In this document: in pieces, positions 1-20,470 of the stretch
How positions within the stretch are numbered: the stretch's first letter is position 1
How the letters are laid out: every line of letters starts with the position of its first letter
Assembly: GCA_021817065.1 (NCBI GenBank)
Contig: JAKAWH010000054.1
Span: 1-20,470 of the forward strand
Direction of reading: 5' to 3'
Length of the DNA: 20,470 nucleotides
Source of the DNA: Actinomycetes bacterium
GTDB lineage: Bacteria > Actinomycetota > Acidimicrobiia > Acidimicrobiales > JAKAVM01
Notes under the pieces: generated by a model
Databases searched by the model: none
Told to the model about the DNA's origin: nothing
Seen by the model: the letters and a program-made list of their open reading frames with translations, nothing else
Program-made: the position numbers and the translations under genes

Positions 1-26
1 GACCCCCCAAGGGGCGGATTTCCCAT

Positions 27-101
27 GGTGGCCGTAGCTCAGTTGGTTAGAGCGCCAGGTTGTGGCCCTGGAGGTCGGGGGTTCGAGTCCCCTCGGTCAC
101 C
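27..101 (+). tRNA. tRNA-His (anticodon GUG)
   Basis: Cloverleaf read by hand. Acceptor GTGGCCG/CGGTCAC has 7 bp. D-stem is GCTC/GAGC. Anticodon stem is CCAGG/CCTGG with loop TTGTGGC, giving anticodon GTG. T-arm is GGGGG-TTCGAGT-CCCCT. An extra 5' G (pos 27) opposite discriminator C101 is the His-specific G-1. CCA is not encoded. Confidence 0.9.
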
Positions 102-127
102 CGAGTGAATGCGCAGGTAGGAGGGCA

Positions 128-352
128 TTAATCTCCCTGGGGCGGTTGTCTCCTCGTCTATGTTTTGGCTCTGACCCAACGGGGAACCCGACAACCGGGA
201 GGAGGGTCATCGGTGGCAGGAAGCATCCGCCTGGTCAGGGGCGACGATGTGGGAACTCCGTGTCTGCCTGGGTCGTGATTCTCGGGGAAAAGTGCGCCAT
301 CTGCATCGCAGGTTCCGTAGTACCAAGCGCCAAGCCGAGAGGGACCGGGCCC
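128..352 (+). repeat. Copy A of a ~225-bp direct repeat, 27 bp downstream of tRNA-His
   Basis: Aligns colinearly with 4151..4376. The core from about 183 to 346 (~164 nt) differs at only 3 positions (ggagggtcatcgg vs ggtgggtcatctg; ccgtagtacc vs ccgtggtacc). The 5' 55 nt are ~75% identical with a 1-nt indel. No convincing ORF. Local stems such as CAUCG...CGAUG and CUGC-AUC-GCAG are present. Confidence 0.85.
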
Positions 353-1005
353 GCCTGGTCACCGAACAGGATTCTGCGCCCCGACGATCGCGCCGGGATG
401 AACCCCAGCTCCGCATGGAGCTCCATTTGTACAGCTCTCCGATGGTGACGAACGTCAGCCACGCCCCACCATCGATCTCGGGTCCTACCGACGTCGAGGT
501 CTACGGACCGAAAAAGCAAGGCACCGCCTACAACCACGCCGGCCAGCGCGCCTACAGGCCTCACCCGGCTGTGTGGGCCGAGGCAGGCTTGGCGAGCTCT
601 CGACGTGCTGATCGCCGGTTCAGGACCGTAGCCGCTTGAGGCAGTAACCGGCTACCAAACTGAGGCGATCGCACTGCAGCCGGCATCACGAATCACAACA
701 CTAAACCTCTTGGTCGAGCGCGCCTCGGTTTCGGGTAACCGTCACCCTCTACTGGCCGGAGCCTCCGCACCAGCTACTGGTACCGCTGGTTCGGGAGGTC
801 GGCGGCTTATTCGCGGATCCAGGTCTGACGACATCGTGCGGGACATGGGTATCGACGGAATCTGTATTCCCAGGTGACGCGAATGACCGTCGAGCTCCAC
901 AGGAAGGTCGCCGAGTTCCCCAATCGGGCCCTCATCAATGCCGCACCAGTCATTGCAGGCCAAGAAAAGTGGCCCTTGCCGCACACCGTGGAAGACAATC
1001 GAAAT

Positions 1006-1034
1006 GCTCCCCTCCGCGTCAAACGGAGGGGAGC
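1006..1034 (-). terminator. Candidate intrinsic terminator on the minus strand
   Basis: GC-rich 11-bp perfect stem gctcccctccg / cggaggggagc with a 7-nt loop. On the minus strand it is followed by the U-rich tract AUUUCGAUUGUCUUC. It lies in an ORF-free region. Confidence 0.3.
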
Positions 1035-1356
1035 CAACCCGAGAGCGTTGCGAGTCACTCCGAATCACAGTCGGCACTGCACGGCAGCACCTCCTGCTGC
1101 GACGGTTCGGGGAAACCCCTGCCCTCACCTGTATTTGTCGCCGAAACAGACCGGGATCTTTCACCCCGTGGGGAAAAATCGGCACACGAGCTGAAGAATC
1201 AGTTGGTGGGTGATCACACTGATGGATGACTTGACGCCGCCGCTGACTTCTCATATGCTTCGCGTCGGGTAGACGAAGTCGAACTGCGACGGCGGCAGAG
1301 TCAACCAGTTGAATAACGGTTGACCGGGGAGCATTGCGTTCCAGAAGGGCAGGACG

Positions 1357-2103
1357 ATGACGCACCTATCATGGCTGCGTGCAGCACGAGCAGCTGGCTG
1401 CGTGGCCGCAGCTGGGGCCCTCCTCTTGTTATCCACTGGTGCTGCTTATGCTGGGCAGTATGGCACCTACAATGGTGCTGCTGCAGCGCGCTACGCGGAC
1501 ACCTACTGGAGCAATTACAACATCGACTACGCCAGCTTCGGGGGGACAGACTGCACCAATTTTGTTTCCCAGGCACTCAACTCAGGCCCAGGTAATGCGG
1601 AGGACTATGGCAAGCCATGGGAACCGACGTATCTCCAGGAGCCGTTATACAACTACCCCTCGGTGGTTGATAACCCGGGTGATCTCTCATACTGGTATGG
1701 AGAACTGACTGGTTACGGTGCCAACTACTATTCCAACACATGGACTGTCGCTCCAGACCTCTTCTATTTCCTGACCTTTTACGACGGTTCTAGCTCCTAT
1801 TTCACCTATTCCTTCGACTATTATCAGAACGGAACTGCTCCTTCGATACCACCTTCAAATGCCCTGGGCGACCCCTTCTTCTACAATTGGGATGCAAGGG
1901 ATAACGGTGAGGGAATCTACGGTATCGATCACGCCACCATCACCGCCTATGGAGGCTGGGGTACCGACGGCACCTGGGGAACCGAGGTCGATGCCCACGA
2001 CTCCAATAGACAGCACGTGTTCTGGACGTTGAGATTCGTGCAAAATCCATCGAATCCCTATTGGCCCACGGAGGAGGTATTCACCGATCATGTCGTTAGC
2101 TGA
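1357..2103 (+). CDS. Secreted putative amidase, Amidase_6 / NlpC-P60-related domain
   Basis: N-terminal signal peptide MTHLSWLRAARAAGCVAAAGALLLLSTGAAYA|GQ. Motif YADTYWSNYN...FGGTDCTNFVSQAL matches the catalytic-Cys core (GGDCTNFVSQ) of the putative amidase (Amidase_6) family. Tyr/Gly/Asn-rich mature region with a C-terminal His (IDHATITAY). RBS-like gaagggcagga lies upstream of the ATG. Confidence 0.75.
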   Translation: MTHLSWLRAARAAGCVAAAGALLLLSTGAAYAGQYGTYNGAAAARYADTYWSNYNIDYASFGGTDCTNFVSQALNSGPGNAEDYGKPWEPTYLQEPLYNYPSVVDNPGDLSYWYGELTGYGANYYSNTWTVAPDLFYFLTFYDGSSSYFTYSFDYYQNGTAPSIPPSNALGDPFFYNWDARDNGEGIYGIDHATITAYGGWGTDGTWGTEVDAHDSNRQHVFWTLRFVQNPSNPYWPTEEVFTDHVVS

Positions 2104-2887
2104 TATGAGCCACCAGTCCACTAACCGCCGACGATTCGGCCAACGAGCGCGAGGAATGCTTGTGGTGAGCGCCGTGGCAGCGGGCGCCGGCTTCGGTGCG
2201 TCACTGGGGGTCGCGCACGGACAAGGAAATGACAGTGCCAAAGAAGCCGCTGTGAAGCAAGTATTCCTGGAAGCCCAAGTTCTTGGGGAGAATGAAGGGG
2301 CACCAGCTCCAGCAGGTCTCGCCAAATCCGCCGATTGGGCAGTCCATGGAGATTCCCTCGTCCACACCAAGAACGGCGACCGCCTCGAGAACCCCGGCCA
2401 CTCTTGGGTCGACGACTCCGGTCATGTATTGGGACTCTCAGCCGCAGAGGTCGCCCAGATCACCTCCCAGCAGGATGCAGAGGCAGATGCCATCCTCGCT
2501 CCTGGCAAGATCCGCACCAACTACCTTAACGCAATCAATGGCTGGGCAAAGAAAGGTGGTGAATTGGTGTCGTCGATGAGTCCTGCTGACGCGGTGTCGG
2601 CCATCAATAGCGTGGGTCCTGTTGGCGGTGCCGAAGTGGTCAAATGGGAGAGCATCGATATTGCTGGCACCACCGCTAGCGTCCACGCGGTGATGAAGAT
2701 TTGGAACGAGAACGACCAAGCCACACTCGACGGTCAGGGGAACCTACATGTAGCCACTGAGGTGGCATCCGGATACGGCGACTCCTATGCTACCTTGCAA
2801 GAGACTCCCTCCGGCACCTGGCAAATCGTTTCCATGGATACAGAACCTTCCGATGCCAACGGCAATACTGACGTCGCTTCCGGGTAG
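2090..2887 (+). CDS. Secreted hypothetical protein with a possible Tat signal (NRRRFGQ then a hydrophobic stretch)
   Basis: ATG overlaps the stop of the upstream gene by 14 nt, which suggests an operon. N-terminus has an RR motif followed by VVSAVAAGAGFGASLGVAHG. GC3-rich codon usage consistent with neighbouring genes. No recognisable catalytic motif. Confidence 0.6.
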   Translation: MSLADMSHQSTNRRRFGQRARGMLVVSAVAAGAGFGASLGVAHGQGNDSAKEAAVKQVFLEAQVLGENEGAPAPAGLAKSADWAVHGDSLVHTKNGDRLENPGHSWVDDSGHVLGLSAAEVAQITSQQDAEADAILAPGKIRTNYLNAINGWAKKGGELVSSMSPADAVSAINSVGPVGGAEVVKWESIDIAGTTASVHAVMKIWNENDQATLDGQGNLHVATEVASGYGDSYATLQETPSGTWQIVSMDTEPSDANGNTDVASG

Positions 2888-3575
2888 CTCGACAAGGACT
2901 GCTCCCTCCGGGCGCCGACGGGGACGACTATCCAAGCTTTGCAGAACCAGCTTCGTCTGGGCCGTGGTAGCCCTGGTGACCGCCATCGTTATTGTCGTAG
3001 TTATACCCAAGCAAAGTGCGACGACAGCTGCCGGGGAGAAGTCGGAGGTCCGCGCCGCTTTAGTACGTGCGGACACCCTGCGACTCATGATCGGTTCTCC
3101 CTGGCTCGCATCTCCCTCTCATTGGTCCATCGCAACCGGCACGTCCAGGGCTTCGTGGAACACCGGTGTTGGCACCAAGCCGATCCATCCATCATCAAAC
3201 CTGCTCGGAGCGATGGGCCGTGAACAGGGCTCTCTCATCAGCCAGTGGATGGGATCGTCAGTGGCAAGCAGTACTCGGTCACAGTTGGCTTCGGCCATCG
3301 GGGTCGACACCTCACGGGAGATCTTCCCTTGGGTTGCTCAGGTCTACGGTGTGTCCACGCAAACCATTGATATATCGGGCAACCAGGCAGGAATCCGGGC
3401 GAAGGTCTTTGCATGGCAGGGAGGTACGGTTCCCACCAGAAGCGGTCCCAAGCTTCTCAAATTGCGAATGGAGCTCGACGAGTACGCAACGTTCAAAATG
3501 GTTGGTGGGCACTGGCGAGAAGTGAGCGATCGAAGCTACGAGCACCCAGTCAGCGGGAATCCGGGGAACCTGTAA
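2787..3575 (+). CDS. Single-pass membrane-anchored hypothetical protein (alternative start ATG 2853)
   Basis: Long ORF in operon with the two upstream genes. Hydrophobic helix FVWAVVALVTAIVIVVVI follows a basic stretch RRRGRLSKL. No in-frame ATG lies downstream of the preceding stop, so the start must overlap the upstream gene. Confidence 0.5.
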   Translation: MLPCKRLPPAPGKSFPWIQNLPMPTAILTSLPGSSTRTAPSGRRRGRLSKLCRTSFVWAVVALVTAIVIVVVIPKQSATTAAGEKSEVRAALVRADTLRLMIGSPWLASPSHWSIATGTSRASWNTGVGTKPIHPSSNLLGAMGREQGSLISQWMGSSVASSTRSQLASAIGVDTSREIFPWVAQVYGVSTQTIDISGNQAGIRAKVFAWQGGTVPTRSGPKLLKLRMELDEYATFKMVGGHWREVSDRSYEHPVSGNPGNL

Positions 3576-3604
3576 ACCACGGGGGTACATCGAAGCCACT
3601 ATAG

Positions 3605-3634
3605 CCATCTCCGAGTATATCGACTCGGAGATGG
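3605..3634. promoter_or_regulatory. Perfect 12-bp inverted repeat CCATCTCCGAGT-(ATATCG)-ACTCGGAGATGG overlapping the start codon of the zinc-ribbon gene
   Basis: The arms are exact reverse complements. ATG 3631 lies inside the right arm. No U-tract follows, so an operator or translational hairpin is more likely than a terminator. Confidence 0.45.
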
Positions 3635-4011
3635 CGGGTGTGGGATGCTCGGTACCTATGCCCAAGACACCCCCAGCACGACTTGCCTCCTACGAGCACC
3701 GCTACCGAGATCTCGCCCGGCAGCTCTCTGAGATCGGCTGGATCGCTTCGGGCAGCGTGGCGTACCGCCCCGAGCGCTGTGGCAAGTCGAACTGCGCCTG
3801 CCGCTCGGACCCCGCACGGCTACACGGGCCCTACTGGCACTTCACCGCCAAGGTCGACGGCAAGACGGTGAACAAGCGCCTTTCCGAGCGTGAAGCCCGC
3901 CTATATCAACAGTGGATCGCCAACTACCGCACGGTGCGCGCTCTCCTCGGCGAGATGCGCGAGATCGCTGCCAAGGCCCAGGCCCTGATCCTCGCCGAGG
4001 ATGACGTCTGA
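3631..4011 (+). CDS. Small CxxC/CxC zinc-ribbon hypothetical protein (conserved actinobacterial DUF-type)
   Basis: 126 aa. Motif RCGKSNCACRSD...HGPYWHFTAKVDGKTVNKRLSEREARLYQQWIANYR resembles a widespread small actinobacterial protein family of unknown function. The C-terminus is predicted helical. Confidence 0.6.
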   Translation: MAGVGCSVPMPKTPPARLASYEHRYRDLARQLSEIGWIASGSVAYRPERCGKSNCACRSDPARLHGPYWHFTAKVDGKTVNKRLSEREARLYQQWIANYRTVRALLGEMREIAAKAQALILAEDDV

Positions 4012-4150
4012 CTCCGCCCGCAACAGGCAGTGTGCCGCTTCACCTGAAACCCGCCGCCCCACCTCACGCCGCCGGGCCTGAAGTGCTTGAAACACAGGGC
4101 GAATCGGTCATCCGAGCACGTGTGAGTGCCATTTCACGCTTGATTCAGGA

Positions 4151-4376
4151 TTAAGTTCCCTGGGGCGGTTGTCTGCTCGTCTTTTTCTGGCTCTGACCGA
4201 AATAGGTGACCCAACAACCGGGAGGTGGGTCATCTGTGGCAGGAAGCATCCGCCTGGTCAGGGGCGACGATGTGGGAACTCCGTGTCTGCCTGGGTCGTG
4301 ATTCTCGGGGAAAAGTGCGCCATCTGCATCGCAGGTTCCGTGGTACCAAGCGCCAAGCCGAGAGGGACCTGGCCGC
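4151..4376 (+). repeat. Copy B of the ~225-bp direct repeat
   Basis: See copy A. Same orientation, 4023 bp downstream. Identity decays at both edges. Confidence 0.85.
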
Positions 4377-4420
4377 AAGTGGAGCGGGGGAGTGCCCAAC
4401 CCGATTGCCGACGCCGAGCT

Positions 4421-4497
4421 GGCCGATCGAGGGCCGATCGAGGGCCGATCGAGGGCCGATCGAGGGCCGATCGAGGGCCGATCGAGGGCCGATCGCG
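4421..4497. repeat. Tandem 11-bp repeat (GGGCCGATCGA)x~7
   Basis: ggccgatcga then gggccgatcga x5 then gggccgatcgc. Each unit carries the palindrome CGATCG. The 11-bp period is close to the DNA helical repeat. Intergenic, ~150 bp upstream of the XRE gene. Confidence 0.9.
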
Positions 4498-4515
4498 ATA
4501 ATGATAGTATTATCG
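4496..4515. promoter_or_regulatory. AT-rich inverted repeat CGATAAT-GATAGT-ATTATCG, a candidate operator or -10 region upstream of the XRE regulator
   Basis: 7-bp arms are exact reverse complements. A strongly AT-rich island in GC-rich DNA that contains TAGTAT. About 130 bp upstream of ATG 4643. Confidence 0.4.
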
Positions 4516-4642
4516 AATGGCGCAGAAAGCCTGGTCGGTTGAGTTTCACCCGGCCTGCGGGAAGTGGGCTGGCAGACGAGAGATTCGAAGGGCACTTGGC
4601 AAACATGGAACCCGACAAGCAACTACACAGAAGAAGGCCACG

Positions 4643-4969
4643 ATGAAGATGAACCAGTGGGAGAAGAAGGTCCTCGCCAAGCCGGGCGCGCCTCAGCGGG
4701 TAGATGATATCGAAGACGAGCTTCGGCTCGCCACCGCCCTGACGGCGCTTCGAGAAGAGTCGGGCCTCAGCCAGCGGGAATTGGCCGAACGGCTCGGAGT
4801 TTCTCAGCCCAGGATCGTGGCGATCGAACATGCTCGCAATGTCACTCTCGACGTTCTCGAACAATACCTCGAAGGGCTCGGAGGGACTCTGGAGGTCTCG
4901 TTCTTCAAGGGGAACCGCAAGACCCGGCTCTTGGGGAATCAACGCCCGAGCGGCCGCAAGGCGAGCTGA
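4643..4969 (+). CDS. XRE-family helix-turn-helix transcriptional regulator
   Basis: HTH_3 signature ESGLSQRELAERLGVSQPRIVAIEHARN. RBS aagaagg lies 5 nt upstream of ATG. The ORF track extends further upstream to 4517 but no RBS or homology supports that. Confidence 0.75.
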   Translation: MKMNQWEKKVLAKPGAPQRVDDIEDELRLATALTALREESGLSQRELAERLGVSQPRIVAIEHARNVTLDVLEQYLEGLGGTLEVSFFKGNRKTRLLGNQRPSGRKAS

Positions 4970-5079
4970 CGACTCGCGGACCTTGGAAGTTGGGCGAAGA
5001 CCCAATATTTCACCCAATAGATCCGTTTGGTGGCGTTCTCCACCGAACCTTCCGCCCCGCGGCGTGGCACAGTAGGAGT

Positions 5080-6411
5080 GTGAGCCGCGTCGCCCCGGCC
5101 GAGGTCCACGAACGCCTCGGCAAGCACCTCCTGGTGGACCGCTCGTGCCTGGTCTACGACGCCGAGCGCAGCCAGGGCTCGTGGGTGGTGGACGAGAGGA
5201 CTGGAGCGCGGTACCTGGACCTGAATACCTTCCACGCGTCCTCACCCCTTGGGAGCAATCCACCCGGCATGGTGGACGACCCGGAATTCATGGATCTGCT
5301 GGGCAGGATCGCAGCCAACAAGCCGGCCAATCCGGACATCTACTCCACCTATCTCTGCGAATTCGTCGACACCTTCGTGAGGGTTCTCGGTGACCCGGAT
5401 CTCCCGCACCTCTTTTTCGTCGAAGGGGGTGCCCTGGCAGTCGAGAACGCGCTCAAAGCAGCCTTCGACTGGAAGAGCCGTTTCAACGAAGCCAGCGGAC
5501 GCGATCCTGCCCTGGGGACCCGAGTGCTCCACCTGAGCAGCGCCTTCCACGGGCGCAGCGGCTACACGCTTTCGCTGACCAATACCGATCCCGCCAAGAC
5601 GGATAGGTTCCCCACCTTCGATTGGCCGCGTGTGGAGGTGCCTGCGATTCGATTTCCTCTCGATCGGCACCGGGACGAAGTCCTTGCAGCCGAACGGCGG
5701 GCCTTGGACCAGGCCCGGGAAGCTTTCGATCGCTTCCCTCACGACATCGCGTGTTTCATCGCCGAACCGATCCAGGGGGAAGGCGGCGACAATCACATGC
5801 GCCCGGAATTCCTTCAGGCGATGCAGCAAATGTGCCATGAGAACGATGCATTGTTCGTACTCGACGAAGTCCAGACCGGAGTCGGCCTCACCGGGACGCC
5901 GTGGGCGTACCAGCAGCTCGGCCTGGAACCCGACATCGTGGTGTTCTCGAAAAAGGTGCAGCTGGGCGGGATCATGGCTGGACGCCGCCTCAACCGGGTT
6001 CCCGGCAACGTGTTCCGGACGAGGGATCGGATCAACTCGACCTGGGGAGGTGGTTTGGTGGACATGGTCCGGTCCCGGCGGATCCTCGAGATCATCGAAC
6101 GCGACGGTGTCTTTGCTCATGCCGCAGAGACCGGCGCCTGGTTGGTGGCACAGCTCGATGCCCTCCAGGGCAGGCATGTGCACTCGGTGAGCAATGTCCG
6201 GGGACGCGGCCTGATGACGGCGTTCGACCTGCCGGACCGGTCCTCCCGGGACCTGTTCCTCTCGATGCTCCGTGATCGTGGGCAGGTCCTGGCACTTGCC
6301 TGCGGTGAGCTCTCGGTTCGCTTCCGCCCGGCCCTCACCGTCACCCGGGAGGAGCTCCAACATGGGCTCGACGCTCTCGACCGTTGCCTGAAAGCCCTGG
6401 AGTCCGGTTGA
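5080..6411 (+). CDS. lat: L-lysine 6-aminotransferase (lysine epsilon-aminotransferase), class-III PLP aminotransferase
   Basis: Strong recalled similarity along its length to mycobacterial/streptomycete LAT: PHLFFVEGGALAVENALKAAFDWKSR, HGRSGYTLSLTN, DIACFIAEPIQGEGGD, FDEVQTGVGLTGTPWAYQQL, INSTWGG and FSKK (PLP lysine). Start assigned to GTG 5080 with aggag immediately upstream. The ORF could begin as early as TTG 4990. Confidence 0.85.
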   Translation: MSRVAPAEVHERLGKHLLVDRSCLVYDAERSQGSWVVDERTGARYLDLNTFHASSPLGSNPPGMVDDPEFMDLLGRIAANKPANPDIYSTYLCEFVDTFVRVLGDPDLPHLFFVEGGALAVENALKAAFDWKSRFNEASGRDPALGTRVLHLSSAFHGRSGYTLSLTNTDPAKTDRFPTFDWPRVEVPAIRFPLDRHRDEVLAAERRALDQAREAFDRFPHDIACFIAEPIQGEGGDNHMRPEFLQAMQQMCHENDALFVLDEVQTGVGLTGTPWAYQQLGLEPDIVVFSKKVQLGGIMAGRRLNRVPGNVFRTRDRINSTWGGGLVDMVRSRRILEIIERDGVFAHAAETGAWLVAQLDALQGRHVHSVSNVRGRGLMTAFDLPDRSSRDLFLSMLRDRGQVLALACGELSVRFRPALTVTREELQHGLDALDRCLKALESG

Positions 6412-7907
6412 CCACCTACCGGTCTCTCAATCCTTCGCACCTCGACGACGTTGTGGCTGAGGTCACTCTCGCCACCGCCGATGAGCTGGTTGCGGCGTGC
6501 TCGGTAGCCCGGCAGGCGCAAGGCCTTTGGGCAGGGACTCCACCCCCCGTGCGCGGCAAGGTCATCTCGGCGGTCGGCCGAATCGCCGAGTCCAACAAGG
6601 AGGCCCTCGCCCGCTTGGTAACCAGGGAGGTCGGCAAGCCTTGGACCGAATCGCTCGGGGAGGTGCAGGAGATCATCGACACCTGCGATTTCTTCCTCGG
6701 CGAGGGACGACGACTATACGGGCAGACCGTGCCGAGCGAGTTGCCCGACAAGCAGCTCTTCACCTACCGGGTGCCCGTGGGGGTGACCGTGGTGATCACC
6801 GCCGGAAATTTTCCGGTCGCGGTTCCCTCCTGGTACCTGGTCCCTGCACTCCTGTGCGGCAATGTCGTGGTGTGGAAAGCGGCGGAGTACTCGGTTGCCT
6901 GTGCGCAGGCCCTTCGGGACATCTTCGTGGCAGCCGGTGTTCCCGATGGCGTCTTGCAGCTTGTCGTCACCGATGGCGCCACCACCTTCGGCGGGTTGGG
7001 CCAGGGCCTCGATGCAGGCGTGATCGACAAGATCGGATTCACCGGCTCCAGCGCGGTCGGAAGGCGCATCGCAGAGCTGGCAGGGCGTCACCTGCAGTCT
7101 CCGTGCCTGGAACTAGGCGGTAAGAACCCGATGGTCATCGCCCCTGATGCCGATGTCGAGCTTGCGGTCGAGGGGGCGCTCTTTTCCGGATTCGGCACCG
7201 CCGGGCAGCGGTGTACTTCCCTGGGCACAGTCATAGTCCATACATCGAGGCACGATGAATTCGTCGAGCTTTTCGATCGGAGGGTATGTAGCATTCCGGT
7301 GGGCGATCCCAGCCGGGATGTAGTGATGGGTCCTCTGATGAGCGACGTGTTCGCCAGACGGTTCGAGGAGTACCTGGGCTGGCTGGAGCCCCATCACCGG
7401 CTGCTGGGATCGGGCGGCATTGGCCGGATCGGCCCGGACAATCCGCGGAGCGGATTCGTGGGGGACCCGGATGCGGGCCTGTACTACCATCCGATCATCG
7501 TCGACGGCGTCCTGCCGGACGATCGGATCTTCCGGGAGGAGTGCTTCGGGCCCATGGTGGGTGTGGCGACCTACCGGGATCTCGGCGAGGCGATCGAACT
7601 GTCCAACGCTCCCGGATACGGGCTGACCGCCTCCGTCTACACCAATGATCCCAAGACAGCGTTCCGCTTCCGCTCTGGGGTGGGAGCAGGGATGGTCAGC
7701 ATCAACAATTCGACCTCTGGAGCCGAAGCACACCTTCCATTCGGAGGCAACGGCCGGAGTGGCAACGGGAGCAGGCAGTCGGGTACGTGGGCACTCGACC
7801 AGTTCACTCGCTGGCAGGCGGTGAACTGGGATTACTCGGGTCAATTGCAACGAGCACAGATGGATGTCGGAACGGTGGAGCCCGATTTCGGCTACCGACT
7901 TCCCTGA
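6408..7907 (+). CDS. pcd: Piperideine-6-carboxylate (alpha-aminoadipate semialdehyde) dehydrogenase, ALDH superfamily
   Basis: Aldehyde dehydrogenase motifs: VWKAAEYS, GFTGSSAVGRRI, catalytic LELGGKNP and CTS (GQRC), EECFGP. Classic lat-pcd gene order. TTG start 6408 forms a TTGA overlap with the lat stop (TGA 6409-6411). Alternative TTG at 6384. Confidence 0.8.
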   Translation: MTTYRSLNPSHLDDVVAEVTLATADELVAACSVARQAQGLWAGTPPPVRGKVISAVGRIAESNKEALARLVTREVGKPWTESLGEVQEIIDTCDFFLGEGRRLYGQTVPSELPDKQLFTYRVPVGVTVVITAGNFPVAVPSWYLVPALLCGNVVVWKAAEYSVACAQALRDIFVAAGVPDGVLQLVVTDGATTFGGLGQGLDAGVIDKIGFTGSSAVGRRIAELAGRHLQSPCLELGGKNPMVIAPDADVELAVEGALFSGFGTAGQRCTSLGTVIVHTSRHDEFVELFDRRVCSIPVGDPSRDVVMGPLMSDVFARRFEEYLGWLEPHHRLLGSGGIGRIGPDNPRSGFVGDPDAGLYYHPIIVDGVLPDDRIFREECFGPMVGVATYRDLGEAIELSNAPGYGLTASVYTNDPKTAFRFRSGVGAGMVSINNSTSGAEAHLPFGGNGRSGNGSRQSGTWALDQFTRWQAVNWDYSGQLQRAQMDVGTVEPDFGYRLP

Positions 7908-10140
7908 GCTTCCACAGATGAATGCGCGAGCCGAAGCGGTCGATTCGCATTTTCTCTCCGCAGCGAGGGCTCTCACCGCCGTCGAGCATCGCCACCCGGA
8001 CGCACCGGTGCGCGACGGCACCACGCTCACCGGGCGACGAGCGCGGGAGCTGTTCGACGCGCAACTCGCCAGCCGCCACCTCGATCTGGTCGCCCGGGAA
8101 CTGCGTGCGGACGGCTCCGGGTATTACACGATCGGGTCCAGTGGTCACGAGGCGAACGCGGCTCTCGCCGCGGCACTCCGGCCGGATGACCCGGCGCTGC
8201 TCCACTACCGATCGGGTGCTTTTTACGTGGCGCGGGCTGCCCAGCGGGAGTGTACCGATCCCATTCGCGACGTGCTGGCGGGAGTGTGCGCGGCTGCTGA
8301 TGAGCCGGTCGCCGGGGGGCGGCACAAGGTTTTCGGCCATCCGCAGCTCGCGGTGATACCGCAAACCTCGACCATCGCGTCCCACTTGCCCCGGGCAGTG
8401 GGGCTGGCTTTTTCAATCGAGCGAGCTGCACGGCTAGGCGTACCGTCACCATGGGATGCGGACTGCATCGTGGTCGCAAGTTTCGGCGACGCGTCGGTGA
8501 ACCATTCCACCGCGGCGGGGGCGATCAACACCGCATGTTGGATCGCCTACCAGGGCCTCCCCCTTCCCTTGTTGCTGGTGTGCGAGGACAACGGCTTCGG
8601 CATCAGCGTTCCCACTCCACCCGGGTGGGTGCGGGCCGCGTCCTGCTCCCGTCCCGGATTGCGCTACATCGAAGCCGACGGTTGCGATATCGCCACAACA
8701 TGGGATGCCGCGGTCGAGGCGGTGTCCTACGTGCGTAACCGGCGTGCACCGGCTTTTCTTCACCTTTCGATGGTCCGATTCCTCGGTCATGCCGGGGCCG
8801 ATGCAGAGGTCGCGTACCGCACTCCGGCAGCACTGGCGGCTGATCTGGAACGGGACCCCTTGGTGAACACTGCTCGGCTCCTAGTCGAGTCCGGCCAGGT
8901 CGATCCCGGCCAGGTGATCGCCGCCTACGAGGCGATGCGTTCGACGGTGGGCGACACCGCGCGGAAGATGACCCGGGCACGCCACCTGGAAAGTGCCGCG
9001 GAGATCATGGCGCCGCTCGCTCCGCGGCATCCCGACAGGGTGCTACAGGTTGTTGCAACGCCGCCCGCCCCTGCACTGCGCCTGCAAACCCACCGGGGGC
9101 GCCTTCCCGAGGAGCAGGGTGGGTTCACCCTCGCACAATCGGTGAATGCCGCCCTGGCCGACGGGCTCGCGTCCCACCCGAACATGATCGTGTTCGGGGA
9201 AGACGTCGCGCTGAAGGGTGGCGTGTACGGAGTCACCGGCGGGTTGGTCCGGCAGGTCGGAGCTGCCCGTATCTTCGACACCCTCCTGGACGAGCAATCG
9301 ATCCTCGGCCTGGCTCTCGGAGCGGGCCTAGCCGGACTCCTTCCGGTTGCCGAGATCCAGTACCTAGCCTACTTGCACAATGCGGAGGACCAGGTCCGGG
9401 GAGAAGCTGCGACCCAGCAGTTCTTCAGCAACGGCCAGTTCCGCAATCCGATGGTGGTTCGTGTCGCGGCTTTTGGTTACCAGCAGGGATTCGGCGGTCA
9501 TTTTCACAACGACAACTCGGTCGCCGTCCTGCGGGACGTTCCCGGTGTGGTTATCGCCTCACCATCGCGCCCCGACGACGCCGCCGCGATGCTGCGGACC
9601 TGCCTGGCTGCTGCCTCGGTCGACGGATCGGTGTGCGTGTTCTTGGAACCGATCGCCCTATACCATCGCCGCGACCTGCACGACGAGGGTGACCGCGGCT
9701 GGCTGGACCGTTACGCGCCTCCCTCCGAATGGGCCTCTTCTCACGTCCCGATCGGCTCGGCGCGCGTCCACGGCGACGGGGAAGACCTGTGCATGATCAC
9801 CTTCGCTAACGGTGTTCCGATGTCGCTTCGTGCGTCGCGCCGATTGGCAGATTCGCGAATCGGGGTACGGGTGGTGGATCTTCGCTGGCTTGCACCACTC
9901 CCGGTGCGAGATATCCTGCGCGAAGCAGAAGCGACTGGTCGGGTGCTGGTCGTCGACGAAACTCGGCGGACTGGGGGAGTCTCGGAGGGGATTCTGGCCG
10001 CTCTGAACGGTGGAGGATTTGGCGGGACGGTTAAGCGGATCGCCTCGCAAGACAGCTTCATCCCGCTGGGGGATGCCGCCTCGCACGTACTGGTGTCCGA
10101 GGACCAAGTGGTCTCGGCTGCCCGGGAACTGTGCTCGTAG
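7864..10140 (+). CDS. TPP-dependent 2-oxoacid dehydrogenase E1 component, fused alpha/beta subunits
   Basis: N-terminal half has the E1-alpha TPP-binding motif GDASVNHSTAAGAINTACW...LLLVCEDNGFGISVP. C-terminal half has the E1-beta/transketolase-like pyrimidine-binding region FGEDVALKGGVYGVTGGL...RIFDTLLDEQSILGLALG and a C-terminal domain. Overlaps the pcd 3' end by 44 nt (or starts at ATG 7918). Confidence 0.75.
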   Translation: MSERWSPISATDFPELPQMNARAEAVDSHFLSAARALTAVEHRHPDAPVRDGTTLTGRRARELFDAQLASRHLDLVARELRADGSGYYTIGSSGHEANAALAAALRPDDPALLHYRSGAFYVARAAQRECTDPIRDVLAGVCAAADEPVAGGRHKVFGHPQLAVIPQTSTIASHLPRAVGLAFSIERAARLGVPSPWDADCIVVASFGDASVNHSTAAGAINTACWIAYQGLPLPLLLVCEDNGFGISVPTPPGWVRAASCSRPGLRYIEADGCDIATTWDAAVEAVSYVRNRRAPAFLHLSMVRFLGHAGADAEVAYRTPAALAADLERDPLVNTARLLVESGQVDPGQVIAAYEAMRSTVGDTARKMTRARHLESAAEIMAPLAPRHPDRVLQVVATPPAPALRLQTHRGRLPEEQGGFTLAQSVNAALADGLASHPNMIVFGEDVALKGGVYGVTGGLVRQVGAARIFDTLLDEQSILGLALGAGLAGLLPVAEIQYLAYLHNAEDQVRGEAATQQFFSNGQFRNPMVVRVAAFGYQQGFGGHFHNDNSVAVLRDVPGVVIASPSRPDDAAAMLRTCLAAASVDGSVCVFLEPIALYHRRDLHDEGDRGWLDRYAPPSEWASSHVPIGSARVHGDGEDLCMITFANGVPMSLRASRRLADSRIGVRVVDLRWLAPLPVRDILREAEATGRVLVVDETRRTGGVSEGILAALNGGGFGGTVKRIASQDSFIPLGDAASHVLVSEDQVVSAARELCS

Positions 10141-10174
10141 CTGCGTCCAGGCGGGCCGTTTCACGGCCGGGTGG

Positions 10175-10312
10175 CCTCAGGGGCGCCGGGTCCGGCAGGT
10201 GCGAAGGACGTTCCCTCAGGGGCGCCGGGTCCGGCAGGTGCGAAGGAGGTTCCCTCAGGGGCGCCGGGTCCGGCAGGTGCGAAGGACGTTCCCTCAGGGG
10301 CGCCGGGTCCGG
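10175..10312. repeat. 39-bp tandem repeat x3.5 (cctcaggggcgccgggtccggcaggtgcgaaggacgttc) between the convergent E1 and thioesterase genes
   Basis: Copies at 10175, 10214, 10253 and a partial at 10292. One substitution (gacg/gagg) in copy 2. The last partial copy overlaps the final codons of the minus-strand thioesterase gene. Confidence 0.9.
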
Positions 10313-10986
10313 AGGCGGTGGGCGGGTATCACCGCGAACTCACCTTCGGCTTCGCAACACGTGTGTCCCTCCTGGATCAACTTCCCTCGGCTGATCACCC
10401 GCCGCTCGTCTTTGGCAACCACCTCGGCCTCGAAGCGGGACTCGATCCCGATCAGGGTGGGGCGGAGATAGCGGACGGTCAGGCATACGGTCGGACCGGA
10501 AGTACCGGCGATCTGATTGGCCGCGGTGAGAACGATGTCGAAGGTGGAGGCGATCACCCCTCCATGAACCCACCCGGGCCCGCCCTCGTAGGCGGTGGTG
10601 AAGTGGGCGGTGCCGATCGCGAGCGGTGGGTCGAATGCGATGGTCACCGGCAGTGCGATCGGATTGAACTGGCCGACCACCGGGTCGTAGGGCATCGCTC
10701 CGTGCATGATGGTCCCGGAAAAAGGCTGACCGTCCGTCTCTCCAACCCCGGCCTTCGCTCCGGTCCCTTCTGTCTCTCCAACCCCGGCCGTCTCTCCGGT
10801 CCCTTCTGTCTCTCCAACCCCGGCCGGGTCGACGAAACGGGGGATGGGCGTATCGGGCACGAAGGAGCCCAGGAGGTCGGATATAGCGTCGATGCGGGAG
10901 ATCGCATCGGTGAGTGCTTCGGGCGGAGCAGCGCTGGTGACCGCACGGTCGATGAGGCTCCGGAGCGATTCGGCCAATCCGAACAT
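10294..10986 (-). CDS. PaaI/4HBT-family hotdog-fold thioesterase with an internal Gly/Glu/Thr-rich tandem repeat
   Basis: Motif HGGVIASTFDIVL (the conserved HGG of PaaI-type thioesterases). Start set at ATG 10986 (MFGLAESL) with ggaagg 5 nt upstream. The track ORF extends to 11085. Contains in-frame repeats AGVGETEGTGET. Confidence 0.7.
   Translation of the reverse strand: MFGLAESLRSLIDRAVTSAAPPEALTDAISRIDAISDLLGSFVPDTPIPRFVDPAGVGETEGTGETAGVGETEGTGAKAGVGETDGQPFSGTIMHGAMPYDPVVGQFNPIALPVTIAFDPPLAIGTAHFTTAYEGGPGWVHGGVIASTFDIVLTAANQIAGTSGPTVCLTVRYLRPTLIGIESRFEAEVVAKDERRVISRGKLIQEGHTCCEAEGEFAVIPAHRLRTRRP
10738..10825. repeat. In-frame 36-bp coding tandem repeat (2.4 copies) inside the thioesterase gene
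   Basis: ctctccaaccccggccNtcNctccggtcccttctgt repeated at 10738 and 10774, with a partial at 10810. Encodes GVGETEGTGETA-type 12-aa units on the minus strand. Confidence 0.85.
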
Positions 10987-11153
10987 CTCGCCTTCCCGGC
11001 CGGCCAGGATCGGATGAAAAGTGGGGCACGGAAGGAGCGGACCGCCCTCAGATGATCGTGCAGAAGTCGGCAAGGGCCCCAACATAGTTCCGGCTCGGCC
11101 GCAGAGGTACGACGACTAGGCTGAGCCCCAGGGCCCCAGAGGAGGTCGTGCCC

Positions 11154-11366
11154 GTGGTCGACAGTATGGATCAGCAGTTGGTGGGAACGGTGGGCCAAGT
11201 GACCGTCCCGATATCGAAGGACCGCCCGGGCGAGGTGATGCTCCCGGTTCGTGGAGGGACCGAAGCGTACGCCGCACTGTCCGACCAGCCGATCGCCAAG
11301 CACACCAAGGTGGTGGTGGTCGAATGCTTGTCCGGCCGTTCGGTCACCGTCACTCCATTCGACTGA
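11154..11366 (+). CDS. NfeD-family short protein (OB-fold beta-barrel domain), the usual partner of flotillin
   Basis: GTG start 8 nt after agaggagg (the track ORF begins at GTG 11148). Sequence VGQVTVPISKDRPGEVMLPVRGGTEAYAALSDQPIAKHTKVVVVE matches the NfeD C-terminal domain. Immediately upstream of the flotillin gene. Confidence 0.7.
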   Translation: MVDSMDQQLVGTVGQVTVPISKDRPGEVMLPVRGGTEAYAALSDQPIAKHTKVVVVECLSGRSVTVTPFD

Positions 11367-11392
11367 ACCGCATACACGAGGAGGCATAACGA

Positions 11393-12826
11393 ATGCTTTT
11401 CTGGCACGTTCCCGCGCCAAACGAGGCGCTTCTCATATCCGGTTCCCGGCGTCGCAGCCAGGAGACCCAGTTCCGGATCGTCACCGGTCACGGCTGCATC
11501 GTCTTCCCGATCAAGCAGAAGGCCCGTACCCTCTCCCTCGCTCTGCGCGAGTCGGAGGTCACCGAGGAATGTCTCACCACCCAAGGGATCCGCTTGCGCA
11601 TCCGGGCCATCGCCGCTTTCAAGGTCGGCGACGACCCGGTTTCCATCGCCAATGCAGCCCGGCGTTTCCTTGCAGAACAGGACCGGATGGAGGAGCTGGT
11701 CGGGCGGATCTTCGCCGGGCACCTCCGGTCGATCATCGGGAGCCTGACCGTCGAGGAGATCATCCGGGAGCGGGATCGCCTGGCTCAGGAGGTCAAGGAC
11801 GGTAGCCATGGCGAGATGGAGAAGCTGGGCATCGTGGTGGACTCGCTCCAGATCCAGGAGATCGAGGACGCGACCGGCTACATCAACAACATCGCCGCTC
11901 CTCACGCAGCGGCGGTAGCCAGCCAGGCCCGGATCGCCGCCGCCCAGGCCGACCAGGAGGCGACCCAGCGCGAGCAGCAGGCGGCAGCGCTGAAGTCGGA
12001 ATACGTACGCGACGCGGAGATCAAGCAGGCCGGGTTCGCTGCCGAAGTGGAGAGGGCCAAGGCCCAGGCGGCACAGGCAGGCCCCCTGGCGGAGGCCCAG
12101 GCGTCCCAGGAAGTGATCGCTCAGCAGACCCTACTCGCCGAGAAGCAAGCCGGTTTGACCGACAAGCTGCTCGAATCCGACGTGCGGCGTCCTGCCGATG
12201 CCGAGGCGTATAAACAGCGCACTCTGGCAGAAGCGAGCCGGGACAGCACCAAGATGGCAACCGAGGCGGAGGCTTTTCGCCAGCGGACCATGGCGGAAGC
12301 CCAGCGGGATACGGTGAAGTTCAGCACGGAAGCCGAAGCCAACCGGCAACGCACCATCGCTGCCGCCGAGGCGGAAGCGGCGACGGTTCGGGCGGAAGCT
12401 GAGGCCACCGCCCACAAGCACCAGGCCGACGGTGAGGCCTACGCTCAGCGCACGGTAGCAGCCGCCGACGCGGAATCCATCAACGCCCGCTCGGCCGCGT
12501 TAGACGACGGGAACCAAGCGCTCATTGCGGCCAACAAGCTGGTTGATTTGCTCCCGTCGTTGGTGGAAGCTGCCGCGCGGGGAATCTCGGCTTCCAACCT
12601 GACCGTCTTGAACGGCACGGACGGGGTCAATCAGGTGGTGGCCGGCGTAGTCGGCCAAGGCCTCACTATCTACGAGACCCTCCGCAAGTCCCTGGCCACA
12701 GCGTCGACCCAGCACGACGGGCTCGGGGCCCTGGCCCTTCCGGGTACCGACAGCGAGCGGGACGGCCCGGTAGCACGCGACGGCGTGCGAGCTGGCGGGG
12801 AGGCGGGAGCGCCCGGCGTCGATTGA
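11393..12826 (+). CDS. Flotillin-like SPFH/band-7 protein (FloT/YqiK type)
   Basis: N-terminus MLFWHVPAPNEALLISG and a band-7 domain. A long Ala/Glu/Gln-rich coiled-coil with EA repeats (AEAYKQRTLAEA..., AEAFRQRTMAEAQ...) is typical of flotillins. Strong RBS gaggagg sits 7 nt before ATG. Confidence 0.85.
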   Translation: MLFWHVPAPNEALLISGSRRRSQETQFRIVTGHGCIVFPIKQKARTLSLALRESEVTEECLTTQGIRLRIRAIAAFKVGDDPVSIANAARRFLAEQDRMEELVGRIFAGHLRSIIGSLTVEEIIRERDRLAQEVKDGSHGEMEKLGIVVDSLQIQEIEDATGYINNIAAPHAAAVASQARIAAAQADQEATQREQQAAALKSEYVRDAEIKQAGFAAEVERAKAQAAQAGPLAEAQASQEVIAQQTLLAEKQAGLTDKLLESDVRRPADAEAYKQRTLAEASRDSTKMATEAEAFRQRTMAEAQRDTVKFSTEAEANRQRTIAAAEAEAATVRAEAEATAHKHQADGEAYAQRTVAAADAESINARSAALDDGNQALIAANKLVDLLPSLVEAAARGISASNLTVLNGTDGVNQVVAGVVGQGLTIYETLRKSLATASTQHDGLGALALPGTDSERDGPVARDGVRAGGEAGAPGVD

Positions 12827-12894
12827 TGTCAGGCCGCCGGCGGCGCCGGAATGTCAGGGATGCCGGTTAACTGGCCGGCGAGCGAAATAACCGC

Positions 12895-14409
12895 TCAATC
12901 CTCGAGGGTCACCCGCCACTCGTAGAGGCATCCGGAGGGACGTCGCTCCACCACCGACAATTCTCCTCCGTGTTCTCGGGCTCGGCTGGCGAGCCGGTTC
13001 AGCCATCGTGCCGATGCGGGCCCCTCGGGAATGCCGACCCCGTCATCGGAGACCGAGACGACCAGAGATAGGGCATCCACGGAGATGTCGACGCCCACCC
13101 GGGTGGCCATCGAATGGCAGGCGATGTTGTGGAGGATGTCGCCCAACGCTTCCAGGAGCGCATGTCGCAACTCGGCGGAGATGTGGGAGTCGATGGGGCC
13201 GGACCAATGAAGGGTCGGCTGGAACCCCAGCTCGATGGCAGCGTGGTCCACCATGTCCCGTACCCGAGTGGTGACCGGTACCGTGCTCAGGGGGGCATGG
13301 GTGAGGTCCTCGATCTCCCGCTCCAATTCCACGATCACGTTGCGCAGATCTTCCGAAGTTGTCTCGACCCGCTCGCGCACAATTCCTGGAACCAGGGTGG
13401 CGAGCCGATCCAGACGGGCACCGATCTTGTGGAGGGTGGCGATTACCACGTCGTCGAGGTCACTGGCGATCCGATGTTGATCGCTGACCAGCCGGGAGAC
13501 CGCGAGCTGGTTCCGGGTTCGATCGGCCACCATCGCCACTGCCACGGTGGAGGAGAAGATCTCCAGCAAGGTCTGCTCCAGTTCGGTGAAATCCGGCTGT
13601 CCCGGGGCACGGACGATGGAGAGTGCTCCGATCGCCTCGCCGTCGGCCGCGATCGGCACGACGATAGCGGGACCCAGACCGAGTGCTGCCCCATCGGGGT
13701 GGACGTTGTCGGAAAGGGCGAGATCGTGTATTCGTACTATTTCCCCGGTCTCGTAGGCATAGCCGGCGGCGCTGGAACCAGGCTCCATGTCCAGGCCGGT
13801 GAGATATGCGTAGTCCTCGTCGTCCGCACCGGCGATGACCATATGGCCGAGTCGATGGCTGGGAATCGACACGGTTCCCAGCTCGGCTCCGAGGAGGAGA
13901 CGGGCCTCCCTGGCTATCTGGGCGTAGATCTCGCGGGGAGTGAGGGCCGCCAGAAGCGCCCGGTTGATCTGGCTGACCGCTAGCAGGAGCAGCTCCACCC
14001 GGCTCGCTTCGCTCACGTCGCGCACGAAAGCCCCCACGAAGCGCTGACCGCCAATTTCTATCGGAGCAAGACTTACGTCAATAGGGAAGGTTGTCCGATC
14101 GCTCCGTACTCCGGAGATCCGCAGGCCGCTTCCCATCGGTCGACGATAGGGATCGGCTGCAAAGCGGCTCCGATGGTCGGCATGGGCCGACCGTAGGTCG
14201 GTTGGGATAAGTTCCTCGACGGACATACCGGCCAAGCCACCTGGACCGTAGCCAAAAAGTACCTCGGCGGCTGGGTTGCACCGGGTGATCGTCCCGTCTT
14301 GGTCGACCACCACGATCCCGTCCGGCATAGCTTCGAAAAGAGCAGCCAGGCCGGGAAGCGCCTCGATCGCCGCTCCGCCGGACGTGAGGTCGCCGGGAAA
14401 GCCGAACAT
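12895..14409 (-). CDS. PAS-GAF sensor histidine kinase (HisKA_3 + HATPase_c; partner would be a NarL-type response regulator)
   Basis: PAS domain (PDGIVVVDQDGTI...FGY). GAF domain. H-box RIASDLDDVVIATLHKI (HisKA_3). C-terminal ATPase with DDGVGIP and GGEL motifs. Start set at ATG 14409 (MFGFPGDL). The track ORF starts at TTG 14439. Confidence 0.8.
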   Translation of the reverse strand: MFGFPGDLTSGGAAIEALPGLAALFEAMPDGIVVVDQDGTITRCNPAAEVLFGYGPGGLAGMSVEELIPTDLRSAHADHRSRFAADPYRRPMGSGLRISGVRSDRTTFPIDVSLAPIEIGGQRFVGAFVRDVSEASRVELLLLAVSQINRALLAALTPREIYAQIAREARLLLGAELGTVSIPSHRLGHMVIAGADDEDYAYLTGLDMEPGSSAAGYAYETGEIVRIHDLALSDNVHPDGAALGLGPAIVVPIAADGEAIGALSIVRAPGQPDFTELEQTLLEIFSSTVAVAMVADRTRNQLAVSRLVSDQHRIASDLDDVVIATLHKIGARLDRLATLVPGIVRERVETTSEDLRNVIVELEREIEDLTHAPLSTVPVTTRVRDMVDHAAIELGFQPTLHWSGPIDSHISAELRHALLEALGDILHNIACHSMATRVGVDISVDALSLVVSVSDDGVGIPEGPASARWLNRLASRAREHGGELSVVERRPSGCLYEWRVTLED

Positions 14410-14506
14410 CAGCGAGTCTCTTCCCGGATGCCCGCGCAACAGAAGCCGAACATCAGCGAGTCTATTCCCGGATGCCCGCGCAACAGAAGCCGAACATCAG
14501 TGGTGG
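14401..14506. repeat. 44-bp tandem duplication (2.4 copies) at the junction of the two kinase genes
   Basis: gccgaacatcagcgagtctNttcccggatgcccgcgcaacagaa at 14401 and 14445, with a partial at 14489. It duplicates the RBS-ATG-MFGF region of the downstream kinase. On the minus strand the two mini-ORFs (12 and 15 codons incl. stop) start MFGF. Their starts overlap upstream stops as TGATG. Confidence 0.85.
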
Positions 14507-15609
14507 AAGACCGTTTCCCGAATCTGGCGGATCACCCCGTCGAGGTCGGCGATCGCCTTGTCGAGCTCGTCGGATATCGACACGGGGACGAGATGGGCGA
14601 TCCCGTCCAGGTCGATGCCCAGGGAGAAGATGTGGTTGATGACCCCTGAGTGGAGGGCGCGGGCGATGCGTTCCTGGGCGGCGGTGGTGCGGAGACCGTC
14701 GAGTTCACTGCGGGCCTGACCGAGCGACTTCACCACCGCCACTGCCGAGGCGAAGACCTGGCCACGCGATACCTCCTGCTCCGAGAATGCTGGTTCGTCC
14801 CGGGTACGGGCAACGACCAGGGTTCCCATGCGCCGGTCGTTGGTGGCGAGGGGGAGGTAAACTCCTGGCCCCATCTCCAGGGCGCGGGTAGCAGGGATCA
14901 CCTCCGGATCGGCGGACATGTCATCGATGTAGAGGGGCGTGCCGGATTCCATTGCACGTTGTGAAAGGGTTCCGTCGGCGGCGAATTCGGTCCCGAGCAT
15001 CGAGCCGGCGACACCGGCAGCGGCAACCACCACGAAGTTGCCGTTGGCACTGGGCGAGGCCACATAGGAGGTGGAGGCGTCGATGAGCTGGCAGACCCGG
15101 AAAGCGGTGTGCTGGAGAATCTCGTCGGTGGGTTGGTTGGTGAGAAGCATCTGGCTGATCTCGTTGACGAAGCGGAGGAGGAATTCGTTCCGCCTCCTCC
15201 CACTCGCGCCGCGTACGAAGGCGGCGACTTTGGCGCTGCCCGCCACCGAAAAAGGTGCCAGGCTCACGTCGATCGGCAGTTCGTGTCCCTCCGCGGTGCG
15301 CCCAACCAGGGCGAGGCCCACTCCCATCGGTCGGGACGCCGGGTTGGCGGCGAAGTGGCGGCGATGCCGGGCATGGCGGGACCGGAAGCTCTCGGGGAGG
15401 AGTATTTCGATTGAGCGTCCGACCAGGTCGGCAGGCCGGTACCCAAAGAGGTCCTCGACCGCCGGATTGGCTTCCTCGATGATCCCGTCGGCATCGACCA
15501 CCACAACGGCATCGGGCGTGGCATCGAGAAGGGCACACAGGATTGTTGCCTCGCCGAGCGCGGCATCGACCCCCAGGACGTCCAGGTCCTCGACGGAATC
15601 GGGCATCAC
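14497..15609 (-). CDS. PAS-GAF-HisKA_3 sensor kinase paralog lacking the HATPase catalytic domain (truncated or pseudogenised)
   Basis: Paralog of the downstream kinase with the same architecture and similar PAS motifs. The H-box ARALHSGVINHIFSLGIDLDG is present, but the ORF ends about 25 aa after the dimerisation/phosphoacceptor helix. No ATP-binding N/G boxes. Confidence 0.7.
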   Translation of the reverse strand: MMPDSVEDLDVLGVDAALGEATILCALLDATPDAVVVVDADGIIEEANPAVEDLFGYRPADLVGRSIEILLPESFRSRHARHRRHFAANPASRPMGVGLALVGRTAEGHELPIDVSLAPFSVAGSAKVAAFVRGASGRRRNEFLLRFVNEISQMLLTNQPTDEILQHTAFRVCQLIDASTSYVASPSANGNFVVVAAAGVAGSMLGTEFAADGTLSQRAMESGTPLYIDDMSADPEVIPATRALEMGPGVYLPLATNDRRMGTLVVARTRDEPAFSEQEVSRGQVFASAVAVVKSLGQARSELDGLRTTAAQERIARALHSGVINHIFSLGIDLDGIAHLVPVSISDELDKAIADLDGVIRQIRETVFHH

Positions 15610-15826
15610 CTGTGATTGTACGGTGCGCTCGGGGGGAATGGAGTGTGTGGCGATGTATTGGGAACGTCAATCCCCGATGTTTCCCTGCGCTCGCGGACCG
15701 GATCCGGGAAAAGGGGGGCTCCCGCAATTTCCCGGGGCAACCTCAGCCCGGGGGCAATTCTTGAGAAGGGGGGGTCCCTCCCCACCGACCCAGTCCCTCC
15801 GGAGCCTGGATTACTATCGTGCCCGA

Positions 15827-15901
15827 GCGCCTCTAGCTCAACGGCAGAGCAACGGACTCTTAATCCGCAGGTTCTGGGTTCGAATCCCAGGGGGCGCACC
15901 A
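15827..15901 (+). tRNA. tRNA-Lys (anticodon CUU)
   Basis: Acceptor GCGCCTC/GGGGCGC (7 bp, one G-U). D-arm GCTC-AACGGCA-GAGC. Anticodon arm CGGA/TCCG with loop CTCTTAA, giving anticodon CTT. T-arm CTGGG-TTCGAAT-CCCAG. Discriminator A. CCA is encoded. Confidence 0.85.
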
Positions 15902-16030
15902 AGAAGGAGCAGGGCAAAGGCCATAAATAGCGGCCTGACTCGATCCTCACTTCTCACGTTGCTATACCATGCTACACTAATCTTCCATGACCCCGGTGGC
16001 GGGGTGTAGCAAGCAGTGAAGGAGGACCTG

Positions 16031-17185
16031 ATGCGGGGGACGATGCGTCGTCGGGGGGATGCCTGGGAATTGCGCGCCTATGCCGGGCGCGATCCGGTCA
16101 CGGGCCGGAAGAAGACCGCGACCAAGACCTTTCGCGGGGGTAGCCGGGAGGCGGAGGAGGCGTTGGCAGCCTTCGTCACGGAGGTGGCCGGGGGAGGGCA
16201 CGCCGTTCAGGATGCGACGATGGGCGACCTGCTTCACCGGTGGTTCGACATGACCAAGGGAGACCTGTCCCCGTCCACGGCGAGGGAGTACGAACGGATC
16301 ATCAAGGTTCACATCCTCCCGACCTTCGGCAAGGTCCCGGTGGCCCGGCTCCGCACCGCCCAGCTCGATGCTTTCTACGCCAAGCTGCGCGACGGTGGGG
16401 GAAAGGACGGAAAGCCCCTCTCGCCCGCCACCGTCCGCCAGGTACACGCGGTATTGCGCAGAGCGTTGCGCCAGGCCGTGCGGTGGGAGTGGATCACGAC
16501 GAATCCGGCCATCCATGCCTCGCCGCCGCGGGTCACCAAGCCGCACCTGCAACCACCCTCTCCGGACGACGTGGTGGAGCTGATCGCGGTGGCCGACGAG
16601 TATGACGCCGACTTCGGGTGCTACCTGCGCGTGGCTGCGACCACCGGAGCACGCCGGGGTGAGCTGTGCGCGCTGCGATGGAGGGACGTGGACTTCGACG
16701 CGCCGGCGGTGACCATCAGTCACTCCATCGCCGAGGGGAGGGGACTGCGCCCGACGGAGAAGGACACGAAGACCCACTCGGCCCGCCGCATCGCTCTCGA
16801 TACCCTCACCGTGTCGGCATTGAAGAAGCACCGCAAGAAAATGGAGAGCCGCGCCAAGACATGCACAACGACGGTATGTGAGGACGGCTTCATCTTCTCG
16901 CGCGACCCCGACGGAGCGCGTCCCTGGCCCCCGAACGACGTCACCAAGTGGTTCATCGCTGCGCGCGCCAAGGCGGGTAAACAGAACGTTCGGCTGCACG
17001 ACTTCCGTCACTTCGCCGCGACCCGTCTGCTGGCAGCCGGTGTACCCGTGCGAACCGTGAGCGGGCGGCTCGGTCACGCCAATGCCGCGACGACATTGGG
17101 GGTCTACGCCCACTTCGTCGAGGAATCCGACCGGGACGCCGCCGACATCCTGGGCGAGCTGGTGGGCAGGGGGAAGAAGGGCTGA
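16031..17185 (+). CDS. int: Phage-type tyrosine recombinase/integrase
   Basis: Start ATG 16031 (MRGTMRRRGDAWELR) with RBS gaaggagg upstream. C-terminal catalytic residues within GARRGELCALRWRDV (Arg), LHDFRHFAATRLL (His-x-x-Arg) and LGHANAATTLGVYAH (the Tyr nucleophile). Confidence 0.9.
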   Translation: MRGTMRRRGDAWELRAYAGRDPVTGRKKTATKTFRGGSREAEEALAAFVTEVAGGGHAVQDATMGDLLHRWFDMTKGDLSPSTAREYERIIKVHILPTFGKVPVARLRTAQLDAFYAKLRDGGGKDGKPLSPATVRQVHAVLRRALRQAVRWEWITTNPAIHASPPRVTKPHLQPPSPDDVVELIAVADEYDADFGCYLRVAATTGARRGELCALRWRDVDFDAPAVTISHSIAEGRGLRPTEKDTKTHSARRIALDTLTVSALKKHRKKMESRAKTCTTTVCEDGFIFSRDPDGARPWPPNDVTKWFIAARAKAGKQNVRLHDFRHFAATRLLAAGVPVRTVSGRLGHANAATTLGVYAHFVEESDRDAADILGELVGRGKKG

Positions 17186-17186
17186 C

Positions 17187-17399
17187 ATGCCGAAGGCGAA
17201 ACAGGTATTGGTGGCCCTGAACCGCGATGGCTGGGTCGAGGTCAGGCGCAAGGGTTCCCACCGGTTCCTGATAAGGGGCGACGCCTACCAGACCTGGGCG
17301 TATCATGATGGGGACGACTTGGGGAAGACCGACCTCCGGCTGATCGGCAAGAGGTTCGGGTATTCCGTGGAGGCGCTTTACAGGATGTTGAGAGGTTGA
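17187..17399 (+). CDS. hicA: HicA-family mRNA interferase toxin
   Basis: 70 aa. Motif GWVEVRRKGSHRFL is the HicA signature (GW..R..GSH). ATG lies 1 nt after the integrase stop. Confidence 0.8.
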   Translation: MPKAKQVLVALNRDGWVEVRRKGSHRFLIRGDAYQTWAYHDGDDLGKTDLRLIGKRFGYSVEALYRMLRG

Positions 17400-17403
17400 A
17401 GCG

Positions 17404-17598
17404 ATGGACGTATTGATCGGTCTCTATCAGGACGAGGACACGCACCTATGGGGCTTCGACATCCCCGCCCTTCACATCATCGGCGGTGCGTGCCAGACGC
17501 GCGACGAAGCTATCGAGCACGCCAAGGAAGCCATCGCATTCACATTGGAAGAACGCCCCGACGAGCCGGGTTGCGAGGTCGTGGCTGTCGCGGTCTGA
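17404..17598 (+). CDS. hicB: HicB-family antitoxin (RNase-H-like fold, UPF0150)
   Basis: 64 aa. Follows hicA by 4 nt. N-terminal segment DEDTHLWGFDIPALHIIGGACQTRDEAIEHAKEAIAFTLE matches the HicB N-terminal domain. No DNA-binding extension. Confidence 0.65.
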   Translation: MDVLIGLYQDEDTHLWGFDIPALHIIGGACQTRDEAIEHAKEAIAFTLEERPDEPGCEVVAVAV

Positions 17599-17737
17599 GG
17601 GTCACGCGCTTCGCTGCGACCATATCAGCACCCCCCGTAGCCACCCTTTCCCTCTCCGTCAGTAAATCCGTGTTCACTTTCATAGTTACCACTCAGTAGC
17701 TATCACCGCGCTCGCGCGCTCTGCTTCACTGTCGGTC

Positions 17738-19555
17738 ATGTCCGAAGCACAACAGAGTTCCGTCATCACCGATGGTGGTCCGCAGGAAGCAGAATCTCGC
17801 TACCCCTGGGATACTCCAAGCAACGATCACCGAAGCGGCAACAGCGCGCAGACACCCGCGAGCAACGTTGCATCGCGCCGCAGGAAGTCCCCGAAAACCC
17901 CCGCCGTCCACCAACCTGCCAACCCCTACGCGCGTCCCACCGACCTCTACGGACGCACATTGGCGAGCTGGTCACGGCGCGCGATCGCCTACCTCATCGA
18001 CGCGGTGATCTTGACCGCGGTGTGGATCGGGGCCTGGATCGCTTCGGCCCTCGTAGGCACACACGCCATTGCCACCATCGTCAACATCCTCATCGACACG
18101 GTGTATTTCTCCCTGCTTGTCGCCGGGCCACGTGGCCAGACACCAGGGATGCGCACGGTCGGCATTGCGGTGCGGGATCGCAAGACAGGAGGAACCATCG
18201 GCTTTCGCCGTGCTCTTGTCCGGTCACTCACGATGGGGGTGCTCTCGGCGGCCCTCTACCTCCCCTTCGTCCTCGACTGCCTCTGGCCGCTGTGGGATAG
18301 CGAATACCAGAGCTGGCACGACAAGGCTGCCCGCACCCTGGTCGTGGAGGTGAATCCCACGCTCGGGACCTCCGGCTCCGCTCCATCTTTCACGGCCGCG
18401 ACGCCATTCACCGGGACAGGCGCGGCACCGGACTTCACCGGGACCGCTGCACGCCGGCAGATCGCGACACGCTTTCTCGCAGCGGTCCATCGTTGGCTCC
18501 ATGCGCGCACCCGGCGTTTCTGGCTTACCGCCGCCACAGTTGCAGCACTGATTGTCGTCGCAGCAGCCCTGATGGTCGCCACCACCTCCGTTCTAGCTGC
18601 CGAACACTCGCCGACGAAAGCAGCCACCGCGTATCTCAGCGCTTTATCGCGCAAAGATGCCTCCGCGATCCTTGTCTCCACCGGCATCATCGAGCCTTCC
18701 GTCATCGCCCCGGACACAGCGGTCCTGCTCTCGTCGCATGACATAGAACGGGAGCTTTCCGCCCCCGGCAACGGTCCGGGAACCATTTCCCATCTCGTCG
18801 TGGTCGCGTCCCACATACACGACAACACCGCCACGGTGACGCTCAGCTATGTAGCCGACAACCAGTCCCACATCGATACTTGCGACCTCGTGCGCTCCGA
18901 TCACACCGCCTCGGGCTGGGTCGTGCAGGTGACTCCCTCCCGTCTTGATGTGGACATACCGCAGGGAACCACTCATCTCACGGTCGCTGGCATCCCTGTA
19001 CGGACCACCGGAACCTTCGCCCACGTCTATCTCTTCCCCTCTGTCGTTACCGTCGCCACGCCTGCCACCGCCATCTTCGACGCGGCGTCCACCACCATCA
19101 ACACCACCCACCAGTCTGTGAACGCCGACTCCCAGGAAGCCTCCCTCGCTCCCCAGCTCACCGCCGCCGCGCAGTTCAGCGCCGTCAATGCGGTGGTGAA
19201 TCAGATCAACGCATGTCTCGCCGCCACGTCTCTCACACCGACCAACTGTCCCAACACTGACACTCCCGCTACGGAGTATCAGGGTGACACCTACTCAGGC
19301 ATTTCCTGGACCGGACTTGGCCAGCCCACCGCAGGCTTCACTGCCAACGTGAACAGGGCGGGCCAAGTCGAAGTGTCCGGTGCTTTCACCGCGGAGGTCA
19401 CTTACACCGACACGACACCAGGCTCATCATTTTTCGGTTCGGTCTCGGATCAAGAGACAGACGGCCCGACCTCGTGGAACTTCACTTACCCGCTCTCCTG
19501 GAACGGGACGGGATGGGTACTCGGGACCGTAAACGCGCAGACAGCGGACAACTGA
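17738..19555 (+). CDS. RDD-family integral membrane protein with a large Thr/Ala-rich C-terminal exported domain
   Basis: Pro/Ser-rich cytoplasmic N-terminus. RDD-like motif RRAIAYLIDAVIL plus 3 hydrophobic helices. A further TM helix WLTAATVAALIVVAAALMVATT. A 330-aa domain rich in T/A/V. Preceded by an AT-rich putative promoter at 17640-17737. Confidence 0.7.
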   Translation: MSEAQQSSVITDGGPQEAESRYPWDTPSNDHRSGNSAQTPASNVASRRRKSPKTPAVHQPANPYARPTDLYGRTLASWSRRAIAYLIDAVILTAVWIGAWIASALVGTHAIATIVNILIDTVYFSLLVAGPRGQTPGMRTVGIAVRDRKTGGTIGFRRALVRSLTMGVLSAALYLPFVLDCLWPLWDSEYQSWHDKAARTLVVEVNPTLGTSGSAPSFTAATPFTGTGAAPDFTGTAARRQIATRFLAAVHRWLHARTRRFWLTAATVAALIVVAAALMVATTSVLAAEHSPTKAATAYLSALSRKDASAILVSTGIIEPSVIAPDTAVLLSSHDIERELSAPGNGPGTISHLVVVASHIHDNTATVTLSYVADNQSHIDTCDLVRSDHTASGWVVQVTPSRLDVDIPQGTTHLTVAGIPVRTTGTFAHVYLFPSVVTVATPATAIFDAASTTINTTHQSVNADSQEASLAPQLTAAAQFSAVNAVVNQINACLAATSLTPTNCPNTDTPATEYQGDTYSGISWTGLGQPTAGFTANVNRAGQVEVSGAFTAEVTYTDTTPGSSFFGSVSDQETDGPTSWNFTYPLSWNGTGWVLGTVNAQTADN

Positions 19556-19599
19556 TCCCCGTGTACGCGCAGCACCTCCCAACTGCATCTCGCAAAAGG

Positions 19600-19806
19600 A
19601 TGCCTCATCGTTTCAAGCAATCCACCACGCTCGGTCTCGGCGTGCTGGCGCTGGCCGGATGCACGTCGACTCCCGTACACAGGACGACAGCGCGCCACCA
19701 TCACAACGACAACGACCGCGCACTCCACCGGTATCCTCCAGCTCCGACCGGTCCTGCCCTTCCCCCCGTCAACGGGACACATGGTTATGGAGCCAGCTTC
19801 AGCTGA
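19600..19806 (+). CDS. Small putative lipoprotein (lipobox LAGC)
   Basis: MPHRFKQSTTLGLGVLALAGCTST with RBS aaagga upstream. Low-complexity His/Pro-rich remainder. The 3' end overlaps the IS3 orfB terminus, so the reading frame may be chimeric. Confidence 0.35.
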   Translation: MPHRFKQSTTLGLGVLALAGCTSTPVHRTTARHHHNDNDRALHRYPPAPTGPALPPVNGTHGYGASFS

Positions 19807-20379
19807 CGATGTGCGTATCCTAGCTCCCACTCGAGCGGTGGGACGTTATCCAGTGTCGAGTGCAGCCATACTGTGTTGTAGCGGTGGATCCAGGCGATGA
19901 TCGCCCGGCGAGCCTCTGCCCGAGTCCGGAGCCGGTAGCGGTGCACCAGCTCGCGCTTGAGTGTCGCCACAAGTGCGCTCTCCCGGCTCTCCGGGGGTGA
20001 AGTCGCGTTGCACGAGATCGGGCAGTGGAGGCGCCGTCACGTCGGGGATCGTCGTCTTGACCTTTGGCCGGCGTCCGTCCTTGGCGTAGATTCCGTTGTC
20101 GGCCATGAGGGGCTCGACGCGCTCGTGGTTGGCGTGGATCCCGTGCTGGCGAGCCAGCTCGTTGACCATCCGGGGCGAGCCGACCGAGTCGTCGATCGCC
20201 TGGACGTCGATCATGGCGTTGACGACGTGGGCGTCGTCCCATTCGGCGTCGGTCGGGCCGTGGGCGCGCTCGGTCGCCCAGTCGTAGAAGGCCGAGGTCG
20301 ACACCCCGGCTGCCTCACAGGCTGCCGCCACGGGGAAGCCCGCGACCCTCTGGCAGTCGACCCAGCAATAGCGGCTCAC
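19785..20379 (-). pseudogene. IS3-family transposase orfB with an internal deletion of ~170 codons of the DDE core
   Basis: N-terminal part (20379..~19966): RYCWVDCQRVAGFPVAAACEAAGVSTSAFYDW...MADNGIYAKDGRRPK...PDLVQRDFTPGEPGERTCGDT (the W.GDITY region). It joins out of frame directly to the C-terminal part (19970..19785): ATLKRELVHRYRLRTRAEARRAIIAWIHRYNTVWLHSTLDNVPPLEWE. The catalytic core in between is missing. Confidence 0.75.
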
Positions 20380-20470
20380 TGGTCCGACTCCTTCACCCAG
20401 AAGGCCACTGCTCGTTTGAGCAGTTCGCGATCTATGGTCAGGCGCTTCACCTCCCTGCGGAGTCTGGCCA
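20376..20470 (-). CDS. IS3-family transposase orfA, C-terminal part (the gene continues beyond the window)
   Basis: Minus-strand translation ...ARLRREVKRLTIDRELLKRAVAFWVKESDQ* is the typical leucine-zipper tail of IS3 OrfA. Its stop overlaps the orfB start (GTGA). Confidence 0.7.
   Translation of the reverse strand, partial: ARLRREVKRLTIDRELLKRAVAFWVKESDQ

Follow-up and report, generated by a model that had tools for sequence, protein, structure and literature searches.

Two direct repeats beside tRNA-His as probable fragments of tyrosine integrase genes in a decayed genomic island of an uncultured Acidimicrobiales bacterium

Immediately downstream of a tRNA-His gene, in a 20,470-nucleotide stretch of DNA analysed over its full length (the window), two direct repeats of about 225 bp bracket a 4-kb gene module. 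What these repeats are, and how they came to flank the module, is the question raised by this locus. The initial annotation favoured a constrained non-coding element, such as a structured RNA, over anything related to attachment sites. The features on which the present analysis draws are as follows.

28-102, plus strand: tRNA-His (GUG), the integration target (ARAGORN; Rfam tRNA, 67 bits)
93-105, plus strand: candidate att core TCGGTCACCCGAG, the last 10 nt of tRNA-His plus 3 nt (12/13 copy at 4104-4116)
127-212, plus strand: non-coding arm of copy A, element side, between tRNA and int (A/B alignment)
213-399, plus strand: 5' end of the copy A integrase pseudogene (family HMM; frame comparison)
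487-600, plus strand: IS1380-family transposase remnant that covers residues ~144-175 of 477 (plasmid tblastn, E=2e-7)
1357-4011, plus strand: cargo of the tRNA-proximal remnant (Pfam; genes called in the MAGs)
1357-2103, plus strand: secreted Amidase_6 protein (Pfam)
2090/2162-2887, plus strand: exported or membrane protein, no family (Pfam; MAG gene calls)
2853-3575, plus strand: exported or membrane protein, no family (Pfam; MAG gene calls)
3631/3658-4011, plus strand: DUF6788 zinc-ribbon protein (Pfam)
4104-4116, plus strand: probable att-core remnant TCGGTCATCCGAG, 12/13 identical to the tRNA-His 3' terminus (local alignment)
4150-4235, plus strand: non-coding arm of copy B (A/B alignment)
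4236-4430, plus strand: copy B integrase pseudogene (family HMM; tblastn)
4410-4497, plus strand: 11-bp tandem repeat (VNTR) GGCCGATCGAG, about 8 units, which ends the copy B pseudogene

The direct repeat is real and located where it had been reported. A repeat search and a MAFFT alignment agree on a spacing of 4023 nt, with homology extending from 127 to 352 in copy A and from 4150 to 4375 in copy B, and the same two-copy arrangement is present in two separately deposited MAG assemblies. A repeat of such length and identity cannot have arisen by chance. Short-read Logan contigs end inside the repeats and inside the VNTR, and a break within the repeat is the behaviour of a genuine repeat. Some of the earlier measurements need adjustment. 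Copy A starts 24 nt, not 27, after the end of the tRNA, and the high-identity core (186-351 and 4209-4374; 166 nt, 97%) is gapless with five mismatches (positions 190, 203, 212, 319, and 347) instead of three. A second block with the same spacing was found at 127-159 and 4150-4182 (91%). The divergence and indels described for the 5' part were confirmed, but its identity is about 80% over 127-185 with 2-3 small indels, not ~75%; further toward the tRNA, at 93-126, the two counterparts are barely alignable.

Inspection of the reading frames reveals that each copy joins the final ~86 nt of a spacer between tRNA and integrase to the initial ~50 codons of a tyrosine integrase gene. The real initiation codon is a GTG at 213 in copy A and at 4236 in copy B, from which the gene reads (M)AGSIRLVRGDDV. 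An identical 2-nt deletion follows codon 13 in both copies, and the coding sequence then continues in the other frame (WELRVCLGRDS...RFRGTKRQAERD), while the frame opened by GTG-213 terminates at a stop at 276-278. In copy A, codons 1-13 occupy 213-251 (MAGSIRLVRGDDV), the deletion lies in a TG run at 246-252, and codons 14 to ~64 are found in the +1 frame at 250-399 (WELRV...LVTEQDSAP). The corresponding positions in copy B are 4236-4274 for codons 1-13, 4269-4275 for the same deletion, and 4273-4374 for codons 14-50. A family profile built from 61 intact relatives matches copy A with E=8.9e-17 (profile positions 12-64, nt 241-399) and copy B with E=6.8e-14 (profile positions 12-48) and E=0.013 (profile positions 155-174), the two pieces of copy B being adjacent and collinear. 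The initial annotation found no credible protein in either copy, which is wrong as to their origin, because frames, BLASTP, and the HMM identify both as integrase coding fragments. The integrase frame had been missed because the shared frameshift hid the coding sequence. Likewise, the raw ORFs across the repeats matched nothing in Pfam or NCBIfam, the fragments being short and frameshifted.

After the shared frameshift the two genes were truncated independently. The repeat ends at 352, the integrase homology of copy A runs about 30-45 nt further, and the gene breaks near codon 60, where the IS1380 debris adjoins (nt 487-582 versus WP_068796312, E=5e-10). Copy B has lost roughly codons 51-151 (about 100 codons) in an internal deletion. 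Its junction at ~4371-4376, where CTGGCC meets GCAAG, lies between two Leu-Ala-Arg codon triplets, and we infer a microhomology mechanism for this deletion. The gene resumes in the third frame at profile positions 155-174 (nt 4374-4430, RKWSGGVPNPIADAEL), a piece also matched by three relatives in tblastn (E=0.002-0.006), and then runs into the VNTR. Codons ~51-64 are thus kept only by copy A and 155-174 only by copy B. Since each copy has integrase codons absent from the other, neither was derived from the other in its present form. Neither tblastn with six integrases nor the family HMM detected a SAM-like/core-binding or catalytic (Phage_integrase, R-H-R-Y) domain in the copies, and both methods gave no integrase match beyond profile position 64 in copy A and only positions 155-174 in copy B. 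Judged from their sequences, the two copies are gene fragments and not functional members of the integrase family.

Tyrosine integrases that target tRNA genes in actinobacterial prophages and AICEs combine the domains Arm-DNA-bind_4 (PF14657), Phage_int_SAM_3 (PF14659), and Phage_integrase (PF00589). The fragments resemble these enzymes in that their N-terminal ~60 residues match the arm-binding domain and in that the gene begins ~110 nt after a same-strand tRNA, but they are pseudogene stubs without the core-binding and catalytic domains. Relatives were found by an exhaustive HMMER (phmmer) search, which yielded 81 matches with E-values down to 4e-10, and a subsequent alignment-seeded scan. 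Within the aligned segment, which most matches have at or close to the N-terminus, the real relatives share 46-70% identity, and in 5/10 of the longer matches scanned Phage_int_SAM_3, Phage_int_M, or Phage_integrase domains were present. Peptide-seeded scans of GTDB genomes, JGI metagenomes, and IMG/VR gave no confirmed relative because exact 8-mers are too specific; the 58-aa frame-1 peptide yielded no candidates in a word-indexed protein search, and tblastn against phages and plasmids found no relative. Among 80 related metagenome loci the ORF is intact in 75 (mostly 387-409 aa), and in 73 a same-strand tRNA ends 85-149 nt before the int start. The copy A start codon, 110 nt after tRNA-His, falls within this range. 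The subfamily comprises 276 metagenome loci and its tRNA targets are diverse; tRNA-His is targeted by 0/80 relatives. The source gene family is widespread, actinobacterial, and situated ~100 nt downstream of its tRNA target. The window contains an intact integrase of its own at tRNA-Lys (family HMM, E=4e-72). Both fragments align with it in register over its residues 17-56 (BLASTP, E=2e-6 for copy A and 6e-6 for copy B), a region whose Arm-DNA-bind_4 score is weak (E=0.0048) and below the curated cutoff.

The non-coding arms contain a conserved block, TCCCTGGGGCGGTTGTCT, in both copies. Further toward the gene, copy A has the boxes CCCAAC (175-180) and CCCGAC (187-192), with a spacing of exactly 12 nt, followed by a Shine-Dalgarno-like element (GGGAGGAGGG, 197-206). 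In copy B the distal box is degenerate (CCGAAA, 4197-4202), the proximal box is intact (CCCAAC, 4210-4215), the spacing is 13 nt, and the Shine-Dalgarno-like element reads GGGAGGTGGG. Paired [C/G]CCAAC boxes (AAACCCAACA) occur in the 70 nt that precede the start codon in 53/59 relatives versus 0.36% of controls, with a spacing of 12 nt in 54/54. Boxes paired in this manner are a feature of the integrase subfamily and probably represent arm-type or autoregulatory sites. Arm-type sites of lambda- and L5-type systems are also short boxes repeated in the arm next to int, and the boxes found here have the same position relative to the gene. The proposal of a protein-binding site survives for the 5' arm, where the paired CCCAAC boxes are the probable feature, but not for the core, which is coding. 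Copy A also shows a weak terminator-like hairpin plus T-run at 140-166; promoter and terminator consensus scans gave no signal above chance, including at this site. With high probability, each copy is the relic of an attachment junction, in which the element-side arm (spacer, paired boxes, and ribosome-binding site) is followed by the beginning of a tyrosine integrase gene, and both genes are dead.

The island starts directly after tRNA-His, and its left flank is core genome. The candidate att core at 93-105 has its 12/13 counterpart at 4104-4116, 34 nt upstream of copy B, and the tRNA-end equivalent in this counterpart lies 122 nt before the copy B start codon, again inside the family range of 85-149 nt. 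Matches as good were obtained in 22/2000 shuffles and 4/255 real windows (p ~0.003-0.016), and this one stands at about the 98th percentile window-wide. A single 13-nt match to the target 3' end (12/13, p~0.01) lies at the presumed internal junction and is suggestive of an att-core remnant. The repeats had been described as excluding the tRNA 3' end. This applies to the high-identity part only, because a tRNA-end copy precedes copy B, and the extension of the repeat units into tRNA sequence, which the initial annotation regarded as the sign of a conventional att duplication, is seen weakly in this remnant. Another match to tRNA-His at 10867-10880 was rejected as an att copy, as it corresponds to the tRNA interior and not to the 3' end.

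The initial annotation suggested an integrated module without an integrase for the segment between the copies. The segment is indeed such a module with no working integrase of its own, but the repeats themselves are integrase leftovers. Pfam scans of ORFs detected no intact integrase, conjugation, or replication domain between the copies. The first three cargo genes have a GC content of 0.54-0.59 versus ~0.65 in the flanks, and none of the cargo genes was found within 4 kb of the relatives' integrases. To the right of copy B follow genes for an Xre protein, an aminotransferase, an aldehyde dehydrogenase, and an E1 dehydrogenase with normal GC, so that this flank looks like core genome; an attR of the older element was not found there. 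The VNTR differs in copy number between the two MAGs, with 4 fewer units in L003. The locus is an ordinary decayed genomic island beside tRNA-His that carries the scars of mobile DNA, and not a new RNA element. Like other scars of genomic islands it has a frameshifted, truncated int by a tRNA, IS debris, and low-GC cargo; unlike these, it has two copies that share the inactivating mutation.

Most likely, the locus arose by tandem accretion of two related integrative elements at tRNA-His, both of which decayed. A first element would have inserted at the tRNA-His 3' end. A second, related element would later have integrated there as well, or entered by recombination via the homologous int region, and would thereby have displaced the first element's junction with its att-core copy 4 kb downstream. 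Both elements would have decayed, and gene conversion or homologous exchange would have made the int 5' ends (186-352, 97%) alike and carried the frameshift from one to the other, with the arms closer to the tRNA remaining divergent. Divergence is indeed uneven along the repeat (127-185 versus 186-351, Fisher p=1e-4). This was recognised before and read as a sign of a constrained non-coding element, but it points to a mosaic or gene-converted history and not to selective constraint on an RNA, and the integrase 5' ends were probably kept near-identical by gene conversion. A frameshift common to two independent elements calls for such an extra event, or for a second integration without a cognate integrase. 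The missing attR right of copy B and the lack of tRNA-His among the targets of the 80 relatives also speak against this history. As public assemblies contained no empty site or single-copy variant, we infer the order of events. Exact-protein look-ups of the amidase, Xre, and aminotransferase retrieved only contigs that carry the island or are broken in the repeats or VNTR, and the anchor gene 5' of tRNA-His was found only in distant Acidimicrobiales MAGs (56-62% identity), without synteny or tRNA-His.

The identical 2-nt deletion would be explained most simply by a common dead ancestor. Thus it is possible, if rather unlikely, that only one element was involved, whose already frameshifted int region, reaching from the att core at least as far as codon 174, was doubled on the spot, either through unequal crossing-over or through tandem duplication of the island. 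The two units would then have suffered different deletions, with no second integration. The 97% identity of the core and the missing attR or second-element body right of copy B would fit this scenario. However, a single recent duplication predicts uniform divergence, whereas identity ranges from barely alignable (93-126) through 80% with indels (127-185) to 97% (186-351), and the box region differs in spacing and in the state of the distal box. Even this scenario would need an additional step of replacement or conversion.

The arm block and a candidate core persist in both copies, each with at least one perfect box, and the enclosed segment has no integrase of its own. The copies might therefore remain active as the attL and attR ends of a non-autonomous cassette, to be excised and moved by a related integrase acting in trans, in line with the established concept of CIMEs (PMC5704250), and an intact integrase of the same family exists at tRNA-Lys. 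This is improbable, because the core has only 13 nt with one mismatch, the distal box of copy B is degenerate and the spacing 1 nt off, and no excised or empty variant appears in public assemblies. Moreover, the tRNA-Lys integrase, the sole intact one in the window, is diverged (~33% identity to the relatives overall, 43-47% to the fragments in the arm domain), targets another tRNA, and has a spacer in which no paired boxes were seen by eye. An exact-protein look-up of this enzyme and of the DUF6788 protein, at the chosen start codons, returned no record. As relics of two accreted elements, the repeats would have no present function of their own and could at most allow RecA-mediated recombination to remove the 4-kb segment. 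Very doubtful is a role of the short ORFs that restart at ATG 247 and 4270 (MWELRV...). Translated as stand-alone arm-binding peptides, they could bind the CCCAAC boxes and, for example as a decoy or immunity factor, interfere when related elements arrive at tRNA genes and integrate or excise there; the near-identity of the cores would then be due to selection instead of gene conversion.

That a structured regulatory RNA, whether an sRNA or riboswitch-like (ZTP-like), had been duplicated here was suggested by the high conservation of the 166-nt core in seemingly non-coding DNA and by two short motifs recalling ZTP boxes. This reading is rejected as extremely improbable. The family profile (E=9e-17 and 7e-14) shows that the core codes for part of an integrase, and its homologues elsewhere are the N-termini of integrase genes, intact at 75/80 loci. 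The motifs are conserved codons: CCGCCTGGTCAG is part of I-R-L-V-R (codons 5-9), and GGGTCGTGA sits within the L-G-R-D motif of the arm-binding domain. Rfam scans of both copies, permissive filters included, gave nothing better than noise at E~9 and no ZTP match. Folding energies do not improve on those of dinucleotide shuffles (MFE z = +1.68, -0.69, and +0.93), and the folds predicted for A and B differ. Scarcely credible, too, is a duplication by misassembly, despite the MAG source and the contig breaks inside the repeats and VNTR, because the copies differ at defined positions, in their flanks, and in deletion structure, both MAGs show the arrangement, and a genuine repeat also yields such breaks.

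The repeats are a familiar type of feature. For tRNA 3' ends, tandem accretion with subsequent decay has been described as common, with tandem and CIME remnants among the ICESt1/ICESt3-related islands of Streptococcus thermophilus and in IME/ICE tandems (PMC5704250). Like these, the locus lies on the 3' side of a tRNA and has an integrase-less segment between co-oriented junction sequences, an internal junction with a probable copy of the target 3' end, signs of decay, and cargo of atypical composition. It differs in that the main repeat consists of the arm and int 5' coding region, not the att core, whose copy matches at only 12/13 nt, and in its host, an uncultured Acidimicrobiales bacterium and not a Firmicute. 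Its value is mainly that of a correction, as a frameshift that hid the integrase frame explains the supposed conserved non-coding or RNA element. The locus also illustrates cleanly, for an uncultured Acidimicrobiales lineage, how an island accretes and decays at a tRNA gene: IS debris and a VNTR are present, one deletion is of the microhomology type, and the pseudogene copies have probably undergone gene conversion. As a by-product, the tRNA-adjacent int subfamily and its 12-nt-spaced boxes may modestly aid the annotation of integrative elements in Actinomycetota from peat and soil metagenomes.

The two direct repeats that follow tRNA-His and bracket a 4-kb segment are two stubs of a dead integrase gene with their att-side arms, and these stubs mark a decayed, probably composite genomic island at this tRNA. 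The features concerned are as follows (forward-strand coordinates).

28-102, tRNA-His
127-352, repeat copy A, co-oriented with copy B
487-600, fragment of an IS1380-family transposase, after the break of copy A
4104-4116, candidate att remnant, TCGGTCATCCGAG, matching the last 10 nt of tRNA-His and the next 3 nt at 12 of 13 positions
4150-4375, repeat copy B, co-oriented with copy A
4410-4497, 11-bp tandem repeat GGCCGATCGAG, about 8 units, into which the copy B pseudogene runs
16016-17185, intact tyrosine integrase, directly after tRNA-Lys

The direct repeat reported in the initial annotation was confirmed at its place, with small corrections to the coordinates of the copies, the number of core differences (five), and the identity of the 5' part (80%). 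The copies are spaced by exactly 4023 nt. Their core (186-351 and 4209-4374) aligns without gaps at 97% identity, with mismatches at 190, 203, 212, 319, and 347, and the 5' part (127-185 in copy A) contains small indels. The source MAG contig (GCA_027318265.1) and a second MAG (GCA_027388455.1) show the same layout, the only difference being the copy number of the 11-bp repeat. This repeat is a VNTR, because the second MAG has four units fewer; short-read contigs break within it.

In frame +1 the core reads MWELRVCLGRDSRGKVRHLHRRFR(S/G)TKRQAERD, a peptide whose in-register alignment with the intact tyrosine integrase covers residues 17-56 of the latter (E=2e-6 and 6e-6), a stretch that the Pfam arm DNA-binding domain matches weakly. 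Word-seeded searches of proteins, GTDB genomes, JGI metagenomes, IMG/VR, phages, and plasmids retrieved no confirmed relatives of the repeat peptide. HMMER, run exhaustively over 1.84 billion representatives, returned 81 hits, among which the real relatives share 46-70% identity across the matched stretch. In most hits this stretch lies at or near the N-terminus, and five of the ten longer hits scanned contain Phage_int_SAM_3, Phage_int_M, or Phage_integrase domains. The related proteins have the N-terminus MAGSIRLVRGKDVWELRV; from GTG at 213 and 4236, the repeat encodes (M)AGSIRLVRGDDV in a frame different from that of the remaining core. An identical 2-nt deletion in the TG run of both copies (GATGTG[TG]GGAA, 246-252 and 4269-4275) joins this GTG-start frame to the second integrase frame. 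Run over the six reading frames of the entire window, a family profile made from 61 distinct full-length relatives matched copy A at profile positions 12-64 (nt 241-399, E=8.9e-17) and copy B at positions 12-48 (E=6.8e-14). Apart from two longer hits, whose matches are not of the clean single N-terminal kind, the 81 HMMER representatives (P0003-P0081) are 44-337 aa long, and none has full integrase length. Similarity to the family fades partway along several of those read, as a frameshift or truncation would make it do. The short representatives could stem from fragmentary assemblies or mean that integrases of this family often decay.

Scanning JGI metagenomes with an alignment as the seed yielded 276 relatives, and the following locus counts rest on the 80 loci fetched. 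Of these, 75 have an intact integrase ORF, mostly of 387-409 aa, and in the other five the ORF is cut off by the contig end. A same-strand tRNA (Lys, Arg, Thr, Glu, Ile, Met, Ala, Gln, or Val) lies 85-149 nt upstream of the integrase start in 73 of the 80 loci; in the window, the gap from the end of tRNA-His (102) to the integrase start (213) is 110 nt. Paired boxes with the consensus AAACCCAACA recur in the spacers of the relatives; they occur in 53 of the 59 distinct upstream regions vs. 0.36% of control windows and are spaced start to start by exactly 12 nt in all 54 cases. Copy A has both boxes 12 nt apart (175-180 and 187-192); in copy B the proximal box (4210-4215) is perfect and the distal one, at 13-nt spacing, is degenerate. 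Given these family-typical boxes and the tRNA-to-integrase spacing, the non-coding part of the repeat can be identified as the element-side arm beside the integrase gene. The periodicity and position of the boxes, together with the presence of an arm-binding domain, suggest that they probably are arm-type or autoregulatory binding sites. The boxes lie 30-70 nt upstream of the integrase start in the metagenome loci (L019-L098) and at 175-192 and 4197-4215 in the window, and an inverted box copy follows within 25 nt in 28 of the 54 cases.

The two genes are broken differently. Integrase homology in copy A extends to about codon 60-64 (nt ~381-399) and outlasts the repeat end by 30-45 nt. The IS1380 relic beyond it retains about 32-38 of 477 aa, in the frame of the copy A integrase stub. 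In copy B the break follows codon 50, and directly after it a third frame (4374-4430) encodes RKWSGGVPNPIADAEL, corresponding to profile positions 155-174 in the linker that precedes the catalytic domain (HMM E=0.013; tblastn with three relatives, E=0.002-0.006). In the profile search of the window, only the intact integrase and copies A and B score better than this segment. Since codon 50 is directly joined to these positions, copy B is an integrase gene that lost about 100 internal codons. The junction (CTGGCC|GCAAG) falls between two family-conserved Leu-Ala-Arg triplets, which suggests a microhomology-mediated deletion. Codons kept in copy A are absent from copy B and vice versa; thus, neither copy derives from the present form of the other, and both are descendants of longer integrase genes. 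The candidate att remnant lies 122 nt before the copy B start codon, inside the family spacing range. The match is modestly significant (p about 0.01 without a positional prior and, as a rough estimate, 0.003 with it), and the arms between the remnant and the repeat align poorly (54%).

Tandem accretion and decay at tRNA 3' ends is a well-described process (PMC5704250), and we infer it as the best-fitting scenario at tRNA-His. An older element, of which only copy B is left, would have been followed by a related one placed between it and the tRNA, bringing copy A and a low-GC cargo (a secreted Amidase_6 protein, two exported proteins, and a DUF6788 protein). Gene conversion, or Campbell-type entry by homologous recombination via the 5' region of int, may explain the 97% core identity and the shared frameshift. 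The order of events is inferred rather than proven, because no empty site or single-copy variant was retrieved from the genomes and public contigs searched. Local duplication of one element could also have produced both near-identical cores, but we regard this as rather unlikely; divergence along the repeat is non-uniform (Fisher p=1e-4), which is at odds with one recent duplication that then decayed neutrally. A decoy or immunity role for the stubs, as genes of free-standing arm-binding peptides, is highly improbable. The duplicated structured RNA favored initially was rejected: Rfam searches, including permissively filtered ones of the copies alone, gave nothing better than noise (E~9) for either copy and no ZTP hit, the minimum free energies do not surpass those of dinucleotide shuffles (z = +1.68, -0.69, +0.93), the predicted folds of the copies differ, and the supposed ZTP-like boxes are integrase codons for I-R-L-V-R and L-G-R-D. 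The locus represents a fresh instance of a known structure type in an uncultured Acidimicrobiales bacterium.

A further integration site lies at 15827-17185, where tRNA-Lys (CUU) is followed 114 nt later by the intact 389-aa integrase, which broadly belongs to the same family (HMM E=4e-72) and is ~33% identical to the relatives; no paired CCCAAC boxes were seen on reading its spacer. This region probably is a second island, because an RDD-family membrane protein (17738-19555) and an N-terminal fragment of an IS3-like transposase (19846-20379, minus strand) follow the integrase. Elsewhere, 39-bp (3 copies) and 18/36-bp tandem repeats (10170-10312 and 10730-10837) are located between an E1 dehydrogenase gene and a minus-strand ORF (10294-11085). 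A 44-bp tandem duplication in perfect register (14399-14486, 98% identical) sits where two adjacent paralogous PAS/GAF sensor genes meet (12895-14439 and 14497-15609, minus strand); these genes have a 64-nt segment of 70% identity in common as well.

Follow-up and report, generated by a model that had tools for sequence, protein, structure and literature searches.

The window analyzed here, i.e., the whole 20,470-nt stretch of DNA, carries about 1 kb (353–1356) between a direct repeat (copy A) and an amidase operon in which no intact ORF supported by a protein family is found. The question that it raises is whether this segment is a gene of another kind, such as the large structured RNA proposed in a preliminary description, or what is left of former genes. 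The evidence gathered below indicates that it is very probably non-functional debris in a small, decayed genomic island at a tRNA-His gene and, toward its right end, the control region of the operon that the island carries as cargo (Table 1). All of its parts belong to known kinds: a pseudogene of a tRNA-linked tyrosine integrase, the relic of an IS1380-family element, and the control region of an operon.

Table 1. Features in and around the segment 353–1356, with window coordinates
Feature	Position	Strand	Basis or remark
tRNA-His (GTG), the island's integration target	28–102	+	ARAGORN; Rfam tRNA, 67 bits
att-like core TCGGTCACCCGAG at the tRNA 3' end	93–105	+	second copy TCGGTCATCCGAG at 4104–4116
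Direct repeat copy A: integrase upstream region and first codons	127–351	+	copy B at 4150–4374
Tyrosine-integrase pseudogene, relic A	213–390	+	HMMER, tblastn; start at GTG 213
Junction of integrase relic and IS relic	391–439		no significant match; contains palindrome ATGGAGCTCCAT (415–426)
IS1380-family transposase, internal fragment (~aa 150–200 of a ~475-aa protein)	440–593	+	tblastn, protein and DNA alignments
Last 14 transposase codons and stop, AWRALDVLIAGSGP*, frame 2	587–631	+	joined to the internal fragment by a ~790-nt deletion
IS 3' non-coding end	632–828	+	five-way DNA alignment with full-length relatives; IRR at 807–828
Non-coding spacer, no homologue or coding signature detected	829–1230		homology, family, and GC3 scans
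Perfect 11-bp GC-rich stem-loop, GCTCCCCTCCG N7 CGGAGGGGAGC, terminator-like	1006–1034	-	stem scan, terminator scan, folding
Promoter-like TTGACG-17-TATGCT, candidate amidase-operon promoter	1231–1259	+	position
Inverted repeat GTCAACC-N11-GGTTGAC in the predicted 5' leader	1300–1324	+	sequence; 7 bp, 32 nt before ATG 1357
Low-GC cargo operon: Amidase_6 protein (1357–2103) and two further ORFs (2090–2887, 2787–3575)	1357–3575	+	Pfam PF12671, E=2e-16
Integrase pseudogene, relic B	4236–4380	+	tblastn of integrase relatives; alignment with copy A

Setting of the segment at the tRNA-His gene

Contig DAHVPN010000026.1 of the metagenome-assembled genome (MAG) GCA_027318265.1 matches the window at 100% identity, and the same layout is present in three independent assemblies, including a second MAG (L002) and a Logan contig; since the sequence recurs in these, the arrangement is not an artifact of a single assembly. 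The island adjoins a tRNA gene, the 3' end of which recurs as a direct repeat at the far boundary. The two 13-mers differ by one mismatch, for which shuffled sequences give an expectation of 0.05 pairs per window at up to one mismatch, and the integrase starts 120–132 nt downstream of each att-like copy, in A and B alike. Copies A and B themselves form a 225-nt direct repeat, 4023 nt apart, with 91%–97% identity in the repeat scan and alignment (92.5% over 226 nt in blastn), and the low-GC cargo sits between them. These two copies, together with the 13-nt copy of the tRNA 3' end, point to tandem integration at tRNA-His, and the simplest reading is that two related elements would have entered this tRNA gene in tandem and both decayed.

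The resemblance to actinobacterial tRNA-targeting tyrosine integrases lies in a gene that begins ~110 nt past the tRNA and reads away from it, with the shared N-terminal motif MAGSIR...WELRV.GRD..GK.R....F.G.KR.AE..LA.LV, and the resemblance to tandem accretion at one tRNA lies in the tRNA 3'-end repeat and in the second integrase 5' end following the distal att copy. Unlike in such tRNA-targeting elements, both integrase stubs are 50–60 codons long, frameshifted, and devoid of the catalytic domain; unlike in integrative elements and prophages, no excisionase or other element function is recognizable. No outer attR could be located for the older element.

The cargo operon has a GC content of 0.52–0.59 against 0.63–0.69 for the host, and searches of JGI metagenomes, IMG/VR, and PLSDB plasmids brought up no close relative of its amidase protein. 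Both of its non-amidase ORFs have apparent signal sequences. The operon and an adjoining DUF6788 gene (GC ~0.65), which separates it from copy B, together span 1357–4011, and between the last ORF of the operon and this gene there is a perfect 13-bp stem-loop, CCATCTCCGAGT...ACTCGGAGATGG (3604–3635), which is probably the terminator of the amidase operon. The closest relatives of the lat gene come from uncultured Actinomycetes with at most 78% identity; none of 80 lat-gene relatives from GTDB genomes (≤78% identity) has any similarity to window 100–4600, and among the 41 relatives scanned for tRNAs, none has tRNA-His upstream of lat.

To the right of copy B follow, in order, an 11-bp tandem repeat, an XRE-type HTH gene, and a class-III aminotransferase gene. 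The repeat (GGCCGATCGAG, ~7–8 units, 4410–4497) stands directly after integrase stub B and is 44 nt (four units) shorter in the second MAG, so that its copy number is either polymorphic or unstable in assembly. Other tandem repeats occur farther along the window. In-frame repeats of 39 nt (three copies, 10170–10312) and of 18/36 nt (Pro/Ser-rich, 10730–10837) are located at and just past the end of a large E1-dehydrogenase-type ORF, within a 294-aa ORF (10171–11055), and a 44-nt tandem duplication, 98% identical (14399–14486), falls at the 5' end of, or just upstream of, the minus-strand ORF 12895–14439.

The left part of the segment holds integrase and IS1380-family relics

That copy A forms the 5' end of an integrase pseudogene is demonstrated by homology searches. 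From GTG 213, relic A reads VAGSIRLVRGDDV up to a 2-nt frameshift at ~247, where GTGTGG has become GTGG by the loss of 2 nt, and continues as WELRVCLGRDSRGKVRHLHRRFRSTKRQAERDRARLVTEQD. In an HMMER search of 1.84 billion proteins, the ORF starting at 247 gave >70 matches to its residues 1–47, which align at target positions ~13–60 and, hence, in every case with the N-terminus. The longer of these matches carry both Phage_int_SAM_3 and Phage_integrase and start MAGSIRLVRGKDVWELRVF.GRDS.GKVRH; P0017 (MAGSIRLVRGKDVWELRV...) carries the same two, and the upstream frame VAGSIRLVRGDDV of relic A corresponds to its MAGSIRLVRGKDV. When integrase relatives were searched against the window with tblastn, they matched 213–251 in frame 3 and 238–381/396 in frame 1.

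Relic A retains ~60 of ~390 codons, whereas relic B is cut after approximately codon 50 and has the identical 2-nt frameshift, from which it follows that the gene was broken before the copies diverged or that both stem from one broken source. Integrase similarity reaches ~381–396 in copy A and ends at ~4374–4380 in copy B; the repeat stops at 351 because copy B is shorter, and the integrase continues past 351 in copy A. Since this similarity extends to ~390, the first ~40 nt of 353–1356 are integrase pseudogene. Only frameshifted N-terminal stubs remain at the two sites (~60 codons in A, ~50 in B), with no catalytic domain in either, and they therefore represent a pseudogene and not a functional integrase.

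It was the exhaustive HMMER search alone that settled the integrase identity. The frameshift-corrected peptide had no match in Pfam and no candidates in a word-index protein search; in tblastn, it matched nothing in phages, gave noise only in plasmids, and gave Arg-rich noise only in 80 actinobacterial loci. The relics are too short for the profiles of Pfam, NCBIfam, and PHROGs.

Elsewhere in the window (15827–17185), a tRNA-Lys (CTT) gene is followed by an intact gene (16016–17185) for a 389-aa tyrosine integrase from the family of the tRNA-His relics, and the segment of relic A is 42% identical to this integrase. The integrase gene has the same orientation directly after its tRNA, which is the native architecture, and the pair probably delimits one side of a second integrative element, which may still be mobile and which continues rightward.

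Beyond the junction follows a relic of an IS1380-family insertion sequence. Its internal transposase fragment reads RPTIDLG in frame 3 and, after a 1-nt frameshift, PTDVEVYGPKKQGTAYNHAGQRAYRPHPAVWAEAGL in frame 1, with ~45 codons retained at a GC3 of 0.83. A tblastn search against plasmids recovered annotated IS1380-family transposases on Pseudonocardia and Mycobacterium plasmids (E=3e-6), and the fragment has 63% identity to aa 144–178 of WP_060710862.1 (477 aa). A metagenome scan added nine closer relatives (65%–86% identity), to which the DNA at 462–593 is 72%–83% identical with a single 1-nt gap (best 83% to L086, E=2e-34); this gap is the frameshift that separates RPTIDLG from PTDVEVYG. 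Downstream of the fragment, there is no match to the next ~260 transposase codons, and the sequence resumes with the last codons of the gene. Their peptide resembles the extreme C-termini AWAALQALPSSAGP*, AWTTLRALPTASGP*, and AWTTLGAMASFAGP* of L092, L091, and L087; these matches are individually weak (E 0.3–2.8), yet all are collinear with conserved DNA blocks downstream. The blocks comprise GCCGGCA.CACGAATCAC (679–697), CT.GTCGAGCGCG (707–725), and the right terminal inverted repeat (IRR) TTATTCGCGGATCCAGGTCTGA (807–828), which shares 17 of 22 positions with the IRR consensus, more than any other site in the window; two of 100 shuffles reach this score. The distance from the stop codon to the end of the IRR is 197 nt, compared to 186–195 nt in the relatives.

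Two of these relatives, on uncultured metagenome contigs, are full-length, apparently intact IS1380-family elements with 22–25-bp inverted repeats (L087, 2076–3791; L092, 1729–3453), and they could be used as references when this IS is named. Their paired left (IRL) and right ends delimit 1716 bp and ~1725 bp, respectively, a size typical of the IS1380 family, of which IS1247 has 1672 bp, 16-bp inverted repeats, and a 5-bp duplication (PMC3281130). The relic shares with the family, including IS1247, ISEcp1, L087, and L092, the block (R)PTIDLD-PTDVEVYG-KKQG-AYN-GQR--RPH in its transposase fragment, together with the C-terminal peptide, the 3' blocks, and an inverted repeat at the expected distance from the stop. 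It differs from these elements in having kept only ~390 of ~1720 nt, in the loss of the left end, of the first ~150 codons, and of ~260 codons in the interior, and in its shifted reading frame. Homology to the transposase is confined to fragments (35–45 codons at 63%–86% identity, plus the 14 C-terminal codons), and the catalytic region is absent. In the alignments, the relic is thus truncated at its 5' end, deleted in its interior, and complete at its right end; no IRL is present because the left IS end has been deleted, and the relic cannot transpose. A simple insertion of the IS into the integrase gene, with the rest of that gene beyond the right IS end, was considered and rejected because there is no integrase similarity past ~400.

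The preliminary description held that the segment was ORF-free with no protein-like frame. The lack of an intact, family-supported ORF was upheld, but the second part is wrong for 353–636, where translated searches recovered integrase and transposase fragments. It had also named beforehand a disrupted protein gene in translated searches as the outcome that would tell against its RNA reading, and precisely such a gene was found across 353 to ~636; its fallback reading of plain decayed mobile-element DNA is borne out for 353–828.

The spacer, its hairpin, and the probable operon control region

Six-frame pieces of 247–1365 had no match in Pfam, NCBIfam, or PHROGs, and blastn in distant mode of 353–1356 against plasmids and phages gave nothing. 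The same was true of tblastn against plasmids and phages with a minus-strand ORF and with an 866-aa six-frame concatenate of 632–1365. A word-index protein search with the concatenate yielded no homologue among the 8000 candidates at which it was capped, which is a weak negative, as the ORF's own entry was missed too. The comparison of 829–1356 with the rest of the window and 8.6 kb of upstream sequence by tblastx and blastn returned noise only. Across 745–1226, four frames are open for >100 codons, and 829–1050 has a weak codon-like periodicity in frame +1; these open frames and the periodicity are hints of a former coding sequence in the spacer. The long open frames in 353–1356 have a GC3 of 0.55–0.64, compared to 0.74–0.84 in the real genes here. 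We infer that nothing in 829–1230 is functional, with the proviso that the hairpin at 1006–1034 might still be.

The segment was also described as rich in hairpins, which the counts contradict. Perfect stems of at least 4 bp number 67 in 353–1356, against 51±9 in dinucleotide shuffles (13 of 200 shuffles reach 67) and 56±15 in other 1-kb windows of the same sequence, and stems of at least 5, 6, and 7 bp are also at chance level. The 20.5-kb window has eight perfect 12-nt palindromes against 7.7 expected. Sliding 150-nt folds are ordinary except around the 1006–1034 hairpin, where z is approximately -3 on both strands; the whole of 829–1356 folds with z of approximately -1.8 to -2.0 on both strands, a value equalled in two of 13 control windows of mostly coding DNA. 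Among the individual structures listed earlier, the palindrome ATGGAGCTCCAT, the 11-bp stem-loop, and GGGGAAACCCC (1109–1119) are located as reported, and CCCCGTGGGG, which had been placed at 1168–1177, is actually at 1164–1173.

The stem-loop at 1006–1034 is one of only two stems of at least 9 bp in 20 kb, the other being that at 3604–3635. A simple terminator scan accepts it on the minus strand but not on the plus strand, with the weak U-rich tail ATTTCGATTG (5 T in 10); a U-rich tail on the minus strand had been noted before. Its perfect GC-rich 11-bp stem and 7-nt loop resemble those of intrinsic terminators, including the "I-shaped," tail-poor ones, and the comparable 13-bp stem follows the last gene of the amidase operon. 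Unlike intrinsic terminators, it has no gene ending directly ahead of it on the plus or the minus strand, and its U-tail is weak and confined to the minus strand. No transcription unit ending at this hairpin is identifiable, and no minus-strand gene is apparent. The hairpin is probably an orphan or insulating terminator.

The proposal that copy A and 353–1356 together form a large structured non-coding RNA similar to the ornate large RNA (OLE), or a remnant of a group II intron or ribozyme, is favored by nothing but the missing intact ORF and one strong hairpin. It is already contradicted, and its probability is negligible: copy A and 353–828 are relics of a protein gene and an IS, Rfam covariance models gave no intron, OLE, or ribozyme match at gathering thresholds or even at E≤10 (the sole match, of 16 bits to a trypanosomatid snoRNA, is noise), and folding and hairpin density are at background, with neither stability nor structure density raised above it on one strand. 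A minus-strand small RNA ending at the 1006–1034 hairpin was likewise suggested. Such an RNA, starting at ~1100–1300, is in keeping with the minus-strand-only terminator call and with the local fold signal; nevertheless, it is very unlikely, as no promoter-like site is present on the minus strand of 1–4600, there is no Rfam match, and the structure signal is equal on the two strands, as a DNA palindrome would give. A small protein gene in the spacer, such as the 111-aa minus-strand ORF 742–1077, is extremely unlikely. One gene caller predicted this ORF on the Logan contig, and the spacer does contain long open frames; against this, the ORF is a singleton cluster among ~15 billion proteins, matches no family, has a GC3 of 0.55 against 0.74–0.84 in host genes, and overlaps both the IS right end and the 1006–1034 hairpin.

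The promoter-like site at 1231–1259 is the sole sigma-70-like match on both strands of 1–4600, a count that does not exceed chance (one found against 1.5 expected), and from its position, it is the likely promoter of the amidase operon. The inverted repeat in the predicted leader, whose local folding is unexceptional, could be an operator or a leader hairpin, as far as its sequence tells, and a purine-rich ribosome-binding region stands upstream of ATG 1357. A wider role has to be considered for the whole of 829–1356, either as a long leader or cis-regulatory region of the operon or as spacer DNA within a transposition unit similar to those of ISEcp1, where the IS1380-family element would have mobilized the low-GC operon through its right end. 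Mobilization of adjacent DNA by single IS1380-family copies has been reported (PMC3281130). Moreover, the transposase reads toward the operon, the IRR is 528 nt upstream of the ATG, the cargo is low in GC and without close relatives in any collection searched, and the promoter-like site and inverted repeat are just 5' of the ATG. However, the left IS end, beside which a target duplication of 4–5 bp would be expected, is lost; the cargo is not bounded by another IRR-like site, the next best matches scoring 14–15 of 22, i.e., chance level; and similar flanking DNA accompanies none of the nine IS relatives. This reading is unlikely. It is more doubtful still that 829–1230 with its hairpin is a functional RNA element, be it a novel minus-strand small RNA or a long regulatory leader that arrived with the low-GC amidase operon, possibly as such an IS1380-driven, ISEcp1-like unit.

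Proposed history and significance of the locus

For the debris reading, which is the one preferred here, we infer the following order of events. Two related integrative elements would have entered the 3' end of tRNA-His successively, so that the att core and the integrase 5' region are now each present twice (A and B). An IS1380-family insertion sequence may then have inserted into the proximal integrase gene or directly behind it. A deletion would subsequently have removed integrase codons ~60–390, the left end of the IS, and the first ~150 transposase codons, and a second deletion would have taken ~790 nt of the transposase interior. The residue consists, in order, of the integrase relic (353 to ~390), the IS relic (~440–828), and the spacer (829–1356), in which the 1006–1034 hairpin may insulate the operon from upstream read-through or may once have terminated a gene that is now lost.

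The importance of this finding beyond annotation is little. As a worked case, it illustrates that DNA of high GC content, free of ORFs and dotted with palindromes, can pass for structured RNA by eye. For the locus itself, an apparent gene desert becomes a labelled island boundary composed of an integrase pseudogene, an IS1380 relic, a probable orphan terminator, and a likely operon promoter, and the repeat copies A and B probably mark tandem integration at tRNA-His and not an RNA gene.

Follow-up and report, generated by a model that had tools for sequence, protein, structure and literature searches.

Classical contingency tracts lie between the -35 and -10 elements or inside an open reading frame, where they change spacing or reading frame, and iterons are typically roughly 17-22 bp long. 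Toxin-antitoxin (TA) modules with a GP49-domain toxin are arranged toxin first (PMC5906591), and within its own operon HigA3 of M. tuberculosis, likewise from a GP49-type module, binds the -10 box at an AT-rich pseudo-palindrome (PMC7340258). In M. tuberculosis, TANNNT stands 7-12 bp upstream of transcription starts and a -35 consensus was not found; TGN makes promoters stronger, and 32 of 37 TA pairs are leaderless (PMC3898074).

In this study, we analysed a stretch of 20,470 nucleotides of actinobacterial DNA (the window) in which a perfect 11-bp tandem array abuts an AT-rich dyad, upstream of an XRE-family gene and an operon for lysine catabolism (Table 1). The array and the dyad are adjacent but unrelated features. 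We consider it probable that the array is a neutral, slippage-prone variable-number tandem repeat (VNTR) at a rearrangement scar, and that it adjoins a decayed HigBA-like module with a conserved operator and leaderless promoter, in which the XRE protein probably still represses itself.

Table 1. Features of the locus (window coordinates) and box sequences at the homologous loci.
Feature	Position	Strand	Sequence	Basis or remark
tRNA-His	28-102			
Direct repeat copy A, 225 bp	127-351			Starts 25 bp after tRNA-His
Direct repeat copy B, 225 bp	4150..4374	+		Repeat search and alignment with copy A
Unique DNA, 46 bp, separating repeat copy B from the array	4375..4420	none		Copies A and B diverge after 351 and 4374
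Perfect 11-bp tandem array	4421..4497	none	GGCCGATCGAG x6, then GGCCGATCGCG	Tandem Repeats Finder (repeat unit GGCCGATCGAG), motif positions, allele comparison
Expected position of a -35 hexamer	4482..4487	+	TCGAGG, from the array	17 bp upstream of the -10
AT-rich dyad box, 20 bp	4496..4515	none	CGATAATGATAGTATTATCG	Conserved upstream of the toxin start in homologs
Candidate extended -10, TGA + TAGTAT (TGnTAnnnT)	4502..4510	+	TGATAGTAT	Geometry and comparison with homologs
Gp49/HigB-like toxin remnant, 42 codons, fused in frame to the antitoxin ORF	4517..4642	+		Homology to L125
XRE-family (HTH_3/HTH_37) HigA-like antitoxin, 108 aa, orphan	4643..4969	+		Pfam, PDB, homologs
Box of L125 and L154			TGATAATGATATCATTATCA	Perfect palindrome, 10/10
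Box of L152			CGATAATGATAGCATTATCA	
Box of L156			TGATAACGATAGTGTAATCG	
Box of L158			CGATAACGCTATCATTATCG	
Box of L162			CGATAATGTCATCGTTATGG	
Box of L163			CGATAATGCTATCGTTATTG	
Box of L164			CGATAATGGTATTGTTATCA	

Tandem Repeats Finder (TRF) reported 4421-4495 as a repeat of period 11 with 6.8 copies, 100% matches, zero indels and a score of 150. CGATCG starts at 4424, 4435, 4446, 4457, 4468, 4479 and 4490, which gives seven sites at exact 11-bp spacing, and the seventh unit (GGCCGATCGCG) continues directly into the dyad. The first-pass annotation had described seven 11-bp units, each with a CGATCG, in a block with repeat copy B (4150-4374) on one side and the XRE gene (4643-4969) on the other; TRF and the motif positions confirmed the coordinates and the description, and the placement is correct as well. 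Allowing at most one mismatch, the unit occurs nine times in the window against 1.5 expected, and seven of the nine lie inside the array. The array is present in NCBI, ENA and Logan assemblies and is therefore no assembly artefact. Its copies are homogeneous and head to tail, like those of a VNTR or slippage-prone minisatellite.

The number of units differs between near-identical genomes on constant flanks. Contig DAHVPN010000026.1 of the metagenome-assembled genome (MAG) GCA_027318265.1 (L001) matches the window at 100% identity, and both have seven units; a second MAG, GCA_027388455.1 (L002), has three units, although it agrees with the window at 100% identity throughout 1-4451 and 4465-8129. 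The same three-unit allele is found in an ENA contig assembled by MEGAHIT at k141 (L161), again with 100% identical flanks; one sample may underlie both this contig and L002 (the flanks were aligned over ~8.1 kb for L002 and ~3.4 kb for L161). In addition, a short ENA contig begins inside the array and has at least six units, and the contigs L003 and L004 end inside it; the break of L003, a Logan contig built at k=31, is expected where the sample has at least four units. A strain-variable VNTR had been the fallback of the first-pass annotation, and the comparison of copy number among related strains that it recommended bears this reading out, with seven units in L001 and three in L002 and L161 on otherwise 100% identical DNA. 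This variation is known from short-read metagenome assemblies and comprises two complete alleles (seven and three units). Since the alleles differ by 44 bp, which is not divisible by 3, and gene calling left this tract free of genes, the array is non-coding.

The array might also be real but invariant, with the three-unit form produced by assembly collapse of a seven-unit locus. Short-read metagenome assemblies are the source of the data throughout, and the ends of L003 and L004 within the array indicate that assemblers struggle there. We nevertheless find a collapse quite improbable: the 77-bp array is shorter than both typical reads and the final k-mer of L161 (141) and should be resolved, the three-unit allele is present in an NCBI MAG as well as in an ENA contig, and more than 33 bp of repeat would survive a collapse at k>=31. 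Copy-number variation of a VNTR thus remains our preferred reading of the two alleles.

To the right of the array, the comparison with homologous loci identified a TA module. Gene callers place the XRE start at ATG 4643, and the protein matches HTH_3 (E=4.6e-12), HTH_37 (E=3.8e-10) and HTH_31 in Pfam and, distantly, a solved HigA antitoxin (PDB 6af3_B, E=1.7e-5). A total of 755 homologs were found at E<=1e-10, and the few with source names come mostly from MAGs of Acidimicrobiia or Acidimicrobiales. The homolog loci that we examined share 67-79% XRE identity with the window (L125 and L124 from metagenomes; L152-L159 and L162-L164 from a contig index); the metagenome matches L126-L151 were set aside as uninformative, matching just via the generic helix-turn-helix word REESGLSQ. 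Directly 5' of XRE, every homolog locus examined has a Gp49-family reading frame of 121-142 aa, which was identified by a gene call plus Gp49 match in seven loci, by Pfam in L125 and by translation alone in L164. For the L125 toxin, the matches were PF05973 (Gp49; E=9.6e-19) and a PHROG with a toxin annotation. Genes downstream of XRE vary among these loci, and lat is present at none.

The window has lost most of this toxin gene. Its DNA homology to L125 covers 4497-4569 (the dyad and the first 17 toxin codons) and ~4630-4970 (the ribosome-binding site and XRE), and where L125 has 332 bp between these two stretches the window has 60 bp (4570-4629), so the toxin core of ~275 bp has been deleted and the XRE protein is an orphan antitoxin. 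The three features of a HigBA-type pair were accordingly found in different states: the helix-turn-helix antitoxin is of XRE type, a putative palindromic operator overlaps the promoter (the dyad box with TAnnnT, over nine loci), and the toxin gene upstream of the antitoxin is intact in the homolog loci, while the window keeps just the 42-codon remnant. Judged by these alignments, the locus would be a decayed member of a HigBA-type pair and not a working pair. The remnant and XRE form one 150-aa ORF (4517-4969), and a leaderless transcript could give a 150-aa, N-terminally extended XRE as well as the 108-aa form from the internal ribosome-binding site.

The dyad is the conserved part of the upstream region. 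It consists of 7-bp arms around six bases (CGATAAT-N6-ATTATCG, with GATAGT in the centre), is complementary at 8 of 10 dyad positions and has 30% GC in surrounding DNA of 59-66% GC. When the window was compared with L125, L152, L154, L156, L158, L162, L163 and L164 (nine loci), a box with the consensus YGATAAYG..A...T.AT.. was found 1-4 nt upstream of the start codon of the Gp49 (HigB-like) toxin in all eight homologous loci. The multiple alignment contains 12 invariant columns, 10 of them inside the box (G4497, A4498, T4499, A4500, A4501, G4503, A4506, T4510, A4512 and T4513), and DNA upstream of the box is unalignable. Complementarity of the dyad ranges from 6 to 10 of 10 positions across the loci. 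A scan of viral contigs for the box gave chance matches in AT-rich phage DNA and nothing else, and L167, the one viral toxin relative (47% identity), carries another palindrome. Because position and sequence are conserved upstream of related loci, nine in all, the earlier reading of the AT-rich inverted repeat as an operator or -10 element is supported. Binding of the XRE protein to the box is suggested by analogy with HigA3.

The box also has the geometry of an actinobacterial promoter. TAnnnT is found at the box position in eight of the nine loci and is preceded by TGn in seven; its last T lies 7-10 nt from the start codon, which leaves no space for a Shine-Dalgarno sequence. In the window, the last base of the extended -10 is 7 nt upstream of the ATG at 4517, implying a leaderless transcript. 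Five of the eight homologs have TTGCNN exactly 17 bp upstream of the -10, while the window does not, and three homologs have no TTGC -35. An E. coli-style promoter scan of 4000-5100 returned zero promoters, so the promoter call rests on comparative data and actinobacterial rules. The model is not uniform over the homologs, given that L162 has no TAnnnT at the aligned position, L154 departs at the start codon and three loci are without TTGC. Taken together, 4496-4515 probably represents the operator and extended -10 leaderless promoter of a toxin-first HigBA-like module. In L154 (2075-2100), TCG stands in place of GTG or ATG at the aligned toxin start codon, and the gene caller chose an ATG within the operator box; this toxin may use a different start or be impaired.

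The array, by contrast with the box, has no counterpart at the homologous promoters. Neither this array nor any other repeat stands upstream of the box in the eight homologous TA loci (0/8; XRE identity 67-79%), where the DNA in that position is unrelated to the window, and 4375..4420 has zero match to the TA-module homologs. Homology to L125 begins at 4497, so that the array starts exactly where the homology of the module ends. Since homology starts at the box and the position of TTGC is filled by the array, the array belongs to junction DNA that displaced the native upstream part of the promoter. The perfect identity of its units points to recent expansion. As single-stranded DNA the array folds on itself at -29.4 kcal/mol (z=-2.2 as DNA and z=-1.5 as RNA, against shuffles), which could stabilise slipped intermediates, a modest effect. 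We also considered whether the unit had been copied from the deleted toxin gene. CGATCGAGGG is present in the toxin genes of L154 and L155, but this was attributed to chance: in a shuffle test, 9% of shuffled units gave a match of at least 10 nt, and the share was 40% when the units had a CGATCG core.

These results bear on a protein-binding role, in which the CGATCG sites would be bound by a regulator, by a replication or partition protein, or by a CGATCG/GATC-specific methyltransferase or reader. In favour of such a role, successive palindromes follow one another at regular intervals of about one helical turn, and the array adjoins a gene for a DNA-binding protein. The first-pass annotation had proposed iterons or a cooperative regulator array with every site on the same face of the helix. 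The spacing of about one turn stands, but at 10.5 bp per turn a period of 11 bp drifts by ~0.5 bp per unit, or ~3 bp and roughly 100 degrees across the array. The proposed function itself is unsupported, as the array is absent from 8/8 homologs, consists of identical units and starts where homology ends. Its absence from the homologous promoters implies that it is not part of the conserved target of the XRE protein, and 100% identical units in unstable number are typical of recent slippage and not of selected sites. Neither an initiator gene nor a cognate regulator with sites kept in homologs was found: no replication-initiator gene was recognised among the neighbouring ORFs scanned, which matched no Rep, ParB or methyltransferase family. 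The 11-bp unit is also shorter than a typical iteron.

The palindrome within the unit is unremarkable, since a 6-bp palindrome of some kind turns up in ~19% of random 11-mer units of matching composition. In the surrounding 25.8 kb, which is the part of this genome that the analysis covered, CGATCG outnumbers every other palindromic hexamer; outside the array it occurs 31 times, where base composition predicts 8.8 occurrences and a Markov model 33.9. It is thus neither avoided nor special locally. Avoidance or enrichment related to restriction-modification gave no signal by the same Markov comparison. The cyanobacterial HIP1 sequence (GCGATCGC) was also dismissed, as the octamer is absent from the array and the organism is an actinobacterium. 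Furthermore, 185,579 species-representative genomes were scanned for four CGATCG sites at 11-bp spacing, which yielded at least 119 loci. Among the matches listed, such arrays occur in many phyla with 4-9 sites each and essentially all-different units, and none has the unit of the window; they are sporadic 11-bp repeats and not a family. We judge a protein-binding role highly improbable, although seven identical palindromes over about -22 to -96 of a promoter could still bind a protein or alter the shape of the DNA.

A further alternative is a contingency locus, in which gain and loss of 11-bp units would tune or switch XRE transcription, and perhaps that of lat-pcd-E1 if co-transcribed; this could act by moving upstream DNA or by changing curvature or UP-element-like contacts. 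The array is hypervariable on identical flanks, is directly 5' of the likely promoter where it fills the -35 position, and no terminator-like site was found in the interval between XRE and lat. However, the tract neither lies in a coding frame nor between the -35 and -10, ending 9 bp upstream of the -10, and the -35 position is occupied by the same array unit in both alleles. At least 31 bp upstream of the box are identical in the two alleles, so copy number should not change the core promoter. Moreover, the -10 is the main determinant of actinobacterial promoters (PMC3898074), and the one at this locus is of the extended type; the variation is known from just two alleles. We therefore regard a contingency locus as unlikely. 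A more specific form, very unlikely in our view, is that changes by whole helical turns beside an extended -10 promoter without -35 tune the orphan antitoxin and read-through into lat-pcd-E1, or that the array recruits a CGATCG/GATC-specific protein. A neutral VNTR is the most likely nature of the array, and, with the native -35 gone, the adjoining promoter may behave unlike those of the homologs.

The relationship between XRE and the operon downstream was also re-evaluated. The lat gene encodes L-lysine 6-transaminase (TIGR03251, E=8.7e-198) and is followed by an aldehyde dehydrogenase, whose best match is piperideine-6-carboxylate dehydrogenase below the curated cut-off, and then by an E1 dehydrogenase. 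The best named matches of lat are from Intrasporangium, Micrococcales and Streptomyces at ~70-72% identity. Its two closest orthologs (L165 and L166, with 78% and 75% identity) keep the lat-Aldedh-E1 trio, upstream of which are NfeD/Band_7 or MFS/unknown genes and no XRE gene. With the trio found without XRE in these two loci, and the XRE homologs found without lat, XRE is not a conserved regulator of lysine catabolism. The first-pass annotation had presented XRE as the regulator preceding the lysine-catabolic operon and had linked XRE, lat and pcd; an XRE gene is missing upstream of the closest lat-pcd operons (78% and 75% identity), and the description was misleading for a protein that is the antitoxin of a decayed Gp49/HTH_37 pair. 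In addition, a motif, GYGTGNCACAGT, lies directly 5' of the lat ribosome-binding site in the window (5062-5073), in L165 (~2338-2350) and in L166 (~7983-7995). It is common to the three lat loci, the upstream DNA of which is otherwise unalignable, and may represent a conserved element in the regulation or the promoter of the lat operon.

On the other side of the array, the two copies of the 225-bp direct repeat (spacing 4023, 91-97% identity) carry the start of a short ORF, MWELRVCLGRD..., and bracket a 3.8-kb segment (352-4149) of lower GC (49-60%) with genes for a secreted Amidase_6 protein, two unknown ORFs and a DUF6788 protein. The bracketed segment looks like mobile-element debris at a tRNA site. 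The peptide MWELRVCLGRD..GK....F.GTKR.AE resembles the arm-binding N-termini of integrases, and no match supporting an integrase 5' fragment was found in Pfam, NCBIfam, PHROGs, a tblastn search against phages or a large protein search. No second copy of the tRNA-His 3' end that would delimit an island was found in the window, and in Rfam two tRNAs reach thresholds and nothing else.

TRF detected three further near-perfect tandem repeats in the same 20-kb window, with units of 39, 36 and 44 bp. First, the 39-bp unit is repeated 3.5 times at 97% identity (10175-10312) just 3' of the E1 dehydrogenase stop codon; the Logan contig L003 ends inside this repeat, which may thus be another VNTR. Second, 36/18-bp tandem repeats (10736-10826) lie inside a minus-strand ORF (~10294-10986) without Pfam match and would encode a repeated peptide. 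Third, 2.3 copies of a 44-bp unit (14399-14500, 98% identity) stand at the junction of two adjacent minus-strand PAS/GAF genes. That this last duplication had split a gene by frameshift was rejected, as in silico removal of 44 or 88 bp leaves the flanking ORFs unfused.

The reading that we favour, a neutral VNTR beside the promoter of a decayed module, runs as follows. Transcription would start at or beside ATG 4517 and yield a leaderless mRNA, and the XRE antitoxin would bind the dyad as a dimer, thereby repressing its own promoter. The toxin core has been lost in this genome, and the orphan antitoxin probably still represses itself. The array (4421-4497) may have arisen recently by replication slippage in the scar DNA between the duplicated 225-bp segment and the module, where it has taken the place of the native -35 region. 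It would expand and contract quickly, with the -10-proximal sequence constant in all alleles.

These findings correct the annotation of the locus from an XRE regulator of lat-pcd to an orphan antitoxin of a decayed HigBA-like module, and suggest that the AT-rich dyad be re-assigned as the operator and promoter of that module. They also provide, for the Gp49/HTH_37 family, a testable operator consensus directly before a leaderless start. This family is large (755 homologs) and mostly uncharacterised, and MAGs of Acidimicrobiia and other actinobacteria contribute many of its members. Strains of this uncultured actinobacterium could be told apart by the 11-bp array, which also explains the short-k assembly breaks at 4421-4497. 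A VNTR and a TA operator are both ordinary kinds of feature. Current understanding is unchallenged, and the practical value is modest.

Compared with known repeat systems, the array resembles plasmid iterons in its directly repeated, regularly spaced short units, but its unit has just 11 bp, the ORFs scanned offer neither a rep gene nor the context of an origin, and its copies are perfectly identical, unstable in number and not kept in related loci. With the simple-sequence promoter contingency loci of phase variation in Neisseria and Haemophilus it shares a hypermutable repeat beside a promoter, whereas the tract of the window is upstream of the -10 and the proximal sequence is the same in every allele. 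It is most like bacterial VNTRs or minisatellites such as the mycobacterial typing loci, which are likewise intergenic head-to-tail repeats of varying copy number; unlike these, its unit is just 11 bp long and perfectly homogeneous, and it is known from metagenome assemblies of an uncultured actinobacterium and not from typed isolates. Relative to known HigBA modules, the operator sequence differs (YGATAAYG..A...T.AT..), the toxin core is deleted, the 42-codon remnant and the orphan antitoxin form a single in-frame fusion, the repeat has replaced the native -35 region, and the XRE protein is just distantly similar to solved HigA (E=1.7e-5). The homologs nevertheless match the toxin-first HigBA modules with a GP49 domain (HigBA2 and HigBA3 of M. 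tuberculosis and HigBA of A. baumannii) in having a Gp49 toxin followed by an XRE/HTH antitoxin. Like the site of MtHigA3, the box is an AT-rich pseudo-palindrome overlapping the -10 (PMC7340258), an analogy by which it may be bound in the same way, and its leaderless-type arrangement is that of most TA pairs of M. tuberculosis (PMC3898074).

What the first reader, a model, noticed from the sequence alone, without database searches (positions are those of the whole stretch)
4643..10140. Lysine-catabolic lat-pcd pair coupled to a fused alpha/beta TPP-dependent E1 dehydrogenase under an XRE regulator
lat and pcd are joined by a TTGA stop/start overlap, which is the classic lysine to P6C to alpha-aminoadipate route. 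The next ORF overlaps pcd and encodes a single ~750-aa polypeptide fusing E1-alpha (TPP-binding) and E1-beta halves of a 2-oxoacid dehydrogenase. It could be a dedicated 2-oxoadipate (or related 2-oxoacid) dehydrogenase E1 that carries aminoadipate catabolism on toward glutaryl-CoA. A PaaI-type acyl-CoA thioesterase lies convergent just downstream. The regulator in front is XRE-type, not the Lrp-type regulator found with lat in mycobacteria. No E2/E3 or aminoadipate transaminase is in the window.
Basis: partly seen in the sequence, partly recalled or inferred. Interest (0 to 1): 0.55.

Follow-up and report, generated by a model that had tools for sequence, protein, structure and literature searches.

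The report
Lysine-catabolic operon with fused E1
Three tightly packed genes of an uncultured actinobacterium encode the first two steps of lysine breakdown plus a single-chain thiamine enzyme; its neighbours in many other genomes suggest it converts 2-oxoadipate towards glutaryl-CoA, a step with no assigned gene in these bacteria, but this is an untested prediction.

Summary
An XRE gene (4643-4969), lat (5080-6411), an ALDH (6408-7907, TTGA overlap with lat) and a fused alpha/beta E1 (probable start 7918, 10 nt after the ALDH stop; end 10140) lie on one strand.

- **lat:** passes its curated model.
- **ALDH:** it is not a canonical Pcd (328 bits against a cut-off of 730). It belongs to a sister clade of ALDH family 7, typified by Thermus ALDHTt, and shares the GQRCT and GEVQE motifs.
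- **E1:** it has all three E1 domains, the ThDP motif and the catalytic Glu and His residues. It falls far below every PDH model cut-off and belongs to a large uncharacterised actinobacterial family.
- **Context in 80 genomes:** none of the 80 loci has an E2 or E3 motif nearby. In 22 loci of about a dozen lineages the E1 sits next to this ALDH or a true Pcd. These loci often also carry lat, an FAD amine oxidase, a GluDH-family enzyme or glutaryl-CoA dehydrogenase. Two loci read lat-ALDH-E1-gcdH.

The XRE regulator and the "PaaI-type" thioesterase are not conserved parts of the module. It is a moderately interesting, testable prediction.

The parts
4643..4969 (+). Small XRE-type HTH protein (108 aa from ATG 4643; the longest ORF starts at 4517). 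It is adjacent to the operon but is probably not a dedicated part of it.
   Evidence: Pfam HTH_3 46 bits, HTH_31 and HTH_37. The best NCBIfam match is a sub-threshold Y4mF/HipB-type antitoxin model (38 against 72). It is not found upstream of lat in L081, L082, P0008, L049 or L051.
5080..6411 (+). lat, L-lysine 6-(epsilon)-aminotransferase. 443 aa from GTG 5080; the longest ORF starts at TTG 4990.
   Evidence: TIGR03251 LAT_fam 657.1 bits, above the cut-off of 520.8. 542 bits to M. tuberculosis LAT 2CIN over residues 34-465, with AEPIQGEGGD and the FSKK/FGKK segment aligned. Homologues are 443-445 aa.
6408..7907 (+). ALDH7-like aldehyde dehydrogenase of the ALDHTt clade. Predicted 2-aminoadipate-6-semialdehyde / P6C dehydrogenase. 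TTG start in a TTGA overlap with the lat stop.
   Evidence: Pfam Aldedh 422 bits. NF050084 pip_6_carb_DH is the best NCBIfam hit but scores 327.6 against a cut-off of 730. PDB matches: ALDHTt 6FJX 478 bits, Pcd 6RTR 279 bits, ALDH7A1 about 230 bits. GTAGQRCT and GEVQE are shared with Pcd. Orthologues lie next to lat, a DAO-type oxidase, the E1 and gcdH in other genomes.
7918..10140 (+). Fused E1-alpha/E1-beta ThDP-dependent 2-oxoacid dehydrogenase component. 740 aa from ATG 7918; the longest ORF starts at ATG 7864 (758 aa). Predicted 2-oxoadipate-specific E1.
   Evidence: E1_dh, Transket_pyr and Transketolase_C are all above gathering scores. The ThDP/Mg motif GDA-x26-EDNG, the alpha His (LGHAG), the beta Glu (FGEDV) and the beta His (HFHND) align with the solved E1s shown residue by residue (T. 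thermophilus and human BCKDH alpha; G. stearothermophilus and P. aerophilum PDH beta, T. thermophilus and P. putida BCKDH beta). The AF2 model has pLDDT 83 and pTM 0.85.
10175..10312 (.). 39-bp x 3.5 tandem repeat. It fills the convergent spacer between the E1 stop and the thioesterase stop.
   Evidence: TRF score 269, 97% matches. Three copies with 0-1 mismatch, none expected by chance. Its function is unknown and no intrinsic-terminator pattern was found there.
10294..11085 (-). Hotdog-fold (4HBT) thioesterase-like ORF with an internal GVGETEGTG repeat. It is convergent with the E1. Membership in the module is not shown.
   Evidence: Pfam 4HBT 23.5 bits against 20.6; TIGR00369 18 bits against 36.6. 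No tblastn counterpart in the 80 related loci.

Best explanation
The window carries a compact lysine-catabolic operon, lat-aasadh-E1. The proposed pathway has these steps.

1. Shown by family membership: LAT moves the epsilon-amino group of L-lysine to 2-oxoglutarate. This gives 2-aminoadipate-6-semialdehyde, in equilibrium with piperideine-6-carboxylate.
2. Inferred from motifs and context: the translationally coupled ALDH7-like enzyme oxidises this to L-2-aminoadipate.
3. Inferred, gene not in the window: a transaminase, or a GluDH-family dehydrogenase as seen in relatives, makes 2-oxoadipate.
4. Inferred from conserved catalytic residues and from gene neighbourhoods in other genomes: the fused alpha-beta E1, presumably a homodimer equivalent to an alpha2beta2 E1, decarboxylates 2-oxoadipate on ThDP. 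It then reductively glutarylates a lipoyl group supplied in trans by an E2 encoded elsewhere. Actinobacterial OdhA/KGD does the same with E2p lipoyl domains. The product is glutaryl-CoA.
5. Glutaryl-CoA dehydrogenase converts glutaryl-CoA to crotonyl-CoA. Its gene is adjacent to this E1 family in several relatives.
For: - lat passes its equivalog model and matches the solved Mtb LAT.
- The ALDH carries the GQRCT and GEVQE signatures shared with Pcd 6RTR. Its closest characterised families are Pcd and ALDH7.
- The trio is conserved with 4-nt overlaps in the closest relatives.
- In 80 species-level genomes holding this E1 family, 22 loci from about a dozen lineages place lysine/pipecolate-to-glutaryl-CoA genes within about 6 kb of the E1. 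The lineages include Pseudonocardia, Actinophytocola, Kutzneria, Saccharopolyspora, Actinomadura, Spirillospora, Kribbella, Jiangellaceae, Micromonosporaceae, Mycobacterium, Solirubrobacterales and several MAGs.
- Sixteen of those loci have the window-type ALDH (65-71% identity). Three more (L005, L017, L033) have a canonical Pcd that passes NF050084 at 777-800 bits against 730. L015 has a 38%-identity ALDH clustered with them. Two different ALDH7-type enzymes thus occupy the same slot.
- Nine loci have the same DAO-type FAD oxidase beside either ALDH type. Four have a GluDH-family enzyme.
- gcdH scores 616 bits to M. smegmatis GCDH 3SF6. It is directly adjacent to the E1 in L049 and L051 (lat-ALDH-E1-gcdH), L058 and L059.
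- L068 reads amino-acid permease-ALDH-E1.
- On a crude NJ tree these loci are spread over about half of one orthologous family.
- Both histidines and the glutamate used by E1s are retained. By recollection, the histidines act in reductive acylation of lipoamide and the glutamate in cofactor activation.
- The family-invariant GGRHKVFG replaces the GRQMP segment of BCKDH E1-alpha.
- There is precedent for an actinobacterial E1 that borrows lipoyl domains in trans (PMC10415282).
Against: - No enzyme of this family has been assayed, and specificity is inferred from neighbourhoods only.
- About 58 of the 80 loci show no lysine-related neighbour.
- Some contexts point elsewhere. In Streptosporangiaceae the E1 sits beside the leucine liu cluster (MCC alpha/beta, HMG-CoA lyase, isovaleryl-CoA dehydrogenase). 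In L014, L031, L047 and L048, a methylmalonate-semialdehyde dehydrogenase and a class-III aminotransferase lie a few kb away. In Mycobacterium it sits between an arginase-fold gene and a CoA-transferase/TesB pair.
- No E2 or E3 motif was found near the E1 in any of the 80 loci, so the partner is unknown.
- The aminoadipate to 2-oxoadipate step has no gene in the window.
- The ALDH fails the curated Pcd threshold.
- The role of the GGRHKVFG segment in substrate binding is my conjecture.
Confidence: 0.55

Rival explanations
1. The fused E1 is a branched-chain (or broad-range) 2-oxoacid dehydrogenase E1, as the automatic name '2-oxoisovalerate dehydrogenase E1 component' says. Its position after lat-ALDH would then reflect only co-regulated amino-acid catabolism.
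For: - JGI names most homologues this way.
- The best solved match of the alpha half is the T. thermophilus branched-chain E1-alpha 1UM9_A.
- In Streptosporangiaceae the gene lies beside the leucine liu cluster.
- In L014, L031, L047 and L048 a methylmalonate-semialdehyde dehydrogenase (TIGR01722 730 bits) and a class-III aminotransferase are a few kb away.
Against: - The match to BCKDH E1-alpha is only 58 bits. The beta half is slightly closer to PDH beta (158 bits) than to BCKDH beta (146/132 bits).
- The liu linkage is confined to one family, and the TetR and liu genes change orientation relative to the E1.
- No E2 is ever adjacent, which by general knowledge is unusual for bkd operons.
- The recurrent, lineage-independent pairing is with Pcd-type ALDHs and gcdH.
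- The invariant GGRHKVFG differs from the GRQMP of BCKDH.
Confidence: 0.15
2. The protein works without an E2, as a non-oxidative 2-oxoadipate decarboxylase that releases glutarate semialdehyde. The neighbouring ALDH oxidises this to glutarate (in addition to, or instead of, acting on aminoadipate semialdehyde). A CoA-transferase then makes glutaryl-CoA.
For: - No E2 or E3 motif lies near the E1 in any of 80 loci.
- An ALDH is the most frequent neighbour, often without lat.
- Mycobacterium loci have a family III CoA-transferase and a TesB-type thioesterase directly downstream.
- A hotdog thioesterase lies next to the E1 in the window.
Against: - Both histidines implicated in reductive acylation of lipoamide and the whole Transketolase_C domain are conserved.
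- The lat-ALDH-E1-gcdH operons of L049 and L051 contain no CoA-transferase or ligase.
- A canonical Pcd can take the ALDH slot, which fits aminoadipate-semialdehyde oxidation.
- Actinobacterial E1-type enzymes are known to use lipoyl domains supplied in trans.
Confidence: 0.12
3. lat-ALDH only supplies 2-aminoadipate or P6C (for stress adaptation or a secondary metabolite, as in beta-lactam producers). 2-Oxoadipate, if formed, is handled by the housekeeping OdhA/KGD, and the fused E1 has an unrelated substrate.
For: - M. smegmatis KGD forms post-decarboxylation intermediates from 2-oxoadipate (PMC10415282).
- From my own knowledge, M. tuberculosis has lat and pcd but no such E1.
- Most loci of the E1 family lack lysine genes.
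Against: - No biosynthetic genes flank the trio in the window or in its closest relatives.
- Direct adjacency of the E1 to gcdH in four lineages, and to Pcd-type ALDHs in many, is hard to explain if the E1 has nothing to do with the aminoadipate branch.
Confidence: 0.1

Closest known systems
Mycobacterial lat / lrpA / pcd locus (M. tuberculosis Rv3290c-Rv3293) and the lat-pcd pairs of beta-lactam-producing actinomycetes
   Same: The first enzyme is the same (542 bits to Mtb LAT 2CIN). The logic is also the same: lysine to aminoadipate semialdehyde/P6C to 2-aminoadipate.
   Different: - The ALDH is not the canonical Pcd but an ALDHTt-like paralogue.
- The genes are translationally coupled in one operon.
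- A fused E1 follows.
- The adjacent regulator is XRE-type, not Lrp. Lrp genes do accompany lat in L044, L049 and L051.
- The layout of the Mtb locus is from my own knowledge.
Human 2-oxoadipate dehydrogenase E1 (DHTKD1, E1a) with DLST and DLD
   Same: The proposed reaction and pathway position are the same: 2-oxoadipate to glutaryl-CoA, upstream of GCDH. Like DHTKD1, the enzyme has no dedicated E2 and would borrow one.
   Different: It belongs to a different E1 class. DHTKD1 is an OGDH-like homodimeric E1. phmmer found no DHTKD1 chain at E <= 0.001. Foldseek relates the two only at fold level (TMq 0.64, 14% identity). If the prediction holds, this is an analogous recruitment from the alpha/beta class, not an orthologue.
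Heterotetrameric (alpha2beta2) E1s of BCKDH and Gram-positive PDH (1UM9, 1QS0, 1DTW, 1W85)
   Same: The domain set, ThDP/Mg motif, activating Glu and both catalytic His are the same. The modelled beta half superposes on 1W85_B (TMt 0.88, 30% identity).
   Different: - The alpha and beta halves are fused in one chain.
- The alpha half is very divergent (58 bits).
- GGRHKVFG is found instead of GRQMP.
- It is never encoded next to an E2.
- It falls below all curated PDH model thresholds.
Actinobacterial OdhA/KGD
   Same: It is an E1 activity that depends on lipoyl groups provided in trans by E2p, in the same phylum (PMC10415282). It is a precedent for an E1 without its own lipoyl-bearing E2.
   Different: OdhA is an E1o-type enzyme fused to its own succinyltransferase domain. 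The protein here has no acyltransferase domain.
Thermus thermophilus ALDHTt (PDB 6FJX) and ALDH7A1 / Pcd
   Same: The window ALDH aligns end to end with ALDHTt (478 bits), including the long C-terminal arm (QLQRAQMD against RLQLAQMD). It shares GQRCT with Pcd. The ALDHTt authors suggested family 7 membership (PMC6127216).
   Different: The physiological substrate of ALDHTt is unknown. Here the operon context points to aminoadipate semialdehyde. The window ALDH fails the curated Pcd model.

Membership tests
L-lysine 6-transaminase (TIGR03251 LAT_fam) | Score above the curated equivalog cut-off | tested here: met
   657.1 bits against 520.8, full-length 1-433/433
L-lysine 6-transaminase (TIGR03251 LAT_fam) | Full-length similarity to a structurally and biochemically characterised LAT, with the PLP-lysine segment and the AEPIQGEGG segment retained | tested here: met
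   542 bits to Mtb LAT 2CIN. FSKK aligns with FGKK, and AEPIQGEGGD with AEPIQGEGGD. The identity of the catalytic residues is from memory.
L-piperideine-6-carboxylate dehydrogenase (NF050084) / ALDH family 7 | Score above the curated equivalog cut-off | tested here: not met
   327.6 bits against 730, barely above the GucD (321.9) and dioxovalerate DH (318.5) models. ALDHs beside the same E1 in L005, L017 and L033 do pass (777-800 bits).
L-piperideine-6-carboxylate dehydrogenase (NF050084) / ALDH family 7 | Arg-Cys-Thr around the catalytic cysteine (R301-C302-T303 of ALDH7A1, which by recollection bind the aminoadipate carboxylate) and the GEVQE segment | tested here: met
   The window has GTAGQRCTS and GEVQEIIDTCDF. 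Pcd 6RTR has GTAGQRCTT and GEVQEMIDICDF.
L-piperideine-6-carboxylate dehydrogenase (NF050084) / ALDH family 7 | Activity on aminoadipate semialdehyde / P6C | not testable with these tools
   Context only: translational coupling to lat, and interchange with canonical Pcd beside the same DAO oxidase and E1.
2-oxoacid dehydrogenase E1, alpha/beta (heterotetrameric) class | E1_dh (alpha), Transket_pyr and Transketolase_C (beta) domains | tested here: met
   69.9, 67.9 and 68.2 bits, all above gathering scores, in one chain. AF2 pLDDT 83.
2-oxoacid dehydrogenase E1, alpha/beta (heterotetrameric) class | ThDP/Mg motif GDG-x(25-30)-N, cofactor-activating Glu of beta, active-site His of alpha and beta | tested here: met
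   GDA...EDNG, FGEDV, LGHAG and HFHND align with 1UM9, 1DTW-type and 1W85 chains. These residues are invariant in 40 homologues.
2-oxoacid dehydrogenase E1, alpha/beta (heterotetrameric) class | Encoded with, and acting on, a lipoyl-bearing E2 (and E3) | tested here: not met
   No plausible E2 (DHRxxDG) and no E3 (CxNxGCxP[ST]K) motif hit was found in the window or in 80 related loci. The few DHRxxDG hits lack the usual hydrophobic pair, and the only E2-sized ORF (L060) has no Pfam domain. The genes could lie elsewhere in the genome, which cannot be checked here.
Pyruvate dehydrogenase E1 alpha / beta (TIGR03181, TIGR03182, NF008854, NF006667) | Score above curated cut-offs | tested here: not met
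   81.5 against 411; 67 against 394; 140 against 454; 138 against 321
2-oxoadipate dehydrogenase E1 (DHTKD1 / OGDH-like class) | Sequence homology to the E1o/E1a homodimeric class | tested here: not met
   No DHTKD1 or OGDH chain among the phmmer PDB hits at E <= 0.001. Foldseek gives 14% identity, fold level only. The claim is 'may work like', not 'is a member'.
2-oxoadipate dehydrogenase E1 (DHTKD1 / OGDH-like class) | Oxidative decarboxylation of 2-oxoadipate to glutaryl-CoA | not testable with these tools
   Indirect evidence only: gcdH is adjacent to the E1 in L049, L051, L058 and L059.
XRE-family regulator dedicated to the lat operon | Conserved linkage of the regulator gene with lat in relatives | tested here: not met
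   tblastn with the XRE protein gave no hit in 80 loci. No gene upstream of lat in L081, L082 or on the P0008 contig carries an XRE-type HTH domain.
PaaI-type hotdog thioesterase (TIGR00369) | Score above the curated cut-off | tested here: not met
   18 bits against 36.6. Only the generic Pfam 4HBT passes (23.5 against 20.6).

The most novel reading that the evidence does not exclude
The fused alpha/beta E1 family is the dedicated 2-oxoadipate dehydrogenase E1 of Actinobacteria. The family has at least 599 genome hits and 989 representative clusters at E <= 1e-30. It would have been recruited independently of animal DHTKD1 from the BCKDH/PDH-type class, and it would operate as an orphan E1 that plugs into the phylum's unusual shared E2p/OdhA lipoyl system. 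This would complete a lat (or pipecolate oxidase) - AASADH - E1 - GcdH route from lysine to crotonyl-CoA. The ALDHTt clade would be its aminoadipate-semialdehyde dehydrogenase.
Probability: 0.45. Interest if true: 0.65.

Novelty: new variant of a known kind. Interest (0 to 1): 0.5.

Why it matters
**Gap in the pathway.** To my knowledge, the step from 2-oxoadipate to glutaryl-CoA has a dedicated enzyme only in animals (DHTKD1). The route worked out in Pseudomonas putida goes through 2-hydroxyglutarate instead. Four full-text searches for a bacterial 2-oxoadipate dehydrogenase or a fused E1 returned nothing relevant.

**What confirmation would give:**
- a very common actinobacterial gene, now labelled 'thiamine pyrophosphate-dependent enzyme' or '2-oxoisovalerate dehydrogenase E1', would get a function;
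- the ALDHTt structure would get a physiological substrate;
- pathway-reconstruction tools would gain a missing lysine-catabolism step;
- it would be a second example, after OdhA, of an actinobacterial E1 that depends on lipoyl domains supplied in trans.

**Testability.** The prediction is directly testable with cultivable carriers such as Kribbella, Kutzneria, Actinomadura and Pseudonocardia thermophila.

Tried and rejected
- **Gene calling.** My first two attempts on the 80 loci (longest ORF with a GC3 filter; GC1 > GC2 filter) picked antisense shadow ORFs, for example L024 6495-10079. I replaced them with a codon log-odds model trained on the E1 genes. Start codons from it are approximate. 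It missed the minus-strand ALDH of L034, which tblastn shows.
- **E2/E3 motif search.** Six loci had a DHRxxDG hit. Five have charged or polar residues at the two variable positions. The sixth (L060, DHRTVDG, 618 aa), the only E2-sized ORF, has no Pfam domain. These were rejected as chance matches.
- **Toxin remnant upstream of XRE.** I suspected that the 42 residues upstream of the XRE start (4517-4642, 'AWSVEFHPA...') are a remnant of a RelE/HigB-type toxin. That would make the XRE protein an orphan antitoxin. Pfam finds nothing even at E <= 10, so the idea is unsupported and was dropped.
- **PDH replacement.** I considered that the fused E1 replaces PDH E1 in Micromonosporaceae, because it sits beside DUF3052 and AhpE (neighbours of aceE in mycobacteria, from memory). 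A normal AceE (PDH_E1_M, 277 bits) is present in three of those loci: L045, L057 and L076. The idea was rejected.
- **Foldseek against PDB.** It gave only fold-level matches (transketolase, DXPS, DHTKD1, OdhA) and does not discriminate substrate.
- **Pocket analysis.** I could not do a residue-level analysis because model coordinates are not exposed. The meaning of GGRHKVFG stays conjectural.
- **Promoter/terminator scan.** Not informative: counts are at chance level, and actinobacterial promoters are poorly covered.
- **Literature.** Searches for a fused E1 or a bacterial 2-oxoadipate dehydrogenase found nothing relevant. One search failed on a term that was too short.

Full report
**What is in the sequence**

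Between 4643 and 10140 four genes lie on the + strand.

- *XRE gene.* A 108-aa XRE-type HTH protein is encoded at ATG 4643 to 4969.
- *lat.* A 110-nt spacer follows, then lat. The longest ORF starts at TTG 4990. GTG 5080 gives 443 aa, the length called for the orthologues in related contigs (443-445 aa).
- *ALDH.* The lat stop (TGA 6409-6411) overlaps an in-frame TTG (6408-6410). GGAG lies 5 nt upstream of that TTG. The equivalent 4-nt overlap is called in L081 and on the P0004 contig.
- *E1.* The ALDH ends at 7907. The longest E1 ORF begins at ATG 7864, a 44-nt overlap. Similarity to homologues starts within the first ten residues of the version that begins at ATG 7918. The likely arrangement is therefore a 10-nt gap.
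- *Signals.* A consensus scan finds no promoter-like site. Terminator-like sites are no more frequent than in shuffled sequence, and none lies at a junction.
- *Downstream.* A 153-nt convergent spacer is filled by a 39-bp x 3.5 tandem repeat. It separates the E1 from a hotdog-fold ORF on the minus strand.

**lat**

The protein passes the curated L-lysine 6-transaminase model (TIGR03251, 657 against 520.8 bits). It aligns over its whole length with the solved M. tuberculosis enzyme (542 bits).

**The ALDH**

It is a full-length aldehyde dehydrogenase (Pfam 422 bits). The curated P6C-dehydrogenase model is its best NCBIfam hit but far below threshold (328 against 730). It is hardly better than the alpha-ketoglutarate-semialdehyde models.

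Against solved structures, its closest relative by a wide margin is Thermus thermophilus ALDHTt (6FJX, 478 bits). Next come a 'semialdehyde dehydrogenase Pcd' (6RTR, 279 bits) and ALDH7A1/antiquitin (about 230 bits).

The residue-level alignments show two shared segments: GTAGQRCT around the catalytic cysteine, and GEVQExID. In ALDH7A1 the Arg and Thr flanking the cysteine hold the aminoadipate carboxylate; this point is from my recollection of the ALDH7A1 structures, not tested here. The ALDHTt paper says the enzyme may belong in family 7 and implies that its true substrate is unidentified (PMC6127216).

So the gene is not a member of the curated Pcd family. It is a member of a sister clade with the family-7 substrate-anchoring signature.

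**The E1**

One chain carries E1_dh, Transket_pyr and Transketolase_C. Alignment with solved E1 subunits shows four retained features:

- the ThDP/Mg motif (GDA-x26-EDNG);
- the alpha-subunit histidine (LGHAG against PHSS of T. thermophilus);
- the cofactor-activating glutamate (FGEDV);
- the beta-subunit histidine (HFHND against ELHSD).

All are invariant in 40 homologues. The two histidines are the ones implicated in reductive acylation of lipoamide in human BCKDH; this is from my recollection of the work behind entries 1OLU and 1OLX.

The AF2 model is confident (pLDDT 83, pTM 0.85). Its beta half superposes on PDH E1-beta (TMt 0.88).

The protein does not belong to a characterised subfamily. 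It scores 81-140 bits against PDH models whose cut-offs are 321-454. The alpha half reaches only 58 bits to the best solved E1-alpha. A family-invariant GGRHKVFG stands where BCKDH E1-alpha has GRQMP. I cannot show that this segment lines the pocket.

The family is large. The word-indexed search filled its 8000-candidate limit, and all 8000 scored E <= 1e-10. At least 599 species-level genomes have a hit. There are 989 representative clusters at E <= 1e-30, with fused relatives down to about 36% identity. Sources name it only 'thiamine pyrophosphate-dependent enzyme' or '2-oxoisovalerate dehydrogenase E1 component'.

**Comparative context, the main new evidence**

The four closest relatives (71-75% identity) keep Aminotran_3-Aldedh-E1. 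At 68-69% identity the E1 can stand alone.

I fetched 80 genome loci and called genes with a codon model trained on the E1 genes. I clustered the products and named the recurrent neighbours with NCBIfam, Pfam and PDB searches.

Twenty-two loci from about a dozen lineages carry genes of the lysine/pipecolate to aminoadipate to glutaryl-CoA branch within about 6 kb of the E1:

- Sixteen have the window-type ALDH (65-71% identity).
- L005, L017 and L033 have, in the same position, a canonical Pcd that passes NF050084 (777-800 against 730). L015 has a 38%-identity ALDH clustered with them.
- Nine have the same DAO-type FAD amine oxidase beside either ALDH type. It is plausibly a pipecolate oxidase but passes no curated model.
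- Four have a GluDH-family enzyme that could deaminate aminoadipate.
- Four besides the window have lat (L001, L044, L049, L051). An Lrp/AsnC regulator is nearby in L044, L049 and L051.
- A glutaryl-CoA dehydrogenase (616 bits to M. smegmatis GCDH 3SF6, 380 bits to human GCDH) is directly adjacent to the E1 in L049 and L051 (lat-ALDH-E1-gcdH), L058 (ALDH-gcdH-E1) and L059.
- L068 reads amino-acid permease-ALDH-E1.

On a crude NJ tree these loci are scattered through roughly half of a single, taxonomy-following family rather than forming a paralogous subgroup. For single-copy genes in genomes of several thousand genes, direct adjacency arising independently in several orders is far beyond chance. 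I did not compute a formal probability.

**What argues against, or remains unexplained**

- Most loci show no lysine gene.
- In Streptosporangiaceae the E1 lies beside the leucine liu cluster. The linkage is confined to that family and its orientation varies.
- L014, L031, L047 (M. aquaticum) and L048 have a methylmalonate-semialdehyde dehydrogenase and a class-III aminotransferase a few kb away.
- Six Mycobacterium-type loci read arginase-fold protein - E1 - family III CoA-transferase - TesB, mostly with a HAD gene further upstream. The CoA-transferase's best, sub-threshold match is mesaconyl-CoA isomerase. I cannot explain this layout.
- In Micromonosporaceae the E1 sits beside DUF3052 and AhpE in eight loci. 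A normal AceE lies a few kb away in three of them, so the E1 does not replace PDH E1.
- None of the 80 loci has an E2 or E3 motif. By general knowledge this is unusual for alpha/beta-type E1s.
- The lack of a linked E2 is, however, compatible with actinobacterial biology. [quoted passage not shown]
- The same paper notes that KGD itself can process 2-oxoadipate to a ThDP intermediate. This keeps open the rival that the housekeeping enzyme does this job.

**Regulator and thioesterase**

The XRE protein has no counterpart in the 80 loci. No gene upstream of lat in the closest relatives carries an XRE-type HTH domain. It follows a perfect 11-bp x 6.8 tandem array and one copy of a 225-bp direct repeat, in a region with signs of rearrangement. 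I see no evidence that it controls the operon.

The thioesterase passes only the generic 4HBT model and is not conserved with the E1.

**Verdict**

The most likely reading (about 0.55) is a lysine-catabolic operon in which LAT and an ALDH7-like dehydrogenase make 2-aminoadipate. After a deamination encoded elsewhere, the fused E1 feeds 2-oxoadipate into a lipoyl/E2 system encoded elsewhere to give glutaryl-CoA.

- *Shown:* gene structure, LAT identity, E1 architecture and catalytic residues, and the neighbourhood statistics.
- *Inferred:* the ALDH substrate, the E1 substrate, and the E2 partner.

The enzyme would work like DHTKD1 but is not a member of that family. It is a divergent, fused member of the alpha/beta E1 class.

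I found no paper describing it. The library is incomplete, so prior description cannot be excluded.

Noticed in passing
window 126-351 and 4149-4372: A direct repeat of about 225 bp, about 95% identical, with copies 4023 nt apart. The first copy starts 24 nt after tRNA-His (28-102). The pair brackets an amidase-domain ORF (1357-2103), two ORFs without family matches (2090-2887, 2787-3575) and a DUF6788 protein (3631-4011). It looks like the scar of an insertion or duplication next to a tRNA gene.
   Followed up: partly
window 4421-4495: A perfect tandem array of an 11-bp unit (GGCCGATCGAG x 6.8, 100% matches). It lies directly after the second copy of the 225-bp repeat and 148 nt upstream of the XRE start. 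Its function is unknown.
   Followed up: no
window 10175-10312 and 10736-10826: A 39-bp x 3.5 tandem repeat lies in the convergent spacer between the E1 and the thioesterase. A 36-bp x 2.5 repeat lies inside the thioesterase ORF, where it encodes GVGETEGTG-type peptide repeats. The region appears rich in recent tandem duplications.
   Followed up: partly
window 15827-15901, 16016-17185, 19846-20379: tRNA-Lys(ctt) is followed 115 nt later by a tyrosine integrase gene. A transposase HTH fragment lies further on. This is probably the edge of an integrated element.
   Followed up: no
window 12895-14439 and 14497-15609 (minus strand); 14399-14486: Two adjacent paralogous PAS-GAF sensor ORFs with histidine-kinase remnants. 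A 44-bp tandem duplication (98% identical) lies at their junction.
   Followed up: no
window 11130-11366 and 11393-12826; L081 765-2243: An NfeD-like ORF plus a flotillin (SPFH) gene lie downstream of the module in the window. In the closest genomic relative, an NfeD-Band_7 pair sits immediately upstream of lat instead. This may be local synteny with rearrangement.
   Followed up: no
PDB 6FJX (ALDHTt) against window 6408-7907: The Thermus ALDH, whose physiological substrate is not identified in its structure paper, is the closest solved relative of the window ALDH. Orthologues of the window ALDH sit beside lat, a DAO-type oxidase and gcdH. This suggests that the ALDHTt clade acts on aminoadipate semialdehyde/P6C.
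   Followed up: partly
L032, L053, L066, L067, L070, L073 (Mycobacterium and relatives), about 6000-12300 in each locus (L053 about 800-5150): A conserved arrangement: arginase-fold protein - fused E1 - family III CoA-transferase (best, sub-threshold match mesaconyl-CoA isomerase) - TesB-type thioesterase. A HAD hydrolase gene usually lies further upstream. In L053 only the HAD - arginase-fold - E1 part lies on the short contig. The related locus L047 lacks the arginase-fold gene. No pathway I know explains this set.
   Followed up: partly
L037, L041, L045, L057, L072, L076, L078, L079 (Micromonosporaceae): In eight loci the fused E1 is directly followed by DUF3052 and an AhpE-like peroxiredoxin. 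A normal aceE lies a few kb away in three of them (L045, L057, L076). From memory, this is the aceE-DUF3052-ahpE neighbourhood of mycobacteria. L082 also has an AhpC/TSA gene right after the E1.
   Followed up: partly
L006-L013, L018, L019, L025, L026, L028, L039, L042 (Streptosporangiaceae): The fused E1 lies beside the leucine-catabolic liu cluster (methylcrotonyl-CoA carboxylase alpha/beta, HMG-CoA lyase, isovaleryl-CoA dehydrogenase, TetR) in varying orientation. This may be family-specific synteny or a hint of broader substrate range.
   Followed up: partly
L001 4992-7948: In this MAG the lat and ALDH orthologues upstream of the E1 are split into two and three tblastn pieces. The cause is either assembly indels or pseudogenisation.
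   Followed up: no

Follow-up and report, generated by a model that had tools for sequence, protein, structure and literature searches.

The domain order PAS-GAF-HisKA_3-HATPase_c is found in DevS/DosT-type HisKA_3 kinases and in uncharacterised kinases from Acidimicrobiales MAGs, which share this order and a clear homology with the two genes analysed here, k2 and k1. Phosphatase and kinase activity depend on the DxxxQ motif and on the acidic residue beside the His (PMC3510030). Pseudo-histidine kinases, such as DivL, NifL and PsmA, lack one or more catalytic features, and yet are conserved and signal by protein contacts (PMC4211667, PMC12963549, PMC12632262); in a published survey, His-less HisKA_3 domains are rare, at 0.3% (PMC12632262). 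With regard to gene coupling, termination-reinitiation at ATGA and TGATG overlaps is established (PMC6728339), and in M. tuberculosis the expression of PPE2 is driven by, and requires, a uORF whose stop and the main-ORF start overlap (PMC11260477). Two adjacent kinase-like genes, as in the locus described below, are also present in M. tuberculosis, in the HK1/HK2-TcrA system (Rv0600c/Rv0601c/Rv0602c). Shrivastava et al., in 2007, reportedly described HK1/HK2 as two proteins of which one has the ATP-binding part and the other the part with the His. Reviews list the system with two sensor kinases and a single regulator (PMC3544749, PMC9321153).

The locus lies in a contig of an Acidimicrobiales bacterium, which was analysed over its whole stretch of 20,470 nt (“the window”). 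The two genes and their diagnostic residues are located as follows:

14497 to 15609, minus strand: k2, the upstream gene, a FixL-type PAS, GAF and DHp-only protein (Pfam, alignment, ortholog)
14650 to 14652, minus strand: k2 codon CAC of the H-box His, within ERIARALHSGVIN (alignment to relatives)
15615 to 15620, minus strand: TACAAT, a -10-like hexamer 5 nt 5' of the k2 GTG and 8 nt 5' of its ATG
12895 to 14409, minus strand: k1, the downstream gene, with FixL-type PAS, GAF, a His-less DHp and a partly degenerate CA domain (Pfam, AlphaFold2, ortholog)
13453 to 13455, minus strand: k1 codon GAC of Asp319, where the family has the phospho-accepting His (RIASDLDDVV, compared to ERIARDLHDTV)
13003 to 13005, minus strand: k1 codon of Trp469, which replaces the G2-box glycine (ASARWLNRL for G-x-G-L-x-N)

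These gene coordinates agree with those of an earlier note on the sequence, which had also rightly taken the genes for paralogs (37% identity, E 1e-50); in a neighbour-joining tree, k1 and k2 are not sisters. k2 encodes 369 aa if ATG 15606 is the start, or 370 aa if it is GTG 15609. Reading the sequence between TACAAT and the k2 start, and comparing SDs across the genes of the window, revealed no SD there, and the k2 mRNA may be leaderless. For k1 (504 aa), TTG at 14439 was considered as an alternative start and rejected: it is TTT in the other haplotype of the lineage, and the alignment with the ortholog starts at Met1, encoded by the ATG, and is gapless. The PAS-GAF-HisKA_3 architecture ascribed to both genes holds for PAS and GAF, which in k2 both exceed the Pfam cut-offs, but HisKA_3 falls below the gathering cut-off in k2 (21.4 bits, cut-off 24) and gives no Pfam match in k1 at E <= 0.1, where HATPase_c is sub-threshold as well (21.1 against a cut-off of 26.4). 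As noted earlier, k2 is devoid of HATPase_c, the catalytic ATPase (CA) domain. It does not, however, end right after the H-box helix: the alignment to full-length relatives shows that both DHp helices are retained, and the C-terminus (...IRQIRETVFHH, then stop) lies two residues past the conserved IRETxF motif of DHp helix 2.

The output halves of both proteins have lost catalytic residues. The H-box of k2 reads H-S-G-V-I-N, with Ser in place of the catalytic Asp (H+1) and Asn in place of Gln (H+5); compared to relatives and in k1 numbering, the substitutions are D317A, D320S and Q324N. The phospho-accepting His itself is present in k2 of the window's lineage, where some phosphoryl chemistry is possible. 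In k1, this position is Asp319 (DLDD): the DHp reads D-D-V-V-I-A (H319D and Q324A), the Gln of DxxxQ is gone, and the protein departs from its relatives at 12 family-invariant DHp columns. In the CA domain of k1, the family-invariant residues replaced are G467A, G469W and N472R, of which the second puts Trp469 in the place of the near-invariant G2-box glycine; the N-box Asn428 and the G1 motif DxGxG (DDGVG) are kept. The best similarity of this domain is to the solved ATP-binding domains of DosT and DevS (3zxq, 3zxo; E 1.5e-8 and 3.4e-6, respectively), and the AlphaFold2 model of k1 (mean pLDDT 85, ~90 over residues 379-501) has a DHp hairpin, formed by helices 276-337 and 343-370, ahead of a CA domain with an alpha/beta fold, with NifL among its top structural matches. 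The relatives, in turn, are single full-length genes: H-D-x-x-x-Q is kept in 35 of the 35 that were inspected, the G2 box is intact in them as well, and they are 43-49% identical to k2 and 34-40% identical to k1. Against these and the DevS/DosT-type kinases, the locus stands out in that one paralog is without CA and DxxxQ, and the other without the His and the G2 glycine. In the NCBIfam search no equivalog cut-off was reached, and there is no named equivalog for either gene.

On the input side, nearly all family-invariant residues of PAS and GAF are retained in both genes. Both PAS domains match the haem domain of Bradyrhizobium FixL (1y28, 1dp6) at E ~1e-15 (9e-16 to 1y28; 1e-15 for k2), the NCBIfam FixL model matches partially, in the PAS region, and RSRH aligns with the RSRH proximal-His motif of FixL, so that His76 of k1 and His79 of k2 (370-residue numbering) correspond to a family-invariant, putative proximal His. 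In their PAS domains, k1 and k2 therefore appear similar to the FixL haem-PAS oxygen sensors, whereas they differ from FixL in their degenerate transmitter of the HisKA_3 type, in the inserted GAF, and in the lack of the proximal His in the orthologs described next.

The same gene pair is found, at 46-52% identity, in a distant lineage of Acidimicrobiales (lineage B; L094/L095) with a GC content of 52%, compared to ~64% in the window's lineage. k2B (46% identical) is truncated at the same residue as k2 and has Gln at the position of the H-box His (ENIVQELQSGVIH); the H+1 acid is lost here too, with Ser for Asp. k1B aligns to k1 without gaps over 503 codons (52% identity) and keeps both changes, His to Asp (RIAEDLDNVV) and Gly to Trp (ASARWINRL), within a set of unusual motifs conserved between the two proteins (NIACHSMAT, ASARW[LI]NRL, GCLYEWRV). 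Judged by these two ortholog-conserved replacements, k1, which had been regarded as the true kinase of the pair, is not a true kinase. The proximal His of the FixL-type PAS is kept in neither k1B nor k2B. The earlier note had proposed to look for orthologous loci, and this comparison was informative: the tandem pair with the same truncation also exists in lineage B, while the single-gene relatives are full-length throughout (35/35). A truncation point in common with a lineage that is only 46% identical contradicts the suggestion that k2 is a recent pseudogene or a duplication/deletion scar of k1. Likewise, a recent tandem kinase duplication followed by a frameshift was rejected, as the paralogs are only 37% identical and not sisters, and the pair is older than the split from lineage B.

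Between the lineages, dN amounts to 0.42-0.49 while dS is saturated; within the window's lineage, the changes in k1 are 9 synonymous and 6 non-synonymous, a synonymous excess (Fisher p = 0.006), and wherever a related contig covers k1 and k2 completely, their ORFs are intact. The genes are thus under purifying selection; current constraint on k2 and on k1B is uncertain. Only four substitutions are seen in k2 within the lineage (1 synonymous and 3 non-synonymous nucleotide changes), which is too few to show current constraint. In both lineage-B assemblies, codon 74 of k1B is an in-frame TAG, and one of them has an additional 56-nt deletion; the module may be dispensable or decaying in lineage B.

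The junction between k2 and k1 consists of a tandem repeat, which comprises these features:

14456 to 14499, minus strand: repeat copy 1, TGATGTTCGGCTTCTGTTGCGCGGGCATCCGGGAATAGACTCGC, beginning with the k2 stop TGA; T at 14464 makes TAG
14412 to 14455, minus strand: repeat copy 2, equal to the presumed ancestral unit, with SD-like GGGAAGAG 8-16 nt 5' of the k1 ATG
14399 to 14411, minus strand: partial copy 3, TGATGTTCGGCTT, holding the mini-ORF2 stop and the k1 start
14462 to 14497, minus strand: mini-ORF1, MFGFCCAGIRE, stop TAG; its ATG overlaps the k2 TGA
14409 to 14453, minus strand: mini-ORF2, MFGFCCAGIREETR, stop TGA, which overlaps the k1 ATG at 14409, the A being in common

The 44-nt duplication of the SD-like/ATG/MFGF segment, pointed out in the earlier note, is recovered by Tandem Repeats Finder at 14399-14500 (period 44 nt, 2.3 copies, 98% matches, score 197), and for a 29-nt core of the unit, the window contains exactly two occurrences and 100 shuffles none. 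Each unit comprises the junction TGATG and the opening 11 nt of k1, plus a body of 31 nt in which a weak SD-like motif is found; three TGATG motifs thereby lie within the repeat, between k2 and k1. The mini-ORFs and their overlaps are also as described before, with TGATG at k2/mini-ORF1, where the k2 stop TGA (14499-14497) and the ATG have the A in common, and at mini-ORF2/k1. If exactly the two units are deleted from the sequence of the window, k2 and k1 again overlap colinearly in a TGATG. In lineage B, the k2B stop overlaps the k1B start directly (ATGA), without any repeat. By comparison of the sequences, the 88-nt repeat (two 44-nt units) is confined to the window's lineage, and the ancestor probably had the direct overlap, a polarity that is drawn from two lineages only and is not rigorous.

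Several other origins and roles of the repeat were considered and rejected. A dispersed repeat or the end of a mobile element is not indicated, since the 31-nt body and the 13-mer have no further occurrence in the window or in related contigs; metagenome scans for the unit found nothing. Derivation of the body from the k2 3' end, with which it has ATCCGGGAA (“IRE”) in common, failed in local alignment, which did not exceed that of shuffles (p = 0.23). The string AGIREETR in the mini-ORF is no convincing relic of a DHp-CA linker (G-[ILV]-R-x-x-V-R), as the gain in a linker HMM was only 0.9 bit when it was joined to the end of k2. Finally, an RNA element in the spacer was discarded (fold z = -1.63, with 13 of 200 shuffles folding equally well), and the spacer has no match in Rfam even at E <= 1.

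The mini-ORFs are not an independent coincidence, because 44 equals 2 mod 3, the unit opens with TGATG, and the frame of the ATG is free of stops; a unit of this kind yields them automatically once it is in tandem. The spacer is spanned by nine related contigs, each of which has two copies, and copy-number variants are absent among them. The nine contigs fall into two haplotypes, both of which have all three TGATG motifs intact; in the other haplotype, mini-ORF1 runs for 14 codons up to a TGATG overlap. Across strains there are three substitutions in the repeat, which in the mini-ORF frame read E-to-stop (the TAG of this window, which cuts mini-ORF1 short and weakens the next SD-like motif), C-to-F and R-to-Q. 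As every one of them alters the peptides, the mini-ORFs look like by-products, which may still hand ribosomes on. In addition, the spacer diverges at 3 in 87 nt versus 0.8% in the flanks (p = 0.036), its rate is at least that of synonymous sites, and no sequence constraint is seen.

On one side, the k2-k1 bicistron is bordered by a tRNA-Lys of divergent orientation, and on the other by a Band_7 gene that is convergent. A search for promoter-like sites between k2 and k1 gave none, and an internal terminator there was rejected, with only one weak terminator-like site, fewer than chance would give; the co-directional k2/mini-ORF1 and mini-ORF2/k1 pairs are joined by TGATG overlaps. The SD-like motif of k1 is weaker than the GGAGG of other genes in the window. 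These overlaps seem to be of the same type as in known stop/start coupling (ATGA/TGATG; the PPE2 uORF), but the junction itself is tandemly duplicated here, and the chain of overlaps, confined to the window's lineage, is bridged by mini-ORFs derived from the junction. Of the translational-coupling relay that had been suggested earlier, the coupling is supported by the ATGA overlap at the orthologous locus, whereas selection on the peptides is not, and in the window the TAG interrupts the relay. A NarL-family response regulator, for which the earlier note had proposed to search nearby, is not found within the operon. In strains without an inserted element, the nearest candidate, a REC-GerE regulator that shares the strand of k2 and lies 0.36 kb upstream of it, overlaps a GAF-HisKA_3 kinase of its own, with an intact H-box, and a divergent tRNA-Lys separates it from k2; beside or near the k2B-k1B pair in lineage B, there is none.

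With a probability of roughly 0.55, we consider the locus to encode two pseudo-histidine-kinase sensors with FixL-type PAS domains, conserved as a pair and translationally coupled, which would form a heteromer via their DHp domains and whose junction acquired a lineage-specific repeat with by-product mini-ORFs. k2 and k1 would be paralogous cytoplasmic sensors, the output half of both being catalytically degenerate, that are presumably co-transcribed and were ancestrally coupled by a direct stop/start overlap. A DHp-mediated k2-k1 heteromer is most likely, and would signal by protein contacts instead of autophosphorylating in the canonical way. In the window's lineage, slippage or unequal exchange might have inserted 88 nt into the coupling junction, and the tandem repetition would automatically have created mini-ORFs running from each TGATG to the next. 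Ribosomes that end k2 could plausibly re-initiate along this chain, aided by the SD-like GGGAAGAG in each unit, and thereby link k1 to k2, while the mini-peptides themselves would not be under selection. As in pseudo-histidine kinases, the catalytic losses are common to orthologs at 46-52% identity, dN is 0.42-0.49 with a saturated dS, and k1 is gapless. What distinguishes the locus from DivL, NifL and PsmA is that it is a tandem, coupled, paralogous pair, one protein being DHp-only and the other His-less, with FixL-type PAS and GAF inputs.

The losses in the window's lineage are complementary, i.e., k2 has the His without CA, and k1 a CA, including the N-box Asn and the G1 DDGVG, with Asp for the His. 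This pattern would suit a split kinase, as proposed for HK1/HK2-TcrA, in which k1 and k2 form a DHp heterodimer, the ATP-binding domain of k1 phosphorylates the k2 His in trans, and k2~P passes the phosphoryl group to a NarL-type regulator, such as the REC-GerE protein upstream of k2. We consider this unlikely. The Gln in k2B argues against a conserved split-kinase relay, as His phosphorylation cannot be the conserved function of the module, and both k2 proteins have Ser for the acidic H+1 residue that is needed for kinase function (PMC3510030), so that the k2 His is neither conserved in the ortholog nor accompanied by its catalytic neighbour; the role of phosphoacceptor partner, which the earlier note had suggested for k2, is weakened accordingly. 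Moreover, Trp occupies the G2 glycine position in k1 and its ortholog alike, and the nearby regulator has its own kinase, is separated from k2 by the tRNA-Lys, and has no counterpart beside the lineage-B pair. In contrast to HK1/HK2-TcrA, k1 and k2 both bear full sensor modules and have no regulator in the operon. Catalytic motifs that are gone in both genes might also be expected of dead remnants of duplicated kinases, the 44-nt repeat being a neutral scar in a dying operon. The nonsense codon in k1B, the deletion variant in one lineage-B assembly, the rate of the spacer, the nonsense change in mini-ORF1, and a non-synonymous rate in k2 that is not below the synonymous one within the lineage (n = 4 changes) fit such decay, which is nevertheless improbable given ORFs that are intact in all related contigs holding them whole, a k1 that is gapless over 503 codons against the ortholog of a genome of different GC with its unusual motifs conserved, the dN and k1 synonymous excess (p = 0.006) reported above, and PAS and GAF domains with nearly all invariant residues kept.

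At the other extreme, the duplicated junction itself may have been selected, with serial termination-reinitiation, or a Cys-codon-dependent translation of MFGFCC..., setting or modulating the k1:k2 ratio. In both haplotypes the copy number is fixed at exactly two and all three TGATG motifs are intact, the weak SD-like motif of k1 suggests that k1 may depend on upstream translation, and uORFs with stop/start overlaps have precedents in Actinobacteria (PMC11260477). Yet the orthologous locus does with a plain ATGA overlap and no repeat, all three substitutions alter the peptides, one of them truncating mini-ORF1 and weakening the next SD-like motif, the spacer shows neither sequence constraint nor significant RNA structure (z = -1.63) nor an Rfam match, and the mini-ORF chain follows from the geometry of the unit alone, which makes an adaptive relay quite improbable. 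A bolder version, which we hold to be very improbable, would combine an obligate haem/GAF pseudokinase heterodimer of k2 and k1, in a ratio set by coupling, with a junction selected as a relay tunable by copy number, at one reinitiation step per unit; two copies put k2 and k1 in one frame with a single TGA between them, and read-through would yield a fused double sensor of 904 residues.

The locus is no new principle, and its function is a prediction from sequence. If the reading as a coupled pseudo-histidine-kinase pair is true, it would represent conserved paralogous proteins, one DHp-only and one His-less, that keep complete FixL-type PAS and GAF modules; to our knowledge, no conserved two-gene arrangement of coupled DHp-only and His-less pseudokinase sensors has been described. 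The pair would be a tractable case for how kinase-dead sensors signal. Moreover, the duplicated junction would serve as a natural experiment, on a small scale, for termination-reinitiation: one lineage has a direct overlap, the other an 88-nt chain, and these two forms would allow the cost or benefit of a mini-ORF ribosome relay to be measured directly.

The two minus-strand PAS-GAF genes, the upstream k2 and its downstream paralog k1, encode proteins that both depart from the histidine kinase pattern of their relatives:

14497-15609, minus strand, k2 ORF, upstream gene
12895-14409, minus strand, k1 ORF, downstream gene

In Pfam searches, PAS and GAF score above the cut-off in both proteins, HisKA_3 is found in k2 only and HATPase_c in k1 only, each of the latter two below threshold (21.4 bits vs. 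a cut-off of 24, and 21.1 vs. 26.4, respectively). Over the PAS, GAF and dimerization hairpin (DHp) regions, k1 and k2 are 37% identical. Judged by sequence, both PAS domains are of the FixL type; the PAS of k2 matches the Bradyrhizobium FixL heme domain (E ~1e-15), its RSRH falling on the proximal-His motif in the alignment, and the proximal His, which is invariant in the family, is retained in k1 and k2.

Both proteins were aligned with full-length PAS-GAF-HisKA_3-HATPase_c relatives, whose motifs are helix 1 ERIARDLHDTVIQRLF, helix 2 IREIRETIF, N box LSNVARHA, G1 box DDGVG and G2 box G-x-G-L-x-N; H-D-x-x-x-Q is retained in 35 of 35 relatives inspected. Helix 1 of k2 (ERIARALHSGVINHIF) has the His, and the Asp at H+1 and the Gln at H+5 (counted from the H-box His) are gone; its C-terminus, IRQIRETVFHH*, completes the DHp hairpin, with no catalytic domain. 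In k1, Asp replaces the His of helix 1 (HRIASDLDDVVIATLH), the Gln is gone, and 12 family-invariant DHp columns are altered. The catalytic ATP-binding (CA) domain of k1 retains Asn428 and DDGVG, and its G2 glycine is replaced by Trp (ASARWLNRL); the fold of a catalytic domain is nonetheless present, and its closest solved relatives are the ATP-binding domains of DosT and DevS (E 1.5e-8 and 3.4e-6). An AlphaFold2 model of k1 (mean pLDDT 85) comprises PAS, GAF, a helical hairpin (276-337, 343-370) and an alpha/beta domain, with multi-domain sensor kinases, phytochromes and NifL as structural matches. Kinase activity requires an acidic residue beside the His, phosphatase activity requires DxxxQ (PMC3510030), and a published survey counted 0.3% of its sampled HisKA_3 domains as His-less (PMC12632262). 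The earlier note had pictured k1 as a true kinase accompanied by a truncated paralog; this picture finds no support, as k1 itself is non-canonical and the truncation point of k2 is common to its ortholog in a distant lineage.

Tandem kinase pairs came up neither in word-based protein searches nor when species-representative genomes were scanned; these returned only single full-length kinases of at most 49% identity, mostly from Acidimicrobiales MAGs, which are either orphans or adjoin a REC-GerE regulator. An exhaustive HMMER search with k1 recovered a pair of fragments that resemble k1 far more closely, P0154 (65% identity to k1 residues 99-268) and P0168 (51% identity to k1 residues 289-502), both on one contig, L094; the same locus is present in a second assembly, L095 (GC 52%), and one member of the same 90% protein cluster carries the name of an Acidimicrobiales bacterium. 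At the orthologous locus of this lineage (lineage B), for which the earlier note had envisaged either one full-length kinase or the tandem state, there is a tandem pair, k2B and k1B. The k2B protein (382 aa) ends in IRQIRELVFNK* at the same truncation point as k2, and shares S-G-V-I after the His position with k2, with Gln in place of the His (ENIVQELQSGVIH). Its partner k1B (504 codons) aligns to k1 without gaps at 52% identity and retains RIAEDLDNVV, NIACHSMAT, ASARWINRL and GCLYEWRV. Between k2B and k1B, stop and start codon overlap with nothing in between (aaATGAtt).

Between the lineage of the window and lineage B, dN is 0.42-0.49 with dS saturated, values that indicate long-term purifying selection on both genes. 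Within the lineage of the window, 9 of the changes in k1 are synonymous and 6 non-synonymous (Fisher p = 0.006), and the 4 changes in k2 are too few to inform on selection. In lineage B, codon 74 of k1B (L095 2862-4376; L094 1342-2800) is an in-frame TAG in L095 and L094 alike; it falls in the region where k1 has its FixL-type proximal His, and the other 503 codons are open. In the L094 copy, 56 nt flanked by 12-nt direct repeats (AATCGTYCGCAA) are missing as well, and the frame is shifted. Because of the TAG and this deletion, lineage B may be losing the module or able to do without it.

Since the catalytic losses are conserved and co-inherited, and the direct overlap of the two genes is conserved as well, k1 and k2 are proposed to be pseudo-histidine kinases that assemble into a stoichiometric heteromer, which would signal via protein contacts; the pair is thereby likened to DivL, NifL and PsmA, which signal in this way (PMC4211667, PMC12963549, PMC12632262). 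A split kinase, in which the CA domain of k1 would serve the His of k2 in a relay, is possible in the lineage of the window only, where k2 has kept this residue. Even there, three features speak against it: k2B has Gln at the His position, the H+1 acid is lost in k2 and k2B alike, and k1 has Trp at G2.

The junction between k2 and k1 is occupied by a tandem repeat at 14399-14500 (Tandem Repeats Finder: period 44 nt, 2.3 copies, 98% matches, score 197); the window contains exactly two copies of a 29-nt core of the unit, and 100 shuffles contain none. Read on the minus strand, the repeat copies, short ORFs and stop/start overlaps described in the earlier note are all present:

14499-14456, minus strand, repeat copy 1, TGATGTTCGGCTTCTGTTGCGCGGGCATCCGGGAATAGACTCGC, directly after the k2 codons ...TTC CAC CAC
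14455-14412, minus strand, repeat copy 2, equal to copy 1 save for G in place of T
14411-14399, minus strand, partial third copy, TGATGTTCGGCTT, continuing into k1
14497-14462, minus strand, mini-ORF1, MFGFCCAGIRE, stop TAG; its ATG shares the A with the k2 TGA
14453-14409, minus strand, mini-ORF2, MFGFCCAGIREETR; its TGA shares the A with the k1 ATG at 14409

The mini-ORFs are no separate coincidence, because repetition of the 44-nt unit (2 mod 3, TGATG start, ATG frame free of stops) creates them automatically. As the two units together contribute 88 nt, k1 is also in the reading frame of k2, and the stretch from k2 to k1 (12895-15609, minus strand) amounts to 904 codons with one internal stop; one TGA and 29 sense codons lie between the genes.

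The 44-nt unit is absent from the k2B/k1B junction. The alignment of k1 with k1B begins at Met1, and the last residues of k2 and k2B coincide. Once exactly two units are taken out of the window sequence, CAC CAC TGATG TTC GGC TTT CCC remains, in which stop and start overlap directly and in the same layout (colinear) as in lineage B. The 88 nt therefore appear to have been inserted, in the lineage of the window only, into a coupling junction that the ancestor already had; by definition, the tandem arrangement is the derived one. The first unit consists of a 31-nt body and a duplicated 13-mer. No other copies of the body were found in the window or related contigs, nor was an exact copy of its 26-nt core found in JGI metagenomes. 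The 3' end of k2 and the DHp-CA linker of the family were considered as sources of the body, and neither has significant similarity to it.

Exact or near-exact copies of k1 and k2 occur on contigs of several assemblies, including GCA_027388435.1, GCA_027388385.1, GCA_027388455.1, and ENA and Logan assemblies, the contigs being ~99% identical to the window. Every contig spanning the spacer has exactly two units. Logan short-k contigs stop inside the repeat, as a real repeat would cause; L089 and L092 end within the first unit, which fits a real repeat breaking de Bruijn graphs, and copy numbers read from assemblies of this type call for caution. In the haplotype of the window, a G-to-T change in copy 1 creates the TAG; in the other haplotype, copy 1 is intact, copy 2 has two changes, and three consecutive TGATG overlaps are present. 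The three spacer substitutions read E-to-stop, C-to-F and R-to-Q in the mini-ORF frame, and divergence amounts to 3 in 87 nt in the spacer vs. 0.8% in the flanks (p = 0.036).

The k2 start (15604-15620, minus strand) is preceded by a TACAAT hexamer, 5 nt from its GTG and 8 nt from its ATG, with no Shine-Dalgarno sequence, and the k2 transcript may therefore be leaderless. No promoter-like or convincing terminator-like site was found between k2 and k1, and other genes in the window have stronger motifs (GGAGG) than the SD-like GGGAAGAG of k1. That ribosomes can terminate and re-initiate at overlaps of the ATGA/TGATG type is well documented (PMC6728339), and expression of PPE2 in M. tuberculosis needs a uORF with a stop/start overlap (PMC11260477). 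On these grounds, ribosomes ending k2 would be expected to arrive at k1 by re-initiating at one junction copy after another. One link of this relay is, in the window, a 9-nt gap after the TAG, not an overlap. The relay probably keeps the coupling of the ancestor in a somewhat attenuated form, and k2-k1 coupling is plausible, with an ancestral basis. The relay setting k1 expression that the earlier note raised finds no support as a selected device: no constraint on the spacer sequence or mini-peptides is seen among same-lineage contigs spanning the spacer, the spacer RNA has a fold z-score of -1.63, and Rfam yields no matches for it. The relay would be a by-product of duplication, not a selected peptide-coding or RNA element.

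The k2-k1 bicistron is bounded by a convergent Band_7 gene on one side and a divergent tRNA-Lys(CTT) on the other. A regulator search near the pair found, in strains without the inserted element, a REC-GerE regulator beyond tRNA-Lys, overlapping a GAF-HisKA_3 kinase with intact H-box; in the window, an integrase/HicA/RDD element lies there, and no regulator adjoining the pair was found in lineage B. In the related contig L001 (1013-2856), the gene of this kinase (H-box RLAIELHDSVAQ) shares 4 nt with that of the regulator, and the two are an ordinary coupled two-component pair beside the pseudokinase pair; L091 has the same two genes. The element (15905-20470) is integrated at the 3' end of the tRNA:

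15827-15901, divergent from the bicistron, tRNA-Lys(CTT)
16016-17185, tyrosine integrase
17082-17399, HicA-like toxin
17404-17598, 64-aa ORF, candidate HicB partner
17738-19555, RDD-domain protein
19846-20379, minus strand, IS3-type HTH_Tnp_1/HTH_21 ORF

What looks like a second tRNA-associated island (127-5041, ~4.9 kb) directly follows tRNA-His(GTG) (28-102) and is missing from the otherwise 99%-identical L001; it encodes an Amidase_6 protein (1357-2103), a DUF6788 protein (3631-4011) and several further ORFs with no Pfam match. The Band_7/SPFH gene (11393-12826), which encodes internal AEA..QRT repeats, is present in L086 and L088 and missing in L087 and L090, and a 1.4-kb part of it (11242-12667) is absent from L001 and L002; a 62-nt repeat flanks this difference, which could be a deletion between repeats or an assembly collapse.

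The known kinds behind the locus are pseudo-histidine kinases and stop/start coupling. If the TGA between the two genes were read through or changed by a point mutation, k2 and k1 would be joined in one double-sensor protein of 904 residues.
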